Of a DNA stretch of 64,000 bases, positions 1 to 64,000 are shown in pieces (the stretch's first letter is position 1; each line of letters starts with the position of its first letter). This DNA is from an uncultured Clostridia bacterium. GTDB taxonomy: Bacteria > Bacillota > Clostridia > Christensenellales > Borkfalkiaceae. The stretch covers positions 16,845 to 80,844 of the forward strand of contig CANQWX010000007.1 in the NCBI GenBank assembly GCA_947627665.1. The letters run 5' to 3'. The notes below the pieces were generated by a model that was given only the letters and a program-made list of their open reading frames with translations, did no database searches and was not told the origin of the DNA. A program made the translations under genes and the position numbers.

Positions 1-275
1 ACATCACGACGGGCATTGCGGTCGCGCAGGCGCGCGGGGTGATGCTGCTCACCTGCAACAAGCGCTGCGGGAGGATCTTCGAGTATACGCCCAACCAGAT
101 CAAGCAGGCGCTCACGGGGTACGGCGCCGCGGACAAGGGGCAGATGCAGCGGGTGGTGGCGAGCCATCTCCGCCTTCCCGGGATCCCCCGTCCCGACGAT
201 GCGGCGGACGCTCTCGCGGTGGCGCTCTGCCATGCCTTTACCAGTCGTTTTTCCGCCCTCTTCGGCATACGGTAG
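1..275 (+). CDS. ruvC: Crossover junction endodeoxyribonuclease RuvC, C-terminal part (5' end lies outside the window)
   Basis: The frame is open from the window edge. The tail ...[17 protein letters not shown]...[16 protein letters not shown] matches the conserved RuvC C-terminus. ruvA-ruvB follow immediately. Confidence 0.85.
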
Positions 276-314
276 AGAGCAGACCTCGGTATCAACACAA
301 AAGCGTGGAAGAAT

Positions 315-917
315 ATGATCGGTTATCTGAAAGGAAAAGTAAAATATTTGGACCCCGGGTTCGTTCTTCTGGAGGTCAACGGCGTCGGCTACGAAGTCGT
401 CTGTTCGGGCGCGGCTTTTTCGCGCCTTTCGGGCCTCGCTTCGGATGAGGACGGCGAAGTCTACACCTATATGCGGGTGAGCGAGGACGGCGTCATGCTC
501 TTCGGCTTCGCCGATCTGAGGGAAAAGGCGCTCTTTTTGAAGCTGACTTCCGTGCAGGGCGTGGGCGCCAAAATGGCGATGGGGATCTTGTCGTCGATGC
601 GGCCGAGCGAGGTCTCCGAAACGGTCGCCACGGCGGACAGCAAGCGGCTTTCCGCGGTGAAGGGGGTCGGCAAAAAGACGGCGGAGCGCATCATCTTGGA
701 ATTGCACGGCAAAATTTCCGCGGACGAGCTTCTCGGACGGGAGGACGCGGCGGGCAGGGCTTCCTCTGTTCCGAAAGGGGAGGACGACGACGCCGTTTCC
801 GCGCTCATGCGGATGGGCTTCGGCAAGCAGGAGAGCGCCCGCGCCGTGGAACGCGCCAGAGCTGCGGGTGCGGTCACGGCGGAAGAGATCATCTCCCTCG
901 CCCTCAGGGGGATGTAA
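315..917 (+). CDS. ruvA: Holliday junction branch migration complex subunit RuvA
   Basis: 200 aa. N-terminal MIGYLKGKV...VNGVGYEV and the HhH region LxSVxGVGxKxA / AVKGVGKKTAERI are typical of RuvA. It sits between ruvC and ruvB. Confidence 0.92.
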   Translation: MIGYLKGKVKYLDPGFVLLEVNGVGYEVVCSGAAFSRLSGLASDEDGEVYTYMRVSEDGVMLFGFADLREKALFLKLTSVQGVGAKMAMGILSSMRPSEVSETVATADSKRLSAVKGVGKKTAERIILELHGKISADELLGREDAAGRASSVPKGEDDDAVSALMRMGFGKQESARAVERARAAGAVTAEEIISLALRGM

Positions 918-938
918 GAAACGCAGCGGGAGAAAGTT

Positions 939-1982
939 ATGTTTGATGACGAATTCGGGGAAGAGCGGCTGGTCACGAGCACGAAGAGCGACTACGACGC
1001 GGAAGAAAACGTTCTGCGCCCCAAGACGATGGAGGAATACGTCGGGCAGGACAAGATCAAGGAGAACCTCTCGGTATACATGTCCGCCGCCAAGGCGCGG
1101 GGAGAGGCGCTCGACCATGTTCTGCTGTATGGTCCTCCCGGCTTGGGGAAGACCACGCTCGCCCACATCATTGCCAATACGATGGGGTCCCAGATCAAGC
1201 TGACGAGCGGCCCCGCCATCGAGCGGCAGGGGGACCTCGCCGCCATTCTATCCAATCTCAACGAGGGCGACGTGCTGTTCATCGACGAGATCCACCGCCT
1301 CAACCACACGGTGGAGGAAACGCTCTATTCGGCGATGGAGGACTTCGCGCTCGACATCATCGTCGGCAAGGGGCCGATGGCGCGCAATATCCGCCTGCCT
1401 TTGAAGCGGTTCACCCTCATCGGCGCCACCACCCGCGCGGGCATGCTCTCCTCGCCTTTGCGCGACCGTTTCGGCATTCTGTGCCGTTTGGAGATGTATA
1501 CGCCCGCGGAACTGCAAAAGATCGTCGTCCGCTCGGCGCGCACGCTCGGCATCTCGGTGGAGGAGAAGGGCAGCTACGAGATCGCCCGCCGTTCCCGCGG
1601 GACCCCCCGTATCGCCAACCGTCTTTTGAAGCGCGTACGCGATTTTTCGGCGGTGTCGGGGAGCACCTCCGTCACCGAGGAAACGGCGCGGAATGCGCTT
1701 TCCCGCCTCGAGATCGACGAACTCGGCTTGGACGAAACAGACCGCAATCTTCTGCGCGCCCTCATCGAACGGTTCAACGGCGGCCCTGCGGGGCTTGACA
1801 CATTGGCGGCCACCGTCAACGAGGACGTCAATACCATCGAGGACGTCTATGAACCCTATCTGTTGCAGCTCGGCTTTATCGCGCGCACGCCGCGCGGCAG
1901 GGTCTGCCTGAAAGGCGGGTATGAACATTTGGGGATCGCCATGCCCGAATCCGTGCGCAAACAGCTCTCGGTATTCGACTGA
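939..1982 (+). CDS. ruvB: Holliday junction DNA helicase RuvB
   Basis: 347 aa. [12 protein letters not shown], Walker [10 protein letters not shown], Walker [10 protein letters not shown], and [11 protein letters not shown] are all present. A GGGAGA RBS lies upstream. Confidence 0.96.
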
Positions 1983-2011
1983 TTCGGGTCGCCGCTCCCT
2001 TGTTCTCCCTT

Positions 2012-2054
2012 CCCCGCCCCGCCCCCGCGCGATCGCGCAGGGGCGGGGCGGGGG
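2012..2054 (+). terminator. GC-rich hairpin downstream of ruvB (ccccgccccgcccc...ggggcggggcgggg)
   Basis: A near-perfect inverted repeat is read directly. No clear U-tract follows, so terminator function is uncertain. Confidence 0.35.
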
Positions 2055-2067
2055 CATTCCGAAAACC

Positions 2068-3087
2068 ATGAAAACATCCGATTTTTACTACGATCTACCC
2101 GAAGAGCTGATCGCTCAGACGCCCGCAGAGCCGCGCGATTCGTCGCGGCTTTTGGTGTATCGGCGGGACACAAAGACGATCGAGCACAGGGTATTCCGCG
2201 ACCTCACGGACTACTTGAAGGCGGGGGACGTGCTCGTCGTCAACCGCACCAAAGTGCTTCCCGCGCGGCTCTATGCCCACACCGTCAACGGCGGCGCGGT
2301 GGAGGTGCTTCTCCTGAAGCGCTTACAGCTCGACGAATGGGAAGTTCTCGTCCGCCCCGGCAAGAAGTGCCGCCCCGGCACCAAGCTCACGGTGAACGAA
2401 GAGCTTTCTTTGCAAGTGCTCTCCGTCACGGAAACGGGGGAACGGGTCGTCAAATTTACTTACGCGGGCGCGTTCGAGGACGTCTTGTCCCGCGCGGGCA
2501 CCATGCCCCTGCCGCCCTATATCCACGAAAAGCTCAAGGACCCCGACCGCTACCAAACGGTATATTGCAAGGAGAACGGCTCGGCGGCGGCGCCCACGGC
2601 GGGCCTGCATTTTACGGAGGAACTTTTAAGCAAGCTCCGCGGAATGGGGGTGGAGCTTGCGGAGGTGCTGCTGCACGTCGGGCTTGGCACGTTCCGCCCC
2701 GTCAAGGTGGAAAACGTCGAAGAGCACGTCATGCACAGCGAGTACTATGAGGTGAGCGAGGCGGCGGCGGAAACGATCAACCGCGCCAAGCGGGAGGGGA
2801 GGCGGATCGTCGCCGTCGGAACGACTTCCGTTCGCACGCTCGAAACGGTCGCCCGCGACGACGGCACGGTACAAGCGGGCAAGGGCAACACGCAGATCTT
2901 CCTCTATCCGCCCTATCAAATGAAGTGCGTCGACGCGCTCATCACCAATTTCCACCTGCCCGAGAGCACTCTCTTGATGCTCGTCAGCTGTCTTTGCTCC
3001 CGCGAGGAAGTGCTGCACATCTATGAGGTGGCGGTGGGGGAGAGGTATCGGTTTTTCTCTTTCGGCGACGCGTGCTTGTTCTTATAA
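2068..3087 (+). CDS. queA: S-adenosylmethionine:tRNA ribosyltransferase-isomerase QueA
   Basis: MKTSDFYYDLPEELIAQTPAEPRDSSRLL is the canonical QueA N-terminus. I placed the start at the internal ATG 2068, because the track ORF from 1921 overlaps ruvB and the hairpin. Confidence 0.92.
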   Translation: MKTSDFYYDLPEELIAQTPAEPRDSSRLLVYRRDTKTIEHRVFRDLTDYLKAGDVLVVNRTKVLPARLYAHTVNGGAVEVLLLKRLQLDEWEVLVRPGKKCRPGTKLTVNEELSLQVLSVTETGERVVKFTYAGAFEDVLSRAGTMPLPPYIHEKLKDPDRYQTVYCKENGSAAAPTAGLHFTEELLSKLRGMGVELAEVLLHVGLGTFRPVKVENVEEHVMHSEYYEVSEAAAETINRAKREGRRIVAVGTTSVRTLETVARDDGTVQAGKGNTQIFLYPPYQMKCVDALITNFHLPESTLLMLVSCLCSREEVLHIYEVAVGERYRFFSFGDACLFL

Positions 3088-3209
3088 ACTTCGCAATACG
3101 GTGTCGAGCTTGCGTTTTCCCTCGGTCATTTACCTCATAGTAAACTCCCGTCGGGAAATCCGCGCTCTCCTTGTCTTGCTCGTTCATAGAAAGAGGCTGG
3201 GTTCGGCGA

Positions 3210-3299
3210 CATCTTTTCTTCTGTCATTTCGAGCGCAGCCGAGAAATCTCACCGCATCTTTTCTTCTGTCATTTCGAGCGCAGCCGAGAAATCTCACCG
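3210..3299. repeat. Perfect tandem duplication (2 x 45 bp) of the module catcttttcttctgtcatttcgagcgcagccgagaaatctcaccg
   Basis: Both copies (3210-3254 and 3255-3299) were read base by base. The same gtcatttcgagcg...gagaaatctc module recurs at 7957, 32468, 37310, 38728, 40541(-) and 58265. Confidence 0.9.
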
Positions 3300-3302
3300 C
3301 AT

Positions 3303-3343
3303 AAATAAAAAGCCGCGGCGGCAAGATCGCCGCCGCGGCTTTG
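3303..3343 (-). terminator. Intrinsic terminator for the minus-strand esterase operon
   Basis: agccgcggcgg / ccgccgcggct forms the stem. On the minus strand it is followed by TTTTTATTTAT, directly after the stop at 3356. Confidence 0.7.
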
Positions 3344-3355
3344 CGCCTTGGTTTC

Positions 3356-4465
3356 TTATAAGATCTCGTTGAGATATGCGAGCAACGCTTCGCTCTGCTG
3401 TTTCGCGCCCTCCAAGGAGGGATGGCTGTCCGCGCCCTTGGTGTCGGTGGGCAGCCGCAAATAGGTGATCGTGGGATCGTTCTGCTGCGCGATGGCGTCT
3501 TGGATCCCGTTTTCGACCGCAGAATTCAAGAACATCATGCCGTACACGCATACGATCTTGGCTTGGGGGTTCTTGGAGCGGATGAGGTCGAGCAGTGCGC
3601 CGTAGTCTTGGGCGAACACTTCCCGCGTATAGGAGCTGTCGCGGCCCATGTAGGAGCCGTCGTTGGTGCCGAGCGCGACCACCACGAGGTCGTGGCTCTC
3701 TTCGGGATAGGAATATTTCCCCGTCGTCACGGAGGAGAGCTGTTCATACATATCCATCATGCTGAAAGGCAGTACAAATTCCTTTTTCACGCAGATGCCC
3801 TCGGTCGCCACAATGGAGTAATCGGCGTCGAGCGCCTGCGCGGTGAGGTAGGCATAGCACTTTGCGGCGTCGGAGTTATCCACGGTGCAGCCCTTTCCCG
3901 TCGTATCGCCGAAGATCCCCGCGCCCACGGTGATGGAATCTCCCACGAATTCGACGCGCAGGCGGTCTTTTTTCGCGGGACGGAGGAACTTCCCGTCCGT
4001 GGTCAGTTTGGATACTCTTATCACGCCGTTCTGCGAGCTGATGGACTTGACGAGGCGCACGGTGTGCACGCCCTCTTCCAGGTTCTTCGCCAGAACGTAG
4101 GGGCGGTTGCCCGTCAGTTTCCGTATGGTCCCTTCGGTATCCCCGTCCACGAACGCGCGGTAATAGAGGTACTCGGTCATCGGCACGAGTTCCGCCTCCA
4201 GACGGGTGCCGTAAAAGGTCACTTCGAACCCCGTCGCCCCGTTGTCGAGGCAGAGCATTTTTTGCTGCATGTACGTTCTGCCGAACAGCCGCAGGGCGTC
4301 GGTATCAAAGGTATTGATCTCTTCGGCGGATACGACTTCCATGCCCTCCACGGTTTCGGTTTCCTGGGGTTCGGGGGGCGGATCGTCCTTCTTGTCGTCG
4401 CAGGCTGCAAACAGCGCGGCGCAGGAGAGCAGAAGCGCAAGCGTTACGGTCAACAGTTTTTTCAT
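3356..4465 (-). CDS. SGNH/GDSL hydrolase lipoprotein (carbohydrate esterase CE2-like: N-terminal beta-sandwich plus SGNH domain)
   Basis: Signal peptide with lipobox LLSCAALFAAC. It carries the GDS motif FVGDSITVGAG, LGTNDG, and a C-terminal DSHPS catalytic block. An AGGAGG RBS is present. Confidence 0.75.
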   Translation of the reverse strand: MKKLLTVTLALLLSCAALFAACDDKKDDPPPEPQETETVEGMEVVSAEEINTFDTDALRLFGRTYMQQKMLCLDNGATGFEVTFYGTRLEAELVPMTEYLYYRAFVDGDTEGTIRKLTGNRPYVLAKNLEEGVHTVRLVKSISSQNGVIRVSKLTTDGKFLRPAKKDRLRVEFVGDSITVGAGIFGDTTGKGCTVDNSDAAKCYAYLTAQALDADYSIVATEGICVKKEFVLPFSMMDMYEQLSSVTTGKYSYPEESHDLVVVALGTNDGSYMGRDSSYTREVFAQDYGALLDLIRSKNPQAKIVCVYGMMFLNSAVENGIQDAIAQQNDPTITYLRLPTDTKGADSHPSLEGAKQQSEALLAYLNEIL

Positions 4466-4474
4466 ATTTCCTCC

Positions 4475-5908
4475 TTATTGCAAGAGCGAGCGGATATGCT
4501 CGGCGAGTTTATCCGCGGTGTCCCGGTGTGCGGCGGCGTTGGGGTGCTTGCCCGCGCCCGCCTCGTTGGGCTTCATCTGCATGTTGGTGATCTTTTCGTC
4601 CCTCGTGTCCGCGATCGCCGCGGTAATGATCTGTTTGGTCTGCGCGGTGGCGGAGGCGGGCATCATGCCGTATATGCAGACGATGTACGCGTTCGGCCGC
4701 TTTTCGCGGATGAGCCGCAGCATGTCTGCATAGTCCTTTTGGAAGAGCTGGACGCTGTAATTGGGGAAGTCGGGAGAAGTTGCGTGCCACATGTCGTTTT
4801 CGCCGAGGGCAAGCACCACGACGTCGGGGTCGAAGGAGGAGAAGTCGTATTCCGTACTGCTGCCGAAGCCGACCTTCGTGTACCTGTCGTACATGTTGGT
4901 GGCGCTGTCCTTGACGCAGATGCCCTGAAGGGCGATCACGGAGAAGTCGGCGTTCAGGCTTTGGGCGGTGAGATAGGGGTACGCCTTGGCGGCGTTCGAA
5001 TTGCGCAGGTCGATCTTGTCCTCCCCCGCGCCCGTTGCGCCGAATCCCTCGGTGATGGAGTCGCCGATGAATTCGATCTTGAAGTCGGGCTTTGCAGGCG
5101 CCTTCAACAGCGTGCCGTCCGTTTTCACCGCTTCCTCGGTAAGTTCGAGGTTCCCGCCTGCGGGACTGCACGCCTTGATGAGCCGCACGGTATGTGCGCC
5201 CTCTTCAAGTCCTTCGGCGACGTTTAAGACCGCGGGTTTGCGCGAGGTGGCGGTAAATTCGAAAGTCGCGCCCTCCGTATCGCCGTCCGTAAAGACGGCC
5301 ACCATGCCGGTCCCGAGGCGGAAGGTCACCGAGAGGCTCGTGCCGTAAAAGGCGGCTTCGAATCCCGTGCAAACGTTGTCGAGTTCGAGGCGCTCCTTTT
5401 TGAAATACGTCCTGCCGAAGAGATTCACGCTCTCCTCGTCAAAGGCGTTCACGCTCTCCGCGGTCGCCTCGCCGAGCACTTCCACCGCCGCCGTGTCCGT
5501 CACAGGCACCCCCGACGCGGGGGTATAGGTCGCCGTCAGCGTGGTTTTGCCTTCGGAGAGGGCGGTCAGTTTGCCGTCCGTCAAGGAGGCAACGGACGTG
5601 TCCGCAAGAGAATATGTAATTTCCCCGTCGAACGGCTCGCCGTTCCGCGTGAGCGTGGCGGCTGCGTCCGCCCCTTTCGCGCCTTCTACGGCCGCAAGCA
5701 GATACCGCTCTTTTGCAAAGGACAGGACAAAGCTCTCTTCGGTCCCCTTGTCGGGTTCCTTGTCCGGCTCTTTGTCGGGTCCTTTGTCGGGTTCTTGCAG
5801 TTCCGGCCCGTCGTCGGGTTCGGGCATCAGCAAGTCGCAGCCCGTCATAAAGGGGACGATCATCATTCCCGCGGCAAGCAGCAACGCGAAGGATCTCTTT
5901 TTGAACAT
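4475..5908 (-). CDS. SGNH/GDSL hydrolase lipoprotein with an N-terminal Ig-like (Big_2-type) domain
   Basis: The start was moved to internal ATG 5908 (MFKKRSFALLLAAGMMIVPFMTGC, lipobox, AGGAG RBS). A PEPD/KEPD linker is followed by an Ig-like segment, then FIGDSITEGFG, LGENDM and GKHPN. It is a paralogue of the downstream gene. Confidence 0.75.
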   Translation of the reverse strand: MFKKRSFALLLAAGMMIVPFMTGCDLLMPEPDDGPELQEPDKGPDKEPDKEPDKGTEESFVLSFAKERYLLAAVEGAKGADAAATLTRNGEPFDGEITYSLADTSVASLTDGKLTALSEGKTTLTATYTPASGVPVTDTAAVEVLGEATAESVNAFDEESVNLFGRTYFKKERLELDNVCTGFEAAFYGTSLSVTFRLGTGMVAVFTDGDTEGATFEFTATSRKPAVLNVAEGLEEGAHTVRLIKACSPAGGNLELTEEAVKTDGTLLKAPAKPDFKIEFIGDSITEGFGATGAGEDKIDLRNSNAAKAYPYLTAQSLNADFSVIALQGICVKDSATNMYDRYTKVGFGSSTEYDFSSFDPDVVVLALGENDMWHATSPDFPNYSVQLFQKDYADMLRLIREKRPNAYIVCIYGMMPASATAQTKQIITAAIADTRDEKITNMQMKPNEAGAGKHPNAAAHRDTADKLAEHIRSLLQ

Positions 5909-6031
5909 ACAACGGCTCCTTTGTCGTTTTTGTTTCATTGTAACGCAAAACGTGCGGTTTGTCAATGTAAAAGGAAAAAAATTTTCATCATTTTTTCCGA
6001 AATTGCTTGACTTTTTCAAAAAATTATATAA

Positions 6032-7216
<1,185 letters not shown>

Positions 7217-7310
7217 AATTTTCGCAAAACGGAAAAAATTTCCCGAAAACGCTTGCCAAAAGTGCAAAAACAAAGTATCATGAAAGCAAGGAAAAAAGGA
7301 GATGATTTCG

Positions 7311-7826
7311 ATGAATTTCTGGAAATTGTTGGCGGAGAACGCAACGGATACGGCGACCAACGCAAATCCGTGGCAGTCTTATATGATCTATATTTTGCTC
7401 GGCGTCATTCTGGTGCTCCTCGTTGTCTGGCTGCTCTTCTCGGGCAGAAAGAACAAGCAGCGCCAGAAGGAATATGTCGAACAGCTCGACGCGATCGCCC
7501 CCGGCAACAAGGTAAAGACGGCGGGCGGCATCTGCGGCGTCGTGGTAGAGGTCTGCGACGACAACACCGTCATCCTCGAAACGGGCAGCGAGCTGTCGGG
7601 CAAGTCCTACATCAAGATGGATAAGGAACTCATCGCGCAGACGGACGCAAAGGGTCCCACGCAGATCGCGCGCGAGCAGGCGGAAGCCGCGCGGAAAGCC
7701 GAGAAAGAGGCGAAGGCCGCAGGGAAGAAGGCGGAAGAAACGCCTCCCGCGGAGGAAACGGCACAACAGCCCGAAGAAACTCCCGAAGAAAAGACGGAGC
7801 CTGCGGAAACAGGATCAAAAGAATAA
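7311..7826 (+). CDS. yajC: Preprotein translocase subunit YajC with a long K/E/A-rich C-terminal tail
   Basis: It has a single TM segment, then the YajC core KNKQRQKEYVEQLDAIAPGNKVKTAGGICGVVVEV. I prefer ATG 7311 (9 nt after AAAGGAG). ATG 7302 is an alternative. Confidence 0.85.
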   Translation: MNFWKLLAENATDTATNANPWQSYMIYILLGVILVLLVVWLLFSGRKNKQRQKEYVEQLDAIAPGNKVKTAGGICGVVVEVCDDNTVILETGSELSGKSYIKMDKELIAQTDAKGPTQIAREQAEAARKAEKEAKAAGKKAEETPPAEETAQQPEETPEEKTEPAETGSKE

Positions 7827-8120
7827 CAGGAAAGAGCTTTCCTTCGGGAAGGCTTTTTTTGTGCCCCTTTTTTTGCGGGAAGCTCTTTTTTGTGCTACCC
7901 GTCTTTGCGGGAAACTCTTTTTTTGTGCCTCTGTCCTTTCGGCCCTCCTTATTATTTTGTCATTTCGAGCGAAGCCGAGAAATCCCACCTTATTCCAATG
8001 CGTTATCGTTTTTGCTTTCCCGCTAACTTTTCGCGTGCCGCCTTTCGGCAATAGGATACGTGCGTTCATAAATCTTCCCTTTCCCGCATACCGTAGAACA
8101 AAAAACGTTTCGAGGTATGT

Positions 8121-8492
8121 ATGCAAGCGTTCAAAAAAGCAGTGGGGGAATGCGGCCTTGCGGCGCTCCTCTCCGCGGCGTTTTCCCTGTTCGGAGCGGC
8201 GCTGTTTGCGGTCTTTGTCCGCGCCTACGCTCCGTCCGATACGACGATCGCGGTCGTAGACCGCCTCATTCTCGCCGCGGGCGTGTTCCTCTTTTGCCTG
8301 CTTCTGATCCACCGCGGGAGGGCGCTGTTCAAGGGCGCGGCGGCGGGCGTGCTTTCCCTTGCCGTCACCACCCTCATCTTCGGCTGCATCGGCGGCTTTC
8401 ATTTTACGGCGCTGTTTCTCGCCGATCTCCTTCTCTGCGCGGCTTTCGGGGGTCTGGGCGCCCTTTTGGGTGTAAAAATAAGGAAAGAATAG
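8121..8492 (+). CDS. Small integral membrane protein (4 predicted TM segments; resembles the TIGR04086-type protein usually found between yajC and SCIFF)
   Basis: 123 aa and very hydrophobic. Its position between yajC and scfA matches the arrangement I recall for Clostridia. Family assignment is from memory only. Confidence 0.55.
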   Translation: MQAFKKAVGECGLAALLSAAFSLFGAALFAVFVRAYAPSDTTIAVVDRLILAAGVFLFCLLLIHRGRALFKGAAAGVLSLAVTTLIFGCIGGFHFTALFLADLLLCAAFGGLGALLGVKIRKE

Positions 8493-8555
8493 GAAAAAAC
8501 AGTTGCTATTTTCCGCGCGGCGATGTATAATGGAAAAAAACATCGGGAGATTATT

Positions 8556-8708
8556 ATGATCAAGACGATTGCAAGACCCGCGGAAAAGAAGGTCACCGGC
8601 TGCGGCGAGTGCAGAAGCACCTGCCAGTCCGCCTGCAAGACGAGCTGCACGGTGGGGAACCAATCCTGCGAGCGCGTCACGAGAGAGCAAAAGATCGAAA
8701 AGAAGTGA
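8556..8708 (+). CDS. scfA: Six-cysteine ranthipeptide precursor SCIFF
   Basis: MIKTIARPAEKKVTGCGECRSTCQSACKTSCTVGNQSCE carries the diagnostic GCGEC-x-(S/T)-CQSACKTSCTV-x-NQ-x-C signature. A GGGAGA RBS precedes ATG 8556. Confidence 0.93.
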   Translation: MIKTIARPAEKKVTGCGECRSTCQSACKTSCTVGNQSCERVTREQKIEKK

Positions 8709-8828
8709 TACAAAATCTCACAGTGCGTTCGGGGAGCAGCGGCAACGTTGCTCCCTCAATTCCGTTATCGGCATTTTCGCGCGCTTTCCCGCAGAGAAGC
8801 GGCGCCGCGCGGCGGGCGGGGGACTTCC

Positions 8829-10124
8829 ATGTTGCATATTTTTACATATCACGATCATTTCTATGTCTACGACACGGGCAGCGGCTCTCTGCATGAGTGC
8901 GACGAAAAGACGGCGCGCCATTTCAGGGGAGAGCCTGTGGAGATGACGGACGAAGAGCTTGCCGGGATCGCGCAGCTCGAAGCGGATGGGCTTCTCAACA
9001 AGGAAGAGCCAAAGGCCTACCCCATGAAGAGCCGCGAAGTAAAGGCGCTCTGCCTGCATGTTTCCCACGATTGCAACCTGCGCTGCCAATATTGTTTTGC
9101 GGACGAGGGGGCGTATCACTCCGTGCGCGAGGTGATGTCCTTTGAAACGGCGAAGGCGGCGATCGATTTCCTCATCCGCGAGAGCGGGTCGAGAAAGGTG
9201 CTCGAAGCCGACTTCTTCGGCGGCGAACCGCTCATGAACCTCGACGTCGTCAAGCGGACGGTGTACTACGCCAAGGAGGTGGCGGCAAAACGCGGCAAGC
9301 GCTTTCTCTTCACCACCACGACCAACGGGCTGCTCCTCGACGATGAAACGATCGCGTTTTTCAACGAGGAGATGGAGAACGTCGTTCTCTCCCTCGACGG
9401 CAGGCCTGAGGTCCACGACGCGGTGCGCAAGACGGTCTCGGGCAAGGGCAGCTACGCGGCGGTCATCGAAAAGATCAAAAAATTCGTGCGCTCGCGCGGG
9501 GACAAGCATTACTATGTGCGCGGTACGTTCACGGCGAAGAACCTCGACTTTTCCAAGGACGTCCTGTTCCTGGCCGATCAGGGGTTTGATTCCATCTCGA
9601 TGGAACCCGTCGTGACGGACATCCCCGGGTTGCAGATCAAAGAGGAGCATCTTCCCGCCATCGAAAAGGAATACGAGCGGCTGTGCGACGAGTATATCGC
9701 CCGCGAGGAGAGGGGAGAGGGATTTCACTTCTTCCATTTCAACATCGACCTCGAGGGCGGACCCTGTCTTTCCAAGCGGGTGTCCGCGTGCGGCGCGGGG
9801 AATGAGTACTTTTCCGTCGTGCCGAACGGCGACATCTACCCCTGCCACCAATTCGCGGGGGACAAAAAGTGGCTCATGGGCAACGTGTTCGAGGGCAAGC
9901 TGGACGCCGCGATCCGCGAAAAATTCGCCTCGAGCTGTCTGTTCACGCGCAAAAAGTGCGGCGATTGCTTTGCGAAGTTCATCTGTTCGGGCGGCTGCAA
10001 CGCCAACAATTATCACTATTGCGGCGATATCGACACCCCGTACGAAATGACCTGCGCCATGATGAAAAAGCGCGTCGAGTGCGCCATGCACGTTCTCGCG
10101 GCGCGCAAATCCCGAGAAAATTAA
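8829..10124 (+). CDS. scfB: Radical SAM/SPASM thioether-forming SCIFF maturase
   Basis: CNLRCQYCFA (CxxxCxxC) is present, with a C-terminal Cys-rich SPASM region (CGAGNEY...CxxCxxxxxCxGGC). It lies directly downstream of scfA. The start was set at ATG 8829 (MLHIFTYHDHFYVYD). Confidence 0.92.
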   Translation: MLHIFTYHDHFYVYDTGSGSLHECDEKTARHFRGEPVEMTDEELAGIAQLEADGLLNKEEPKAYPMKSREVKALCLHVSHDCNLRCQYCFADEGAYHSVREVMSFETAKAAIDFLIRESGSRKVLEADFFGGEPLMNLDVVKRTVYYAKEVAAKRGKRFLFTTTTNGLLLDDETIAFFNEEMENVVLSLDGRPEVHDAVRKTVSGKGSYAAVIEKIKKFVRSRGDKHYYVRGTFTAKNLDFSKDVLFLADQGFDSISMEPVVTDIPGLQIKEEHLPAIEKEYERLCDEYIAREERGEGFHFFHFNIDLEGGPCLSKRVSACGAGNEYFSVVPNGDIYPCHQFAGDKKWLMGNVFEGKLDAAIREKFASSCLFTRKKCGDCFAKFICSGGCNANNYHYCGDIDTPYEMTCAMMKKRVECAMHVLAARKSREN

Positions 10125-10154
10125 CAAAAAATCAAAAATGCGGCTCATTTCGGC

Positions 10155-10183
10155 TTGACTGAAAAACGCAAATTATATATAAT
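10155..10183 (+). promoter_or_regulatory. Sigma-70-type promoter for secDF (TTGACT-17 bp-TATAAT)
   Basis: Consensus-like hexamers with exact 17 bp spacing, about 60 bp upstream of the secD start. Confidence 0.6.
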
Positions 10184-10245
10184 GAGAAAAGACGAATTTT
10201 CCGAAAGGCAATTTCACGGAAGATTTCTTTGTACAGGAGGCAGCA

Positions 10246-11748
10246 ATGGGAAAAATAAAATCGGCGATCCTTCTCACCCTGATCACGTTGATCGTCGCCG
10301 TTTTATGCGTAGTGTGTTTTGTCCCCTTCCCCGTGGGGGGCGACGGGATCCACTACTTTAATCCGATAATCAATTGGGCAGATAAGAGTGCGGATCTCGG
10401 CGGTTATCAGTACGGCGAGGAGGCGGCCTATCTCGGCGGCTCCTATTCCGTCGTGTTCTATCCCGAGGGCGTCATCTCCGCCAAGCAGTACAGCGACAAT
10501 GCCGATTCGGACGAAACGGAATATATCGCCTACAACGGCGGTTCGGTCTATCTCGACAAGGAGAAGGTCTGCGGCGGCGGAACGGAACCCACCGAGGAAT
10601 TCAAAGCGGCATTTGACGTACAGCTCCGTTGCCTGAAAGAGCGCTTCGGTAGGCTCCATTCGGAGGGCACGGTGCTCGAAGTGCGCGACGGCTTCACGGT
10701 ACAGGCCACCCTTCCCGCTTCGCTCGACGCCTCCGTCGCGGCATTCCTGTATTATTCGTACATGGGCGACGTCACCGTGCTGTACGGGACAAGCTCCGAC
10801 GCCGCGAGCGCCACACAGATCATTCCCGAAACGGGCAGCAAGCCGAAAGCGGCAAGCGAATATGTGAAGGGCGCGTCGATGCGCTCCAACATGGGCACCG
10901 CCTTTGTGGAAGTGGACTTCACCGACGCAGGGCTGGAGATCCTTTCGGACGCCACGTCGGGCGCCGCGGAGAGCGCGGGCTATCTGTTCGTGCAGGTCGG
11001 CGGCGAAACGGTCATCAATCTCTCCGTTTCCGAGCAGATCGACGACAACCTCTACGTCAGCGGCAGCTATACGAACGAAGCGGCGACCATCGTCGCCAAC
11101 ACCATCGACACGGCGCTCGATTGCGGGGATCTGGAACTCGGCATGGAGATGGGCGAACTGCACCGCAGCGAGGCGGGCTTCGCACCCCTTACCTTCGGCT
11201 CCGTTTCTCTGAGCGCGCTCGACCTTGTCTACATCGCCTGCGGGGTAGCCATCCTCGCCATGGCAGTGTTCTTCCTCATCCGCTACGGACTTCTGGGATT
11301 TGCGAACATCCTCACCTATCTGTTCTTCCTTGAACTCATGGTGCTCATCTATTGGGCGGTCCCGATCGCCATCGGCGCGGGCACGCTCGCCGCGTTCGCC
11401 ATCTCGTCCGTCCTGCTCTGCGCGAGCAACGCCCTTTCTTACGAGGCGGCGCGCAAGGAATACGCCGTCGGCAAGACGATGGCTTCCTCGGTGAAAACGG
11501 GCTATAAGAAGTGCTTCTGGCACATCTTCGATCTGCACATCGCCCTTGTTGCCATTGCGCTTTTGGTCTATCTCATCGCGCTTACCGAGCTTAGCGTGTT
11601 CGGGCTGGCGCTCACCTTCGGGGTAGCGCTTGCGGGGATCTGTTCCCTTCTCGTCAACCGCTTCCTCTGGTACCTCACGATGGGGCTTTCCAAGAACCCC
11701 GGCAAATTCTGTCATTTCAAGAGAGAGGAGGTAGAGGACGATGACTAA
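10246..11748 (+). CDS. secD: Protein translocase subunit SecD (divergent)
   Basis: N-terminal TM segment, large extracytoplasmic domain, and a C-terminal 5-TM block with a SecD-like pattern. It holds the conserved position yajC-...-secD-secF-recJ-relA. Confidence 0.65.
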   Translation: MGKIKSAILLTLITLIVAVLCVVCFVPFPVGGDGIHYFNPIINWADKSADLGGYQYGEEAAYLGGSYSVVFYPEGVISAKQYSDNADSDETEYIAYNGGSVYLDKEKVCGGGTEPTEEFKAAFDVQLRCLKERFGRLHSEGTVLEVRDGFTVQATLPASLDASVAAFLYYSYMGDVTVLYGTSSDAASATQIIPETGSKPKAASEYVKGASMRSNMGTAFVEVDFTDAGLEILSDATSGAAESAGYLFVQVGGETVINLSVSEQIDDNLYVSGSYTNEAATIVANTIDTALDCGDLELGMEMGELHRSEAGFAPLTFGSVSLSALDLVYIACGVAILAMAVFFLIRYGLLGFANILTYLFFLELMVLIYWAVPIAIGAGTLAAFAISSVLLCASNALSYEAARKEYAVGKTMASSVKTGYKKCFWHIFDLHIALVAIALLVYLIALTELSVFGLALTFGVALAGICSLLVNRFLWYLTMGLSKNPGKFCHFKREEVEDDD

Positions 11749-12739
11749 GCGTTTTCTTCCCGGAAAGTTGCTCCCTGTTTGGATCGCCGTATCCGCGGTA
11801 CTCATCGTGGCGGGCGTGGTGCTGTTCTCGATTTTCGGATTCCATTATGCTTCCCCCGAGAAAAAGACGATCGAGATCGGCTACGATGCGGTCGTATATA
11901 TCGAGAATAAAGAGGACGCTCTGGCGGAAAAATGCGAGGCGAGCTTCTCGCAGAACGGGGTTTCCTTTACCGACAAGCGCACCGAGCGCGAGCTGGATGT
12001 AAGCTATGTTTCGGAAACGGGCAATTATCTGCTCGTGTACACCTTCTCCTCCGCTACGGATGACGCCAAACTGCAAACGGCGGCGTCGAAGCTCGCGGAA
12101 ACGCTTCAGGCGGATCCCGAATTCGGCACGGCGGTGTCTGTTACGGCGCACGTCATGGAGGGCGAACACTTCTACGAAGCAAGCTGGCGGGCGGCAGTCG
12201 CCCTTGCGGTCGCGGCGATCGTCGCGCTCGTATATGTCGGCTTCCGTTTCGGTTGGGCAAATGCGATCGCGGGGCTTGTTGCCTGCGTGAACGATACGCT
12301 GCTCACCCTCTCCGTCTTTGCGCTGGCGCGCATTCCCGTGTATGCCTACGGTCCCGTGCTGTTTGCGGGGATCGCCGCGGTGTTCTCCGTGCTGCTCTGG
12401 TTCGTACAGTGCATGCGGATGCGGGAGAACTTCAAGGATCCCGCCTACACGTCGCTCACGGCGCAGGAGGCAGTGGGGCTGTCCGTTGCCGGTTCGTGGA
12501 AGCTCGTGCTTTGCTTCCTGGTCCCGCTTGCGGCGGTGTTCGCCGTGCTCGGGCTTGTTGCCTCGGGCGGGCTTCGTCTGTTCCTGCTCCCCGTGCTTGT
12601 GCCCCTTGCGGTAAGCGTGTATTCCTCTTTCCTGCTTGCTCCCGCGGTGCTCGTGCCCCTCAAGAGCAAGTTCGATAAGATGAGATCTTCGCGCAAGAAG
12701 TACGTCGGCAAGAAAAAGGCGACGGAAGCGCAGGAATAA
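11741..12739 (+). CDS. secF: Protein translocase subunit SecF (divergent)
   Basis: It overlaps the secD stop by 8 nt. It has an N-terminal TM segment, a periplasmic domain and a C-terminal multi-TM block, and synteny agrees. Confidence 0.65.
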   Translation: MTKRFLPGKLLPVWIAVSAVLIVAGVVLFSIFGFHYASPEKKTIEIGYDAVVYIENKEDALAEKCEASFSQNGVSFTDKRTERELDVSYVSETGNYLLVYTFSSATDDAKLQTAASKLAETLQADPEFGTAVSVTAHVMEGEHFYEASWRAAVALAVAAIVALVYVGFRFGWANAIAGLVACVNDTLLTLSVFALARIPVYAYGPVLFAGIAAVFSVLLWFVQCMRMRENFKDPAYTSLTAQEAVGLSVAGSWKLVLCFLVPLAAVFAVLGLVASGGLRLFLLPVLVPLAVSVYSSFLLAPAVLVPLKSKFDKMRSSRKKYVGKKKATEAQE

Positions 12740-12849
12740 TTTACAACCCGGTTTGAAAACGGCGGGAAGGTATTCCGCCGTTTTTCGTTTATAAGGCCGC
12801 ATTTCTTTCGGGAGTTTTCTCTCGAAGCACTGTTGTGGAGGACACCGCC

Positions 12850-15156
12850 ATGAAAAAAATCGTCCGCGAATACACGTTTTCGCCCGAAGAGCTGCATATT
12901 GTAAGAGAGCTGGCGCGCGCCCTCGATATCACCGAAACGACGGCGGGCATCCTGTTTTCGCGCGGGCTGAGGGAGGAGGAGAGCATGCGGCGGTTTTTGC
13001 ATCCTTCCCGCGAAAATCTGCTTTCGCCCTTCCTGATGCAGGGCATGAAGGAGGCGGTGGAGCTGCTCTCCCGCGCGCGGGAGGAGGGCTGGCGGGTGGC
13101 GGTATTCGGCGACTATGACGCAGACGGCATCGGCGCCTGCGCCATCATGCAGCGCGCGCTCACCGCGTACGGGATCGAACCCTATCTCTACGTTCCCGAA
13201 CGGGAGGAGGGGTACGGCATGAGCGTTTCCGCCATCGACGCGATCTTCGACGAATTTTTGCCCGATCTCATTATTACAGTGGATTGCGGCATCTCCAATT
13301 ATAAGGAAGTGGAATATATCAAGGAGCAGGGCGCCTACGTCATCGTCACCGACCACCACGAACTGCCCGAGATCCTTCCCGACTGCATCTGCATCAATCC
13401 CAAGCTCAAAGACGCCTACCCCTACGACAACCTCTGCGGGGCGGGGGTCGCCTTCAAGCTCGCTTCGGCGCTTCTCGGCGAGGCGGCGGGCGACCTGCTC
13501 GATTTCTGCGCGCTCTCGACGGTGGCGGACAGCGTGCCGCTCACGGGGGAGAACCGCGACATCGTGTACGAAGGTCTGCTCCGCATGCGCAGGGAGCTGC
13601 GCCCCCTGTTCACCGCGATCCTCGGCAAGAGCGTGGAGATCACGGCGCAGACGCTTGCGTTCAGCATCGCGCCGCGCGTCAATGCGGCGGGCAGAATGGG
13701 CGACGCGCACACCGCGCTCCGCCTCTTCACCACCGAGGACGAGGGGGAGATCTTCGAACTTGCGGCAAGGTTGCAGGCATACAATACGGAGCGCCAGCAG
13801 CTCTGCGACGAGCTTTACGACAAGGCGCGCACGCAGATCATGGAAGAGGGCGCTTACGACAACATCGTCATGCTTGTGGGCGAGGGGTGGCATGCGGGGC
13901 TTATCGGCATCGTCGCCGCGCGCCTCGCGGAGGAATTCGCCCGTCCCGTCATTCTGTTCGTGCGGAAGGGGGAGATGCTCCGCGGCAGCGCCCGCAGCAT
14001 CGGGAACGTGAACATTTTCGAGGCGCTCAGGAGCGCTTCGCCCCTCATCGAGGAATTCGGCGGGCACGCGCAGGCGGCGGGGGTCAACGTCCGCGAAGAG
14101 AACTTCCCCGCCCTCAAAGCGGCGCTCGACGGCTATTTGAAGGAGCGCTATTCGCGCGAGGATTTTGTGCCGACGGTCGCGGTCTGCGAGGAGATCGAGG
14201 GGGAATTTCCCCACCGCCTCGCCGAGGAGCTTGAGCGGCTCGAACCGTACGGGGTGGGCAACCGCCGTCCGCTGTTCGTGGCGACGCTCGGGCGGACGAA
14301 CGCCGCGCCCATCAAACCGCTCTCTCCCCACCTCTCCCTCTCGGGCGGCGGGATGGATTTCATGTATTTCGGCGGTTATGCCGATCTGAAACTGCTCAAA
14401 AGCGACGTAAAGAAGCAAGTCGTGTTCGAATGCAACCTCTCCACCTACCGCGGCAAGGAGAGCTTAAAGGGCTTTATCCGCACCGTGCTCTATGATGCGG
14501 AGGAAAGCGCGGTCGGCGAGGAGGGGTTCGAGAACCTCGTCTGTTCGCTTGCGGGCGGGCAAAAGGCGTTTACCGCCCTGCGCGCGGAGGAGATCGACGC
14601 CCTGATCGCGGAAAAGGACGGGGCGAGCGCCTACGGGCTATGCGTGGTGGCGCAGAACGCCCAAACGCTTGCGCGTTTCCCCGCGCTTGCGGGCATTCCG
14701 CGCGACATTTACCGCCTTTCCTCGGGGAGCGCGCGCAACGTCGTTCTGCTCGCTCCCGACCCCGCCTGCGACCTCTCCGCCTATCGGGACGTGGTATTTC
14801 TCGAAACGCCCGCCGCGGTGCCGCAGGGAACGGGAAAAGCAGCCCTGTATGCGGCAAAGGACATCTGCGGGTACACGCAGCTGGACGGGCTTGACCTGAG
14901 CCGCGAGGGGATGGTAAAGGCGTTCCGCCTGCTCCGCGGAGGGGAGGGGATCGCCGCGGGGGACACTTATCTCGAAACGGTGCGACTCTTGCGCGCGCCG
15001 CAGGAAAAGCAGCTCGTATTCGCTTTGGCCGTGTTCTCGGAGCTGGGGCTTATCGACCTGAAAGAGGGCAGGCTCCGCTTTGTGCGCGGGCGGCATGCGG
15101 AACTTACGGACTCCAAAATTTACGCGGCGGCACTCACGCTCGCGCAGGCTTCTTAA
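12850..15156 (+). CDS. recJ: Single-stranded-DNA-specific exonuclease RecJ
   Basis: DHH motifs VFGDYDADGI, TVDCG and VTDHH are present, plus the DHHA1 region GGHAQAAG. A GGAGG RBS lies 8 nt before ATG 12850. Confidence 0.93.
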   Translation: MKKIVREYTFSPEELHIVRELARALDITETTAGILFSRGLREEESMRRFLHPSRENLLSPFLMQGMKEAVELLSRAREEGWRVAVFGDYDADGIGACAIMQRALTAYGIEPYLYVPEREEGYGMSVSAIDAIFDEFLPDLIITVDCGISNYKEVEYIKEQGAYVIVTDHHELPEILPDCICINPKLKDAYPYDNLCGAGVAFKLASALLGEAAGDLLDFCALSTVADSVPLTGENRDIVYEGLLRMRRELRPLFTAILGKSVEITAQTLAFSIAPRVNAAGRMGDAHTALRLFTTEDEGEIFELAARLQAYNTERQQLCDELYDKARTQIMEEGAYDNIVMLVGEGWHAGLIGIVAARLAEEFARPVILFVRKGEMLRGSARSIGNVNIFEALRSASPLIEEFGGHAQAAGVNVREENFPALKAALDGYLKERYSREDFVPTVAVCEEIEGEFPHRLAEELERLEPYGVGNRRPLFVATLGRTNAAPIKPLSPHLSLSGGGMDFMYFGGYADLKLLKSDVKKQVVFECNLSTYRGKESLKGFIRTVLYDAEESAVGEEGFENLVCSLAGGQKAFTALRAEEIDALIAEKDGASAYGLCVVAQNAQTLARFPALAGIPRDIYRLSSGSARNVVLLAPDPACDLSAYRDVVFLETPAAVPQGTGKAALYAAKDICGYTQLDGLDLSREGMVKAFRLLRGGEGIAAGDTYLETVRLLRAPQEKQLVFALAVFSELGLIDLKEGRLRFVRGRHAELTDSKIYAAALTLAQAS

Positions 15157-15186
15157 ATCTGCGCGGCCTACCGCCGGAGGCGATCT

Positions 15187-17316
15187 ATGGAACCGATCTT
15201 GATGAAGATATACGAATATTACACGGGCGAGGGGCGGGAAATGCTCCTGCACGCTTACGACTTTGCCAAGGAGGCGCACAGGAACCAGAAGCGCGCCTCG
15301 GGCGAGCCGTATTTCATCCACCCGTGCGCCGTCGCCGAGATCCTCGTCGATCTCGGTCTGGATACCGCCACCATCGGGGCGGCGCTCCTGCATGACGTCA
15401 TCGAGGACACGCCCTATACGGACGAGGACATCCGCCGCGAATTCGGCGACGAGGTGCTCACGCTCGTTTCGGGGGTGACCAAGCTCGACCGCATCGTGTT
15501 CAAGTCGCAGGAGGAGGAAGAGGCGGAAAATTTCCGCAAGATCTTCGTCGCCATGGCGAAGGATATCCGCGTGATCATCATCAAACTTGCGGACAGATTG
15601 CACAATATGCGCTCTCTGAACTACCTCTCCGAGGAGCGGCAGAAGAAGATGGCGCAGGAAACGCTCGACATCTACGCGCCCATCGCGGGCCGTTTGGGTA
15701 TCAGCCAGATCAAGTGCGAACTTGAGGACCTCTGCCTCAAATATCTCGATCCCGCGGCGTTTGAATTTTTGGTGGAAAACATCCACCAAAAGCTCGAAGA
15801 ACGCAACCGTTTCGTCGATTTCGTCGTCGAGGAGATCAACGAGATCCTCACCGAGTCGGAGATCCGCGGCGAGGTGTTCGGGCGTCCCAAGCACTTCTAT
15901 TCCATCTACAAAAAGATGAAGACGAAGAACAAGACGCTCGACCAGATCTACGATCTCACCGCAGTGCGGGTCATCGTCGGCACGGTGGACGAATGCTACG
16001 AAGTGCTCGGCAAGATCCATAAGAAATGGAAGCCGATCCCGGGGCGCATCAAGGACTACATCGCCATGCCCAAGCCCAATCTCTACCAGTCGCTGCACAC
16101 GACGGTCGTCACCAATTTCGGGCAGCCGTTCGAGATCCAGATCCGCACCGAGGAGATGCACCGCACGGCGGAATACGGCATCGCGGCGCATTGGAAATAC
16201 AAGGAGAACCGTACCGAGGAGACCTCGCTCGACCAGCGCGTGGCGTGGATCCGCGAGGCGATGGAGTGGCAGGGCGACTTAAAGGACAGCAAGGAATTCC
16301 TCGATACCGTCAAGGGGGAGATGTTCAGCACCGAGCTTCTGGTGTTCACCCCGCAGGGCAAGGTCATCTCCCTGCCCGCGGAGGCGACCCCCGTCGATTT
16401 CGCCTACGCCATTCACTCCGAAGTGGGCAACCATTGCACGGGCGCGAAAGTCAACGGCAAGATCGTGCCGCTCAGTTCCACGCTCGAGCTTGGGGACGTC
16501 GTCGAGATCATCACCTCGCCCGGGTCCAAGGGGCCTTCGCGCGATTGGCTGAAATTCATCAAATCCTCCTCCGCCAAGGCAAAGATCAAGGCGTTCTACA
16601 AAAAGAACATGAAGGAGGAGAACATCCGCCTCGGCAGGACGATGCTCGAAGAGGCGGCAAAGCGCAAAGGGTACGCGCTCTCCGACATCCTCACCGACGA
16701 GAGCTTCAAAAAGGTCTCCGACAAACTCTCGTTCGCCTCGATCGACGAGATGCTCGCCTCCATCGGCTACGGCGCGACGACGGTCAACCAGGTGATCTTC
16801 AAGCTCATCGACTATTTCAAGCGCGAAGTCCCGCAGCCCATCATGCCGCAGGAATACCGCGGCAAGCTCGCCAAGGGGTCGGTGATCGTCAACGGTACCA
16901 CGGGGCTGCTCGTCAATTTCGCGGGCTGCTGTTCGCCCGTCCCCGGGGACGACATCGTCGGCTTCGTCACGCGGGGGAGGGGGATCGTCATCCACCGCAA
17001 GGATTGCCCCAACATGCGCGGGGTGGAGGAGGAGCGCCTGCAACCCGCCGAATGGATCACCGAGGGCGGCGCGCAGTTCAAGGCGGCGATCGTGGTCACC
17101 GCGGCGGAACAGGGCGCGGCGATCGCGGCGATCGCGGGCAGCGTCGCCGAAATGAAGCTCGGCATCACCTCCATCAACGGCAGATACGACAAGAACGAAA
17201 ACGCCATCATCGACGTCACCGTCACGCTCACCAACCGCCAGGACGTCGAGGTGCTCATCAAAAAGATCAAAGCCTACAACAACAAGATCTACGACGTGCA
17301 CAGAAGCAGCAACTGA
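15187..17316 (+). CDS. relA: Bifunctional (p)ppGpp synthetase/hydrolase (RelA/SpoT, Rel)
   Basis: 709 aa. It has the HD domain (HPCAVAEIL...LHDVIEDT), the synthetase block (DYIAMPKPNLYQSLHTTV), and TGS and ACT regions. Confidence 0.96.
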   Translation: MEPILMKIYEYYTGEGREMLLHAYDFAKEAHRNQKRASGEPYFIHPCAVAEILVDLGLDTATIGAALLHDVIEDTPYTDEDIRREFGDEVLTLVSGVTKLDRIVFKSQEEEEAENFRKIFVAMAKDIRVIIIKLADRLHNMRSLNYLSEERQKKMAQETLDIYAPIAGRLGISQIKCELEDLCLKYLDPAAFEFLVENIHQKLEERNRFVDFVVEEINEILTESEIRGEVFGRPKHFYSIYKKMKTKNKTLDQIYDLTAVRVIVGTVDECYEVLGKIHKKWKPIPGRIKDYIAMPKPNLYQSLHTTVVTNFGQPFEIQIRTEEMHRTAEYGIAAHWKYKENRTEETSLDQRVAWIREAMEWQGDLKDSKEFLDTVKGEMFSTELLVFTPQGKVISLPAEATPVDFAYAIHSEVGNHCTGAKVNGKIVPLSSTLELGDVVEIITSPGSKGPSRDWLKFIKSSSAKAKIKAFYKKNMKEENIRLGRTMLEEAAKRKGYALSDILTDESFKKVSDKLSFASIDEMLASIGYGATTVNQVIFKLIDYFKREVPQPIMPQEYRGKLAKGSVIVNGTTGLLVNFAGCCSPVPGDDIVGFVTRGRGIVIHRKDCPNMRGVEEERLQPAEWITEGGAQFKAAIVVTAAEQGAAIAAIAGSVAEMKLGITSINGRYDKNENAIIDVTVTLTNRQDVEVLIKKIKAYNNKIYDVHRSSN

Positions 17317-17324
17317 CGGTTATA

Positions 17325-17645
17325 AACGCGTCACGCTATCCCCTCCGTCGGAGGGGGACTAAGGGGGTGGGCCTCCAAACGCGTCACGCTACCCCCTCCA
17401 TCGGAGGGGGACTATGGGGGTGGGCCTCCAAACACGTCACGCTACCCCCTCCATCGGAGGGGGACTAAGGGGGTGGGCATTCCAAACACGCCACGTTACT
17501 CCCTCCATTGGAGGGGGATCAAGGGGGTGGGCCTCCAAACACGTCACGTTGCCCCCTCCATCGGAGGGGGATCAAGGGGGTGGGCCTCCAAACACGTCAC
17601 GCTACCCCCTCCATCGGAGGGGGACTAAGGGGGTGGGCATTCCAA
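17325..17645. repeat. Tandem array of 6 copies of a 52-54 bp unit (aaacacgtcacgctaCCCCCTCCatcgGAGGGGGactaaGGGGGTGGGCctcc)
   Basis: Unit starts were read at 17325, 17377, 17430, 17484, 17537 and 17590. Every unit holds an 8 bp GC hairpin plus a GGGGGTGGG box. No unique spacers are present. Confidence 0.95.
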
Positions 17646-17738
17646 GAGCGCCGTCGACCCTTTCGACTGTCCCGTCTATGCGGGACACGGCGAGGACAGC
17701 ACGCTCGGCTATGAAAAAACGCACAACGGGTACTTAAA

Positions 17739-19136
17739 ATGCTGATGTCAACCGAAAAATGGCTCGAACCAGAACTAATGGATGTCGTGCGGCTCTTCCC
17801 CGGCGCGGAGGAGCTTTTTTTGGCACACGAAATGAGGGCGGAAGAGGGGACGGTCCGCAACGCCGTGACTTTGAACGGCGAAGCGCACGTCTTTGAAACC
17901 GCCTTTTCCGCTTCCTCCGAAACCGAGCGCAAGAGCCTACTGAAACGCTATGCAAAGCTCGCCTTGTACGATGTCCTGTCGGCGCATTTCCGCAAAGATC
18001 TGCCGTGGGGATCGCTCACGGGGATCCGTCCCACGCGGCTCGCCTATCAGGAACTTGAAAAGGGCCGCGATTTCCGCCCGCTGTTCCGCTTGCTCAAAGT
18101 GTCGGAGGAAAACATCGGGCTTGTCGCGCGCGTTTTGGAGGGACAGAAGGGGGTCTACGAGCGCAAAGAGGGGAATGCGGACCTCTATGTATCCCTGCCT
18201 TTTTGCCCGAGCAAATGCACTTATTGCTCCTTTATCACCGCGCCCATCGAGAAGACGCGGCAGTTCGTGCCCGCCTATCTTAGCGCGCTCGAGCAGGAGT
18301 TAGAGGCGGCAAAGCCGCTCATCCAAAACCTGCGCTCCCTCTATGTGGGCGGGGGAACGCCCTTCGTGCTGGAACCGCAGGACCTCGAACGGGTGCTGAA
18401 AATGCTTGCCCCGCTTGCGGGGAAGGTGGAATACACGGTGGAAGCGGGCCGTCCCGACGTGTTTACCCCCGAAAAACTCGACCTGTGTGAAAAATATGGG
18501 GTCACCCGCATCTGTATCAACGCGCAGTCGTTCTCCGACCGCACGCTTGCCGCGATCGGCAGGAAGCACACCCGCGCCCAGCTGTACGAGGCGTTCGAAA
18601 TGGCAAAGCCCTACCCGTTTACCGTCAACTGCGACCTCATCGCGGGGCTGACGGGGGAGAGCGTCGAAGAATTCCGTTCGAGCGTGGAGCAGGCGGTAGA
18701 CCTCGCGCCCGCAAATATCACCGTGCACACCCTCTGCCTCAAAAAGGGCGCAAAATTGAAGGAAGAGCGCCTGCGGCCCACGCAAGATGCCCCCGCGCTC
18801 ACCCTTCTTTCCGACGAACATCTCGCCGAAATGATCTCGTTTTCGCGGGACGTATTGACAAAAGCGGGCTACGAGCCATATTATTTGTACCGCCAGAAGT
18901 ACATGGCGGGCGCGCACGAGAACGTCGGCTGGACGAAGAAGGGCTACGCCTCGGTGTACAACGTCGACGTCATGGAGGAGAGCGCGGACAATCTGGCGAT
19001 CGGCTCGAATGCGATCTCGAAGCGGGTGATTTTAAGCGAGGGGCGCATCGAGCGCCTCGGCTCCCCCAAGGACATTCCCACCTACCTCGAAAAGGTGGAA
19101 AAGCTCATCGAAGAAAAGAACGAACTGTTTTCCTGA
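17739..19136 (+). CDS. HemN-family radical SAM protein, HemZ-like (oxygen-independent coproporphyrinogen dehydrogenase-like)
   Basis: SLPFCPSKCTYCSF (CxxxCxxC) and GGGTP are present, with a HemN-type C-terminal domain. About 150 aa precede the core, as in HemZ. Confidence 0.65.
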   Translation: MLMSTEKWLEPELMDVVRLFPGAEELFLAHEMRAEEGTVRNAVTLNGEAHVFETAFSASSETERKSLLKRYAKLALYDVLSAHFRKDLPWGSLTGIRPTRLAYQELEKGRDFRPLFRLLKVSEENIGLVARVLEGQKGVYERKEGNADLYVSLPFCPSKCTYCSFITAPIEKTRQFVPAYLSALEQELEAAKPLIQNLRSLYVGGGTPFVLEPQDLERVLKMLAPLAGKVEYTVEAGRPDVFTPEKLDLCEKYGVTRICINAQSFSDRTLAAIGRKHTRAQLYEAFEMAKPYPFTVNCDLIAGLTGESVEEFRSSVEQAVDLAPANITVHTLCLKKGAKLKEERLRPTQDAPALTLLSDEHLAEMISFSRDVLTKAGYEPYYLYRQKYMAGAHENVGWTKKGYASVYNVDVMEESADNLAIGSNAISKRVILSEGRIERLGSPKDIPTYLEKVEKLIEEKNELFS

Positions 19137-19140
19137 AACA

Positions 19141-19177
19141 AAAGCGCCGCGCGGGAAATTTCCCCGCACGGCGCTTT
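19141..19177 (+). terminator. Hairpin terminator after the hemZ-like gene
   Basis: The sequence aaagcgccgcgcggg-aaattt-ccccgcacggcgcttt is an imperfect GC stem flanked by A/T. Confidence 0.5.
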
Positions 19178-19208
19178 GGAAAATTTCGGAAAATCTCCCC
19201 GAAAATAT

Positions 19209-19237
19209 TTGACAATTATGTTCATTGCACATATAAT
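19209..19237 (+). promoter_or_regulatory. Sigma-70-type promoter (TTGACA-17 bp-TATAAT) for the lipoprotein gene
   Basis: Perfect hexamers with 17 bp spacing lie 44 bp upstream of ATG 19281. Confidence 0.6.
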
Positions 19238-19280
19238 ATTAGGCAAGCAAATGCTGAAAAAACATCAAGGAGAGAAAAAC

Positions 19281-20435
19281 ATGAAAAAGATCGCAACATT
19301 GTTTTTATCGCTCGTTTGCTTGTCGGCGCTGTTCTGTCTGCCCGCCTGCAAACTGTTCGGTAACACGGGTTCCGACACGTTCGAAGGGGCGTTTTCCGAA
19401 CAGGTCTACGCCACGGACAAAGAGGCGGTGGAGGGCTTCCTCGCCACGGAGATCTCGGGCGGCGCCGTTAAGGCGGAGCTTGTCGACTTCGAGGAGAAGG
19501 GTGAACTCAGCGAGAGCGAACTCGAGGGCTTGGACAAAGAGGTCCTCAACGAAGGCGACGAGATCGTTTCCGCCAAGAGCGTGGAGGTCACCTACAAGCG
19601 GGAAAAGAAGGCCGCGGTGGCTTCTCTTGCCGAAGAGGAAGACGATATGCTCGTGTTTACCGTGTATATCATCGAGATCTCGCCCCATGGCGCGACGGTG
19701 CACGAATACCGCTATTACGTTCCGCGGGCAAAGGACGGCGACGTGCTCACCAGGAGCTATTATGAGGATCTGCTCGACTCCGAAAAATATGTCAATTGCA
19801 CGCAGGTCTACACGAACGTCATGAAGATGACGATGCCCGATATGACCAGCAGCACCCCCGATAACATCAAGACCACAACGCAAGAGATGAAGTCGGCGTA
19901 TACGATCAAGGTCGCCGATAACAAGGCTTCTCTCGAGATGACGATGCCCGATCTCACGTCGTACGATCCGACCAATCCCACGACCCTGCTCACTTACAGG
20001 CATCTTTGGGGCTATTTCGAATACGGCACCGAATTCAACGTCTGGGCAAGCGCCGACGGCACTTCCTATGTAAAGGCTGCCACCAATCCTTTCGTGCAAT
20101 ACGGCATTACGGATATCAAGTCCTTTGCCGTGATGTGTCTGCCCAAGCTCGACTACAGCTACTACGAAAAGACCGACTACGGCTTCAAGATCCAGGACGA
20201 TTTTATGAATGAGTATGTCGGCAAGACGCTCAATCAGGCGGTGGGTTACGGCGCGGACGTCAAGGCGGAACTGCGCATCTATGTCACCGAAGGCAGAGTC
20301 AGTAAGATGGAGGCGAGCGCGTCCGTTTCTATGAGCGCGGAAGGCATCACGATCGGATCGTCGACCGAAGAGAAGCTCGAATTCAAGGATTTCGGCACCA
20401 CCTCGGTGACGAGGCCTTTGGGCGTCGTCGCATAA
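19281..20435 (+). CDS. Hypothetical lipoprotein
   Basis: MKKIATLFLSLVCLSALFCLPAC provides a signal peptide and lipobox. A GGAGAG RBS is present. I recognise no family. Confidence 0.6.
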   Translation: MKKIATLFLSLVCLSALFCLPACKLFGNTGSDTFEGAFSEQVYATDKEAVEGFLATEISGGAVKAELVDFEEKGELSESELEGLDKEVLNEGDEIVSAKSVEVTYKREKKAAVASLAEEEDDMLVFTVYIIEISPHGATVHEYRYYVPRAKDGDVLTRSYYEDLLDSEKYVNCTQVYTNVMKMTMPDMTSSTPDNIKTTTQEMKSAYTIKVADNKASLEMTMPDLTSYDPTNPTTLLTYRHLWGYFEYGTEFNVWASADGTSYVKAATNPFVQYGITDIKSFAVMCLPKLDYSYYEKTDYGFKIQDDFMNEYVGKTLNQAVGYGADVKAELRIYVTEGRVSKMEASASVSMSAEGITIGSSTEEKLEFKDFGTTSVTRPLGVVA

Positions 20436-20470
20436 GGGACGAAAAAAATCACATCCGTTTTTCAGAGAAT

Positions 20471-20498
20471 GCGCCGCGGGGCAAGTGCCCCGCGGCGC
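20471..20498. terminator. Hairpin gcgccgcggggcaagtgccccgcggcgc (bidirectional position); identical copy at 22522-22549
   Basis: A perfect 12 bp stem lies between convergent genes. Its 28 bp identity with the second copy was read directly. Confidence 0.6.
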
Positions 20499-20503
20499 AT
20501 CTT

Positions 20504-20722
20504 TCAATAATCGCTGAGTCCCAAGAGATAATCTGCGGAAACGTCGTACAATTTGCAGAGCGCCGCCAGCTGCGCGTAGCTGCATTCGTATATCCCCTTC
20601 TCGAAACGTTGATAGACGGGTTGCGCCACGCCGAGCGCCGCCGCCACTTCCCGCTGGGTGATATGCAGCTGTTCCCTGCGCTCTTTTAATTTTTTCCCGA
20701 CCCTTTCTTTCAAATCTTCCAT
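20504..20722 (-). CDS. XRE-family helix-turn-helix transcriptional regulator
   Basis: 72 aa. LKERREQLHITQREVAAALGVAQPVYQRFEKG is a classic HTH_3/Cro-C1 motif. Confidence 0.85.
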   Translation of the reverse strand: MEDLKERVGKKLKERREQLHITQREVAAALGVAQPVYQRFEKGIYECSYAQLAALCKLYDVSADYLLGLSDY

Positions 20723-20740
20723 TTTTGCCTCGTCATTTCC

Positions 20741-20798
20741 TTGACTTTAATATACAGTTTCTGTATAATTGAAAGCAAATTGATACAGAAACTGTATC
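20741..20798. promoter_or_regulatory. Divergent promoter region with two palindromic operators ATACAG-N3-CTGTAT
   Basis: TTGACT(20741)-17 bp-TATAAT(20764) faces the LRR gene. Palindromes TATACAGTTTCTGTATA (20751-20767, overlapping the spacer and -10) and GATACAGAAACTGTATC (20782-20798) have centres 31 bp apart. Confidence 0.6.
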
Positions 20799-20816
20799 GA
20801 ACGAAAGGAGAAAAGA

Positions 20817-22490
20817 ATGAAAAAGACAGCATGGATGGGAGCCGCGCTTGCGGCGGTGTTGGCGGTCGGAAGTTTTGCCGCGGGTTGCGGCGGGACGGGC
20901 GATTCCGAAGTCCCCGCGGGGCATGTACACGATTGGGGGGAGTGGACGCAAAGCGTCGCCCCCGCGTGCGAGGCGAAGGGGGAGCAGAAACGGGTGTGTA
21001 AGAGCGATCCTTCCCACACGGAAACGAAGGAGATCCCCGCGCTCGGGCATGATTGGAGCGAGGAATGGACGCCCGGAGAGGAGGGGCATTACCACGCATG
21101 CAGCCGCTGCGACGAGCGAAGCGGCGAAGAGGCGCACACATTTACCAACGGCACCTGCGGGCTTTGCGGCTATTCGCTCACGCCCTCCCGCTTGCGCTAC
21201 GAGGCGGTGGAGGAGGACGGCGCCGTCACGGGGTACCGTATTGCGGGTTTCGAGGACGGCGAAACGGACAAGACCCGCCTGGTCGCGGCGGCAAGTTATG
21301 AAGAAAAGCCCGTCGTGGCGGTCGGGGAGAGCGCCTTTGAGGGAGAAACGGAGCTGAAAAGCGTCTATTTGCCCGACACGGTTACGACGATCGAAAACAG
21401 TGCCTTTTACGGTTGCGAAGGGCTGACAGAGATCGCTCTTCCCGCGGTCGCCAACGTCGCGGCGGAGGCGTTCGGGCAATGCACGGCACTTACAACGGCG
21501 ACGTTCGGCAAGATCCTGACATGGGGCGAACCCGACGAGAGCGCGCGCCAGAATTGCTTCTTTATCTTCGACGGCGACGAGGCGCTGCAAAGCGTTTCGG
21601 TCGCGGAGGGCAGCAGCGGCATCGCAAGCGAGGGCGGGGTGCTTTACAATGCGGAAAAGACGGAGGTCGTATTCGCGCCGCCGAAGATCGCGGGGACCGT
21701 GCGCCTTCCGTCCACTTTGGTCAAGGCAGGCAATTTTTCCGACTGCACGGAAGTCACGAAGATCGTTCTGCCCGAGGGATTGCAGACGATCGAAGGTCTT
21801 GCGTTTTCGGGTTGCACCAAGCTGAAAGAGCTGAACATTCCCGCAAGCGTCACCCTGATCAACGGCGACGATCCCTTCCGCGGCTGCGATAGCTTGCAGA
21901 CGGAAAACGAGGACGGCGTCCGCTATCTCGATGGCTGGGCGCTCGGGCTTACGGAGGAAAAGGAGGAGCTGCGCCTTCGCGCGGACGCCCGCGGGATCGC
22001 ACCGCTCGCCTTTGCGGAGAGCAATGTAAAGCGGGTCTTTGTGCCCGAAAGCGTCATCTGCATCGGTTGGGGTGCGTTTTCGCAGTGCGGACAGCTCGAA
22101 GAGATCACGCTGCCCTATTTGGGGATCACGCGCGAGGCGGCAAGCGCTGCGGCATTTGAGATGATCTTCGGCTACATTGCGCTCTTTTTCCCCATGAACG
22201 GCTCGTTTGCGCCCGAAACGCTGAAAAAGGTGACGGTCACCGGGCAGGTCGCGCTCGGCGAGGATTGTTTCTATAAGTGCCAATATGTCGAGGAGATCGT
22301 ATTCGAGGGCGGCGTGACCGCCGTCGGCAGCCGTGCGCTTGCCGCGATGAAGGCGCTCCGAAAGATCGTCTTTGCGGGGACGACCGCCGAATGGCTCGCT
22401 GTCGAAAAGGGCGGGAAATGGGCGGATAAGTCGACGTTTACGGTAGAGTGTGAAAACGGCAACGTTTCTTCCTCGGGGGAAGTTTCCTGA
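20817..22490 (+). CDS. BspA-type leucine-rich-repeat surface lipoprotein with an N-terminal His/Trp/Cys-rich module
   Basis: Lipobox AVGSFAAGC. Repeated units fit ...IxxxAFxxCxxLxxIxxP.... The N-terminus has HVHDWGEW...C...C and HDWSEEW...HYHACSRC...GTCGLCG. Confidence 0.75.
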   Translation: MKKTAWMGAALAAVLAVGSFAAGCGGTGDSEVPAGHVHDWGEWTQSVAPACEAKGEQKRVCKSDPSHTETKEIPALGHDWSEEWTPGEEGHYHACSRCDERSGEEAHTFTNGTCGLCGYSLTPSRLRYEAVEEDGAVTGYRIAGFEDGETDKTRLVAAASYEEKPVVAVGESAFEGETELKSVYLPDTVTTIENSAFYGCEGLTEIALPAVANVAAEAFGQCTALTTATFGKILTWGEPDESARQNCFFIFDGDEALQSVSVAEGSSGIASEGGVLYNAEKTEVVFAPPKIAGTVRLPSTLVKAGNFSDCTEVTKIVLPEGLQTIEGLAFSGCTKLKELNIPASVTLINGDDPFRGCDSLQTENEDGVRYLDGWALGLTEEKEELRLRADARGIAPLAFAESNVKRVFVPESVICIGWGAFSQCGQLEEITLPYLGITREAASAAAFEMIFGYIALFFPMNGSFAPETLKKVTVTGQVALGEDCFYKCQYVEEIVFEGGVTAVGSRALAAMKALRKIVFAGTTAEWLAVEKGGKWADKSTFTVECENGNVSSSGEVS

Positions 22491-22521
22491 AAAAAGCAAA
22501 ACGGTTGTCATACGGAAAAGA

Positions 22522-22549
22522 GCGCCGCGGGGCAAGTGCCCCGCGGCGC
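22522..22549. terminator. Second identical copy of hairpin gcgccgcggggcaagtgccccgcggcgc, between the convergent LRR gene and mazF
   Basis: Read directly; identical to 20471-20498. Confidence 0.6.
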
Positions 22550-22554
22550 AAGTT

Positions 22555-22914
22555 TTACTGTCTGCCCTGTTCGGCAAAGCCGAGGCTGATGAGGATCGCG
22601 CGGTTGACGCGGGACATCGTGGCGGGCGGCAGCTCGCCGATGCGGGACATCAACCGCTTTTTGTCGATGGTCCGTATCTGTTCGAGCAGAATGACGGAAT
22701 CCTTGGCAAGCCCGAACGCCTGCGGCAGTTCGATATGGGTGGGGAGCCGCGCCTTGTGGATCTTGCTCGTGACGGCGGCGGCGATCACGGTGGGGGAGTA
22801 CTTGTTGCCCGTATCGTTTTGCACCACAAGCACGGGACGCACGCCGCCCTGCTCGCTTCCCACCACAGGGGAAAGATCGGCATAGTAAAGTTCTCCGCGT
22901 TTTACATTCATCAT
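22555..22914 (-). CDS. mazF: MazF/EndoA (PemK family) mRNA interferase toxin
   Basis: [58 protein letters not shown]...[17 protein letters not shown] closely resembles Bacillus EndoA. The start is at the ATGATG pair (22914/22911), after GAAGGTG. Confidence 0.9.
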
Positions 22915-23155
22915 GGCACCTTCTTTTGTGGGCATCCCCCTCGTTACTATATTATGTAGCGCAGAGTTTGTTTGCCCACCGCAAACGGTATTTTCGCCCG
23001 ACGTGCCCGTTTTTATACACGGGGGAAGCCTTCGTGCCCTTTTTCCCGAAATGGCGTTTATTTAATTGTGTTTTTCGGAAAAAACTGCTATAATAAAAGC
23101 CGCAAATCTTTCGGCGGCGTGGCGGCGGGAAGAGATTGCGGAGCGAGGTACCATC

Positions 23156-24181
23156 ATGTTAAAAATTGCCGTGGACGCAATGGGGGGCGATTTTGCCCCC
23201 GCAGAGATCGTAAAGGGCGCGGTGGAGGCGCTCGGCGCGCGGAAAGACTTCAAGGTCGTGTTCACGGGCGACCGTGCGGCGGTCGAAGGAGAGCTTGCCA
23301 AGTACAAGTACGATCCCGCCCGTGTGGAGATCGTGCACTGCACCGAGGTCATCACGGGCGACGATATCCCCACGCACGCCATCCGCGCCAAAAAGGACAG
23401 CTCCCTCACGGTGGGGCTGCGGCTTTTGAAAGAGGACGGCGACGTGGGCGGGCTGGTTTCCGCAGGGTCCACGGGAGCGGTCCTCACGGGCGGCGTCATG
23501 CTGGTCGGCAGGATCAAGGGCGTCATGCGCCCTGCACTCTGCCCGGGCATTCCCAATGTGCGGGGAACGCGCACCCTTCTGTGCGACTGCGGCGCCAACG
23601 CCGAGTGCAAGCCCGCCTATCTGCAACAGTTCGCCATCATGGCGACGGCGTACGGCAGGGCGGCGTTCGGCATGAAGGAACCGACGGTCGGGCTTCTTAA
23701 CAACGGAACTGAGGAGCACAAGGGGGATCCTCTGCACCAGGAGGCATTCCGCCTTTTGCAACAGACGGACGGCATCCGTTTCGTCGGCAACGTCGAGGGA
23801 CGGGACATCATGTTCGGCGACGTGGACATCGTCGTTTCGGACGGCTTCTCGGGCAACATCGCCCTCAAATCGGCGGAGGGCTGCGGGAAGACCGTTTCCG
23901 CCGTGCTCAAACAGGAATTCAAGCGGAATTTAGGCAGCAAGCTCGCCTACGTTTTCGCGCGCAAACAGATCGGCAAACTGCGCGATATGCTCGATTACGC
24001 AAAGCTCGGCGGCTCCGTTTTTTTGGGCATGAAAAAGGTCATCGTAAAATCGCACGGCAATTCCAAGGCGAACGCCTTCGGCCCTTCCGTCTTACAGGCG
24101 GTGGACGCCTGCAAGGGCGATCTGGTCGGCGAGATCGAGAGGCTGCTTCGGGCGGCGGATCTCGGGGCGGAAAATGAATAG
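23156..24181 (+). CDS. plsX: Phosphate acyltransferase PlsX
   Basis: MLKIAVDAMGGDFAP is the N-terminus, with GSTGA and NVEGRDI blocks. The start was set at internal ATG 23156. Confidence 0.93.
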   Translation: MLKIAVDAMGGDFAPAEIVKGAVEALGARKDFKVVFTGDRAAVEGELAKYKYDPARVEIVHCTEVITGDDIPTHAIRAKKDSSLTVGLRLLKEDGDVGGLVSAGSTGAVLTGGVMLVGRIKGVMRPALCPGIPNVRGTRTLLCDCGANAECKPAYLQQFAIMATAYGRAAFGMKEPTVGLLNNGTEEHKGDPLHQEAFRLLQQTDGIRFVGNVEGRDIMFGDVDIVVSDGFSGNIALKSAEGCGKTVSAVLKQEFKRNLGSKLAYVFARKQIGKLRDMLDYAKLGGSVFLGMKKVIVKSHGNSKANAFGPSVLQAVDACKGDLVGEIERLLRAADLGAENE

Positions 24182-24830
24182 CGGCGAGAACTTTACAAAA
24201 GAGCTGCTTCGGGCGGCGGAGGAGGCGATCGGCTATTCCTTCCGCAATGTCGCCCTTTTGGAGGCGAGCCTCACCCACAAGTCCTATTCCAATGCGGGCG
24301 GCGGCGAAAACAACGAACGTCTGGAGTTTTTGGGGGACGCCGTGCTCGAGATCATCGTGTCCGAATGGCTCTATGCCGCCCATCCGCAGGCGGAGGAGGG
24401 GGAACTCACCGCGCTGCGCCAGCGATATGTGTCCAAGACGGCGCTCGCCGCGCTGTGCGAACGTGCGGGCTTTATGCGCTTTTTGCGCTACATGGGGGGA
24501 GAACAGAACCTCGGTTCCAAGACGGTGGAGAGCCTGCCCGAGGCGATCCTCGGCGCGATCTACCTCGACGGCGGCATGAAGGAAGCGCGGGCGTTCGTCA
24601 GGCGCTTTATCGTGGCGTCGCATACCGAGAACTACAGATCCCTTTTGCAGGAATATGTGCAAAAGCACACCAAGCAGACCCCCGTCTATACCGTGCGGGA
24701 AGAGAACGGGGCATATGTATGCACCGTGCGGGCAATGGAGCGGGAAGCAAAGGGGAAGGGCGTCGGCAAACAGGCTGCGGAGATCGCCGCGGCGGAAAAA
24801 CTTTATCGCAAATTAACGGAGCGTTCATGA
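24174..24830 (+). CDS. rnc: Ribonuclease III
   Basis: NERLEFLGDAVL is the signature motif. A C-terminal dsRBD is present (...GKGVGKQAAEIAAAEKL). It overlaps the plsX stop. Confidence 0.94.
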   Translation: MNSGENFTKELLRAAEEAIGYSFRNVALLEASLTHKSYSNAGGGENNERLEFLGDAVLEIIVSEWLYAAHPQAEEGELTALRQRYVSKTALAALCERAGFMRFLRYMGGEQNLGSKTVESLPEAILGAIYLDGGMKEARAFVRRFIVASHTENYRSLLQEYVQKHTKQTPVYTVREENGAYVCTVRAMEREAKGKGVGKQAAEIAAAEKLYRKLTERS

Positions 24831-27800
24831 ACTTCAAGGAGATCCAGCTTGCGGGGTTCAAGTCCTTTGCGGACAAGACCTCTATCAAATTCGACGACGG
24901 CGTCACATGTATCGTGGGGCCGAACGGCTGCGGCAAGAGCAACGTGGCGGACGCCGTCCGCTGGGTGCTGGGCGAGCAGTCGGCAAAGACGCTGCGCGGT
25001 TCGAGCATGCAGGACGTCATTTTCAACGGCACGCAGGAGCGCCGTGCGCTCTCCTACTGCGAAGTGACCCTGATCTTCGATAACACCGCGCGCCTCTTCG
25101 ATATCGAGTACGACGAGGTCGCCATGACCCGCCGCCTCTACCGCTCGGGCGAGAGCGAATACCTTCTCAACAAACAGCCCTGCCGCCTCAAAGACATCGT
25201 CGCGCTTTTGCACGGCGTGGGGATCGGGAAAGAGGGCTATTCCATCATCGGGCAGGGCAAGGTCGAGCAGATCATGAACGCCAAGCCCGAGGACCGCCGC
25301 GCCATTTTCGAAGAGGCGACGGGGGTCATGAAGTTCAAAACGCAAAAGGGGGAGATCGAGCGCAAGCTCGAAAACGCGGGGGACAACCTCACGGTGTTCG
25401 TCCAGCGCATGGACGAGGCGGAAAAGCAATTAAAACCCCTCGAAAAGCAGGCGGAAACCGCCAAAAAATACAGAGAATACACCGCCGACCTCAAATATGA
25501 GGAGGTGAATACATACCTGGCGCGCTGCGAGAATTTCGAGCACGAAACGGAGAAACACCGCGTGCGGATCCGCGAGGCGGAGGAACGCCTCTCCGCCGTG
25601 GAAGAGGAGCTTGGGGAAGTAGACCGCAAGGAGCTTGGCGCGCGCGAGAGCGCGGCGGCGCAGGACGAAGAACTTCGCACGCTCAACGAAAAACTGCGCG
25701 TATTCGAAGTCGGGATCGAGCACAAGAGCGGCGAGGCGCGCGTTTTGGGCGAGAGGATCGCCTCCTACAAGCGCCGTCTTTCCGCCGCCTCGGAGGACGT
25801 GGAGTACTCTCTCCGCCGCACCAAGGAGATCGATTCCCTCACGTCGGGCAGCGCCAAAAAGCGGGAGGAGAGCGAAAAGCGGAGCGCCGAGATCGAGAGA
25901 AAGACGGCGGAACTCACGCGCAAGTTACAGGAAACGGACGCCCGCCTTCTGCACTTCGAGCAGCTCTCCGACGAACAGCGTGCGAGCGAGATCTCCTCGG
26001 TGGAGAACCTTGCCGACGTGCGCGCGAACGTGGGGAGCCTTTCCGCGCAAAAGACGGCGGCGAGCGAGCGGATCGGCGAAGTCCGCGCCGCCATCGCCAA
26101 GGCGGAGGGGAGAAAAAAGGACTACACCGCCCAGCTTGCCGCATGCAAGGAAGAGAAAGCGGCGTGCGAAGCCTTTTTGGACGGCAAGGGGAAGCAGGAA
26201 GAGGAATTGCAGGAGAGCCTCCGCGACCTCGTCCGTTCGGGGCAGAAGCTCTCGCAGGACCTCATCGATTGCAATACGACGGTCGCAAATCTGACCAACA
26301 ATCTCGAACTCTATAAAAATCTCAAGAACCGTTTCGACGGTTACAAGGACAGCGTGCGCAACCTTCAGCTCACGGCGAAGAAAGACCCCGAGCTGGGGAA
26401 AAAGATCAAGGGCGCCATCGCGGATATCGTCACGACCGAGCAAAAGTACGAGGTCGCGCTCGAAACGGCGTTCGGCGGCGCGATGCAGAACCTCGTCACC
26501 GCCACGGCGGACGACGCCCGCTTCCTCATCGAATATCTCAAAAAGACGGGCGGCGGCATCGTCACGTTCCTGCCCGTCGCGGCCATGCGCCCGCACTACA
26601 ACAGCGGCGAGATCCAGCGCGCGCTGCACGAAAAGGGCGCGCTCGGGCTTGCCGACGAGCTTGTGCATTACGACGCATATTACGATAACGTCATCAAAAA
26701 CCTGCTCGGCAACACACTTGTGTGCGACACCATCGCAAACGCCACGTCCATTGCCAAGAAGTATCCCCGCTCCTTCCGCATCGTCACCCTCGACGGCGAC
26801 ATCATCGCAACCAGCGGCGCCATGACGGGCGGCAGCAAGCGGAGCGGCAGCGGCAATCTTCTCGCGGGCGAACGGCACATCAAGGAATGCGAAGAGGGCA
26901 TCGCCAAAAAGACGGCGCTCGCCAAAAAGATCAAAGAGGCGATCGAAGAGAGCGAGCGTGCCCGCGAGGAAACGGAGGCGGAGATCGAGCGTTTCCGCGT
27001 CAAAGTACAGGAGCAAACGGCGTCCTTTGCGGCGCTCTCGCAGCGGGAACTCGCCCTCACCGACCTCATTTCGGACGCCGTGCGCGACCTCTCCGAATAC
27101 AGCGGCCTTTTGGAGCGGCTCGAAAAGCGGGTGGGCGACCTCGAGAGCGAGGTGCTCTCCTCCTCGGAGAGCGAGGATATTTTGAACAAGATCCGTTCGG
27201 AGGCGGCGGCGGAAGCCGCGGCGCGGGCGGCGCAGTCGCAGGATCTCAAACAGCAGCGCGAGAGCTTGCTCGAAGAATTGCAGACGCTGCGGGTGGAGGG
27301 CGCGACCTTGCTCTCCGCGCGCGAGGCGGACGCGGAGAACGTGCGGCGGCTCACCGAGGAAAAGCTCGCCCTTCTCAAAAAGGTGGACGACACCCACGCC
27401 GAGATCGCGCAGACCGAACTCCTGATCAAGCAGCTCAAGCGGGACGAGGAGAAGATCGCGCTGACGGAGGAGGAGCAGCAGGCAGTTTCTTCCATCCGTG
27501 CGGGCATTGCCAAGGTGGAGGGCGAAAAGCGGGAAACGGCGGAAAAACAGGCCGCCCTTGCGGACAGAAAGCGCGCCCTTCTCGCCGAACAGCAAAATCT
27601 GAGCGACAAAAAGCACACGAGCGAGCTGGAGATCTCCAAGGCGGAAGTCAGCCTCGAGAACATGAAGCAGCGCATCGACGAGGCATACGGTCTGACCTAC
27701 GAAACGGCGCAGGAGCTGCGGGACGTCCATTACGACATCTCCGCTTCCGCGGCGAACATCAACAGCCTGCGCCACAAGATCGCGGCGCTCGGCCCCGTCA

Positions 27801-28426
27801 ACCAGAACGCGGAGGAGGACTACGACGCCCTCCTTGCCCGCTATACCGAAATGCAGACCCAGCGCGAGGACCTCGAAAAGGGCATCGCCGACCTCAACAC
27901 CGTGCTCACCGATCTCCGCGACGCCATGCAAAAGCAATTCGACGAGGGCTTCACGGAGATCAACAAGAACTTTACGCAGATCTTCAAGGAGCTTTTCGGC
28001 GGCGGCAGGGCGGAGATGCAGCTCGACTACACCGACTGCGACGACCCTCTGAACGCAGGCGTGGAGATCATCGCCTGCCCACCGGGGAAGAAGCTCACGA
28101 AAATTTCCCTGCTCTCGGGCGGCGAGCGGGCGTTCACGGCGATCGCCATTCTGTTCGCTATTTTGAAGTCCCGCCCCATGCCCTTCTGTATCCTCGACGA
28201 GATCGAAGCGGCGCTCGACGAGGCGAACGTGGACCGTTTTGCGAAGTACTTGAAAAAATTCTCCAAGGAAACGCAGTTCATCGTCATCACGCACCGCAAG
28301 CCGACGATGACGCAGGCGGACACGCTGTTCGGCGTGACGATGGAGGAAAAGGGCGTCAGCAAGATCGTTTCGGTCAAGCTGTCCGAAGTCGAATCCCGCC
28401 TCGGCGGCGACACCGTCATCGCGTAA
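24827..28426 (+). CDS. smc: Chromosome partition protein Smc
   Basis: MNFKEIQLAGFKSFADKT...GPNGCGKSNV is the N-terminal head. It has long coiled coils, a hinge (GYKDSVRNL...), and a C-terminal LSGGERAFTAIAILFAI...DEIEAALD block. The ATG overlaps the rnc stop (ATGA). The track ORF start at 24365 is rejected. Confidence 0.96.
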   Translation: MNFKEIQLAGFKSFADKTSIKFDDGVTCIVGPNGCGKSNVADAVRWVLGEQSAKTLRGSSMQDVIFNGTQERRALSYCEVTLIFDNTARLFDIEYDEVAMTRRLYRSGESEYLLNKQPCRLKDIVALLHGVGIGKEGYSIIGQGKVEQIMNAKPEDRRAIFEEATGVMKFKTQKGEIERKLENAGDNLTVFVQRMDEAEKQLKPLEKQAETAKKYREYTADLKYEEVNTYLARCENFEHETEKHRVRIREAEERLSAVEEELGEVDRKELGARESAAAQDEELRTLNEKLRVFEVGIEHKSGEARVLGERIASYKRRLSAASEDVEYSLRRTKEIDSLTSGSAKKREESEKRSAEIERKTAELTRKLQETDARLLHFEQLSDEQRASEISSVENLADVRANVGSLSAQKTAASERIGEVRAAIAKAEGRKKDYTAQLAACKEEKAACEAFLDGKGKQEEELQESLRDLVRSGQKLSQDLIDCNTTVANLTNNLELYKNLKNRFDGYKDSVRNLQLTAKKDPELGKKIKGAIADIVTTEQKYEVALETAFGGAMQNLVTATADDARFLIEYLKKTGGGIVTFLPVAAMRPHYNSGEIQRALHEKGALGLADELVHYDAYYDNVIKNLLGNTLVCDTIANATSIAKKYPRSFRIVTLDGDIIATSGAMTGGSKRSGSGNLLAGERHIKECEEGIAKKTALAKKIKEAIEESERAREETEAEIERFRVKVQEQTASFAALSQRELALTDLISDAVRDLSEYSGLLERLEKRVGDLESEVLSSSESEDILNKIRSEAAAEAAARAAQSQDLKQQRESLLEELQTLRVEGATLLSAREADAENVRRLTEEKLALLKKVDDTHAEIAQTELLIKQLKRDEEKIALTEEEQQAVSSIRAGIAKVEGEKRETAEKQAALADRKRALLAEQQNLSDKKHTSELEISKAEVSLENMKQRIDEAYGLTYETAQELRDVHYDISASAANINSLRHKIAALGPVNQNAEEDYDALLARYTEMQTQREDLEKGIADLNTVLTDLRDAMQKQFDEGFTEINKNFTQIFKELFGGGRAEMQLDYTDCDDPLNAGVEIIACPPGKKLTKISLLSGGERAFTAIAILFAILKSRPMPFCILDEIEAALDEANVDRFAKYLKKFSKETQFIVITHRKPTMTQADTLFGVTMEEKGVSKIVSVKLSEVESRLGGDTVIA

Positions 28427-28435
28427 GCCCGCTTC

Positions 28436-28722
28436 TACCCCCTCCGTTGGAGGGGGATCAAGGGGGTGGGGGCGTATTCTGATCACGTCATGTTGAGCGC
28501 AGTCGCCCCGCGCGCAGTTCTGATTTTCTAAGCGCGGCACGAGGAGCAGGCGACGTAGCGAAGCCAATCTTAATTTGTCATTTTGACCGCAGCGATCACG
28601 ACATTTCTTTTTGCTACGATCGCCGCTTCACGTTTGGAGCGTAGCCCGTGGAGCTTCCAAACGGAGGAGCGATTGCCATAGGCATGAGCGACAAGCGGCG
28701 AGAAAAAGAAATGTGTGAATAA
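28436..28722. repeat. Intergenic mosaic of repeat modules (GGGGG-hairpin/GGGGGTGGG module, gtcat(g/t)t(t/g)gagcg module, reversed cgtgccgcgcttagaaaatcagaac module, and a 130 bp imperfect palindrome)
   Basis: Each module matches copies elsewhere in the window (17340-17640, 32300, 37535, 40600, 58174). Confidence 0.8.
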
Positions 28723-28739
28723 TATAAGGGATATTTCTT

Positions 28740-29636
28740 ATGAGTTTTTTCGGGAAGATCAAAGACGCGTTAAAAAAGACGAAAGAGAGCGTTTCTACAA
28801 AACTCCGCCAGCTGTTCCTCAAAAATAAGCTCGGCGACGCCTTTTATGACGAGCTTGAGGAGATCCTCATCTCGTCGGATGTCGGCGTGACGACCGCCGA
28901 GGATGTAGTGGAGCAGGTCAAAGAGGAGGCCATCGGGAATAAGATCAAAGACGAACAATACGTTTCCGATCTTCTCAAAGATATTCTCGAAGATACGCTC
29001 AACGAGGCGCCCGTGCCCGAACTTCAATATCCCTGCGTGATGATGTTCGTGGGGGTCAACGGCGTGGGTAAGACGACGACCATTGGCAAGGTCGCCAATT
29101 GGTTCGTCCGCCAAAAAAAGACGGTCACGGTGGCGGCGGCGGATACCTTCCGCGCGGCGGCGATCGACCAGCTCAACGTCTGGGCGGACCGTGCCAAAGT
29201 CAAGATCGTCAAGCACGAGGAGGGGAGCGACCCCTCCGCCGTCGTGTTCGACGCGGTTTCCTCGGCAAAGGCGAGAAAGACGGACGTCCTTCTCATCGAC
29301 ACGGCGGGGCGGCTCCACGTCAAAGAAAATTTGATGAAGGAACTTGAAAAAATGGACCGCGTGGTGCAGCGGGAATATCCCGAGGCGGCTTTTTATAAAC
29401 TGTTGGTTTTGGACGCGACCACGGGCCAGAACGCGGTCAACCAGGCGCGCGTGTTCGACGAGGCGGTGGAGCTGGACGGCATCGTCCTCACCAAGCTCGA
29501 CGGCACGGCAAAGGGCGGTTTCGTGTTCTCCCTCTGCGGCGAACTCAAGATCCCCGTCGTATTCGCGGGCGTGGGCGAGAAGATCGACGATCTCGAGCGC
29601 TTCGACGCCGAACAATTCGTGGAAGGATTTTTCTGA
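28740..29636 (+). CDS. ftsY: Signal recognition particle receptor FtsY
   Basis: GVNGVGKTTTIGK, DTAGRL and TKLDGTAKGG are the SRP-GTPase G motifs. Confidence 0.95.
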   Translation: MSFFGKIKDALKKTKESVSTKLRQLFLKNKLGDAFYDELEEILISSDVGVTTAEDVVEQVKEEAIGNKIKDEQYVSDLLKDILEDTLNEAPVPELQYPCVMMFVGVNGVGKTTTIGKVANWFVRQKKTVTVAAADTFRAAAIDQLNVWADRAKVKIVKHEEGSDPSAVVFDAVSSAKARKTDVLLIDTAGRLHVKENLMKELEKMDRVVQREYPEAAFYKLLVLDATTGQNAVNQARVFDEAVELDGIVLTKLDGTAKGGFVFSLCGELKIPVVFAGVGEKIDDLERFDAEQFVEGFF

Positions 29637-29699
29637 AATTTTGCACAAACGATTTTCCGAGGGAAAGATTTTGCGCGGAAAGTCCAAAAGAAATTTGCG

Positions 29700-29737
29700 C
29701 CTGTCAAGCAAAAATACTTGACAGGGCGTTTTTTTTC
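29700..29737 (+). terminator. Intrinsic terminator after ftsY (cctgtcaag-N8-cttgacagg plus T8); its right arm supplies the TTGACA of a TTGACA-17 bp-TAAAAT promoter for ylxM-ffh
   Basis: A 9 bp stem and U-tract were read directly. A second, similar hairpin (tgtcaag-N8-cttgaca) lies at 29755-29779. Confidence 0.65.
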
Positions 29738-29791
29738 TGTTAAAATGGGCGTAGGTGTCAAGGAAAAGTACTTGACAGGCGGAGGGGAAGA

Positions 29792-30208
29792 ATGCCGTTT
29801 GCGACCGTGACGGGGACCGCGAAACCGCCCAAGGGAAAGGACCTCAAATATCTGCAACTTCTCGATTGCTACGGCGCTCTGCTCACCGAGAACAGGCGGG
29901 AGATCTGCGAGATGTACTATATGCTCGATCTGTCCCTTTCCGAGATCGCGGAGCAAAAGGGCGTGAGCCGCCAGGGCGTTTCCGAGGCGTTGAAGTCGAG
30001 CCGCGAACAGCTCGACTTTTACGAGGAAAAGCTCCGCCACAACGAGCAAAACCAAAAGTATTTGCTCGAAATTTCCCTGATGATGACGGAAGTCGTCAGC
30101 GCGCTCGATACATTCAAGCAATTCCATCCCGAATTTGCGCGGGATATGGACGAGATCATCGATATGGTCGTGGTCGGCGAAAAGATAGACCTCGGCACGG
30201 AGGAATAA
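29792..30208 (+). CDS. ylxM: YlxM/UPF0122 sigma-70 region-4-like DNA-binding protein
   Basis: YGALLTENRREICEMYYMLDLSLSEIAEQKGVSRQGVSEALKSSREQL matches the YlxM pattern. It lies immediately upstream of ffh. A GGAGGGG RBS is present. Confidence 0.8.
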   Translation: MPFATVTGTAKPPKGKDLKYLQLLDCYGALLTENRREICEMYYMLDLSLSEIAEQKGVSRQGVSEALKSSREQLDFYEEKLRHNEQNQKYLLEISLMMTEVVSALDTFKQFHPEFARDMDEIIDMVVVGEKIDLGTEE

Positions 30209-31528
30209 ATGGCGCTGTTTGCCTCGCTCTCCGAGCGGCTCAACCACATTTTCAGCAAGCTCACCAAGCGCGGAAAGCTCACCGAGCTTGAGATCCGTCA
30301 GGCCATGCGCGAGGTGCGCATCGCCCTGCTCGAGGCGGACGTCAATATCCGCGTTGCGAAGGACTTTATCGCAACCGTATCCGAAAAAGCGGTGGGGCAG
30401 CAGGTGCTCACCTCCCTCAATCCCGCGCAGCAGGTCATCAAGATCGTCAACGAGGAGCTTATCGCGCTCATGGGCGCGGGCAATTCCAAGCTCGAAGTAA
30501 GTCCCAAGCCGCCCACGGTCATCATGATGTGCGGCCTTCAGGGCGCGGGCAAGACGACGATGTGCGCCAAACTTGCCGTTCTCCTCAAAAAGCAGGGCAA
30601 AAAACCGTTGCTCGTCGCCTGCGACATCTACCGTCCCGCGGCGATCGACCAGCTCAAAGTGGTGGGCGGAAAGGCGGGCGCCGATGTGTTCGAAAAGGGC
30701 ACGCAGGCACCCCCCAAGACCGCGAAACAGGCGGTGGAATATGCAAACCGTATGGGATTTGACACCGTCATCATCGATACGGCGGGGCGGCTCCACATCG
30801 ACGAAAAGCTCATGCTCGAGCTGGAAGAGATCAAAAAAGAAGTAGCGGTGCACGAGATCCTGCTCACGGTGGACGCCATGACGGGTCAGGACGCCGTGAA
30901 CGTAGCGGAAACGTTCAACAGCCGTTTGGGGATCACGGGCGTGATCCTCACGAAGCTCGACGGTGACACGCGCGGCGGCGCATGCCTCTCCATCAAGGCG
31001 GTGACGGGCAAGCCCATCAAGTTCATCGGCGTAGGGGAGAAGATCACCGATTTAGAGCCTTTCTATCCCGACCGTATGGCGAGCCGTATCCTCGGCATGG
31101 GCGATGTGCTGTCCCTCATCGAGAAGGCGCAGGAGGCCGTTTCCGAGCAGCAGGCGAAGGAATTGGAGCGCAAGATGCGCGAAAATTCCTTTACCCTCAC
31201 CGATTATCTCTCCCAATTTGAAATGCTCAAAAAGATGGGCGGCGCAAATGCGCTCATGAGCATGCTTCCCGGCGCGGGCAAACTGAAAGTGAAAGAGGGC
31301 GACATCGACGAGCGGCGCATCGAACGGGTCAAGGCGATGATCCTCTCCATGACGCAAAGGGAGCGGGACAATCCGCAGATCATCAATTATTCGCGCAAAC
31401 AGCGTATCGCGGCGGGTTCGGGAACGACGATACAGGAAGTCAACCAGCTTTTGAAGCAGTTTGAACAGACCAAGGAGCTGATGAAGCGTATGAAGGGCGG
31501 AAAGGGCAAAATGCGGCTGCCGTTTTAG
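30209..31528 (+). CDS. ffh: Signal recognition particle protein Ffh
   Basis: GLQGAGKTT, DTAGRL and TKLDGDTRGG motifs are present, with a Met-rich M domain. Confidence 0.96.
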   Translation: MALFASLSERLNHIFSKLTKRGKLTELEIRQAMREVRIALLEADVNIRVAKDFIATVSEKAVGQQVLTSLNPAQQVIKIVNEELIALMGAGNSKLEVSPKPPTVIMMCGLQGAGKTTMCAKLAVLLKKQGKKPLLVACDIYRPAAIDQLKVVGGKAGADVFEKGTQAPPKTAKQAVEYANRMGFDTVIIDTAGRLHIDEKLMLELEEIKKEVAVHEILLTVDAMTGQDAVNVAETFNSRLGITGVILTKLDGDTRGGACLSIKAVTGKPIKFIGVGEKITDLEPFYPDRMASRILGMGDVLSLIEKAQEAVSEQQAKELERKMRENSFTLTDYLSQFEMLKKMGGANALMSMLPGAGKLKVKEGDIDERRIERVKAMILSMTQRERDNPQIINYSRKQRIAAGSGTTIQEVNQLLKQFEQTKELMKRMKGGKGKMRLPF

Positions 31529-31707
31529 AGGTTAGTTTCGCACAATTCTTTGCTCACTACGCTCGAAAAGAATTGTGCGAGGAAACCTTTCTCCTGCATC
31601 AACCGAGTTATCCTCTCATTCGCTCGGCTTTTACACTAAGCCGTAAGTGTGCGGCAAATTGTGTGCGCTTATGGAAAAGCGTGGTTTTCCAACGCGCAGG
31701 GGATCAT

Positions 31708-31799
31708 GTTCACGAAAGATCTTTTGCTTCGCAAAATCTTTTTCCGTGAAGAAACGTACGCTGGCGGTTTAACCTGTTTGTCCTCTCGTTCGTTTCATC
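31708..31799. repeat. 92 bp repeat upstream of rpsP (gttcacgaaaGatcttttgct.cgcaaaatctttttccgtga.gaaacg..cgctggcggtttaac...ctctcgttcgtttcatc)
   Basis: About 88% identical to 32156-32247. Its first 35 bp recur at 32385-32419. Confidence 0.85.
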
Positions 31800-31861
31800 A
31801 ACATTATTTTAGCACTGAATTAAAAAATAATTAACATATATCATATCGGAGGTAAACTACC

Positions 31862-32155
31862 ATGGTAAAAATGAGACTGGTGAGAATGGGCGACAAGAAG
31901 TCCCCCGTCTACCGCATTGTGGTCGTGGACGCGAGAAAGGCGGCGACCGGCGAGTACATCGACAAGGTCGGCTTCTACGATCCCAAGTCCAACCCCGTGA
32001 CCCTTACGGTGGACGTCGAAAAGGCGAAGGATTGGATCGCCAAGGGCGTACAGCCCACCGAAACGGTGAAATCGCTCCTCGTGCAGGCGGGCGCGCTCGA
32101 AAAACCCACAAAGCTCTCTCCTTCCAAGACCAAGGGAAAGAAAAAGAAGAAGTAA
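31862..32155 (+). CDS. rpsP: 30S ribosomal protein S16 with a Lys-rich C-terminal tail
   Basis: MVKMRLVRMGDKKSPVYRIVVVDARKAATGEYIDKVGFYDP is canonical S16. A GGAGG RBS is present. Confidence 0.96.
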   Translation: MVKMRLVRMGDKKSPVYRIVVVDARKAATGEYIDKVGFYDPKSNPVTLTVDVEKAKDWIAKGVQPTETVKSLLVQAGALEKPTKLSPSKTKGKKKKK

Positions 32156-32247
32156 GTTCACGAAAAATCTTTTGCTACGCAAAATCTTTTTCCGTGAGGA
32201 AACGGGCGCTGGCGGTTTAACTTAGTTGTTCTCTCGTTCGTTTCATC
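32156..32247. repeat. Second copy of the 92 bp repeat, starting one base after the rpsP stop codon
   Basis: Aligned by eye with 31708-31799. Confidence 0.85.
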
Positions 32248-32284
32248 GGACAAGAAGTTGCAAGAGTGCAACAAATGCGGTCGC

Positions 32285-32556
32285 CCTACGTCGCCTGCGG
32301 CTCGTGCCGCGCTTGGAGAAACAGAATGGCGCGCGGGGCGGCGGAAGTGAATTCCGCCTAAGGCAAGTTTTTATGTTCACGAAAAATCTTTTGCTACGCA
32401 AAATCTTTTTCCGTGAGGAGTGGTTTTTCAACGCGCAGGAGTGGGGAACGTGTAGCGCCATTCCTAAAATGTCATTTCGACGAAGCGAAGCGCATGGAGA
32501 AATCTCAACCGCATTCGTGCCGCGCTTGGAGAATATGAAATGCGCGGGGTGAAAGA
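32285..32556. repeat. Intergenic mosaic of repeat modules between rpsP and the KH-domain gene
   Basis: It contains cgtgccgcgcttggagaaacagaa..gcgcgcggggcg (32307), a third gttcacgaaaaatc... copy (32385), gtcatttcgacgaagcgaagcgcatggagaaatctc (32469), and a second cgtgccgcgcttggagaata... (32515). Confidence 0.8.
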
Positions 32557-32578
32557 CAATGAAAAAGGAGGTATTTTT

Positions 32579-32818
32579 ATGTTGGATTTGATCAAATATA
32601 TCGTGGAAACATTCGCTGAGGATAAGGAGCATATCTCCTACGAAGTGGAGGAAACGGACGACGCCATCAACGTCACCGTGCTTCTCTCCGATTCGGACAT
32701 GGGCAAGGTCATCGGCAAGCAGGGCAAGATCGCCAAGGCGCTGCGCACCCTCGTCCGCTGCAAGACCCCGCGGGACAGCAAAAAGTACAATATCGAGATC
32801 AAAGAACGGGAGGAATAA
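32579..32818 (+). CDS. KH-domain RNA-binding protein (YlqC/UPF0109 family)
   Basis: MLDLIKYIVE...DMGKVIGKQGKIAKALRTLV has the KH GxxG motif. It holds the conserved position after rpsP. An AAAGGAGG RBS is present. Confidence 0.88.
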   Translation: MLDLIKYIVETFAEDKEHISYEVEETDDAINVTVLLSDSDMGKVIGKQGKIAKALRTLVRCKTPRDSKKYNIEIKEREE

Positions 32819-32829
32819 GGCCTTCCGCA

Positions 32830-32871
32830 AAGGATCGCCGCGCGGGCAAATTGCCGCGCGGCGATCCTTTT
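32830..32871. terminator. Bidirectional terminator hairpin (aaaggatcgccgcgcggg-caaatt-gccgcgcggcgatcctttt)
   Basis: A long GC stem flanked by A- and T-runs lies between convergent genes. Confidence 0.7.
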
Positions 32872-34378
32872 ATGCTCTTTGTTTGCGCTTGGAGAAGAAG
32901 CGGGAGAGAAGCGCCCGCAGATCGAGCAGTTTCAGACAGGAGAACACGAGCAGTTCCAGCCCGCCGATGAGCAGGATCGTGAGCGCCAGCGCGGGGATAT
33001 AGCTGAGGTATGCGATGAAAAATTTCCGCGCAAGATATCCCGCGCCGATCACGGGCAGCACGGCGACCGCCAGCTTGAGGAAATATTTCCACGAGCCAAG
33101 TTTGCCCGTCTTTTTCCGCAAGAGCAGGAGCGCGGCAGCCGCGGAGATCGTATAATCGCAAGCCATGCCCACACAGAGCGCGCCGCTGCCCAAATATTGC
33201 GGCAGGACCCACACGCAGACGAGCATCGCCGCCGCGCCGCATAAGAAGAAGAGCAGGGTGTACTTTTCGCAGCCCATGGAATTGAGAATGGAAGTCGTGA
33301 TCATGGTGAGGCTCATGGGAAGGAGGATGACGGCGCAGCCCGAGATCAGCCGTCCGCTCTGCGCGCTCGCATAGAGCATCGCGCCCACGTCCCCGCCGCA
33401 GACCACAAAGAAGGGAATGAGCATGCCCGCGATGAGGAGCGTCGCGTTGAGCGCCCGCTCCACAAGCCCCGAGAGCTTTTCTTTCTGCCCCTTGTAGAAG
33501 CATTCCGAAAGCTCGGGGACAAGCACGAGCGCGATGGAGCCGATGAGGGTGGAGGGGATCATGAGCACGGGCATCACCATGCCGTATACGACGCCGTATT
33601 CGCTCATCGCCTTGGAAGAGGAAACTCCCGCCGCCATGAGCCGCATGGGGAAGAGCACGGAGATAAAAGAATTGACGAGAGAGGAGGAGGTGCGCATCGC
33701 GGTCACGGGCAGCGAGGACTTGATGAGGGGGAGGAATTCCCCGCGCGGAGAGCGCAATTTGCCGCCCCGTATCAAGAAATAGCCGAGCGCGATCGCAAAC
33801 GAGCAAAGGTAGGAGATGAGGACAGCAAGCGCCGCAAGTTTGACGTCCGCAATGTCCGTCCGCAACAGAAGAAGCAGGAACACGCCCACCGCGATCATCA
33901 CGATCTCCTCGATGAGTTCCACAAGGGAATAGGCAAGAAAGCGCTTGTTTCCCCAAAAACAGCCGCGCAGAATGGCGTACACCGAGGTGAAAGAAAGCCC
34001 GATGATGAGGATATAGAAGAGATCGGCGCAGCGGGAGTCGGTAAATACGCGCGAAAACGGCTCTTTCAAGAGGAAGAGCAGAAGGGTGATGGGAACGCTC
34101 ACGGCGAGGGTGAGCACGATCGCCGCGCTCGTCGCCGCCTGTTCGCCGCGGCGGCTCCCCCGCGCGCGGTGCTTGCTGATGATGCGGGAAAGAGTGATGG
34201 GCAGCCCGCTGGACGTCGCCGTCAAAAAGACGGCGAATACGGTGAGCGAAACTTGGTAAACGCCAAGTCCCTCCGGCCCCAAAATGCGGGAGAGAATGAT
34301 GCGGTAGAGGAAGCCGAGGCAGTGTTCGAGGGCGGAAAAGATCGTCACCACCGCGGCGGTTCGGTACAGATTTTGCAT
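32870..34378 (-). CDS. MOP-superfamily flippase (SpoVB / MurJ-like polysaccharide or lipid II flippase)
   Basis: 502 aa with about 14 TM segments. The N-terminus ...LGFLYRIILSRILGPEGLGVYQVSLTVF is typical of SpoVB/MurJ-type proteins. Confidence 0.7.
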   Translation of the reverse strand: MQNLYRTAAVVTIFSALEHCLGFLYRIILSRILGPEGLGVYQVSLTVFAVFLTATSSGLPITLSRIISKHRARGSRRGEQAATSAAIVLTLAVSVPITLLLFLLKEPFSRVFTDSRCADLFYILIIGLSFTSVYAILRGCFWGNKRFLAYSLVELIEEIVMIAVGVFLLLLLRTDIADVKLAALAVLISYLCSFAIALGYFLIRGGKLRSPRGEFLPLIKSSLPVTAMRTSSSLVNSFISVLFPMRLMAAGVSSSKAMSEYGVVYGMVMPVLMIPSTLIGSIALVLVPELSECFYKGQKEKLSGLVERALNATLLIAGMLIPFFVVCGGDVGAMLYASAQSGRLISGCAVILLPMSLTMITTSILNSMGCEKYTLLFFLCGAAAMLVCVWVLPQYLGSGALCVGMACDYTISAAAALLLLRKKTGKLGSWKYFLKLAVAVLPVIGAGYLARKFFIAYLSYIPALALTILLIGGLELLVFSCLKLLDLRALLSRFFSKRKQRA

Positions 34379-34434
34379 ACGCTATTTTATTTGCGCGGGA
34401 ACATTTTTATGAACGCGACGCATACAATAGAGGC

Positions 34435-34719
34435 ATGAAACTCGAAACGGAGCAAAAAACGTACTACCGTTTGAAGAAAGGGCAAACGCTTTCGGACGTG
34501 GCGCAGTTTTTCGGCGTGCCGCCGCGGGTGCTTGCCGCGCTGAACAATTTGGGCGAAGAGCCGCAGGAGGGAAGGGTGTTGCAGATCCCCGAAGAGCGGA
34601 GAAATTTGTACACCGTGCGCGGAGGAGAGAGCAAGGCGCTCTTGTGCGGCTCGGACGAAACGTTTGAAGAACGCAACAGGACGAAATGCCTCTATATCGG
34701 GCAGACCGTTTGGCTTTGA
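34435..34719 (+). CDS. Small LysM-domain protein
   Basis: YYRLKKGQTLSDVAQFFGVPPRVLAALNNL is a LysM motif, and a second degenerate LysM-like half follows. An AGAGG RBS is present. Confidence 0.7.
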   Translation: MKLETEQKTYYRLKKGQTLSDVAQFFGVPPRVLAALNNLGEEPQEGRVLQIPEERRNLYTVRGGESKALLCGSDETFEERNRTKCLYIGQTVWL

Positions 34720-34850
34720 TCTGAAATGCGCCGCGCCCGCAGCCAAGGGCTGCGGGCGCGGCAAAGCCCCGTTCCGCTCTCCCTTGTCCCGCCCGCGGAA
34801 GCGTCGCTTCCGCGGGCGGGACAAGCTTTTGAAAAAATTTCGCCGAAATC

Positions 34851-35030
34851 TTGCTTTTTCCCCCGAGATATGCTAAACTGTAAGCGTCGTACAATTATAT
34901 ATTTCTGCATATAGTACAACAGGCATCGTTGTATCCTTTTTCCTATGTGCGGATAATTGTACGACAAACCAATTACGGGATACTTGTATGCGGGCATTCC
35001 GTGATCGGAATGTCCTTATTTTTTTGCCCG
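34851..35030 (+). promoter_or_regulatory. AT-rich leader upstream of the collagen-like LRR gene, carrying a promoter, a large hairpin and an intrinsic terminator
   Basis: Promoter TTGCTT-17 bp-(TGc)TAAACT lies at 34851-34879. A large hairpin has 13 bp arms GTCGTACAATTAT / ATAATTGTACGAC (34886-34898 / 34953-34965). An intrinsic terminator (9 bp stem plus T-run) lies at 34992-35025, 30 nt before the start codon. All elements were read directly; the class is unknown. Confidence 0.45.
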
Positions 35031-35055
35031 TAAAACGAAACAAGGGAGAAATAAT

Positions 35056-36537
35056 ATGAAAAAGCGCAAATTTTTGGTCATCCTTTTGACGATCGCAACG
35101 GCTCTTTGCATGGCGTTTGGCCTTTCGGCATGCGGGGAAAAGGAACCTGAAAGAGAGCAGTCCGACCTTTGGTCCATGGAGCGCGTGTACGCCTCGGCGC
35201 AGGAACTCGGCTTCCAAGGAACGCTTGAGGAACTCATCGCTATGTTCAAAGGCGAAAAAGGAGATACGGGCGCGCAAGGTCCCCAAGGTGAAAAGGGCGA
35301 GAAAGGTGACACGGGCGCGCAAGGTCCCCAAGGTGAAAAGGGCGAGAAAGGTGACACGGGCGCGCAAGGTCCCCAAGGTGAAAAGGGCGAGAAAGGTGAC
35401 ACGGGTGCGCAAGGTCCCCAAGGCGAAAAGGGCGAGGAAGGCGACACGGGCGCTCCCGGGAAGGACGGTGCCGACGGCGCAAACGGGAAAGATGGGATCG
35501 GCATTCGATCGATGGAAGTAGACGAGAACGGTCATTTGATCGTCACTCTGACGGACGGTACCGAGATCGACTTGGGCAAGATCACGGCGGACGCCATTTC
35601 CGAAGAAGGCACCGAGGGGCTGCAATACCAAAAGCGCAGGGATGAAGAGGGGAACGATTACGCCGCCGTTGCCGGCCTCGGCACGGCTTGGGATAGCGAT
35701 ATCGTTATTCCCGCAGAGTATCGCGGTCTGCCCGTGAAAGAGATCGGCACAAGCGCTTTTTCGGCCAATCACGATGAGCGCAATGCCCATTTAACAAGTA
35801 TCTCCATTCCGAACAGCGTAACCAAGATCGGAAGTTCTGCATTCGCGGGTTGTAGCGGGTTGACTTCGGTCGACATCCCCGACAGCGTGAACTCGATTGG
35901 AAATTCTGCATTCGCGGGTTGTAGCGGGTTGACTTCGGTCGACATCCCCGACAATGTGACCACGATCGGCGATTTGGCGTTCAATGGTTGTAGTGGGTTG
36001 ACTTCGGTCGACATCCCCGACAGCGTGATCTCGATCGGATATTCTGCATTCAATGGTTGCACCATGCTCGCTTCGGCAATGATCGGAAGCGGTAAGATCG
36101 GAGATTCTGCATTCGCGGGCTGCACAAAACTTACGCAGGTCACGGTCGGCAGCGGCGTGACCGAGATCGGATACTATGCATTTATAGGATGTTATCAGCT
36201 CGTAGAAGTTTGGGACTTTTCGGAGCTGCAAATCACGGTGGGTTCCGATAAAAACGGATATATAGGCATATACGCAAAACAAGTTTACAAAACAAACGCA
36301 AGCAGCAAACAGACAAAAACAGATGACGGATATCTCTTCTATGAGGACGGTGCAGCAAGCTTTTTGCTTGAGTATATCGGCGCATCGACCGAACTTTCTC
36401 TGCCCACAAATTCCCCTCACGGGAAAGACTATATGATCAATACTTATGCTTTTATGAAAGAAGGGCTGACTTCTGTCACGATTCCCGACAGCGTGACTGA
36501 GATCGGATATGGAGCGTTCTATGGTTGTAGTGGGTGA
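35056..36537 (+). CDS. Surface lipoprotein with a collagen-like G-X-Y tract and BspA-type leucine-rich repeats (N-terminal portion, truncated by an apparent frameshift)
   Basis: Lipobox MAFGLSAC. It has 28 consecutive G-X-Y triplets, followed by repeated IPxSVxxIGxxAFxGCSGLTSV LRR units. It ends in ...YGCSG* exactly where other units continue LTSV. Confidence 0.8.
   Translation: MKKRKFLVILLTIATALCMAFGLSACGEKEPEREQSDLWSMERVYASAQELGFQGTLEELIAMFKGEKGDTGAQGPQGEKGEKGDTGAQGPQGEKGEKGDTGAQGPQGEKGEKGDTGAQGPQGEKGEEGDTGAPGKDGADGANGKDGIGIRSMEVDENGHLIVTLTDGTEIDLGKITADAISEEGTEGLQYQKRRDEEGNDYAAVAGLGTAWDSDIVIPAEYRGLPVKEIGTSAFSANHDERNAHLTSISIPNSVTKIGSSAFAGCSGLTSVDIPDSVNSIGNSAFAGCSGLTSVDIPDNVTTIGDLAFNGCSGLTSVDIPDSVISIGYSAFNGCTMLASAMIGSGKIGDSAFAGCTKLTQVTVGSGVTEIGYYAFIGCYQLVEVWDFSELQITVGSDKNGYIGIYAKQVYKTNASSKQTKTDDGYLFYEDGAASFLLEYIGASTELSLPTNSPHGKDYMINTYAFMKEGLTSVTIPDSVTEIGYGAFYGCSG
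35251..35502 (+). repeat. Collagen-like coding repeat (45 bp unit, about 4 near-identical copies plus degenerate copies; 28 G-X-Y triplets)
   Basis: ggcgagaaaggtgacacgggcgcgcaaggtccccaaggtgaaaag repeats at 35296, 35341 and 35386. Confidence 0.9.
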
Positions 36538-37205
36538 CTTCGGTCACGATCGGCAGCGGCGTGACTGAGATCAAGGATTTAGCATTTGCAAATTGCGGCG
36601 CGATCGAGAAATTTACGGTAGAAAAAGCAAATCGAAATTACAGCAGTCAAAGTGGGGTCTTGTATCAAAAGGGAGAAATATTTTATGTCCCCCAAAAGAT
36701 CAAGGGGGCCGTGGCGATCCCCGACAGTGTGACCGAGATCCCGGATTACACGTTCCGAGGGTGCAGCGCGATCACAAGTGTTACCTTCGGCGGGAATAGC
36801 GAGCTTACCTTGATCGGAAATTGGGCGTTCCTGGGGTGCAGCGGGCTTACCTCGATCGTCATCCCGCGCAATGTGACTAAGATCGGAGATTACGCATTCG
36901 ACGGTTGCGGCGAGCTTTCAAGTGTTACGTTCGAAAGAGAAAGCAAACTGTCCTTGATCGGAAATTGGGCGTTCCGCGGTTGCAAGTTTACCTCGATCGT
37001 CATCCCGCGAAGCGTGACCATCGTAGCGGTCGGGGTGTTCGACGGTTGCGAGCAGCTCCAATATGTGTATTTTGAAAATAAGAGCGGGTGGCGTTCCGAC
37101 GCGCCCGGCGTGTACGGTCCCGTATCTTGGACCGCAGACGCAGCTGCCGCCGCAAGTTATCTGAGATCGACGCCTTATAATCAAGGAACTCTCTATCACG
37201 ACTGA
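36534..37205 (+). pseudogene. Frame-shifted continuation of the collagen-like LRR lipoprotein gene (C-terminal LRR portion)
   Basis: It begins (M)TSVTIGSGVTEI, which continues the interrupted LRR unit. The DNA reads gtagtgggTgacttcggtc, where paralogous units read gtagtgggTTgacttcggtc. No RBS is present. Confidence 0.7.
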
Positions 37206-37302
37206 CCGTGCCCTCTCCCATTTGTCATTGCCCCGCAACATGACATTTAAGAACAGCGCGCACTGATTTTATTTGTCATTTTGACCGAAGCCGCACATTC
37301 TT

Positions 37303-37457
37303 TTTTCGTCATTTCGAGCGGAACGAAGTGAAGTCGAGAAATCTCAACCCTTATTGCCCTCTCCGTGGGAGAGGGGTAGGGGTGTGGGGCGCTTGCTGTC
37401 CCTGAAAGGGAAAGTGGCGAACGCAGTGAGCCGAAAGGGTTTTCGAGAACCCCTCAG
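37303..37457. repeat. 155 bp composite repeat (left copy) upstream of the LRR gene
   Basis: ttttcgtcatttcgagcggaacgaagtgaagtcgagaaatctcaaccc...ccctctccgtgggagaggggtaggggtgtggggcg...gaacccctcag is nearly identical to 38721-38874. Confidence 0.9.
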
Positions 37458-37626
37458 GCTCGGTTAACGCCTCGCCAGCTCCCCTGCAAGGGGCGCCAAG
37501 TGCGGTAGAGATTCCTACTTCGTCGCTACGCTCCTCGTACCGTGCTTAGAGAATCAGAACTTCGCGCGGGGCGAAATGACAAAAAAACAATTGATCGGTA
37601 AAAAATAAAAAAGGAGATAGAAACTT

Positions 37627-38676
37627 ATGAAGCACAAATTTTTGGTCATCCTTTTAGCGATCGTAGCAACGCTTTGCATGTCGTTTGGCCTTTCGGCATG
37701 CGGGGGTACTTGTCTTGATTTTACATTGAGCGAAGATGGCACGGCGTATACTGTGACCGGTGTCGGCAAATGCAAAGATAAAAACCTTGTCATTCCGTCA
37801 CAACACAAAGGGAAACCCGTGACCTCGATCGGAGATCGGGCGTTTGACAGATGTAGCTGGTTGACTTCAATCACCATTCCCGACGAGGTGACCGAGATCG
37901 GAGATTATGCGTTCTTTTGTTGTAGCGGACTTACTTCAATCGATATTCCGGATAGCGTGACCGAAATCGGAGATTACGCGTTCACGGATTGTAGCGGGTT
38001 GGCTTCGGTCACGATCGGTGGCGGTGTGACCTCGATCGGAAGTTCTGCGTTCGCTGGTTGCAGTGGGTTGACTTCGGTCACCATTCCCGACAGCGTGGCC
38101 TCGATCGGGGAGTTTGCGTTCGCGTATTGTTACGGGTTGACGTCGATCACAATTCCCGACAGCGTGACCTCGATCGGCAAAGGGATGGTCTATGACTGTA
38201 GCAATTTGAAAGAAGTGCATATTTCCGATCTTGAAGCGTGGTGTGAGATCGAATTTGAAGGGTGGCTTTGTAATCAAAACTATTATTTTTTATATCTGAA
38301 TGGAGAGAAAATCACAGCATTGGAAATTCCCGACAGCGTGACCACGATCGGAGAGTGGGCGTTCGCGGGTTGTAGCGGGTTGACTTCGGTTACCATCGGT
38401 AACGGCGTGACCTCGATCGGAGAGTCGGCCTTCGCGTATTGTGGCTGGCTGACTTCGGTCACGATCGGCAGTGGCGTGACCGAGATCGGAGAGTATGCGT
38501 TCGGGGATTGCTATGCCTTGGAAGAAGTGTATTTCAAAAACCCGAACGGGTGGAAAGTGTCGGAGCATGAGAATATGTCAGACGCAGAAGCCGTTTCGGG
38601 ACTGGAAGATCCCGCAAAAGCCGCAAAATATTTGACGGATACTTATCCCTATTATGATTGGAAGCGGGAAGGGTAA
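37627..38676 (+). CDS. BspA-type leucine-rich-repeat surface lipoprotein
   Basis: Lipobox MSFGLSACGG. It has about 10 units of IPDSVTxIGxxAFxxCSGLTSVTI. An AAGGAGA RBS is present. Confidence 0.8.
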   Translation: MKHKFLVILLAIVATLCMSFGLSACGGTCLDFTLSEDGTAYTVTGVGKCKDKNLVIPSQHKGKPVTSIGDRAFDRCSWLTSITIPDEVTEIGDYAFFCCSGLTSIDIPDSVTEIGDYAFTDCSGLASVTIGGGVTSIGSSAFAGCSGLTSVTIPDSVASIGEFAFAYCYGLTSITIPDSVTSIGKGMVYDCSNLKEVHISDLEAWCEIEFEGWLCNQNYYFLYLNGEKITALEIPDSVTTIGEWAFAGCSGLTSVTIGNGVTSIGESAFAYCGWLTSVTIGSGVTEIGEYAFGDCYALEEVYFKNPNGWKVSEHENMSDAEAVSGLEDPAKAAKYLTDTYPYYDWKREG

Positions 38677-38720
38677 AGCTTGCCCACCCCCTGAATCCCC
38701 CTCCGCAGGAGGGGGTACCC

Positions 38721-38874
38721 TTTTCGTCATTTCGAGCGGAACGAAGTGAAGTCGAGAAATCTCAACCCTATTGCCCTCTCCGTGGGAAAGGGGTAGGGGT
38801 GTGGGGCGCTTGCTGTCCCTGAAAGGGAAAGTGGCGAACGCAGTGAGCCGAAAGGGTTTTCGAGAACCCCTCAG
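38721..38874. repeat. 154 bp composite repeat (right copy) downstream of the LRR gene
   Basis: It is a direct repeat of 37303-37457, with one 1-nt indel and one substitution seen by eye. Confidence 0.9.
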
Positions 38875-39322
38875 TCACTCACTACGTTCGTGACAGCTTT
38901 CTCACACGGATAGAACCCCGTGTTCGGTCACCGTTCGCGCGGCAAATGCGCTCACTCATGTCGCATTGCGCCAACGATTATCAATCGTTGGCAGAAGGCA
39001 ATGCTCCACCTGCGAGGGGCGCCAAGATGCCCACCCCCTTAGTCCGTTTTGGCGGCAGGGACCGCCAAAACCCCGTACTGCGCTACGCTTGTTCCGCCCT
39101 TAGGCAACATAGAACGTGCGGGCGGGGCGGCGAGGCCACGCCTCCTGTCGCGGCGCCCCTCACAGCCCACTGGGCTGTTGAGAGAACGGCACCGCTCCAC
39201 CCCATTGGAGGGGGTAATGATGCCGCTCCACCCCATGGGCGGGGCAAATATCCAATGACACAATTTTAGCACCTCTCCGCATACCTTGTAGTAGAGCCAT
39301 TCAAGGCTTACGGAGGTCACAA

Positions 39323-39982
39323 ATGTCATTTTTTTCCAATTTCTCATCGGACCATTGCCCCGGCACCATCACAGGCAATCCGTTGAACGGTCTTTGCGAA
39401 AAGGTGTGCATACAGGCGGAAAAAATCTTTGACGCGGGGATCATCCAAACGAGGCTCGAAAACTATCCCATCACCCTCGAAAACCCCACGCCCGCAAATC
39501 CTACATATCCGCTTACATTCATATCGGCGCGCTCCCTCGCTTCCGAGGGAACGGTGACAAATCTCACCGTGGACCAGCAAACGGACGGCCAGTGCGCCCG
39601 CGTGCAGTGCACGATCACGGTGCCCATCGAGGTCGTCTACCTCGACGCGACCGGCGCAGAGGGCAAGGCGACAAGCGAGATCGTCCTCAACGAGGATGTG
39701 CTCATGTATGTGCCGCCCGCATCCGTCATGCCGTTTACGGTGACGGCGATCGCTTCCTGCGTTTCCCCCGAGGGAACGTTCAACGCCTCTACAGGCTCCT
39801 TCAACATCAGCGCCTGCCTCACGCTGATCCTAAAGGTCGCCATGCAGGTGGAACTTCTCGTCCCCAGCTACGGCTATTGCGCCATCCCGCCCGCACAGGA
39901 GTACTCGCAGGAAGTCTGCTCGGGCTTCTTCGAGCTGCCGCTCTATCCGCAGGGCAGGTCGTGCTGCAAAAAGAACAATTGA
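39323..39982 (+). CDS. Hypothetical protein, Cys-containing and predicted beta-rich (no family recognised)
   Basis: 219 aa with a GGAGG RBS 6 nt upstream and a good terminator downstream. Composition is coding-like, with no signal peptide. Confidence 0.6.
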   Translation: MSFFSNFSSDHCPGTITGNPLNGLCEKVCIQAEKIFDAGIIQTRLENYPITLENPTPANPTYPLTFISARSLASEGTVTNLTVDQQTDGQCARVQCTITVPIEVVYLDATGAEGKATSEIVLNEDVLMYVPPASVMPFTVTAIASCVSPEGTFNASTGSFNISACLTLILKVAMQVELLVPSYGYCAIPPAQEYSQEVCSGFFELPLYPQGRSCCKKNN

Positions 39983-40006
39983 ACAAACGGAACCGGACCA
40001 AAATGC

Positions 40007-40040
40007 CAAGAAGCCGACTTTGGGTCGGCTTCTTCCTTTT
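40007..40040 (+). terminator. Intrinsic terminator after the 219-aa gene (caagaagccgac-tttgg-gtcggcttcttc plus T-run)
   Basis: Stem and U-tract were read directly. Confidence 0.7.
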
Positions 40041-40078
40041 CTCTCGGAAATGCGCTGTTTGGAATGTGGTAGGCGAGA

Positions 40079-40128
40079 TTTGAAACGCGGCGGGGGTTGC
40101 CTTTTGGGCAACCCCCGCCGCGTTTCAA
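40079..40128. repeat. Perfect 23 bp-stem hairpin tttgaaacgcggcgggggttgcc-tttt-ggcaacccccgccgcgtttcaaa
   Basis: Read directly; function unknown. Confidence 0.8.
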
Positions 40129-40243
40129 AACAGAACTGAAAGGGGGGACAGGTCCCACCCCCTTGATCCCCCTCCGATGGAGGGGGTAAAATTAGGGACC
40201 CCCGCCTGGCGCTGCGGCGTCGCCCCCTCAGGAAGGGGGCGGG

Positions 40244-42340
40244 TCACTTTTTCAAACTCAGATAGATCATGAGGACGGAGATGTCGGCGGGGGAGACCCC
40301 CGAGATGCGCTCCGCCTGTCCCAAATTCAAGGGGCGGACGCGGTTGAGCTTCTCGCGCGCTTCGAGGCGCAGCCCCCCGATCTGTTCATAATCGAGATCG
40401 GGTGGGAGAGGCTTTTCCTCCATTTTTTTCGCCTTCTCCATCTCCTTTTCGCTCGCCTTCAAGTAGCCCTCGTACTTGATCTCCGTTTCGGCGGAGAGAA
40501 GAATGTCGTAGGGGACAGAAGAGAGGGGAAAAGGAAGAGATTTCTCGGCTTCGCCTACGGCTCCGCTCGAAATGACAGAAGAAAGGGCGTTCGCTCCGCT
40601 ACTGCGCCTGCGGCTTGTGCCGCGCTTAGAGAAACAGAACTGCGCGCGGGGCGAAATGACAGAAGGGTGAGCGTTTGCTTCGGGTGAAGGATTGGGGGAT
40701 GACGCCCTTTCTCCCGCTTCGTTAGGGACAGCGAGGGAGGGGAACGTATTGCAAATTTCGCGGATGGAAATGCCGCGGCGGATGAGGTCGCTGTATGTCA
40801 CGCCCGCGGTGAGCGGCGGGAATCCGTGCCGCTGTACGAGCGCGTCCGCCGTTTTCGTGTCTGCACGCGTGTTCAAAAGCGCAAGCGTTTCCCCGCGCAG
40901 CTTTTTCCGCGCCAAAAACCGCCGATAGCGCCTTGTATCCACCAGACCGCATGCGCGCCCGATCTCGGTCAGGCGCATGTCGGCGTTGTCCTGCCGCAGC
41001 GTCAGGCGGAATTCCGCGCGCGAAGTCATCATGCGGTATGGCTCGTCCGTGCCCTTCGTCACCAGATCGTCGATGAGCACCCCGATGTACGCCTGATCGC
41101 GGCGCAGAATGAGCGGCGGTTTGCCGCGGAGCTTCAAAGAGGCGTTGAGGCCCGCCATCAGCCCCTGCGCGGCCGCCTCCTCATAGCCGCTCGTGCCGTT
41201 GATCTGCCCCGCCGTATACAGCCCCTCTACCGTTTTGGATTCAAGGGTGGGAAGAACGTCGAGGGTGTCGATGCAATCGTATTCGATCGCATAAGCGTAG
41301 CGCACGATCTCGCAATGTTCCAGTCCCTCGACCGTGCGGTACATCTCCTTTTGCAGGTCGTGGGGGAGAGAGGTCGACAGCCCCTGCACATACACTTCCG
41401 TCGTGTCCGCGCCCTCGGGTTCCAAAAAGAGCTGGTGCCGCTCCTTGTCGCGGAAACGCACCACCTTGGTTTCGATGGAGGGACAGTAGCGCGGCCCCGT
41501 GGAGGAGATCTGCCCGTTGTAGAGGGGGGCGCGGCCGAGATTGTTCAAAATGAGCGCATGTGTGCGTTCGTTGGTATAGGCGAGATAGCAGGGCGTTTGC
41601 GCCTTGGGTGCATGGTTGTGCAGGAAAGAGAAGGGGTATACGTCCTCGCCGTCCTGCTTCTCCAGCTTGCCGAAGTCGACGGTCCTGCCGTCGATGCGGG
41701 CGGGCGTGCCCGTCTTGAAACGGCGCACTTTATAGCCGAGCGAGAGGAGCGATTTTGTAAGACGGGTCGCATTTTGGAAGCCGTTGGGGCCGCTCGCGGT
41801 GACGAGTTCCCCCGTGATCGTGTCCGAATTGAGATACACGCCCGTCGCCACGACGACGGCGCGGCACCGGAAAACGCCGCCGTAAGTCGTCTTGACGGCG
41901 GAAACGCGCGGGCGGCTCTCCCGCTCTCCGCAGGGCGCCGGCTCGGTCAAAATTTCGGCGGCCTCCGCCTGTACGATGCGCAGATTTTTGGTGTGTTCGA
42001 GCACCTGCTTCATGCGGCGGTGGTATTTGTTTTTGTCCACCTGCGCGCGGAGGGACTGCACCGCGGCGCCCTTGCCCGCGTTCAGCATCCGCACTTGCAG
42101 GGCGCATTCGTCCGCCGTGACGCCCATTTGTCCGCCGAGCGCGTCGATCTCGCGCACCAAATGCCCCTTCGCCGTTCCGCCGGCGGAGGGGTTGCAGGGC
42201 ATGAAGCCGATACTGTCCAAATTTAAGGTCATGAGCACCGTCGAAAGTCCCGTGCGGGCGAGCGCGAGCGCCGCTTCCGCGCCCGCATGTCCCGCGCCGA
42301 TGACGACGGCGTCGCAGACCTGTTCGCAAAATTCTTGCAT
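40244..42340 (-). CDS. mnmG: tRNA uridine 5-carboxymethylaminomethyl modification enzyme MnmG (GidA), carrying a ~71-aa repeat-derived insertion
   Basis: The N-terminus is DAVVIGAGHAGAEAALALAR. GTPARI, QINGTSGYEEAAAQGL and the C-terminal EIKYEGY...GQAERISGVSPADISVLMIYL are present. The start was set at ATG 42340 (MQEF...). The track ORF start at 42610 overlaps dnaA. Confidence 0.93.
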   Translation of the reverse strand: MQEFCEQVCDAVVIGAGHAGAEAALALARTGLSTVLMTLNLDSIGFMPCNPSAGGTAKGHLVREIDALGGQMGVTADECALQVRMLNAGKGAAVQSLRAQVDKNKYHRRMKQVLEHTKNLRIVQAEAAEILTEPAPCGERESRPRVSAVKTTYGGVFRCRAVVVATGVYLNSDTITGELVTASGPNGFQNATRLTKSLLSLGYKVRRFKTGTPARIDGRTVDFGKLEKQDGEDVYPFSFLHNHAPKAQTPCYLAYTNERTHALILNNLGRAPLYNGQISSTGPRYCPSIETKVVRFRDKERHQLFLEPEGADTTEVYVQGLSTSLPHDLQKEMYRTVEGLEHCEIVRYAYAIEYDCIDTLDVLPTLESKTVEGLYTAGQINGTSGYEEAAAQGLMAGLNASLKLRGKPPLILRRDQAYIGVLIDDLVTKGTDEPYRMMTSRAEFRLTLRQDNADMRLTEIGRACGLVDTRRYRRFLARKKLRGETLALLNTRADTKTADALVQRHGFPPLTAGVTYSDLIRRGISIREICNTFPSLAVPNEAGERASSPNPSPEANAHPSVISPRAQFCFSKRGTSRRRSSGANALSSVISSGAVGEAEKSLPFPLSSVPYDILLSAETEIKYEGYLKASEKEMEKAKKMEEKPLPPDLDYEQIGGLRLEAREKLNRVRPLNLGQAERISGVSPADISVLMIYLSLKK
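40511..40723 (-). repeat. 213 bp composite repeat element inserted in frame within mnmG
   Basis: In the mnmG sense it contains ...ttctgtcatttcgCCCCGCGCGCAGTTCTGTTTCTCTAAGCGCGGCAC... and ...tcttctgtcatttcgagcggagccgtaggcgaagccgagaaatctc. These are the same modules found in intergenic regions at 3210, 32300, 37310 and 37535. GGGAC lies at both borders. Confidence 0.8.
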
Positions 42341-42444
42341 AAGATGTTTTTGAGTAGGGAGAACACCCCTTTCGTCTTGCCACCGTTGACGGCAAGACAC
42401 CCACCCCTCAAGGGGTGGGCAAGTGTGCGGTGAGAGAGGGGCAG

Positions 42445-43794
<1,350 letters not shown>

Positions 43795-43936
43795 TTTTTC
43801 CCTCTCAAACGCTTTGTTTTTTTTGCGGAATTTGCTATAATGAGGTTGTTCCGCCTCCGCGCTGCGGAGCCGCTGCGTCTATTTAAGATTATAATATAAA
43901 ACCGCGCAAAAAGAAAGTATTTTTCGGGTAAATTCG

Positions 43937-45019
43937 GTGATAATCAAAAAATTGGAGCTGCAAAACTTCAGAAACTACGAGAAAGAGACCTTTGTCTTCG
44001 GCGACGGGGTCAATGTGCTCGTGGGCAGAAACGCGCAGGGCAAAACCAATTGCGCCGAAGCCGTATTTTACCTTTGCACGGGCGCGTCGCTGCGCATCCG
44101 CCACGATAAGCAGCTCATCCGCAAGGGAGCGGAGTGCGCCCGCCTCTCCGCCGAAACGGAGTGCCGCTACGGCAGGATCGTCCTCGAAGCGGACATCTAT
44201 GAAAACAAGCGGGAACTCCGTCTGAACGGCGTGAAGGTCGCCCGCGCCGTAGACTTTTTGGGGAACATGAAGAGCGTGTTCTTTTCTCCCGGCGAGCTGC
44301 GCATCGTGCAGGACGGTCCCGACGAGCGGCGGCGGTTTTTGAATCTCTCCATCTCCCAAACCTCGAAAAACTACGCCTCGGCGCTCTTGCGATACAACAA
44401 GATCCTCGACCAAAGGAACAATTTGCTCAAAGAGAGGGACGTTTCCCTCATCTTCGAAACGCTCCCCGTCTGGGACGAGCAGCTCGCGCGCTATGCCGCC
44501 GTGCTCATCCGCCACAGGAGGGAATATCTCGGGCGGCTGTCGCCCTTCGCCGCCGAGGCGCATGCGTTTCTCACGGACGGTGCGGAAAAGCTCGAGCTTG
44601 GCTTCGAAGAGAACTATCCGTCCGAGGAGGGGGAGATCGCCGAAAAATTGCAGCGGGAACTGAAAAACGTCTATGAACGGGACGTGCGGCTCGGCTTTAC
44701 CACCGTTGGCCCGCACCGCGACGACATCCGCGTTTCGATCGACGGGAACGACGCGCGCGGCTTCGCCTCGCAGGGACAGACGCGGACGGCGGCGCTCTCG
44801 ATGAAGCTCGCGGAGCTTGAGATCTTCAAACAGCTCTCGGGCGAGGCGCCCGTCCTCATTCTGGATGACGTCATGAGCGAGCTTGACCTTCCCCGCCGCA
44901 AAAAGTTGCTCCTGCGCACCGAGGGGGTGCAGTGCATCCTCACCTGCACACATGCCGAGCGGCTGCTCTACGGAAAGGAATGCAAAAAGATCAGGATCAG
45001 CGGAGGAAAGATCGTATGA
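43937..45019 (+). CDS. recF: DNA replication and repair protein RecF
   Basis: GTG start. MIIKKLELQNFRNYE...GRNAQGKTN has the Walker A, with GPHRDD and the C-terminal LILDDVMSELD. Confidence 0.93.
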   Translation: MIIKKLELQNFRNYEKETFVFGDGVNVLVGRNAQGKTNCAEAVFYLCTGASLRIRHDKQLIRKGAECARLSAETECRYGRIVLEADIYENKRELRLNGVKVARAVDFLGNMKSVFFSPGELRIVQDGPDERRRFLNLSISQTSKNYASALLRYNKILDQRNNLLKERDVSLIFETLPVWDEQLARYAAVLIRHRREYLGRLSPFAAEAHAFLTDGAEKLELGFEENYPSEEGEIAEKLQRELKNVYERDVRLGFTTVGPHRDDIRVSIDGNDARGFASQGQTRTAALSMKLAELEIFKQLSGEAPVLILDDVMSELDLPRRKKLLLRTEGVQCILTCTHAERLLYGKECKKIRISGGKIV

Positions 45020-45924
45020 TGAGAGCAGACCTGCATCTTCACACCCTCTGCTCGGACGGCGCCTATCCGCCCGCGGAGGTCGCCCGCAGGTGCAAGGCGG
45101 CGGGGGTCGCTCTCTTTTCCCTCACCGACCACGACAACATGAGCGGGCTGAACGAGGGGGCGGAGGCGGCGAAAAACTTGGGGCTTCGCTTTGTGCGGGG
45201 CATCGAGGTGTCCGCCTATCTCGGAGCGACAAAGGTCCACATTCTCGGCTACGGCTGCGGGGAGGGGGACGCCTATACCCGTTTTCTTCACGCGCGGGAA
45301 GAGGGCGCGCGCGCCCGCGCGCGGGACGCCGTCGAAAAAGCGAACGCCTTGCTTTCCCTCGACGTCACCATGGAGGAGGTGGAGAAGTTCCACCCCCGCA
45401 AAGATTCCCCCCTCCACAGCATGCACATTCTGGACGCGTTTGTAAACCGCCTCGGCGGGGACAGGGACCGGCTCTACCGCGAGCTGTTCGTCCCCGGCGC
45501 GCCCGCGTTTTCGGAGCTTGGGCGGCCTCTGCCCGAGGAAGCCGTGCGCGCCATACACGAAATGGGCGGCGTTGCCGTGCTCGCCCATCCCGTACAGATC
45601 CTTGTGCTTCCGAAGGAAGTTTCGGAGCGTTTCCGCCTTCTTTCCCGCGCGGAGAGAGAGGAGGTCAAGCGCACCTATGCAAAAGACCGCAACGCGCTCA
45701 TGGAAAGACTTGCCGCGGCGGGGCTTGACGGCATAGAATGTTATCACCCGACGCATACTTTAAGTGATACGGAGGAGTTTCTCGCGTTCGCACAGGCGCA
45801 CGGGCTGTTTGTGACGGGCGGGTCGGACTTTCATTCGGACGACGGTCCGAGAAGGGTGGGCTACCCCGTCTTTGACGGGACCCGCGCCGGGGAATTGCTC
45901 CTTTCGCTGAAGGGAAGCGTATGA
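45016..45924 (+). CDS. PHP (polymerase/histidinol-phosphatase) domain metal-dependent phosphoesterase
   Basis: MMRADLHLHTLCSDG...LTDHDNMSG...GIEVS...AHP is the PHP motif series. The ATG overlaps the recF stop. Confidence 0.8.
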   Translation: MMRADLHLHTLCSDGAYPPAEVARRCKAAGVALFSLTDHDNMSGLNEGAEAAKNLGLRFVRGIEVSAYLGATKVHILGYGCGEGDAYTRFLHAREEGARARARDAVEKANALLSLDVTMEEVEKFHPRKDSPLHSMHILDAFVNRLGGDRDRLYRELFVPGAPAFSELGRPLPEEAVRAIHEMGGVAVLAHPVQILVLPKEVSERFRLLSRAEREEVKRTYAKDRNALMERLAAAGLDGIECYHPTHTLSDTEEFLAFAQAHGLFVTGGSDFHSDDGPRRVGYPVFDGTRAGELLLSLKGSV

Positions 45925-47219
45925 TGACAGAGAAAACGGCGGCGCTCCTCCTTGCGGGGAGCTTTTTTTTCGCCTTCGGAAGAGTGAAACAAGACGTGAC
46001 GATCGGCGGCGTGCAGGTCGGCGGAATGACGTATGCCGAGGCGGAAAACGCAATACGGTCGCAGTTTTGCGGCGATCTGCCCCCCGTGACCGTGCATACG
46101 CCGTCGGGTGATGTGCGCTTCCGGGAGGGGTTTACGGTAAAAGACGACATCGCCCGCCTCGTGCGGAGGGCAAAGAGGGGAGAAACGCTCTCCGTTTCCT
46201 ACCGCCGCGAATGGGCGGACGCGGAGGACGCGCTCTTTTCCCTTTGCGCCCGCAACGCGCGGGAGGCGAAAGACGCGGAAATGACCTTCTCGGCGGAGGG
46301 TTTTCGCTATACGCATGAAGTTTTGGGCGTTTCCTGCGACTACCAAAAGCTGCTTGCGGACGTGCAGCGCGTTTTGCACGATGGGGGAGAGGTCACGCTC
46401 GCCACGCACCGCTATGCGCCCGCCGTCACCGAGGAGCTATTGCGCGCCCGCACGCGGGAACTTTCCTCCTTCCGTACTTATTTCGACGGTTCCAATGCGC
46501 CGCGGCGGCACAACATCGCCCTTGCCGCCTCCCGCATCGCGGGGACTGTCTTAGCGCCGCAGGAGGTCTTTTCCTTCAATGCCGTGGTCGGAAAGCGCAC
46601 CACGGAGAACGGCTTCCGCTCCGCGGCGGTGATCCTGGACGGCGAATTCGTGCCCGGCGTGGGCGGCGGGGTGTGCCAGACGAGCACCACTCTCTTCGGC
46701 GCGGCGCTCAGGGCGGGCATGGAGATCGTGGAGAGCCGTCCGCATTCCCTCTCGGTGGGATATGTCCCCCCGTCCGAGGACGCCATGGTGTCCGAGGCGA
46801 GCGACCTCAAATTCCGAAACCCGTATCCCTATCCCGTCTACATCCTTGCCGAAATGGGGCAGGGGAGCGTGCGTTTCCGCCTCTTCGGGATGCCCGACGG
46901 CAGGCGGTACGAGGTGGAGAGCAGAGTGCTCGGGCGCGTTCCGCCCCCGCCGCCCGAGGAAGTGGAGGGCGAGGAGGACGCCGTCCTGCGCAATGGGAAG
47001 GAGGGGATCGTGAGCGAGAGCTATCTCGTCGTCTACGGCAGGGACGGCGCGCTCTTTTCGCGCACCCGCATCCGCCGCGACAGCTATGCGCCCGTGCGCG
47101 GGAAAATATCGGTAAAACGGGAAGAGGAGCTGCCCGCGGAGGCGCAAGACGGACCCGACGCCCCGCAGAACGGCGGGGAAATGCAAAAAAATTCGGAAAA
47201 CGGGCGCAAAATCGGTTGA
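45921..47219 (+). CDS. VanW-family protein
   Basis: It has an N-terminal TM segment and the VanW core FSFNAVVGKRTTENGF...GGGVCQTSTTLFGAAL. Confidence 0.75.
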   Translation: MMTEKTAALLLAGSFFFAFGRVKQDVTIGGVQVGGMTYAEAENAIRSQFCGDLPPVTVHTPSGDVRFREGFTVKDDIARLVRRAKRGETLSVSYRREWADAEDALFSLCARNAREAKDAEMTFSAEGFRYTHEVLGVSCDYQKLLADVQRVLHDGGEVTLATHRYAPAVTEELLRARTRELSSFRTYFDGSNAPRRHNIALAASRIAGTVLAPQEVFSFNAVVGKRTTENGFRSAAVILDGEFVPGVGGGVCQTSTTLFGAALRAGMEIVESRPHSLSVGYVPPSEDAMVSEASDLKFRNPYPYPVYILAEMGQGSVRFRLFGMPDGRRYEVESRVLGRVPPPPPEEVEGEEDAVLRNGKEGIVSESYLVVYGRDGALFSRTRIRRDSYAPVRGKISVKREEELPAEAQDGPDAPQNGGEMQKNSENGRKIG

Positions 47220-47244
47220 TTTTTCACGCGGCTTCCGTTATAAT
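47216..47244 (+). promoter_or_regulatory. Sigma-70-type promoter for rplS (TTGATT-17 bp-TATAAT)
   Basis: Hexamers and spacing were read directly. Confidence 0.55.
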
Positions 47245-47249
47245 GTTCA

Positions 47250-47322
47250 AGTGACTTTAGACGTTCCTCTGCCGCAGCGGCAACATCAGACGCAAATCCA
47301 AGAACGGGAATGAACGTTTTTT
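47250..47322 (+). promoter_or_regulatory. Possible rplS leader/attenuator (structured region closed by ACGTTC...GAACGT followed by T6); candidate L19-leader-type element
   Basis: A stem plus U-tract lies between the promoter and the rplS RBS. The class assignment rests on position alone and was not verified against a covariance model. Confidence 0.3.
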
Positions 47323-47345
47323 CAGAACATACGGAGGTAAAGTCC

Positions 47346-47690
47346 ATGAAAGGTTTGATCGAAGCGATCGAAAAGGAGGGGCTGAAAGAAAACGTGCCCC
47401 AATTCAATGTAGGCGACACCGTGAAGGTGGGCTACCGCATCATCGAAGGCGGCAAGGAGAGGATCCAGAACTTCGAAGGCGTGGTCATCGCCAAAAAGCA
47501 CGGCGGCATCCGCGAAACTTTCACCGTCCGCCGCCTTTCCTTCGGCGTGGGCGTGGAGCGCTGCTTCCCCCTGCATTCCCCGAAGGTGGCTTACGTCAAT
47601 GTCGTGCGCGCAGGCAAGGTGAGAAGGGCAAAGCTCTACTACCTCAGAGGCCGCACCGGCAAGGCTGCCAAGATCAAGGAATTGAAGTGA
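47346..47690 (+). CDS. rplS: 50S ribosomal protein L19
   Basis: [58 protein letters not shown] is canonical L19. A GGAGG RBS precedes ATG 47346. Confidence 0.96.
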
Positions 47691-47696
47691 CCTGCA

Positions 47697-47727
47697 AAGG
47701 AGCGCTCTTCGGGAGCGCTCCTTTTTT
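47697..47727 (+). terminator. Intrinsic terminator after rplS (aaggagcgctc-ttcg-gagcgctcctt plus T-run)
   Basis: Read directly. Confidence 0.8.
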
Positions 47728-47839
47728 GCGCTTTTGCGGAATGCGGCGCTAAACTTTTTTTGAAAAAGCCCGCGAAAATCGTTTACAATTCCCGTTGTTT
47801 CGGTTAGAATAGTATGCGACGATATAATAAGGAAACAAA

Positions 47840-49906
47840 ATGATGAAGAAAACAAACATCTGGAACAGAATGTCGGCATGGCTTTTGGCTTTCCTCATTC
47901 TCGCATTCGCCTTCCTCGTCCTCGGTCTGGGGACTCTCGGCTCCGTCCTCTCTACGGGCGACGCCTACGCCCTCTCCGCCAAGCGGGATACCGACGGGAA
48001 AGAGCCTTGCATCATGCTCCAAATCTCCGAACCCGACGACGCGACCTATTTGGACGCAAACGGGGAAGAGCAACCGCGCGATCTCTATATCAAAGAGATC
48101 TACTGCAACATCGGCGCCATTTACGGCGAATACGGCGAAGTCACAACGCTGCGGCTCGGCCGCTCCACCACCGCGGGAGGCACCTTCTATAACTACGCGG
48201 ATATCAAGTTCGCCAACCGTTACGAAGAGGTCGCAGAGGACGGAAAATCGAGCAATCCCATCACCGCGTCCCTCTACAATTGGGCGAAATACACCGTCAC
48301 GTCCACAGACGGCTGGCGGATCAGGACCTATCCCTTCTACAAGATCACCATCCCGGATAGCGGCAGCAGCATGCTCATCAACGAGATCGTGTTCGTCGCC
48401 AACGACAGAGATCTCACCGCGGAGGGGGAACATAAGCCCGTCGTTCTTCGTCCCACCGTGTATTCGGACGGCACGAACGGCACCCTTCTGCCCTACGACG
48501 CGGAGAAGGGCGAAACGTTGCAGACGGCGATCGACCGCGCGAGTGCGATCGTGGACAGCCCCCGCCTTCCCAACCTTGCGGAAAGCTCTTTCTTCCGCTT
48601 CGGGGAGGAGGAGATCGATTCGCTTTTGACCGTTTCCGAGATACGGCAGGCAAATTCCTATATCCAGAACGCCGTCTACCACATCGATACGGATTACGGC
48701 GCTTTGGGCAACGGCCTCTTGACGCTCGGAACGTATATCGGCGGAATGAGTCCCTTCGGGCTTCGCCTCATGCCCTTCCTTGCCTCCTTCGGCGTGCTCG
48801 TGCTCGGCTTCCTCTTCGTGCGCAAGCTGACGGGCAGTGACAAAGCGGGCTTTGTGTTCGCTGTGCTCTATGCGCTTTGCGGCGTGAGCATCAGCCTCGG
48901 ACACCTCGGCACGCCCCTCATGTTCGGTGTATTCTTCTTCACCGCGGCGCTCTACTTCGTCACGGTGTTCTTCCGTGACGGCATGAAGAAGGCGGACTTC
49001 CTCTCCGCGGTGCCGCCCATGCTTGCGGGCCTGTTTTCCGCGGCGGCGGTCTGTGTGAACAGCGCCTTCCTCATCCCCGTGCTCGGCATCGTGGGACTGT
49101 TCGTGCTCGGGCTTGTGCGCCAGCTGCGTTTGACCCGTGCGGCGCTCGACGCCGCCATCGGAGAGGTGGAAGCGGACGAGAGCGCGGGCGGGACCCCTCA
49201 TACCCAGGAGGGGACTTCCGGGCCGAGAAAACGGCTTGCCGTCGCCCTCAAGGAGCACCGCTTCAAGGGAAGCGTTTCCGCTTGCGTTTTCTTCGCCTTC
49301 CTCGTATTCGGGTTCCTGGTCATCTCCATGCTCGCGGCGCTGCCCATGTACTTCCCGAAGTTTTACGGGGACCCCGCGGCTCCTTCCAACGATCCCTTCT
49401 ACTTCATTGCGAAGACATTCTGCGGCGGCTTTACGGGAGCGAAGGATACGTTTGCGCCGCAGTCGGTTTGGAGTCCCTTCTATATTCTGTTCAAAGGCAC
49501 GGGAGTGCCCGCAGGCGTGACGGCAGCGGGTTCGCTCATTGCGGCCGCCGCCCTCCTTTCGGGGCTTGCCGGCGCCGTGTTCGCGCTTCTTTCCCTCGTG
49601 CGCAAGAAGGGAAGCGAGGACTTCCCGAAGGAACTTGTTACCGTGCTCATTCCGCTCGCCGGCATCGTGCTCGGGCTTGTGACCGCCGCGTTCGCCAAAG
49701 ACGGGCTTGCCTTTATGACGCTCGCTTACGTCTGCCTGTTTGCGCTCGGCGCAAAGGGCGCTTGCGTGGAGGACGGACCTTACGCGAAGATCGTCCGCAT
49801 CCTCTCGATCGTCTGTCTTTTCTTGCTCGCAGTGTGCTTCGGCCTCTTTGCCGTGTTCACCTTCTCCATTCCCACTTCGGGCTTTATGGCGGGGCTTTGG
49901 GCATAA
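47840..49906 (+). CDS. Polytopic membrane protein, GT-C/PMT(GT39)-like glycosyltransferase fold, with an N-terminal extracytoplasmic jelly-roll-like domain
   Basis: An N-terminal TM segment is followed by a ~250 aa ectodomain and about 10 TM segments. The segment ...YGALGNGLLTLGTYIGGMSPFGLRLMPFLASFGVLVLGFLFVRKLTGS... resembles the first loop and TM region of bacterial PMT-family enzymes. Function was not verified. Confidence 0.45.
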   Translation: MMKKTNIWNRMSAWLLAFLILAFAFLVLGLGTLGSVLSTGDAYALSAKRDTDGKEPCIMLQISEPDDATYLDANGEEQPRDLYIKEIYCNIGAIYGEYGEVTTLRLGRSTTAGGTFYNYADIKFANRYEEVAEDGKSSNPITASLYNWAKYTVTSTDGWRIRTYPFYKITIPDSGSSMLINEIVFVANDRDLTAEGEHKPVVLRPTVYSDGTNGTLLPYDAEKGETLQTAIDRASAIVDSPRLPNLAESSFFRFGEEEIDSLLTVSEIRQANSYIQNAVYHIDTDYGALGNGLLTLGTYIGGMSPFGLRLMPFLASFGVLVLGFLFVRKLTGSDKAGFVFAVLYALCGVSISLGHLGTPLMFGVFFFTAALYFVTVFFRDGMKKADFLSAVPPMLAGLFSAAAVCVNSAFLIPVLGIVGLFVLGLVRQLRLTRAALDAAIGEVEADESAGGTPHTQEGTSGPRKRLAVALKEHRFKGSVSACVFFAFLVFGFLVISMLAALPMYFPKFYGDPAAPSNDPFYFIAKTFCGGFTGAKDTFAPQSVWSPFYILFKGTGVPAGVTAAGSLIAAAALLSGLAGAVFALLSLVRKKGSEDFPKELVTVLIPLAGIVLGLVTAAFAKDGLAFMTLAYVCLFALGAKGACVEDGPYAKIVRILSIVCLFLLAVCFGLFAVFTFSIPTSGFMAGLWA

Positions 49907-49942
49907 GGACGGAACCTACGCGGGATCTGCAAGGGGAAAAAT

Positions 49943-51463
49943 ATGATCGCAAAAATCATCTGTTATGCGCTGTCCGGGCTGGACGGGATCCCCGTCGAGG
50001 TGGAAACGGACATCAACCGTGGCGTGCCCTCCTACGACATGGTCGGGCTGCCCGATACCGCGGTGAAGGAGTCCAAGGAACGGGTGCGCTCGGCGCTCAA
50101 AAACAGCGGGCTTCTCTTCCCCATGAACAGGATCACCATCAATTTCGCGCCCGCCGATCTCAAAAAGGAGGGAGCTTCCTTCGACCTCGCCATTGCGGTC
50201 AGCCTGCTCAAGGCGAGCGAACAGCTCATCGGCGCGGATGTGGCGGACACCGTCTTTTTGGGCGAACTCGCCCTCAACGGGGACCTTCGTCCGATCAGCG
50301 GGTTGCTGCCCATCCTCATTTCGGCAAAGGGGCACGGCTTTACGCGGTTCATCATTCCCGCCGCCAACGCCAAAGAGGCGCGTTTTTTGGGCGGAGCGGA
50401 GATCTATCCCGCGGAAAATTTGCTCGGCGTGGTCAAGCATCTCGTCGGGCTTGAGCCGATCGAGCCGCTCGAAACGGCGGAATTCACCGCCGAAAAGTGG
50501 CAGTGCTCTTCGGCAGACCTCAAATATGTCAAGGGCCAGCCGATGGCGCGGCGGGCGATCGAGATCGCCGTGGCGGGCGGGCACAACCTGCTCATGGTAG
50601 GCCCTCCCGGAACGGGCAAGACCATGCTCGCGCGGTGCATTCCCACCATCATGCCCGACCTCAGCTTCCAAGAGGCGCTCGAGATCACCAAGATCCACTC
50701 GGTGGCGGGTATTTTGGGAGAGGAGGGCATCGTGACCGAACGTCCCTTCCGTACCCCGCACCACACGGCGACGACCGTGTCGATGTGCGGCGGCGGGAAC
50801 CGCGTCGTCCACCCCGGGGAGATCTCTCTTGCCCACGGCGGCGTGCTCTTTCTGGACGAGCTACCCGAATATAAGCGTTCCACGCTCGAGGCGCTCCGCC
50901 AGCCCCTCGAGGACGGGAAAATTTCCGTGTCCCGCGCAGGCGGGACCTTTACCTATCCCTCCCGCTTCATGCTCTGCGCGAGCATGAACCCCTGCCCTTG
51001 CGGGAACTACGGCTCCGCCAATCTCGTGTGCACTTGCACACCCGCGGAGATCAGGCGGTACCGCAGGAAGATCTCGGGGCCGCTGCTCGACAGGATCGAC
51101 TTGCAGGTGGAGGTGGACAACATCTCTTACGACGAGCTCACCTCGGGCGAAAAACAGGAAGGCTCCAAGGAAGTGAAGGAGCGGGTGAACATGGCGCGGA
51201 AGATCCAGCGCAACCGCTTCTCCGAATATAAACTCAATACTAATGCGGAGATGGGGGAGAGGGAGATCGAGGAGTTCTGCAACCTCGACGCCGAGAGCGA
51301 AAAGATCTTGCGCAGCGCCTTCGAACGCATGAAGCTTTCCGCGCGGGCGCGGGCGCGCATCATCAAGGTGTCCCGCACCATCGCCGACCTCGACGGATGC
51401 GAAAATATCCGTCCCAAACATGTTTTCGAGGCGGTTTCTTACCGTCTTGAGGATAAATTCTGA
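49943..51463 (+). CDS. comM: YifB/ComM-family Mg-chelatase-like AAA+ ATPase
   Basis: It has an N-terminal Lon-protease-like domain, Walker A GPPGTGKTM, LFLDELPE, and a C-terminal ChlI-type region. Confidence 0.92.
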   Translation: MIAKIICYALSGLDGIPVEVETDINRGVPSYDMVGLPDTAVKESKERVRSALKNSGLLFPMNRITINFAPADLKKEGASFDLAIAVSLLKASEQLIGADVADTVFLGELALNGDLRPISGLLPILISAKGHGFTRFIIPAANAKEARFLGGAEIYPAENLLGVVKHLVGLEPIEPLETAEFTAEKWQCSSADLKYVKGQPMARRAIEIAVAGGHNLLMVGPPGTGKTMLARCIPTIMPDLSFQEALEITKIHSVAGILGEEGIVTERPFRTPHHTATTVSMCGGGNRVVHPGEISLAHGGVLFLDELPEYKRSTLEALRQPLEDGKISVSRAGGTFTYPSRFMLCASMNPCPCGNYGSANLVCTCTPAEIRRYRRKISGPLLDRIDLQVEVDNISYDELTSGEKQEGSKEVKERVNMARKIQRNRFSEYKLNTNAEMGEREIEEFCNLDAESEKILRSAFERMKLSARARARIIKVSRTIADLDGCENIRPKHVFEAVSYRLEDKF

Positions 51464-52527
51464 TGGCAAGTTACACCAAAGAGGAACAGGCGCTCATCTG
51501 GCTGTGCGGCTGTACGGAGCTGGAACCGCGGGAACGGGTGCTTTTGCTGCGTGCGGCAGGGTCGCCCGTGGCGCTCTTCGAACGCTTCGAATTTTTTTCC
51601 GAAAAGGTCTTGGGAAGCCGCGCGGCGTGCGATCTTGCGGAGCGCAGACGCAGTCTTGACGCGCTTCTTGCGGAGGCGGAGGAAAAGGGCTATTTTGCGC
51701 TGACGGTGTTGAGCGAAGGCTATCCCGAGGCGCTCAAAGCGTCCTTTCCGCCCCTTGTCCTCTTCGGCGCGGGGAAGCGGGAATTGCTCCGCGAGGAGCT
51801 ATTCTGCATCGTCGGCTCCCGCGTTACGCCGCCGTGGGCGGTGAAACTCGGCACGGACATCGCCGCAAGGCTGTCGGAACGGTTCGCGGTCGTGACGGGG
51901 CTTGCCGAGGGCGGGGACCTGTCGGCCGTGCGCGGGGCGCTCCCGCGCGGGAAGATCGTGAGCGTGCTCCCCTGCGGGCTGGATGAATGCTATCCCGCCG
52001 CGCATGCCTCCGTCAAGGAGGAGATCATAAGATCGGGGCTGTTGTTGAGCGAATATCCCTTCCGCGAAAAGACGAGAAAATACTCCTTCCATGCCCGCAA
52101 CCGCATTTTAGCGGGTCTTTGCAAGGGAGTGCTCGTCCTGTCGGCGGGGGAGAAGAGCGGCGCGCTCATCACCGCCAACACCGCGCTCGAATACGGCAGA
52201 GATGTGTTCGCCGTGCCCTATAACCCCGGGATCGCGCAGGGCATCGGCTGCAACGAATTGCTCAAACGGGGCGCTTATGTGTGCACGGGCGCACAGGACA
52301 TCTTTGATTGCTACGGCATCGTGCCGCAGGAGGAGAAAACGGTGCCGCTCGCACCCGAAGAGGAGAGGCTGTACGGCATTCTCCGCGAGGAGGGAGAGTT
52401 GCATACCGCGGTGCTCGCCGAACGCGCGGGGCTTCCCGTCTATGAAACGGCGGCGGTGCTCTCCGCGCTCGAACTCAAGGGGCTTGTCGTAAAGGCGGGC
52501 GGAAACCGCTATAGCTGCGTAAAATAA
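51463..52527 (+). CDS. dprA: DNA-processing protein DprA (Smf)
   Basis: The Rossmann core is IVGSR...GLAEGGD...R.RIL.GL...VV.AGEKSGALITA..A.EYGRDVFAVP. Its position after comM and before topA is the conserved one. Confidence 0.9.
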   Translation: MASYTKEEQALIWLCGCTELEPRERVLLLRAAGSPVALFERFEFFSEKVLGSRAACDLAERRRSLDALLAEAEEKGYFALTVLSEGYPEALKASFPPLVLFGAGKRELLREELFCIVGSRVTPPWAVKLGTDIAARLSERFAVVTGLAEGGDLSAVRGALPRGKIVSVLPCGLDECYPAAHASVKEEIIRSGLLLSEYPFREKTRKYSFHARNRILAGLCKGVLVLSAGEKSGALITANTALEYGRDVFAVPYNPGIAQGIGCNELLKRGAYVCTGAQDIFDCYGIVPQEEKTVPLAPEEERLYGILREEGELHTAVLAERAGLPVYETAAVLSALELKGLVVKAGGNRYSCVK

Positions 52528-52595
52528 AAACGGGTTCGCCGTTCCGCGGTATGCTGCGGACAGGGCGTTATTTTCCGAATAGACAGAGGTAGGAT

Positions 52596-54827
52596 ATGGA
52601 TCTCATCATCGTAGAGTCGCCGAGCAAGGCGAAAACAATTTCCAAATATCTCAAGGGCAAGTACCGCGTGGACGCCTCGGGCGGACATATCCGTGACCTG
52701 CCGCAGAAAAAGCTCGGCGTTTCCGTTTCGCAGAACTTCGAGCCGCAGTACGTCACTTCCCCCGGGAAGGAGGAGACCATCAAACGCCTTGCGGAGGAAA
52801 CAAGGAAGGCGGGCAAAGTGTATCTTGCGACCGACCCCGACCGCGAGGGCGAGGCGATCTCCTGGCATTTGCAGACCGTGCTCGGGCTGGACGCCGAAAA
52901 GGAGAACCGGATCGAATTCAACGAGATCTCCCCGAAGGCGGTGCAGCGCGCGCTCGAACATCCTCGCAGGATCGATTATAACCTCGTGGACGCCCAGCAG
53001 GCGCGCCGCGTTCTCGACAGGCTCGTGGGCTATAAGCTCTCGCCCCTGCTCAACAATAAGATCCAAAACGGGCTTTCGGCGGGCAGGGTGCAGTCGGTCG
53101 CCCTCCGCCTCGTCGTGGACAGGGAGCGCGAGATCCAGTCGTTCCGGCCCGAAGAATATTGGACGATCTCGGCGGATTTGCAGGACGGGGCGAAGAAGTT
53201 CCCCGCCTTCAAAGCCTTTCTCGAAAAGCAGGGGGGCAAGAAGTGCAAGATCTCCTCGAAGGAACAGGCGGACGCCGCGCTCGCCGCGCTCGCAAGCGGG
53301 AAATACACCGTTGCCGCGGTCAAGCGGGGCGTTACCAAATCGCACGCGCCCGCTCCCTTCACTACGAGCACACTGCAACAGGACGCCTCCAATAAACTCG
53401 GCATGACCGCCCCCGAAACGATGCTCATGGCGCAGCATCTCTATGAGGGCATCGACGTGGAAGGGGAGGGGCATATCGCCTTCGTCACCTATATCCGTAC
53501 CGACTCCACGCGCGTTTCCACCGACGCACAGGCGGCGGCCCTCTCCTATATCGCCGAGAAATACGGCAAGGAGTACTGCCCCGCAAAGCCCAATTATTAC
53601 GCCTCCAAGAAGGGCGCGCAGGACGCGCACGAGGCGATCCGTCCCATCGATCTCAACCTTACGCCCGAGCTTGCCAAAAAGATGCTCGACCGCAAGCATT
53701 TCAACGTTTATAAGCTCATCTACGAGCGCTTTATCGCCTCGCAGATGGCGGAAGCACAGTACGACTCCATGCAGATCGAGCTTGCCAACGGCAGCTACGG
53801 GCTTCGCGCGGGAGGCAGGGCGCTGCGTTTTGCAGGCTATACCGCCGTCTATCAGGACTATAAAAAAGAGGACGACGAGGAGGCAAGCCCTCTGCTGCCC
53901 CCGCTCAAAGAGGGGGACATGCCGGTTTCGCTCGGCGAAAAAGGGGAGCAGAAGTTCACCAAGCCGCCCGTCCGCTATACCGACGCCTCGCTCGTTAAGG
54001 CGATGGAGGACAAGGGCATCGGGCGGCCTTCCACCTATGCCTCCATCATCTCCGTGCTCAACAAGCGCAAATACGTCACGAAGGACGGCAAGTACATGCA
54101 GCCGACCGAGGTCGCCTACCGCATCACCGATATGCTCGTGAAATACTTCACCGACGTGATGGACGTCGGCTTTACCGCCGACATGGAGGAGAAGCTCGAT
54201 GAGATCGAGGAGGGCGGCAAGGATTGGCATTCCATCATCGCCGCGTTCTATCCCCCGTTTGAAGAAAAACTGCGCTTTGCAAGTTCCGACGGCGACGAGA
54301 TCACGGACATTCTCTGCGAAAAGTGCGGCCGTCCCATGGTGCGCAAGAGCGGGAAGTACGGCAAATATCTCGCCTGCACGGGCTACCCCGCCTGCTCCAA
54401 CATCATCAGCGAGGGGGAGGTGGAGGTCACCGATACCCTTTGCCCCAAATGCGGTGCCCGCATGACGGTAAAAACGGGGCGCTACGGGAAGTTCCTCGCC
54501 TGCCCCAATTATCCCTCCTGCAAGTCCACGCTCCCGTTCGAGGAGGAAAAGAAGGAAACGGTCTACGAGGGCGTCTGCCCCGACTGCGGCAAGCCGACGA
54601 AACGGCTCTTCTCCCGCACGGGAAAGCCCTATTACGGTTGCAGCGGCTATCCCGCTTGCAAGTTCATGAGCTGGGACGTCCCCACGGGACAGAAGTGCCC
54701 CAACTGCGGCTCGGCGCTCGTTTCCACCCCCAAGGGCACCGTAAAATGCTCCAACCGCGAATGTTCTTACCGCCCCGATAAACCCGAAAAGACGGCGAAA
54801 CGCACCGCCAAAAAGGAAAAGGCGTGA
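52596..54827 (+). CDS. topA: DNA topoisomerase I (type IA) with C-terminal zinc ribbons
   Basis: The TOPRIM start is LIIVESPSKAKTI, with DPDREGEAISWH and the active-site region TYIRTDS. Several CxxC...CxxC fingers lie at the C-terminus. Confidence 0.96.
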   Translation: MDLIIVESPSKAKTISKYLKGKYRVDASGGHIRDLPQKKLGVSVSQNFEPQYVTSPGKEETIKRLAEETRKAGKVYLATDPDREGEAISWHLQTVLGLDAEKENRIEFNEISPKAVQRALEHPRRIDYNLVDAQQARRVLDRLVGYKLSPLLNNKIQNGLSAGRVQSVALRLVVDREREIQSFRPEEYWTISADLQDGAKKFPAFKAFLEKQGGKKCKISSKEQADAALAALASGKYTVAAVKRGVTKSHAPAPFTTSTLQQDASNKLGMTAPETMLMAQHLYEGIDVEGEGHIAFVTYIRTDSTRVSTDAQAAALSYIAEKYGKEYCPAKPNYYASKKGAQDAHEAIRPIDLNLTPELAKKMLDRKHFNVYKLIYERFIASQMAEAQYDSMQIELANGSYGLRAGGRALRFAGYTAVYQDYKKEDDEEASPLLPPLKEGDMPVSLGEKGEQKFTKPPVRYTDASLVKAMEDKGIGRPSTYASIISVLNKRKYVTKDGKYMQPTEVAYRITDMLVKYFTDVMDVGFTADMEEKLDEIEEGGKDWHSIIAAFYPPFEEKLRFASSDGDEITDILCEKCGRPMVRKSGKYGKYLACTGYPACSNIISEGEVEVTDTLCPKCGARMTVKTGRYGKFLACPNYPSCKSTLPFEEEKKETVYEGVCPDCGKPTKRLFSRTGKPYYGCSGYPACKFMSWDVPTGQKCPNCGSALVSTPKGTVKCSNRECSYRPDKPEKTAKRTAKKEKA

Positions 54828-56104
54828 TCGTCGTCGGCGCGGGGCTTGCGGGGTGCGAAGCCGCCTACTTTTTAGGCAGCCGCGGCGTGGACGTGGAGCT
54901 TTGGGAGATGAAGCCGAAAAAGTTCACGCCCGCCCACAGCAGCGAGGGCTTCGCGGAGCTTGTGTGCTCCAATTCGCTCAAAAGCGACGATATTTACGGC
55001 AACGCCTGCGGCTTGTTGAAAGAGGAGATGCGGCGGCTCGGCTCGCTTACCATGCGGGCGGCGGAGGTTTCCCGCGTTCCCGCGGGCGGCGCGCTCGCCG
55101 TGGACCGCGAAAAATTTTCGGCTTATGTCACCGAAAACATCCGCGCATGTAAGCATATCACCGTGAAATGCGGGGAAGTATGCGCGCTGCCGCAAGCGGG
55201 GATCGTCGCCACGGGTCCGCTCACCTCGGACGCGCTCATGCGGGACATCGAAGAAAAATTCGGCTCGCAGCACTTTTTCGACGCGTCCGCGCCCATCGTT
55301 TCGGCGGAGAGCGTCGACCGCGAAAAGACCTTCACCGCCGACCGCTACGGCAACGGCACGGGGGACTATCTCAACTGCCCGCTCACGGAGGAGGAATACA
55401 AACTCTTTGTGCGGGAACTGCTCGGCGCGGAACGCGCAAAACTGCATACGTTTGAAAAAAACGAGATATTCGAAGGGTGTATGCCCTTGGAAGTGATGGC
55501 GGCGCGGGGAGAAGATACCCTGCGCTTCGGCACATTTAAGCCCGTGGGGCTTTCGGACGGCGGCGGAAAGCGCCCCTATGCCGTGTTGCAGCTGCGAAAA
55601 GAGAACGCGGAGGGGACGATGTACGGGCTGGTGGGCTGCCAGACGAACCTCAAATTCGGCGAGCAGAAGAGGGTGTTCTCCCTCATTCCCGCCCTGCGCG
55701 GCGCGGAATTTTTGCGCTACGGCGTGATGCACCGCAATTCCTATCTGCGTTCGCCCGAAGTGTTGAACGCCGATTTTTCGGTCAAAACGCAAAACGGGTT
55801 GTATTTTGCGGGACAGCTCACGGGGGTGGAGGGGTACGTCGAGAGCGCCATGAGCGGACTTCTTTCCGCCATCCACGTCTGGAATGCGCTCAACGGGCGG
55901 CAGAGCCGCGTACCCGAGGACACCTCGGTGTGTGGGGCGCTTTCCCGCTATATCGCAACCCCCAACAAGCATTTCGAGCCGATGAACGCAAATTACGGCA
56001 TCCTCCGCCCGCTCGACGTGCGCGACAAAAAGGAAAAACGCCGCCAAATGGCGGAACGGGCGCTTGCGGAGATCGAAAATTTCAAGGCCTATTGCGGAAT
56101 TTGA
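54824..56104 (+). CDS. trmFO: Methylenetetrahydrofolate--tRNA-(uracil-5-)-methyltransferase TrmFO
   Basis: GTG start overlapping the topA stop. VVGAGLAGCEAAYFL, ELVCSNS and GQLTGVEGYVES are present. Position follows topA. Confidence 0.9.
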   Translation: MIVVGAGLAGCEAAYFLGSRGVDVELWEMKPKKFTPAHSSEGFAELVCSNSLKSDDIYGNACGLLKEEMRRLGSLTMRAAEVSRVPAGGALAVDREKFSAYVTENIRACKHITVKCGEVCALPQAGIVATGPLTSDALMRDIEEKFGSQHFFDASAPIVSAESVDREKTFTADRYGNGTGDYLNCPLTEEEYKLFVRELLGAERAKLHTFEKNEIFEGCMPLEVMAARGEDTLRFGTFKPVGLSDGGGKRPYAVLQLRKENAEGTMYGLVGCQTNLKFGEQKRVFSLIPALRGAEFLRYGVMHRNSYLRSPEVLNADFSVKTQNGLYFAGQLTGVEGYVESAMSGLLSAIHVWNALNGRQSRVPEDTSVCGALSRYIATPNKHFEPMNANYGILRPLDVRDKKEKRRQMAERALAEIENFKAYCGI

Positions 56105-56188
56105 CGCCCGGTTGCCGTTTTACGGCGGCAAAAACGGGGTATATATAAGAAAATCTCTGCGCCCGCGGGCGTGACAAGGAGAAGCGAG

Positions 56189-56722
56189 ATGGAATTCAGA
56201 GGAACCACGATATGCGCCGTCAAAAAGGACGGCGTGACGGCGATCGCGGGGGACGGACAGGTCACCATGGGCGAGAGCGTCGTCTTTAAGAACAGCGCCG
56301 TAAAAGTGCGCAGGATCTACGGAGGCAAGGTCATTTTGGGCTTTGCGGGGAGCGTTACCGACGCCTTCTCCCTCTCCGAGCGTTTCGAGGGCATGCTCAA
56401 TAAATTTGCAGGTAATCTCATGCGTTCGGCGGTCGAACTTGCCGACCTTTGGCGGAGCGACAAGATCGGCAGAAAGCTCGACGCGATGATGATCACCGCC
56501 GACAAGGACACGCTCCTCATTCTCTCGGGCACGGGGGAGGTCATCGAGCCGGACGAGGGCATCTGCGCCATCGGGAGCGGCGGGAATTACGCCCTTGCGG
56601 CCGCCCGCGCGCTCGCGCAGAACACCGGCTTTTCCGCCGAAGAGATCGCCAGAAAGTCGCTCAAGATCGCAAGCGAGATCTGCGTGTTTACAAACGACCA
56701 TATTATTTGCGAGACCGTATAA
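56189..56722 (+). CDS. hslV: ATP-dependent protease subunit HslV (ClpQ)
   Basis: [15 protein letters not shown] has the N-terminal catalytic Thr context, with GDGQVT and GSGGNYAL. An AAGGAGA RBS precedes ATG 56189. Confidence 0.93.
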
Positions 56723-56742
56723 CGCGGGCGGGGTAGGTATCT

Positions 56743-58068
<1,326 letters not shown>

Positions 58069-58069
58069 A

Positions 58070-58290
58070 GGGTTTCGCGCAATTCTTTGCTCCGCCCTTC
58101 GAAGGGGGCAGCTAAGGACACCACACCCGTTTCGCGTTGCTCGGCACCCTCTCCTGAGGAGAGGGCAACAAAACCCCCTCCTGCGGAGGGGGACCAAGGG
58201 GGTGGGCATTTTTCAGAACACGCCCCACACCCCTACCCCTCTCCCACGGAGAGGGTAACGTAGGGAAGCCGAGAAATCTCATCATGATTC
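58070..58290. repeat. Intergenic mosaic of repeat modules downstream of hslU
   Basis: It contains gtttcgcgcaattctttgct (compare 31545), caccctctcctgaggagagggc, CCCCCTCCtgcgGAGGGGGaccaaGGGGGTGGGC (58174-58207), the reverse copy of ccctctccgtgggagaggggtaggggtgtggggcg (58222-58256), and gccgagaaatctc. Confidence 0.85.
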
Positions 58291-58526
58291 ACACGAAGCA
58301 GGAAACGGTTCGGCTCGTTCCGACGATATTTCTTCGAAAAGATCGCAAAATATGGTACCGATCGTATTAAGTCCTACGGAAAAATTTAAGCTCGAAGTGC
58401 CCCGAGAAGAGGTGCGGCTTCCCGAAACAAAGGCAGAATTCGGGGCGATCCTCGATCGCGCCAAGGCGGGGAACGCGGACGCGCAGTATCTCGCCGCGTG
58501 TACTTACCGCCGCGCAGGGGGACGCC

Positions 58527-58775
58527 ATGGCGCTCTATTTCCTCGGCAAATGCTGCGAGGAGGGGACGGGCACGGAACGGAATCCAACGCTCGCCGTTGC
58601 GTTCTATCGGCGGTCCGCCGATTTGGACGATCCTTGGGCGCAGTGTGCGCTCGGCCGCTGCTATGAGCGCGGGATCGGGACGGAAAAAGACATCGACAAA
58701 GCGAGAGAATACTATGCGCTTGCCGCCGAAACGGGCGATGAAGAGGCGCTCGAAACGCTCGGACGGCTTTCATGA
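58527..58775 (+). CDS. Sel1-repeat (TPR-like) protein; probably the 3' part of a longer gene split by a frameshift (see findings)
   Basis: GDAMALYFLGKCCEEGTGTERNPTLAVAFYRRSADLDDPWAQCALGRCYERGIGTEKDIDKAREYY contains two Sel1 units. Confidence 0.6.
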   Translation: MALYFLGKCCEEGTGTERNPTLAVAFYRRSADLDDPWAQCALGRCYERGIGTEKDIDKAREYYALAAETGDEEALETLGRLS

Positions 58776-58786
58776 AGGAGAAAAGG

Positions 58787-60043
58787 ATGATCAACATTCC
58801 AAAGGGAACCAAAGACGTGCTCCCGAGCGACGTCTACAAGTGGCAATACATCGAAGAGATCGCGCGGAAAACCGCACACGGGTACGGTTTTTCGGAGATC
58901 AGGACCCCCGTGTTCGAATACACTGAACTCTTTCAGCGCGGCGTGGGGGAAACGACGGACGTCGTCGGCAAGGAGATGTACACCTTCCTCGACAAGGGCG
59001 GGCGCTCCATCACGCTCCGTCCCGAGGGAACGGCGGGCGTGGCGCGCGCGTTCATAGAAAACGGGCTGCAAGGGGGCGCGATGCCCTTTAAGGCATACTA
59101 CCTCTTTTCCGCCTACCGCTATGAACGCCCGCAGGCGGGACGGCTGCGCGAGTTCCACCAATTCGGCGCGGAACTGTACGGCGCTTCCTCTCCCGAGGCG
59201 GACGCGGAAGTCATTGCTCTCGCGGACGGCTTTCTCAAAAATTTGGGGCTGAAACAGGTGCGACTGAACCTCAATTCCATCGGCTGCCCCGCCTGCCGCG
59301 CGAAGTACCAGGAGGCCCTACGCGACTATTTCCGTCCCCACCTTTCCGAAATGTGCCCCGATTGCAACGCGCGTTTCGAAAAGAACCCCATGCGCATGAT
59401 CGACTGCAAGGAGGAGGGCTGCAAGAAATTTACGGCGGGCGCGCCACGGATGCTCGACTTTTTGTGCGACGAGTGCAAGGAACACTTCGAGGCGGTGAAA
59501 AAACTGCTGACGGGTGCGGGGATTTCCTACACGATTGACCCTTCCATCGTGCGCGGGCTGGACTATTACAGCCGCACGGTGTTTGAATTTACCTCGTCGG
59601 CGGCGGGCGCGCAGGGCACCGTTCTCGGCGGGGGTAGATACGACGGGCTTTTGTCCCAGCTCGGCGCAAAGCCCACGCCTGCGGTCGGCTTCGGCGCGGG
59701 GATCGAACGGCTCCTCATGGTTTTGGAGGCGGAGGGGGTGGAGATCCCTTCGCCCGAGGGGGTGAGCTGCTATCTGCTCGGCATGGACCCCGAGAGCCGC
59801 CAAAGGGCGTTTCTGCTCGCGGAAGAACTGCGGAAAGAGGGCGTTTCCTGCGAAACCGATCTTTTGGAGCGCTCGGTGAAGGCGCAGTTCAAATATGCGG
59901 ACAAGCTCGGGGCGAAGTTTGTCGCTGTTATCGGCGAAAGCGAGCTAAGCGAAGGCGCCGCGGAAGTCAAAGACATGCGCAGTTCTTTCTCCGAACGGGT
60001 AAAATTCGGAGAGCTTGCACAATATATCATCGGCAAGAGGTGA
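58787..60043 (+). CDS. hisS: Histidine--tRNA ligase
   Basis: PKGTKDVLP..., FRYERPQAGRLREFHQ (class II motif 2), and GGGRYDGL are present. I prefer ATG 58787 (after AAGGAGA). ATG 58772 is an alternative. Confidence 0.94.
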   Translation: MINIPKGTKDVLPSDVYKWQYIEEIARKTAHGYGFSEIRTPVFEYTELFQRGVGETTDVVGKEMYTFLDKGGRSITLRPEGTAGVARAFIENGLQGGAMPFKAYYLFSAYRYERPQAGRLREFHQFGAELYGASSPEADAEVIALADGFLKNLGLKQVRLNLNSIGCPACRAKYQEALRDYFRPHLSEMCPDCNARFEKNPMRMIDCKEEGCKKFTAGAPRMLDFLCDECKEHFEAVKKLLTGAGISYTIDPSIVRGLDYYSRTVFEFTSSAAGAQGTVLGGGRYDGLLSQLGAKPTPAVGFGAGIERLLMVLEAEGVEIPSPEGVSCYLLGMDPESRQRAFLLAEELRKEGVSCETDLLERSVKAQFKYADKLGAKFVAVIGESELSEGAAEVKDMRSSFSERVKFGELAQYIIGKR

Positions 60044-60047
60044 GGAT

Positions 60048-60359
60048 ATGGTCAAAGAAATGACGGGTGAGGAACTCGATCGGCTTGTGGAAACGGGCGC
60101 GAAAGTCGTGTGCGATTTTTTCGCAACGTGGTGCGGGCCGTGCAGGATGCTCGGACCCATTATGGAGGAATTGAGCGGGGAATTCGAAGGCGTTACGTTC
60201 GCTAAGGTGGACGTGGACCAAAACGGCGACCTCGCCGCGTCGCTCAACGTCTTTTCCATCCCCGACGTGTTCGTATTCGAAGGGGGAGAGGTCAAAGCGC
60301 ATAATCTCGGATACCTGCCCAAGGAACAGATGCGGCAATTTTTGAAGAATCATCTGTAA
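60048..60359 (+). CDS. trxA: Thioredoxin
   Basis: 104 aa with the WCGPC active site and an FKVDVDQN-type block (AKVDVDQNGDLA). A GAGGTGAGGA RBS is present. Confidence 0.92.
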   Translation: MVKEMTGEELDRLVETGAKVVCDFFATWCGPCRMLGPIMEELSGEFEGVTFAKVDVDQNGDLAASLNVFSIPDVFVFEGGEVKAHNLGYLPKEQMRQFLKNHL

Positions 60360-60366
60360 ACGGGGA

Positions 60367-60403
60367 ACGGGCGCCGCGCGGCATAGCCGCGCGGCGCCCG
60401 TTT
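60367..60403 (+). terminator. Terminator hairpin after trxA (acgggcgccgcgcggc-ata-gccgcgcggcgcccgttt)
   Basis: Read directly. Confidence 0.7.
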
Positions 60404-60498
60404 GAAAAAGGGAATTTTTTACGACCCCCTTGAAAAGGTTGATATTTTCGGAGAATGATGTTATACTGTATCGGAAAAGTTCTTGCAGGAGAAGAAGT

Positions 60499-61218
60499 AT
60501 GAAACATAGATCGTTGGCGTTGATCGCCGCGCTCGGCGTAACGTTTGGCGTTTGCCTCGGCATGGCGGGTTGCAAGCCCGATGACACGGAACCCGAACCG
60601 CATGAGCATGTTTACGGCGATTGGATACAGGGACCCGAGACCCATTGGCGGGAGTGTGAGATCTGCCACAGCAAGTTCGGGGAGATCACGCATACCTACC
60701 GCAACGTAGCGGGGCTTACCTACACCATAAGAGAAACGGCAAAGGAAGAAACGCTTCCCGTGCTGCATGTTTCCGCGCCCGACGACATGGACGCGAGGAA
60801 TGTCTATATCAAGAAGGTCGGCGTGTGCGCCGAATCGGGCACGGCGGGGCTTCGCGTTTCTTATTCCACGGCGCACGGCGGCAACTTCGCTTCTTCCGTC
60901 GAGTTCCCCGCAGACAGCTTTCCCGCAGGCAGCGGCATCTGGAAGGAAGCGGAATTCAGAGGAGCCGGCCTCCTATTGACAACGTATTCTTACTTCCGCC
61001 TGCAGGCGGTCGGCGGCGACATCACCGTGCATGAGATCGTGTTCCTCGCAAGCGACGAGGACGGGAACACCCAGCTCTTCTTGTTGACCCCGGAGGTGGA
61101 CGGCGCAACGGGGCAGGCTGCCAGCAGCCAAAAGCGGCTCATCGACATGCAGCAATTCCCCAACGAGAAGCAGGAATGCTATCTCTGCCATTACGCCCGT
61201 CCCAAGACGCAGGCGTAA
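60499..61218 (+). CDS. Hypothetical lipoprotein with a His/Trp/Cys module and a jelly-roll-like C-terminal domain
   Basis: MKHRSLALIAALGVTFGVCLGMAGC provides the lipobox. HEHVYGDWIQGPETHWRECEICH resembles the N-terminal module of the 20817 LRR protein. The C-terminal ...YFRLQAVGGDITVHEIVFLASDEDGN resembles residues ~150-190 of the 47840 protein. Confidence 0.6.
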   Translation: MKHRSLALIAALGVTFGVCLGMAGCKPDDTEPEPHEHVYGDWIQGPETHWRECEICHSKFGEITHTYRNVAGLTYTIRETAKEETLPVLHVSAPDDMDARNVYIKKVGVCAESGTAGLRVSYSTAHGGNFASSVEFPADSFPAGSGIWKEAEFRGAGLLLTTYSYFRLQAVGGDITVHEIVFLASDEDGNTQLFLLTPEVDGATGQAASSQKRLIDMQQFPNEKQECYLCHYARPKTQA

Positions 61219-61287
61219 AAAAGAGGAAAGAGTTCCCGCAACAGGCTTGCTTTTTGCGGGAAAGCGTGATACAATAACGATAAATAA

Positions 61288-61408
61288 AATATCTTTGGGG
61301 CGGAGTGAAAGTCTCCACCGGCAGTAAAGTCTGCGAAGAGCGCGGCGGCGCTCCCGAGCGGGTGAAATTCCCGCACCGACGGTCATAGTCCGGATGAGAA
61401 AAGGATCT
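61288..61408 (+). promoter_or_regulatory. FMN riboswitch (RFN element)
   Basis: ggggcggagtgaaagtctccaccggcagtaaagtctgcgaag...gggtgaaattcccgcaccgacggtcatagtccggatgagaaaagg matches the conserved RFN core blocks. Promoter TTGCTT-17 bp-TACAAT lies at 61247-61275. A GC hairpin lies at 61413-61446. An ECF riboflavin S-component gene follows. Confidence 0.8.
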
Positions 61409-61461
61409 TTTCGGCGCGCGCCCCTGTTTTCGGGGGCGCGCGCCTCGTTAAGGAGTATTTT

Positions 61462-62079
61462 ATGAAAGAAGAAACCAAAAACATGCTGAAACGCCACTTT
61501 TCCGCGACCCATATCGCCTACATGGCGCTATTCACGGCGCTCGCCTTCGTCGTCACCTTTCTCGAATTCCCCATCTTTCCTATGGCGGATTTCTTGAAGC
61601 TCGACTTTGCGAATGTCTTTTTCATGATCGAAGGCTTCATCTTCGGGCCTGTGGAGGCAGTTATTTCCATCGGGCTGAAAGAGGTGCTGTGTTTGACCAA
61701 ATCCTCTACCGCAGGCGTGGGAGAACTTGCGAACTTCCTCATGTCCGCCTCGTACATCATCGTCCCGTCCGTTTTGTACCGCTTCAAAAAGGGGAAGTGG
61801 TGGGTGACCCTCTCCCTCCTCCTCGCCTGCTGCATGCAGGTCGGCGTGAGCCTTCTCGTTAACCGCTACATCAATTTCCCGCTCTACGGTAAGCTGTACA
61901 ATCTGAACGTCGCCGAATATTTCGGGCAGCTCTGGCCCTTTGTGGTCTACTTCAATCTCATCAAGAGCGTGGCGGTCAGCCTCATCGTCTTTCTCATCTA
62001 TAAGCCGCTCTCGCGGCTCATCAAGGCGACTTCCGAAAGGTTCTCGAAAAAACCCGCCGCAGGGAAAAATCCCAAATAA
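61462..62079 (+). CDS. ribU: ECF-transporter substrate-specific (S) component, probably riboflavin (RibU)
   Basis: 205 aa with about 6 TM segments and a typical S-component N-terminus. The specificity is inferred from the upstream FMN riboswitch. Confidence 0.65.
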   Translation: MKEETKNMLKRHFSATHIAYMALFTALAFVVTFLEFPIFPMADFLKLDFANVFFMIEGFIFGPVEAVISIGLKEVLCLTKSSTAGVGELANFLMSASYIIVPSVLYRFKKGKWWVTLSLLLACCMQVGVSLLVNRYINFPLYGKLYNLNVAEYFGQLWPFVVYFNLIKSVAVSLIVFLIYKPLSRLIKATSERFSKKPAAGKNPK

Positions 62080-62119
62080 AATTCTTGCAAATTGCAGCCG
62101 TATCCGCTATAATAGGGGT

Positions 62120-62521
62120 ATGGCTGTCTTTATTTCGCACTCCCCCGCGGAAACGATCGCGTGGGCGGAGGATTACGCCAAGACGTTGCATGCGGGGGAC
62201 ACCGTCCTCCTCGACGGCAACATGGGCGCGGGAAAGACCGTGCTCGCCAAGGGCATCGCAAGGGGGCTTGGCATTTCCGACGAGATCACAAGCCCCACTT
62301 ACGCTTATATCAACAGCTACGCGGATAAGCTCTTCCATTTCGACTGCTACCGCGTCCTTTCCGAGCGGCAGGCGATCGAGCTTGGGTTTTCCGACTACTT
62401 CGCGGCGGGCGGCATCTGCCTCGTCGAGTGGAGCGAAAATATCGCGGGCCTTTTGCCCGAAAACTGCAAACGGGTGCACATTTCGGGCATGGGCGACGGC
62501 GCAAGGGAGATACGGTCTTGA
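62120..62521 (+). CDS. tsaE: tRNA threonylcarbamoyladenosine biosynthesis ATPase TsaE
   Basis: LDGNMGAGKTVLAKGIARGLG...TSPTYAYIN.Y...HFDCYR is the YjeE/TsaE signature. Confidence 0.88.
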   Translation: MAVFISHSPAETIAWAEDYAKTLHAGDTVLLDGNMGAGKTVLAKGIARGLGISDEITSPTYAYINSYADKLFHFDCYRVLSERQAIELGFSDYFAAGGICLVEWSENIAGLLPENCKRVHISGMGDGAREIRS

Positions 62522-63126
62522 AATTTTTGGCGATCGATACGAGCGGGAAACATCTGTCCGTCGTTGCATACAGCGAAACAAAGACGGTAAAGCTCTTTGC
62601 CGAAGATTGCGCCATGAAGCATTCGGTCCTGCTGATGGACAAGATCGGCGAAGCCCTCGCGCGCGCGGATATGTCCGCCCGCGAATGCGACTTTTTCGCG
62701 GCGGTCGTCGGCCCCGGCTCCTTTACGGGCATCCGCATCGGCATTTCCACAGTAAAAGGGCTTTGCTATGCCTGCGGGAAGCCCGCGCTTGCGGTCACGT
62801 CCTTCGACTGCATCGCATACAATGGGGAGAGCGCGAAAAAGCTGGCGCTCGTCGACGCGGGCAGGGGCGAGCTGTACGCCTGCGGATACGAGGGAACGCG
62901 GCAGATCCTTCCGCCCGCCATTCTGACTTTGGCGGAGGCGGAGGTCCTCGTAAAAGAGGGATACGTTCCGCTCTCCGCGGAGAAGATCCCCCTGGAATGC
63001 GGGCGCTCCGATCCCTGCGAAGGGCTGCTCTCCGCCGTGCTCGGCAAGGCGGGGGAGAGGGCGCCTGCGGGCGCGTTGCGCGCCTTTTATATGAGAAGAT
63101 CGTCCGCGGAGGAGAACCGCAAATGA
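62518..63126 (+). CDS. tsaB: tRNA threonylcarbamoyladenosine biosynthesis protein TsaB
   Basis: TTG start overlapping the tsaE stop (TTGA). (M)KFLAIDTSGKHLSVV...GPGSFTGIRIGISTVKGL is the TsaB signature. Confidence 0.85.
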   Translation: MKFLAIDTSGKHLSVVAYSETKTVKLFAEDCAMKHSVLLMDKIGEALARADMSARECDFFAAVVGPGSFTGIRIGISTVKGLCYACGKPALAVTSFDCIAYNGESAKKLALVDAGRGELYACGYEGTRQILPPAILTLAEAEVLVKEGYVPLSAEKIPLECGRSDPCEGLLSAVLGKAGERAPAGALRAFYMRRSSAEENRK

Positions 63127-63557
63127 ACGGCAGATTTTGGACCTTTGAGGACCTGAACACGATCGCACAGCTCGAACGGGAGTGCTTTTCCGACGACGCG
63201 TGGAACGTACGCACGCTTGCCGGCTCCTTTTTGTCGGGGCATTTTATCGGCGTTCTGCTCGAGGAGGACGGCGTCGTCACCGCATACGGCGGGGTCAGTT
63301 TCGTCGAGGAGGAGGGCGAACTCGAACTCATCGCCACTGCCGAGATGTACCGCCGCTGCGGCAGGGCAAAGAAGGTGCTGGACGATCTCGTTTCCGAAGC
63401 GAAAAAGCGGGGCGTGAAGCGGCTCTTTCTCGAAGTCCGCGTTTCCAATGCGCCCGCGCTCATGTTTTATCTCAAATACGGCTTTCAAGGCCTGTATGCG
63501 CGCTCCCGCTACTATGCCAACGGCGAGGACGCCATCGTCATGAAAAAGGAGTTTTGA
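63123..63557 (+). CDS. rimI: Ribosomal-protein-alanine N-acetyltransferase RimI (GNAT)
   Basis: It has the GNAT core ...YRRCGRAKKVLDDL...LEVRVSNAPALMFYLKYGF. The tsaE-tsaB-rimI order is the conserved one. Confidence 0.82.
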   Translation: MNGRFWTFEDLNTIAQLERECFSDDAWNVRTLAGSFLSGHFIGVLLEEDGVVTAYGGVSFVEEEGELELIATAEMYRRCGRAKKVLDDLVSEAKKRGVKRLFLEVRVSNAPALMFYLKYGFQGLYARSRYYANGEDAIVMKKEF

Positions 63558-64000
63558 TTGCAAATTTCCGTTCTCCGCAGAGGAACGGGGCGCGACCTCG
63601 TTTTTTTGCACGGTTACCTTTCGACAAAGGAGAGCTTCTATCCGCAGATCGAATATTTTTCCCGTTTTTACCGCGTGACGGCGTTTGATTTTCCCGGTTT
63701 CGGCGGGAGCGATCCCATTCCTTCCGCGTGGTCGGTGGGGGATTACGCCGGCTGGACGGAGGAATTTTTGCGGGAAGAGGGGATCGAGCGCCCGCTCGTC
63801 ATCGCCCACTCCTTCGGTGGGCGGGTGGCGGTGAAGTGCCTCTCGCGGGGGGAACTGTTCGACCGCGCCGTGCTGTGCGGCTGCGCGGGGATCCGCCCGA
63901 AGCGTACGGTCCGCTACTATGCGCAGGTGTACACCTATAAATTTGTGCGGAAAATCGCACCCATGTATGCAAAAACGCACTTCGGGAGTGCGGAATACCG
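63558..64000 (+). CDS. Alpha/beta-fold hydrolase (3' end lies outside the window)
   Basis: The frame is open from TTG 63558 to the window edge. LVFLHGYL...FDFPGFGGS...VIAHSFGGRVA contains the GxSxG nucleophile elbow. It is not in the ORF track because no stop occurs in the window. Confidence 0.6.
   Translation, partial: MQISVLRRGTGRDLVFLHGYLSTKESFYPQIEYFSRFYRVTAFDFPGFGGSDPIPSAWSVGDYAGWTEEFLREEGIERPLVIAHSFGGRVAVKCLSRGELFDRAVLCGCAGIRPKRTVRYYAQVYTYKFVRKIAPMYAKTHFGSAEY

Follow-up and report, generated by a model that had tools for sequence, protein, structure and literature searches.

Repeat units of intergenic type lie in frame within mnmG in a small group of uncultured gut Clostridia

The mosaic clusters of short modules known as BIMEs in E. 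coli and NIMEs in Neisseria are described as extragenic. The Neisseria clusters are linked through dRS3 to the CGTC/TGTC super-family, which also includes RPE-4 and RPE-6, whose stems start with AT, and whose CGTC repeats are known from five phyla, Bacillota not being among them (Di Nocera et al. 2013; PMC3733652). In Rickettsia, small and otherwise intergenic palindromic repeats, RPE-1 to RPE-10, lie in frame in functional housekeeping genes (Ogata et al. 2000, as cited in PMC10969869 and PMC3733652). According to the accounts given in these two sources, the encoded peptide is a passenger reported to be compatible with the fold and function of the host protein, and tRNA-modification genes are among the hosts (truB). 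Intragenic MITEs (ERIC, Coxiella QMITE and cyanobacterial elements) provide further cases of a repeat-borne ORF fused in frame with a host gene (PMC10969869, PMC5896051, PMC3184786). Clusters of REP and RPE type within reading frames have been reported before, the best-known cases being those of Rickettsia, and what is new here is the mnmG case in gut Clostridia. In agreement with the sequence-only reading of this DNA, which was not aware of such elements in the lineage, Bacillota are outside the five phyla of PMC3733652 and our literature search found no publication tying such elements to mnmG/gidA.

The window, a 64-kb stretch of DNA from an uncultured gut Clostridia bacterium, contains an mnmG gene with intergenic-type repeat units in frame inside it, and their presence is confirmed here (features in Table 1). 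The gene starts with the ATG at 42340 and stops at 40244; the ORF list gives a longer, 788-aa frame from an upstream GTG. The Pfam domains of MnmG are GIDA at residues 10–407 (PF01134, 8.9e-153), GIDA_C_1st at 470–540 and SAM_GIDA_C at 635–691 (6e-26), the last two under PF21680 and PF13932; the protein is full length and matches PDB MnmG at 1e-167. Residues 534 and 616 of the query have 81 residues between them, while the corresponding positions are 13 residues apart in E. coli MnmG. The nearest insert-free orthologues read TF-GILKNVP-HDILL, whereas the window MnmG has F followed by 77 residues and YDILL. A segment of 231 nt thus stands in place of 7 codons and lengthens the gene by a net 70 codons (210 nt). 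The boundaries proposed earlier, 40511-40729 with a length of 213 bp, were near but inexact, as orthologue alignment gives 40511-40741 and 231 nt; likewise, the protein is 698 aa and not the estimated ~699 aa. The pentamer GGGAC (GTCCC on the other strand) is present at both borders, as had been pointed out. However, its interpretation as a proven target-site duplication was rejected, as the left copy lies within GCTGTCCCT, a sequence with which a recurring intergenic module also begins, while the right copy corresponds to the Val-Pro codons of the ancestral gene, the site reading ...AAC GTC CCC... in the insert-free sister. Microhomology between module and target explains the two copies equally well. 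At the right-junction position this sister, L004, has AAGAACGTCCCCCACGAT, i.e., CGTC at the site.

Table 1. Features of the mnmG insert and of related repeat clusters in the window.
Feature	Position	Strand	Basis or remark
mnmG (gidA) CDS, intact	40244..42340	minus	698 aa; 2,097 bp
Extra segment, 77 codons (PSLAVPNEAGER...LPFPLSSVP) vs 7 (GILKNVP) in insert-free orthologues	40511..40741	minus	alignments
Right junction TTCCTTTTCCCCTCTCTTCTGTCCCC (LPFPLSSVP)	40511..40536	minus	similar PLS[SA][VL]P in 7/7 insert-bearing species
Unit A: TCTGTC-ATTTCGAGC...GCCGAGAAAT-CTC, centre 20-21 nt, encodes SVISSGAVGEAEKSL	40537..40579	minus	head/tail motif matches
Unit B, 84 nt: head TCTGTCATTTCG, CCGCGC...GCGCGG hairpin, GAGCGAACGC; encodes SVISPRAQFCFSKRGTSRRRSSGANALS	40580..40663	minus	sequence matches
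Left third including left junction GCTGTCCCT, encodes AVPNEAGERASSPNPSPEANAH	40664..40741	minus	no intergenic match found
Unit A short form, two identical 45-nt intergenic copies	3211..3299	plus	
Unit A short form, intergenic	7947..7992	plus	
Intergenic composite: CCCCCTCC hairpin module and unit B	28433..28600	plus	
Intergenic composite: two unit-B hairpins (opposite orientation) and one unit A	32286..32549	.	
Intergenic mosaic: unit A, CCCTCTCC hairpin module, CTGTCCCT module, unit B (reverse)	37263..37583	.	
Intergenic mosaic, 98% copy of 37303-37457	38681..38874	plus	
CCCCCTCC hairpin module directly 3' of mnmG stop	40154..40191	minus	
dnaA-mnmG spacer with CTTGCCCACCCCTTGAGGGGTGGGTGTC...GAAAGGGGTGT module	42341..42444	minus	
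Intergenic mosaic: three hairpin modules and unit-A tail	58140..58290	.	

The units that make up the right two-thirds of the insert are found again, 86–96% identical, in no fewer than nine clusters between genes of the window. Positions 40558-40584 match both 3215-3241 and 3260-3286 (27 nt, 96% identity, E 2e-7), 40590-40654 aligns with 28503-28567 (65 nt, 86% identity), 40605-40653 matches 32292-32340 (92%, E 2e-13) and 40624-40661 matches 37544-37581 (95%, E 1.5e-11), with weaker copies of the modules at 7958-7984, 37308-37345 and 38726-38763. Units of type A are also intergenic at 3211-3256, 3256-3299, 7947-7992, 38714-38769, L001:13124 and L002:8506 (L numbers denote loci of other assemblies), and unit B matches 28503-28567, 32286-32340 and 37519-37583, its stem becoming CCGCCC/GGGCGG in L001:9805 and L003:11861. 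The earlier view that the insert is built of recurring intergenic modules therefore holds for the right two-thirds only: in a blastn-short search of the window and the loci compared the left third matched only the mnmG copies of L081 and L001, and no intergenic sequence. It loosely resembles a ...TGTC...GAAGGGGTGTC module of L002, L003, L082 and window positions 42341-42444. The order of the units is mosaic, with several module types combined variably around a conserved short motif (28433-28600, 37263-37583, 38681-38874, 58140-58290 and the seven mnmG arrays described below). All window clusters apart from the insert fall in gaps between called ORFs, the calls being based on a crude codon-usage score that also mis-called the mnmG strand, and mnmG is the sole intragenic site. 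A scan of the other long ORFs of the clade loci likewise found units in mnmG only; a 9-mer match in the VanW gene of L082 came with no added length and was taken as chance. As mnmG alone was affected in the ~160 kb examined, the data do not show a genome-wide wave. A protein search with the 76-aa insert peptide gave no match at E<=0.01, so in-frame copies in other proteins cannot be surveyed that way.

The core unit reads (T/C)GTC-ATTTCGA(G/C)...(C/G)GAGAAAT-CT and is present in at least 120 metagenome contigs of 33–65% GC. Its terminal tag is TGTC in 33 and CGTC in three of 36 clade units; the 146 metagenome units comprise 109 with TGTC and 33 with CGTC. The putative stem is composed of ATTTC/GAAAT (5 Watson-Crick bp), G·A and A·G mismatches and a pair that covaries, being G-C in 26 and C-G in 10 of the clade units with zero mismatch. 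The same pair is complementary in 145/146 metagenome units, although the search pattern did not demand complementarity; only two subfamilies may lie behind this covariation. The arms are only 8-9 nt long and imperfect. Nearest-neighbour folding of unit A gave no stable hairpin (z = +0.9 to +1.1), and in DNA folding the energies of units A, B and the left third were no better than those of shuffles. The CCCCCTCC hairpin module was the one exception, and a weak one (z = -1.9). A GTAG-type tagging of this module was considered and rejected, because the flanking tetranucleotide varies (GTAG, GTAA, GTAC). The loops of the minimal metagenome forms are mostly GAAG, GCAG and GTAG, and the centres span 8-79 nt in the clade units and 20-72 nt in the mnmG copies. 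The three bases following GAGAAATC are TCT (12), TCA (12), TCC (6), TCG (3), TTA (2) and CCA (1; n = 36). Including the preceding C, the tail is CT(C/T), as in the metagenome units, and a CCA tail is found in only 1/36. The hairpin that we propose for the DNA of TGTCATTTCGAGCGAAGCGAGAAATCT would combine tandem G·A pairs with a GCGAAGC cap.

How do these units compare with the described systems? The suggested likeness to RPEs is apt, since the core unit has the (T/C)GTC tag and a putative AT-initiated stem, as described for the RPE-4/6/dRS3 super-family (PMC3733652). This link is made through the CGTC tag as described in PMC3733652 and not through sequence homology with a named RPE. RPE-1 is, in the sources cited, a single element of ~100-150 bp with one conserved peptide, whereas the mnmG insert is a mosaic of 27-84 nt units of several types. 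In addition, Rickettsia are obligate intracellular bacteria, while the host of the mnmG insert is a gut Clostridia bacterium available only as a MAG, and the mnmG array is different in every species at one orthologous site. With the CGTC/TGTC REPs the units share the terminal (T/C)GTC; their putative stem likewise starts with AT, and the minimal forms would have short GAAG/GCAG/GTAG loops. They also share the largely intergenic and often clustered location, with REP clusters in ORFs documented to encode 43-82 aa in frame, and the lack of a known dedicated transposase (PMC3733652). On the other hand, these REPs have a palindromic stem of 8-9 bp, a CCA tail and a loop of 4-5 nt, whereas the stem seen here is imperfect (5 Watson-Crick, tandem G·A, 1-2 covarying pairs), the tail is CT(C/T) and the centres are expanded to 8-79 nt. 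As in BIMEs and NIMEs, short module types occur in variable order and orientation, and a conserved motif (TCTGTCATTTCG here) brackets variable cassettes; in contrast to these extragenic clusters, the mnmG mosaic is predicted to be translated. MITEs differ in being bounded by terminal inverted repeats of 15-30 bp and in having clear target-site duplications; for the mnmG insert neither feature is established.

As all genomes compared are MAGs, we considered whether a repeat-induced chimera or a collapsed repeat could have placed intergenic DNA inside mnmG. Repeats are known to break or mis-join short-read metagenome assemblies, from which all the data come. The contigs of two further assemblies, L083 and L084, break soon after the mnmG stop, and L081 looks mosaic relative to the window (dnaA 85%, mnmG 97-99% identical), which could reflect recombination or a chimeric contig joined at a repeat array. 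However, the 2,097 bp of mnmG are 100% identical in L083 and L084, making a one-off misassembly unlikely. Moreover, in a further six MAGs mnmG has an in-frame insert at the same codon, every insert has a length divisible by 3 and no stop codon, and the flanks are continuous and conserved. As far as it could be checked, there was no sign of a chimeric assembly at the borders of the window insert, and we consider an artefact very improbable.

Among seven related MAG species, 7/7 carry an insert at the exact site, with net additions of 70, 53, 73, 120, 88, 52 and 42 codons; the extra segments are 49-127 residues long, 42-120 beyond the insert-free orthologues, and the protein of L002 has 743 aa. 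The right junction PLS[SA][VL]PYD is common to all seven and the left junction FPSLAVP to most (four to six). The insert-bearers are monophyletic with 98% support, and the insert-free L004 is their sister at 100% (NJ, 500 codon bootstraps). No insert and no unit heads or tails were found in 22 kb of L004 sequence. Each clade locus contains 2-13 copies of the 9-mer head GTCATTTCG, whereas L004 and L006 contain none, and the dnaA-mnmG spacer is repeat-filled in the clade and 25 nt long and repeat-free in L004. The MnmG of other relatives, ~619-623 aa, is without the insert; alignments thus bore out the expectation that repeat-free relatives have no homologous segment. Within the clade, the array of L003 holds three perfect tandem 27-nt units, and the module type of the dnaA-mnmG spacer would, by comparison of the arrays, be translated within the mnmG of L005. 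Despite 97-99% identity between the window and L081 alleles, the 51-nt hairpin core of unit B is present in the former and missing from the latter. This difference and the tandem units of L003 speak for turnover.

These observations are most readily explained by one ancestral insertion of an in-frame REP cluster into a loop within the helical C-terminal domain of the enzyme, followed by frame-filtered turnover of units, a scenario we regard as probable. A (T/C)GTC-tagged REP-like cluster, with the same vocabulary as the mosaic intergenic clusters of these genomes, would have entered the short loop once, in the common ancestor of this small clade of uncultured gut Clostridia. The array would since have gained, lost and exchanged whole units, most likely because the identical heads of 12-20 nt (TCTTCTGTCATTTCG) recombined unequally or by strand slippage, and also via exchange with intergenic copies. 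Alternatively, the loop-codon CGTC could be a hot spot that received several independent insertions. The unit content is almost wholly different between some species (e.g., L005 or L082 vs the window), the insert-free sequence has CGTC exactly at the site, and the left flank of L082 looks more ancestral (FIKAVP vs GILKNVP). In another species, L021, a different repeat copy lies in frame in another mnmG loop; it shares 87% identity over 77 nt with a copy immediately 3' of the gene and represents a second, independent insertion. Nevertheless, the monophyly of the insert-bearers and the similar junctions argue against a hot spot, and a single origin is more economical, so independent insertions appear unlikely.

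The reading frame is respected throughout. Head-to-head spacing is a multiple of 3 in 10/10 cases inside mnmG but in 2/14 outside, and stop codons are absent from all seven inserts. In the 86 codons after the insert, dN/dS is 0.02-0.10 at dS 0.33-0.89. This strong purifying selection shows that, as anticipated earlier, the open frame and the C-terminal part are kept, and it indicates that the insert is read through. Under the scenario of a single insertion, selection on the enzyme would have retained only stop-free, multiple-of-three versions, and the array would be transcribed and translated as a Ser/Pro/Ala/Val-rich segment; SSGANALSSVISSGAVGEAEK is the expected tryptic peptide of the window insert. 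As with any large in-gene insertion, the segment could in principle be removed as a small intron or intein before the protein functions, or the mnmG copy could be a decaying pseudogene, but nothing direct points to either. Rfam gave no match on the insert or modules at the gathering threshold in the whole window (elsewhere only an FMN riboswitch), nor at E<=1 in 37200-40800, where sub-threshold noise was seen at 40005-40214, and the extra segments, at 49-127 aa and with unit content unrelated from one to the next, are neither long nor uniform enough to be an intein or ribozyme. The mnmG gene itself is intact, and strong purifying selection acts on both sides of the insert. Both possibilities were rejected as scarcely credible. 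A promoter and terminator scan of the insert found none.

To place the insert in the protein, an AF2 model was used for the flanking helices and the lack of insert structure only. The insert is modelled as a coil (pLDDT ~24) between helices 526-532 and 611-622, in line with the predicted linker location. Overall the model is poor (mean pLDDT 59) and has further long stretches of low confidence, so that the low confidence is not specific to the insert. The site corresponds to residues ~527-541 of E. coli MnmG in native numbering (PDB chain indices include tags of 20-26 residues). In E. coli, residues 554-629 form a flexible arm that is ordered on MnmE binding (PMC12397908); the insert lies 13-27 residues upstream of this arm, which is included in the downstream segment. 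The translated array would lengthen the connection to the final helices, including the MnmE-binding arm. Could it be an adaptive, tunable tether that changes the reach of the C-terminal arm to MnmE or tRNA and is kept by selection? Retention of the insert in 7/7 species over dS ~0.3-0.9 and its proximity to the arm are compatible with this. Yet neither length nor sequence is constrained (net 42-120 codons, unit types swapped), the composition is simply that of the repeat read in one frame, the other relatives all manage without it, and the literature treats such insertions as tolerated passengers (PMC3733652). We regard an adaptive role as quite unlikely, and the insert as probably disordered and neutral.

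The mnmG case extends the in-frame REP/RPE-type colonisation of housekeeping genes to gut Clostridia (Bacillota) known only from MAGs. More tentatively, TGTC-ATTTC-GA-GCGAAGC-GA-GAAAT-CT might be a cross-phylum, still-active CGTC-type REP that inserts beside (C/T)GTC, with the seven-species array series and the window and L081 alleles as a natural record of mobilisation and array growth. The occurrence of the core unit on 39 viral contigs hints at a route for its spread. If this idea, which we rate as possible rather than probable, were true, the mechanism of mobilisation and array growth could be worked out from the mnmG arrays. For MAG quality control, such inserts can pass for misassemblies or frameshifts, and the same units also yield spurious 'hypothetical proteins'. 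The seven orthologues provide a dated allele series for the growth and shrinkage of a repeat array under a reading-frame filter, and they indicate that a net 42-120 extra residues are tolerated in the MnmG loop that precedes the last helices, a property of use in engineering or tagging the MnmE-MnmG complex.

MnmG of the window is a protein of 698 aa encoded by 40244-42340 on the minus strand and matches solved MnmG structures at about 1e-167. The alignment to E. coli MnmG stops at query residue 534 and restarts at 616, at E. coli positions just 13 residues apart. The E. coli chain indices of this alignment count purification tags; in the untagged chain 8zu0, query residue 534 equals native residue 527, which therefore places the insert site at approximately native residues 527-541. 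There, the closest insert-free orthologues read TF-GILKNVP-HDILLSAETEIKYEGY and the window protein reads TF, 77 residues and YDILLSAETEIKYEGY. The extra segment, 40511-40741 (231 nt), stands in place of seven codons; the sequence-only reading, with 40511-40729 and 213 bp, had been nearly right on its extent.

Repeat clusters of the window, Pfam matches of its MnmG, and net length of the inserts at the mnmG site
Feature	Position	Remark
Repeat cluster	3211-3299	between ORFs
Repeat cluster	7947-7992	between ORFs
Repeat cluster	17330-17640	between ORFs
Repeat cluster	28433-28600	between ORFs
Repeat cluster	31700-32550	between ORFs
Repeat cluster	37263-37583	between ORFs
Repeat cluster	38681-38874	between ORFs
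Repeat cluster	40154-40191	between ORFs
Repeat cluster	58140-58290	between ORFs
GIDA	MnmG residues 10-407	Pfam
GIDA_C_1st	MnmG residues 470-540	Pfam
SAM_GIDA_C	MnmG residues 635-691	Pfam
Insert, window	mnmG site	+70 codons
Insert, L081	mnmG site	+53 codons
Insert, L001	mnmG site	+73 codons
Insert, L002	mnmG site	+120 codons
Insert, L003	mnmG site	+88 codons
Insert, L005	mnmG site	+52 codons
Insert, L082	mnmG site	+42 codons

The claim that the insert is built of intergenic modules held for its right two-thirds (86-96% matches) and was not supported for its left third. Self-comparison of the window matched 40558-40584 to 3215-3241 and 3260-3286 (96% over 27 nt), 40590-40654 to 28503-28567 (86% over 65 nt), 40605-40653 to 32292-32340 (92%, E 2e-13), and 40624-40661 to 37544-37581 (95%, E 1.5e-11). 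The left third (about 40665-40741, AVPNEAGERASSPNPSPEANAH) had no intergenic match in the window or any fetched locus, and its likeness to a '...TGTC...GAAGGGGTGTC' module found elsewhere is loose. Motif scans, together with inspection of the sequence, showed the insert modules and their companions in at least nine clusters of the window, all placed between ORFs by a crude codon-usage score that mis-called the strand of mnmG.

In the cluster at 17330-17640, a CCCCCTCC-ATCG-GGAGGGGG hairpin plus AAGGGGGTGGG module is repeated six times head-to-tail with a period of 53-54 nt, occupying the intergenic gap 17316-17739. A 92-nt repeat (GTTCACGAAAGATCTTTTGCTTCGCAAAATCTTTTTCCGTGAAG...) lies at 31708-31799, 32156-32247, and 32375-32466, the first two copies being 90% identical, and flanks both sides of a small gene (31862-32155) that probably encodes ribosomal protein S16, judging by synteny with the related locus L082. 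The window also carries, at 35203-35472 and 35730-38570, a collagen-like 45-nt tandem (GEKGEKGDTGAQGPQ) and two genes for LRR_5/BspA-like surface proteins that have repeats of 69-nt period and a repeat mosaic between them, as well as an FMN riboswitch (61287-61409, plus strand; 94 bits, E 2e-20) and a MazF/PemK-type toxin gene (22555-22935, minus strand; Pfam 2.5e-35).

A chimeric assembly at the insert is made unlikely by two contigs of other assemblies (ERZ27249088, ERZ27249309), which encode the exact window MnmG, insert included, and are 100% identical to the window in DNA across the recF-like gene, dnaA, and mnmG. Both end about 20-90 nt beyond the stop codon of mnmG, at the hairpin repeats of the cluster 40154-40191, indicating that repeats fragment short-read assemblies of these genomes; the insert itself is reproducibly assembled. 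Compared with window 39218-52207, L081 is a mosaic (recF-like gene 83%, dnaA 85%, mnmG 97-99%, downstream 219-aa ORF 99.5%), its identity switching at a five-unit array of 44-nt period in the dnaA-mnmG spacer. This could reflect either inter-species recombination at repeats or a chimeric MAG contig.

The five best database matches are MnmG proteins of 670-711 aa and the remaining ones have 618-623 aa, except three of 638-641 aa, whose extra length is at the termini in both of those aligned. In the mnmG DNA compared, an insert occupies precisely the same site in seven sequences; all insert lengths are multiples of three, and no insert has a stop codon. Their unit content varies: that of L003 has a 27-nt unit (SVISTPAPS) in three perfect tandem copies, the unit-B hairpin (window 40580-40663) recurs in L001 and L002, a CCCTCCCCC...GGGGGAGGG hairpin module (PSPTCGGGVGEGAP) is found in L002, L003, and L082, and L005 holds the module also seen in the dnaA-mnmG spacer of the window. 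The right junction, PLS[SA][VL]PYD, is closely similar in all seven, and most share the left junction FPSLAVP. A tree built on 1,848 nucleotide columns without gaps united the seven in a clade with 98% support from 500 codon bootstraps, and the insert-free L004 was their sister in 100%. The sequences belong to uncultured Clostridia MAGs, for which the closest named genus is Candidatus Gallimonas. The unit head GTCATTTCG has 2-13 copies per locus in the clade and none in the 22 kb searched of L004 or L006, and the dnaA-mnmG spacer is repeat-packed in the clade vs. 25 nt and repeat-free in L004. The relative without these repeats lacks a homologous segment. Adjoining mnmG, a conserved 219-aa ORF (39323-39982, plus strand) without a Pfam match shows synteny in L081 and L082, and its DNA is 86-99% identical across the clade.

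In the 86 codons 3' of the insert, dN/dS was 0.02-0.10 at dS 0.33-0.89 among insert-bearers, leaving out the near-identical window-L081 pair (dS 0.04), and was the same against the insert-free sister. Head-to-head unit spacing was a multiple of three in 10/10 cases inside mnmG vs. 2/14 outside. Both are as predicted if selection acts on a translated, functional protein, and bear out the earlier view that the frame stays open and the C-terminal domain is retained. Truncation, a pseudogene, or excision is hard to reconcile with these values, and we infer that the insert is read through and translated.

The AF2 model of the window MnmG, poor throughout (mean pLDDT 59), has helices at 526-532 and 611-622 with coil between (533-610, pLDDT about 24), and the GIDA_C_1st match ends at profile position 76/96, directly before the insert. 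This puts the insert in a loop ahead of the last helix of that subdomain. It is 13-27 residues upstream of the E. coli arm 554-629. According to a cryo-EM study of E. coli MnmE-MnmG, the flexibility of this arm prevents its modelling in free MnmG, and it becomes ordered when MnmE binds (PMC12397908). In the seven inserts, Ser accounts for 21% of residues, Pro for 14%, Ala for 12%, Val for 10%, and Gly for 7%.

The 36 units gathered from the clade share a pyrimidine-rich leader, (T/C)GTC, ATTTCGA(G/C)C, a centre of 8-79 nt, (C/G)GAGAAAT, and CT(C/T). The pair at the eighth position of their stem reads G-C in 26 and C-G in 10, with no unit unpaired there; among the metagenome matches listed, with a pattern that let either G or C stand at both positions, the pair is complementary in 145 of 146 units. 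As nearest-neighbour folding scored the stem no higher than shuffles, it is this covariation that argues for a hairpin. The commonest minimal unit, TGTC ATTTC GA GCGAAGC GA GAAAT CT, is built from five Watson-Crick pairs and two G·A mismatches capped by GCGAAGC, a heptamer known as an exceptionally stable DNA mini-hairpin. Unit B has an extra CCGCGC...GCGCGG hairpin within its centre (CCGCCC...GGGCGG in two copies of relatives), and the 51-nt core of this hairpin sets apart the otherwise 97-99% identical alleles of the window and L081, so unit turnover appears fast relative to point substitution.

The unit GTCATTTCGASC...SGAGAAATCT was found in at least 120 metagenome contigs (L085-L204) with a GC content of 0.33-0.65 and in 39 IMG/VR contigs (L205-L243), with 3-5 copies in some, indicating a cross-phylum element class present on predicted viral contigs. 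An intact ispG/GcpE ORF (L085:2423-3856; Pfam 1.5e-119) on an unrelated 61%-GC metagenome contig holds one TGTC unit in frame (CHFERSEAESRNL) and may be another such case in a housekeeping gene. In L021, from another MAG species (MnmG 649 aa, about 75-78% identical), a separate 24-aa in-frame insert, NDAPSRGSQDPACPPLDGVSRSDGRGV, occupies a different mnmG loop (L021:10388-10537, codons about 130-180). It shares 87% identity across 77 nt with a repeat copy directly 3' of the same gene (L021:12013-12089), and a 3-nt deletion breaks the second hairpin of the intragenic copy.

Di Nocera et al. (2013) described a REP super-family tagged by CGTC, often TGTC, with 8-9 bp stems starting with AT, loops of 4-5 nt, and no associated transposase, reported from five phyla, Bacillota not among these, and including Neisseria dRS3 and Rickettsia RPE-4/6 (PMC3733652). 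Some lie within ORFs, in part as clusters that encode 43-82 aa. Genes for tRNA synthetases, truA, and truB are among the hosts, and in recB two Xanthomonas species have different REPs at nearly the same position (PMC3733652). The clade units have the tag and a putative stem starting with AT. Only the minimal form has so short a loop, and the units end in CT(C/T) instead of the CCA tail. It is thus well supported that they work like CGTC-tagged REPs, and they may be members. In-frame repeat insertion is already known, and a 2024 review takes MITE/RPE fusions as established (PMC10969869). Our literature search found no paper linking such elements to mnmG/gidA, and a search on intragenic REPs in Clostridia gave no description of them among its top-ranked matches. 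We conclude that the in-frame repeat array in mnmG is real and that the sequence-only interpretation was essentially right; the mechanism of insertion and turnover, translation, and neutrality of the insert are what we would infer. The main addition is a series of in-frame arrays that differ among seven species at a single codon, along with the spread of the core unit across phyla.
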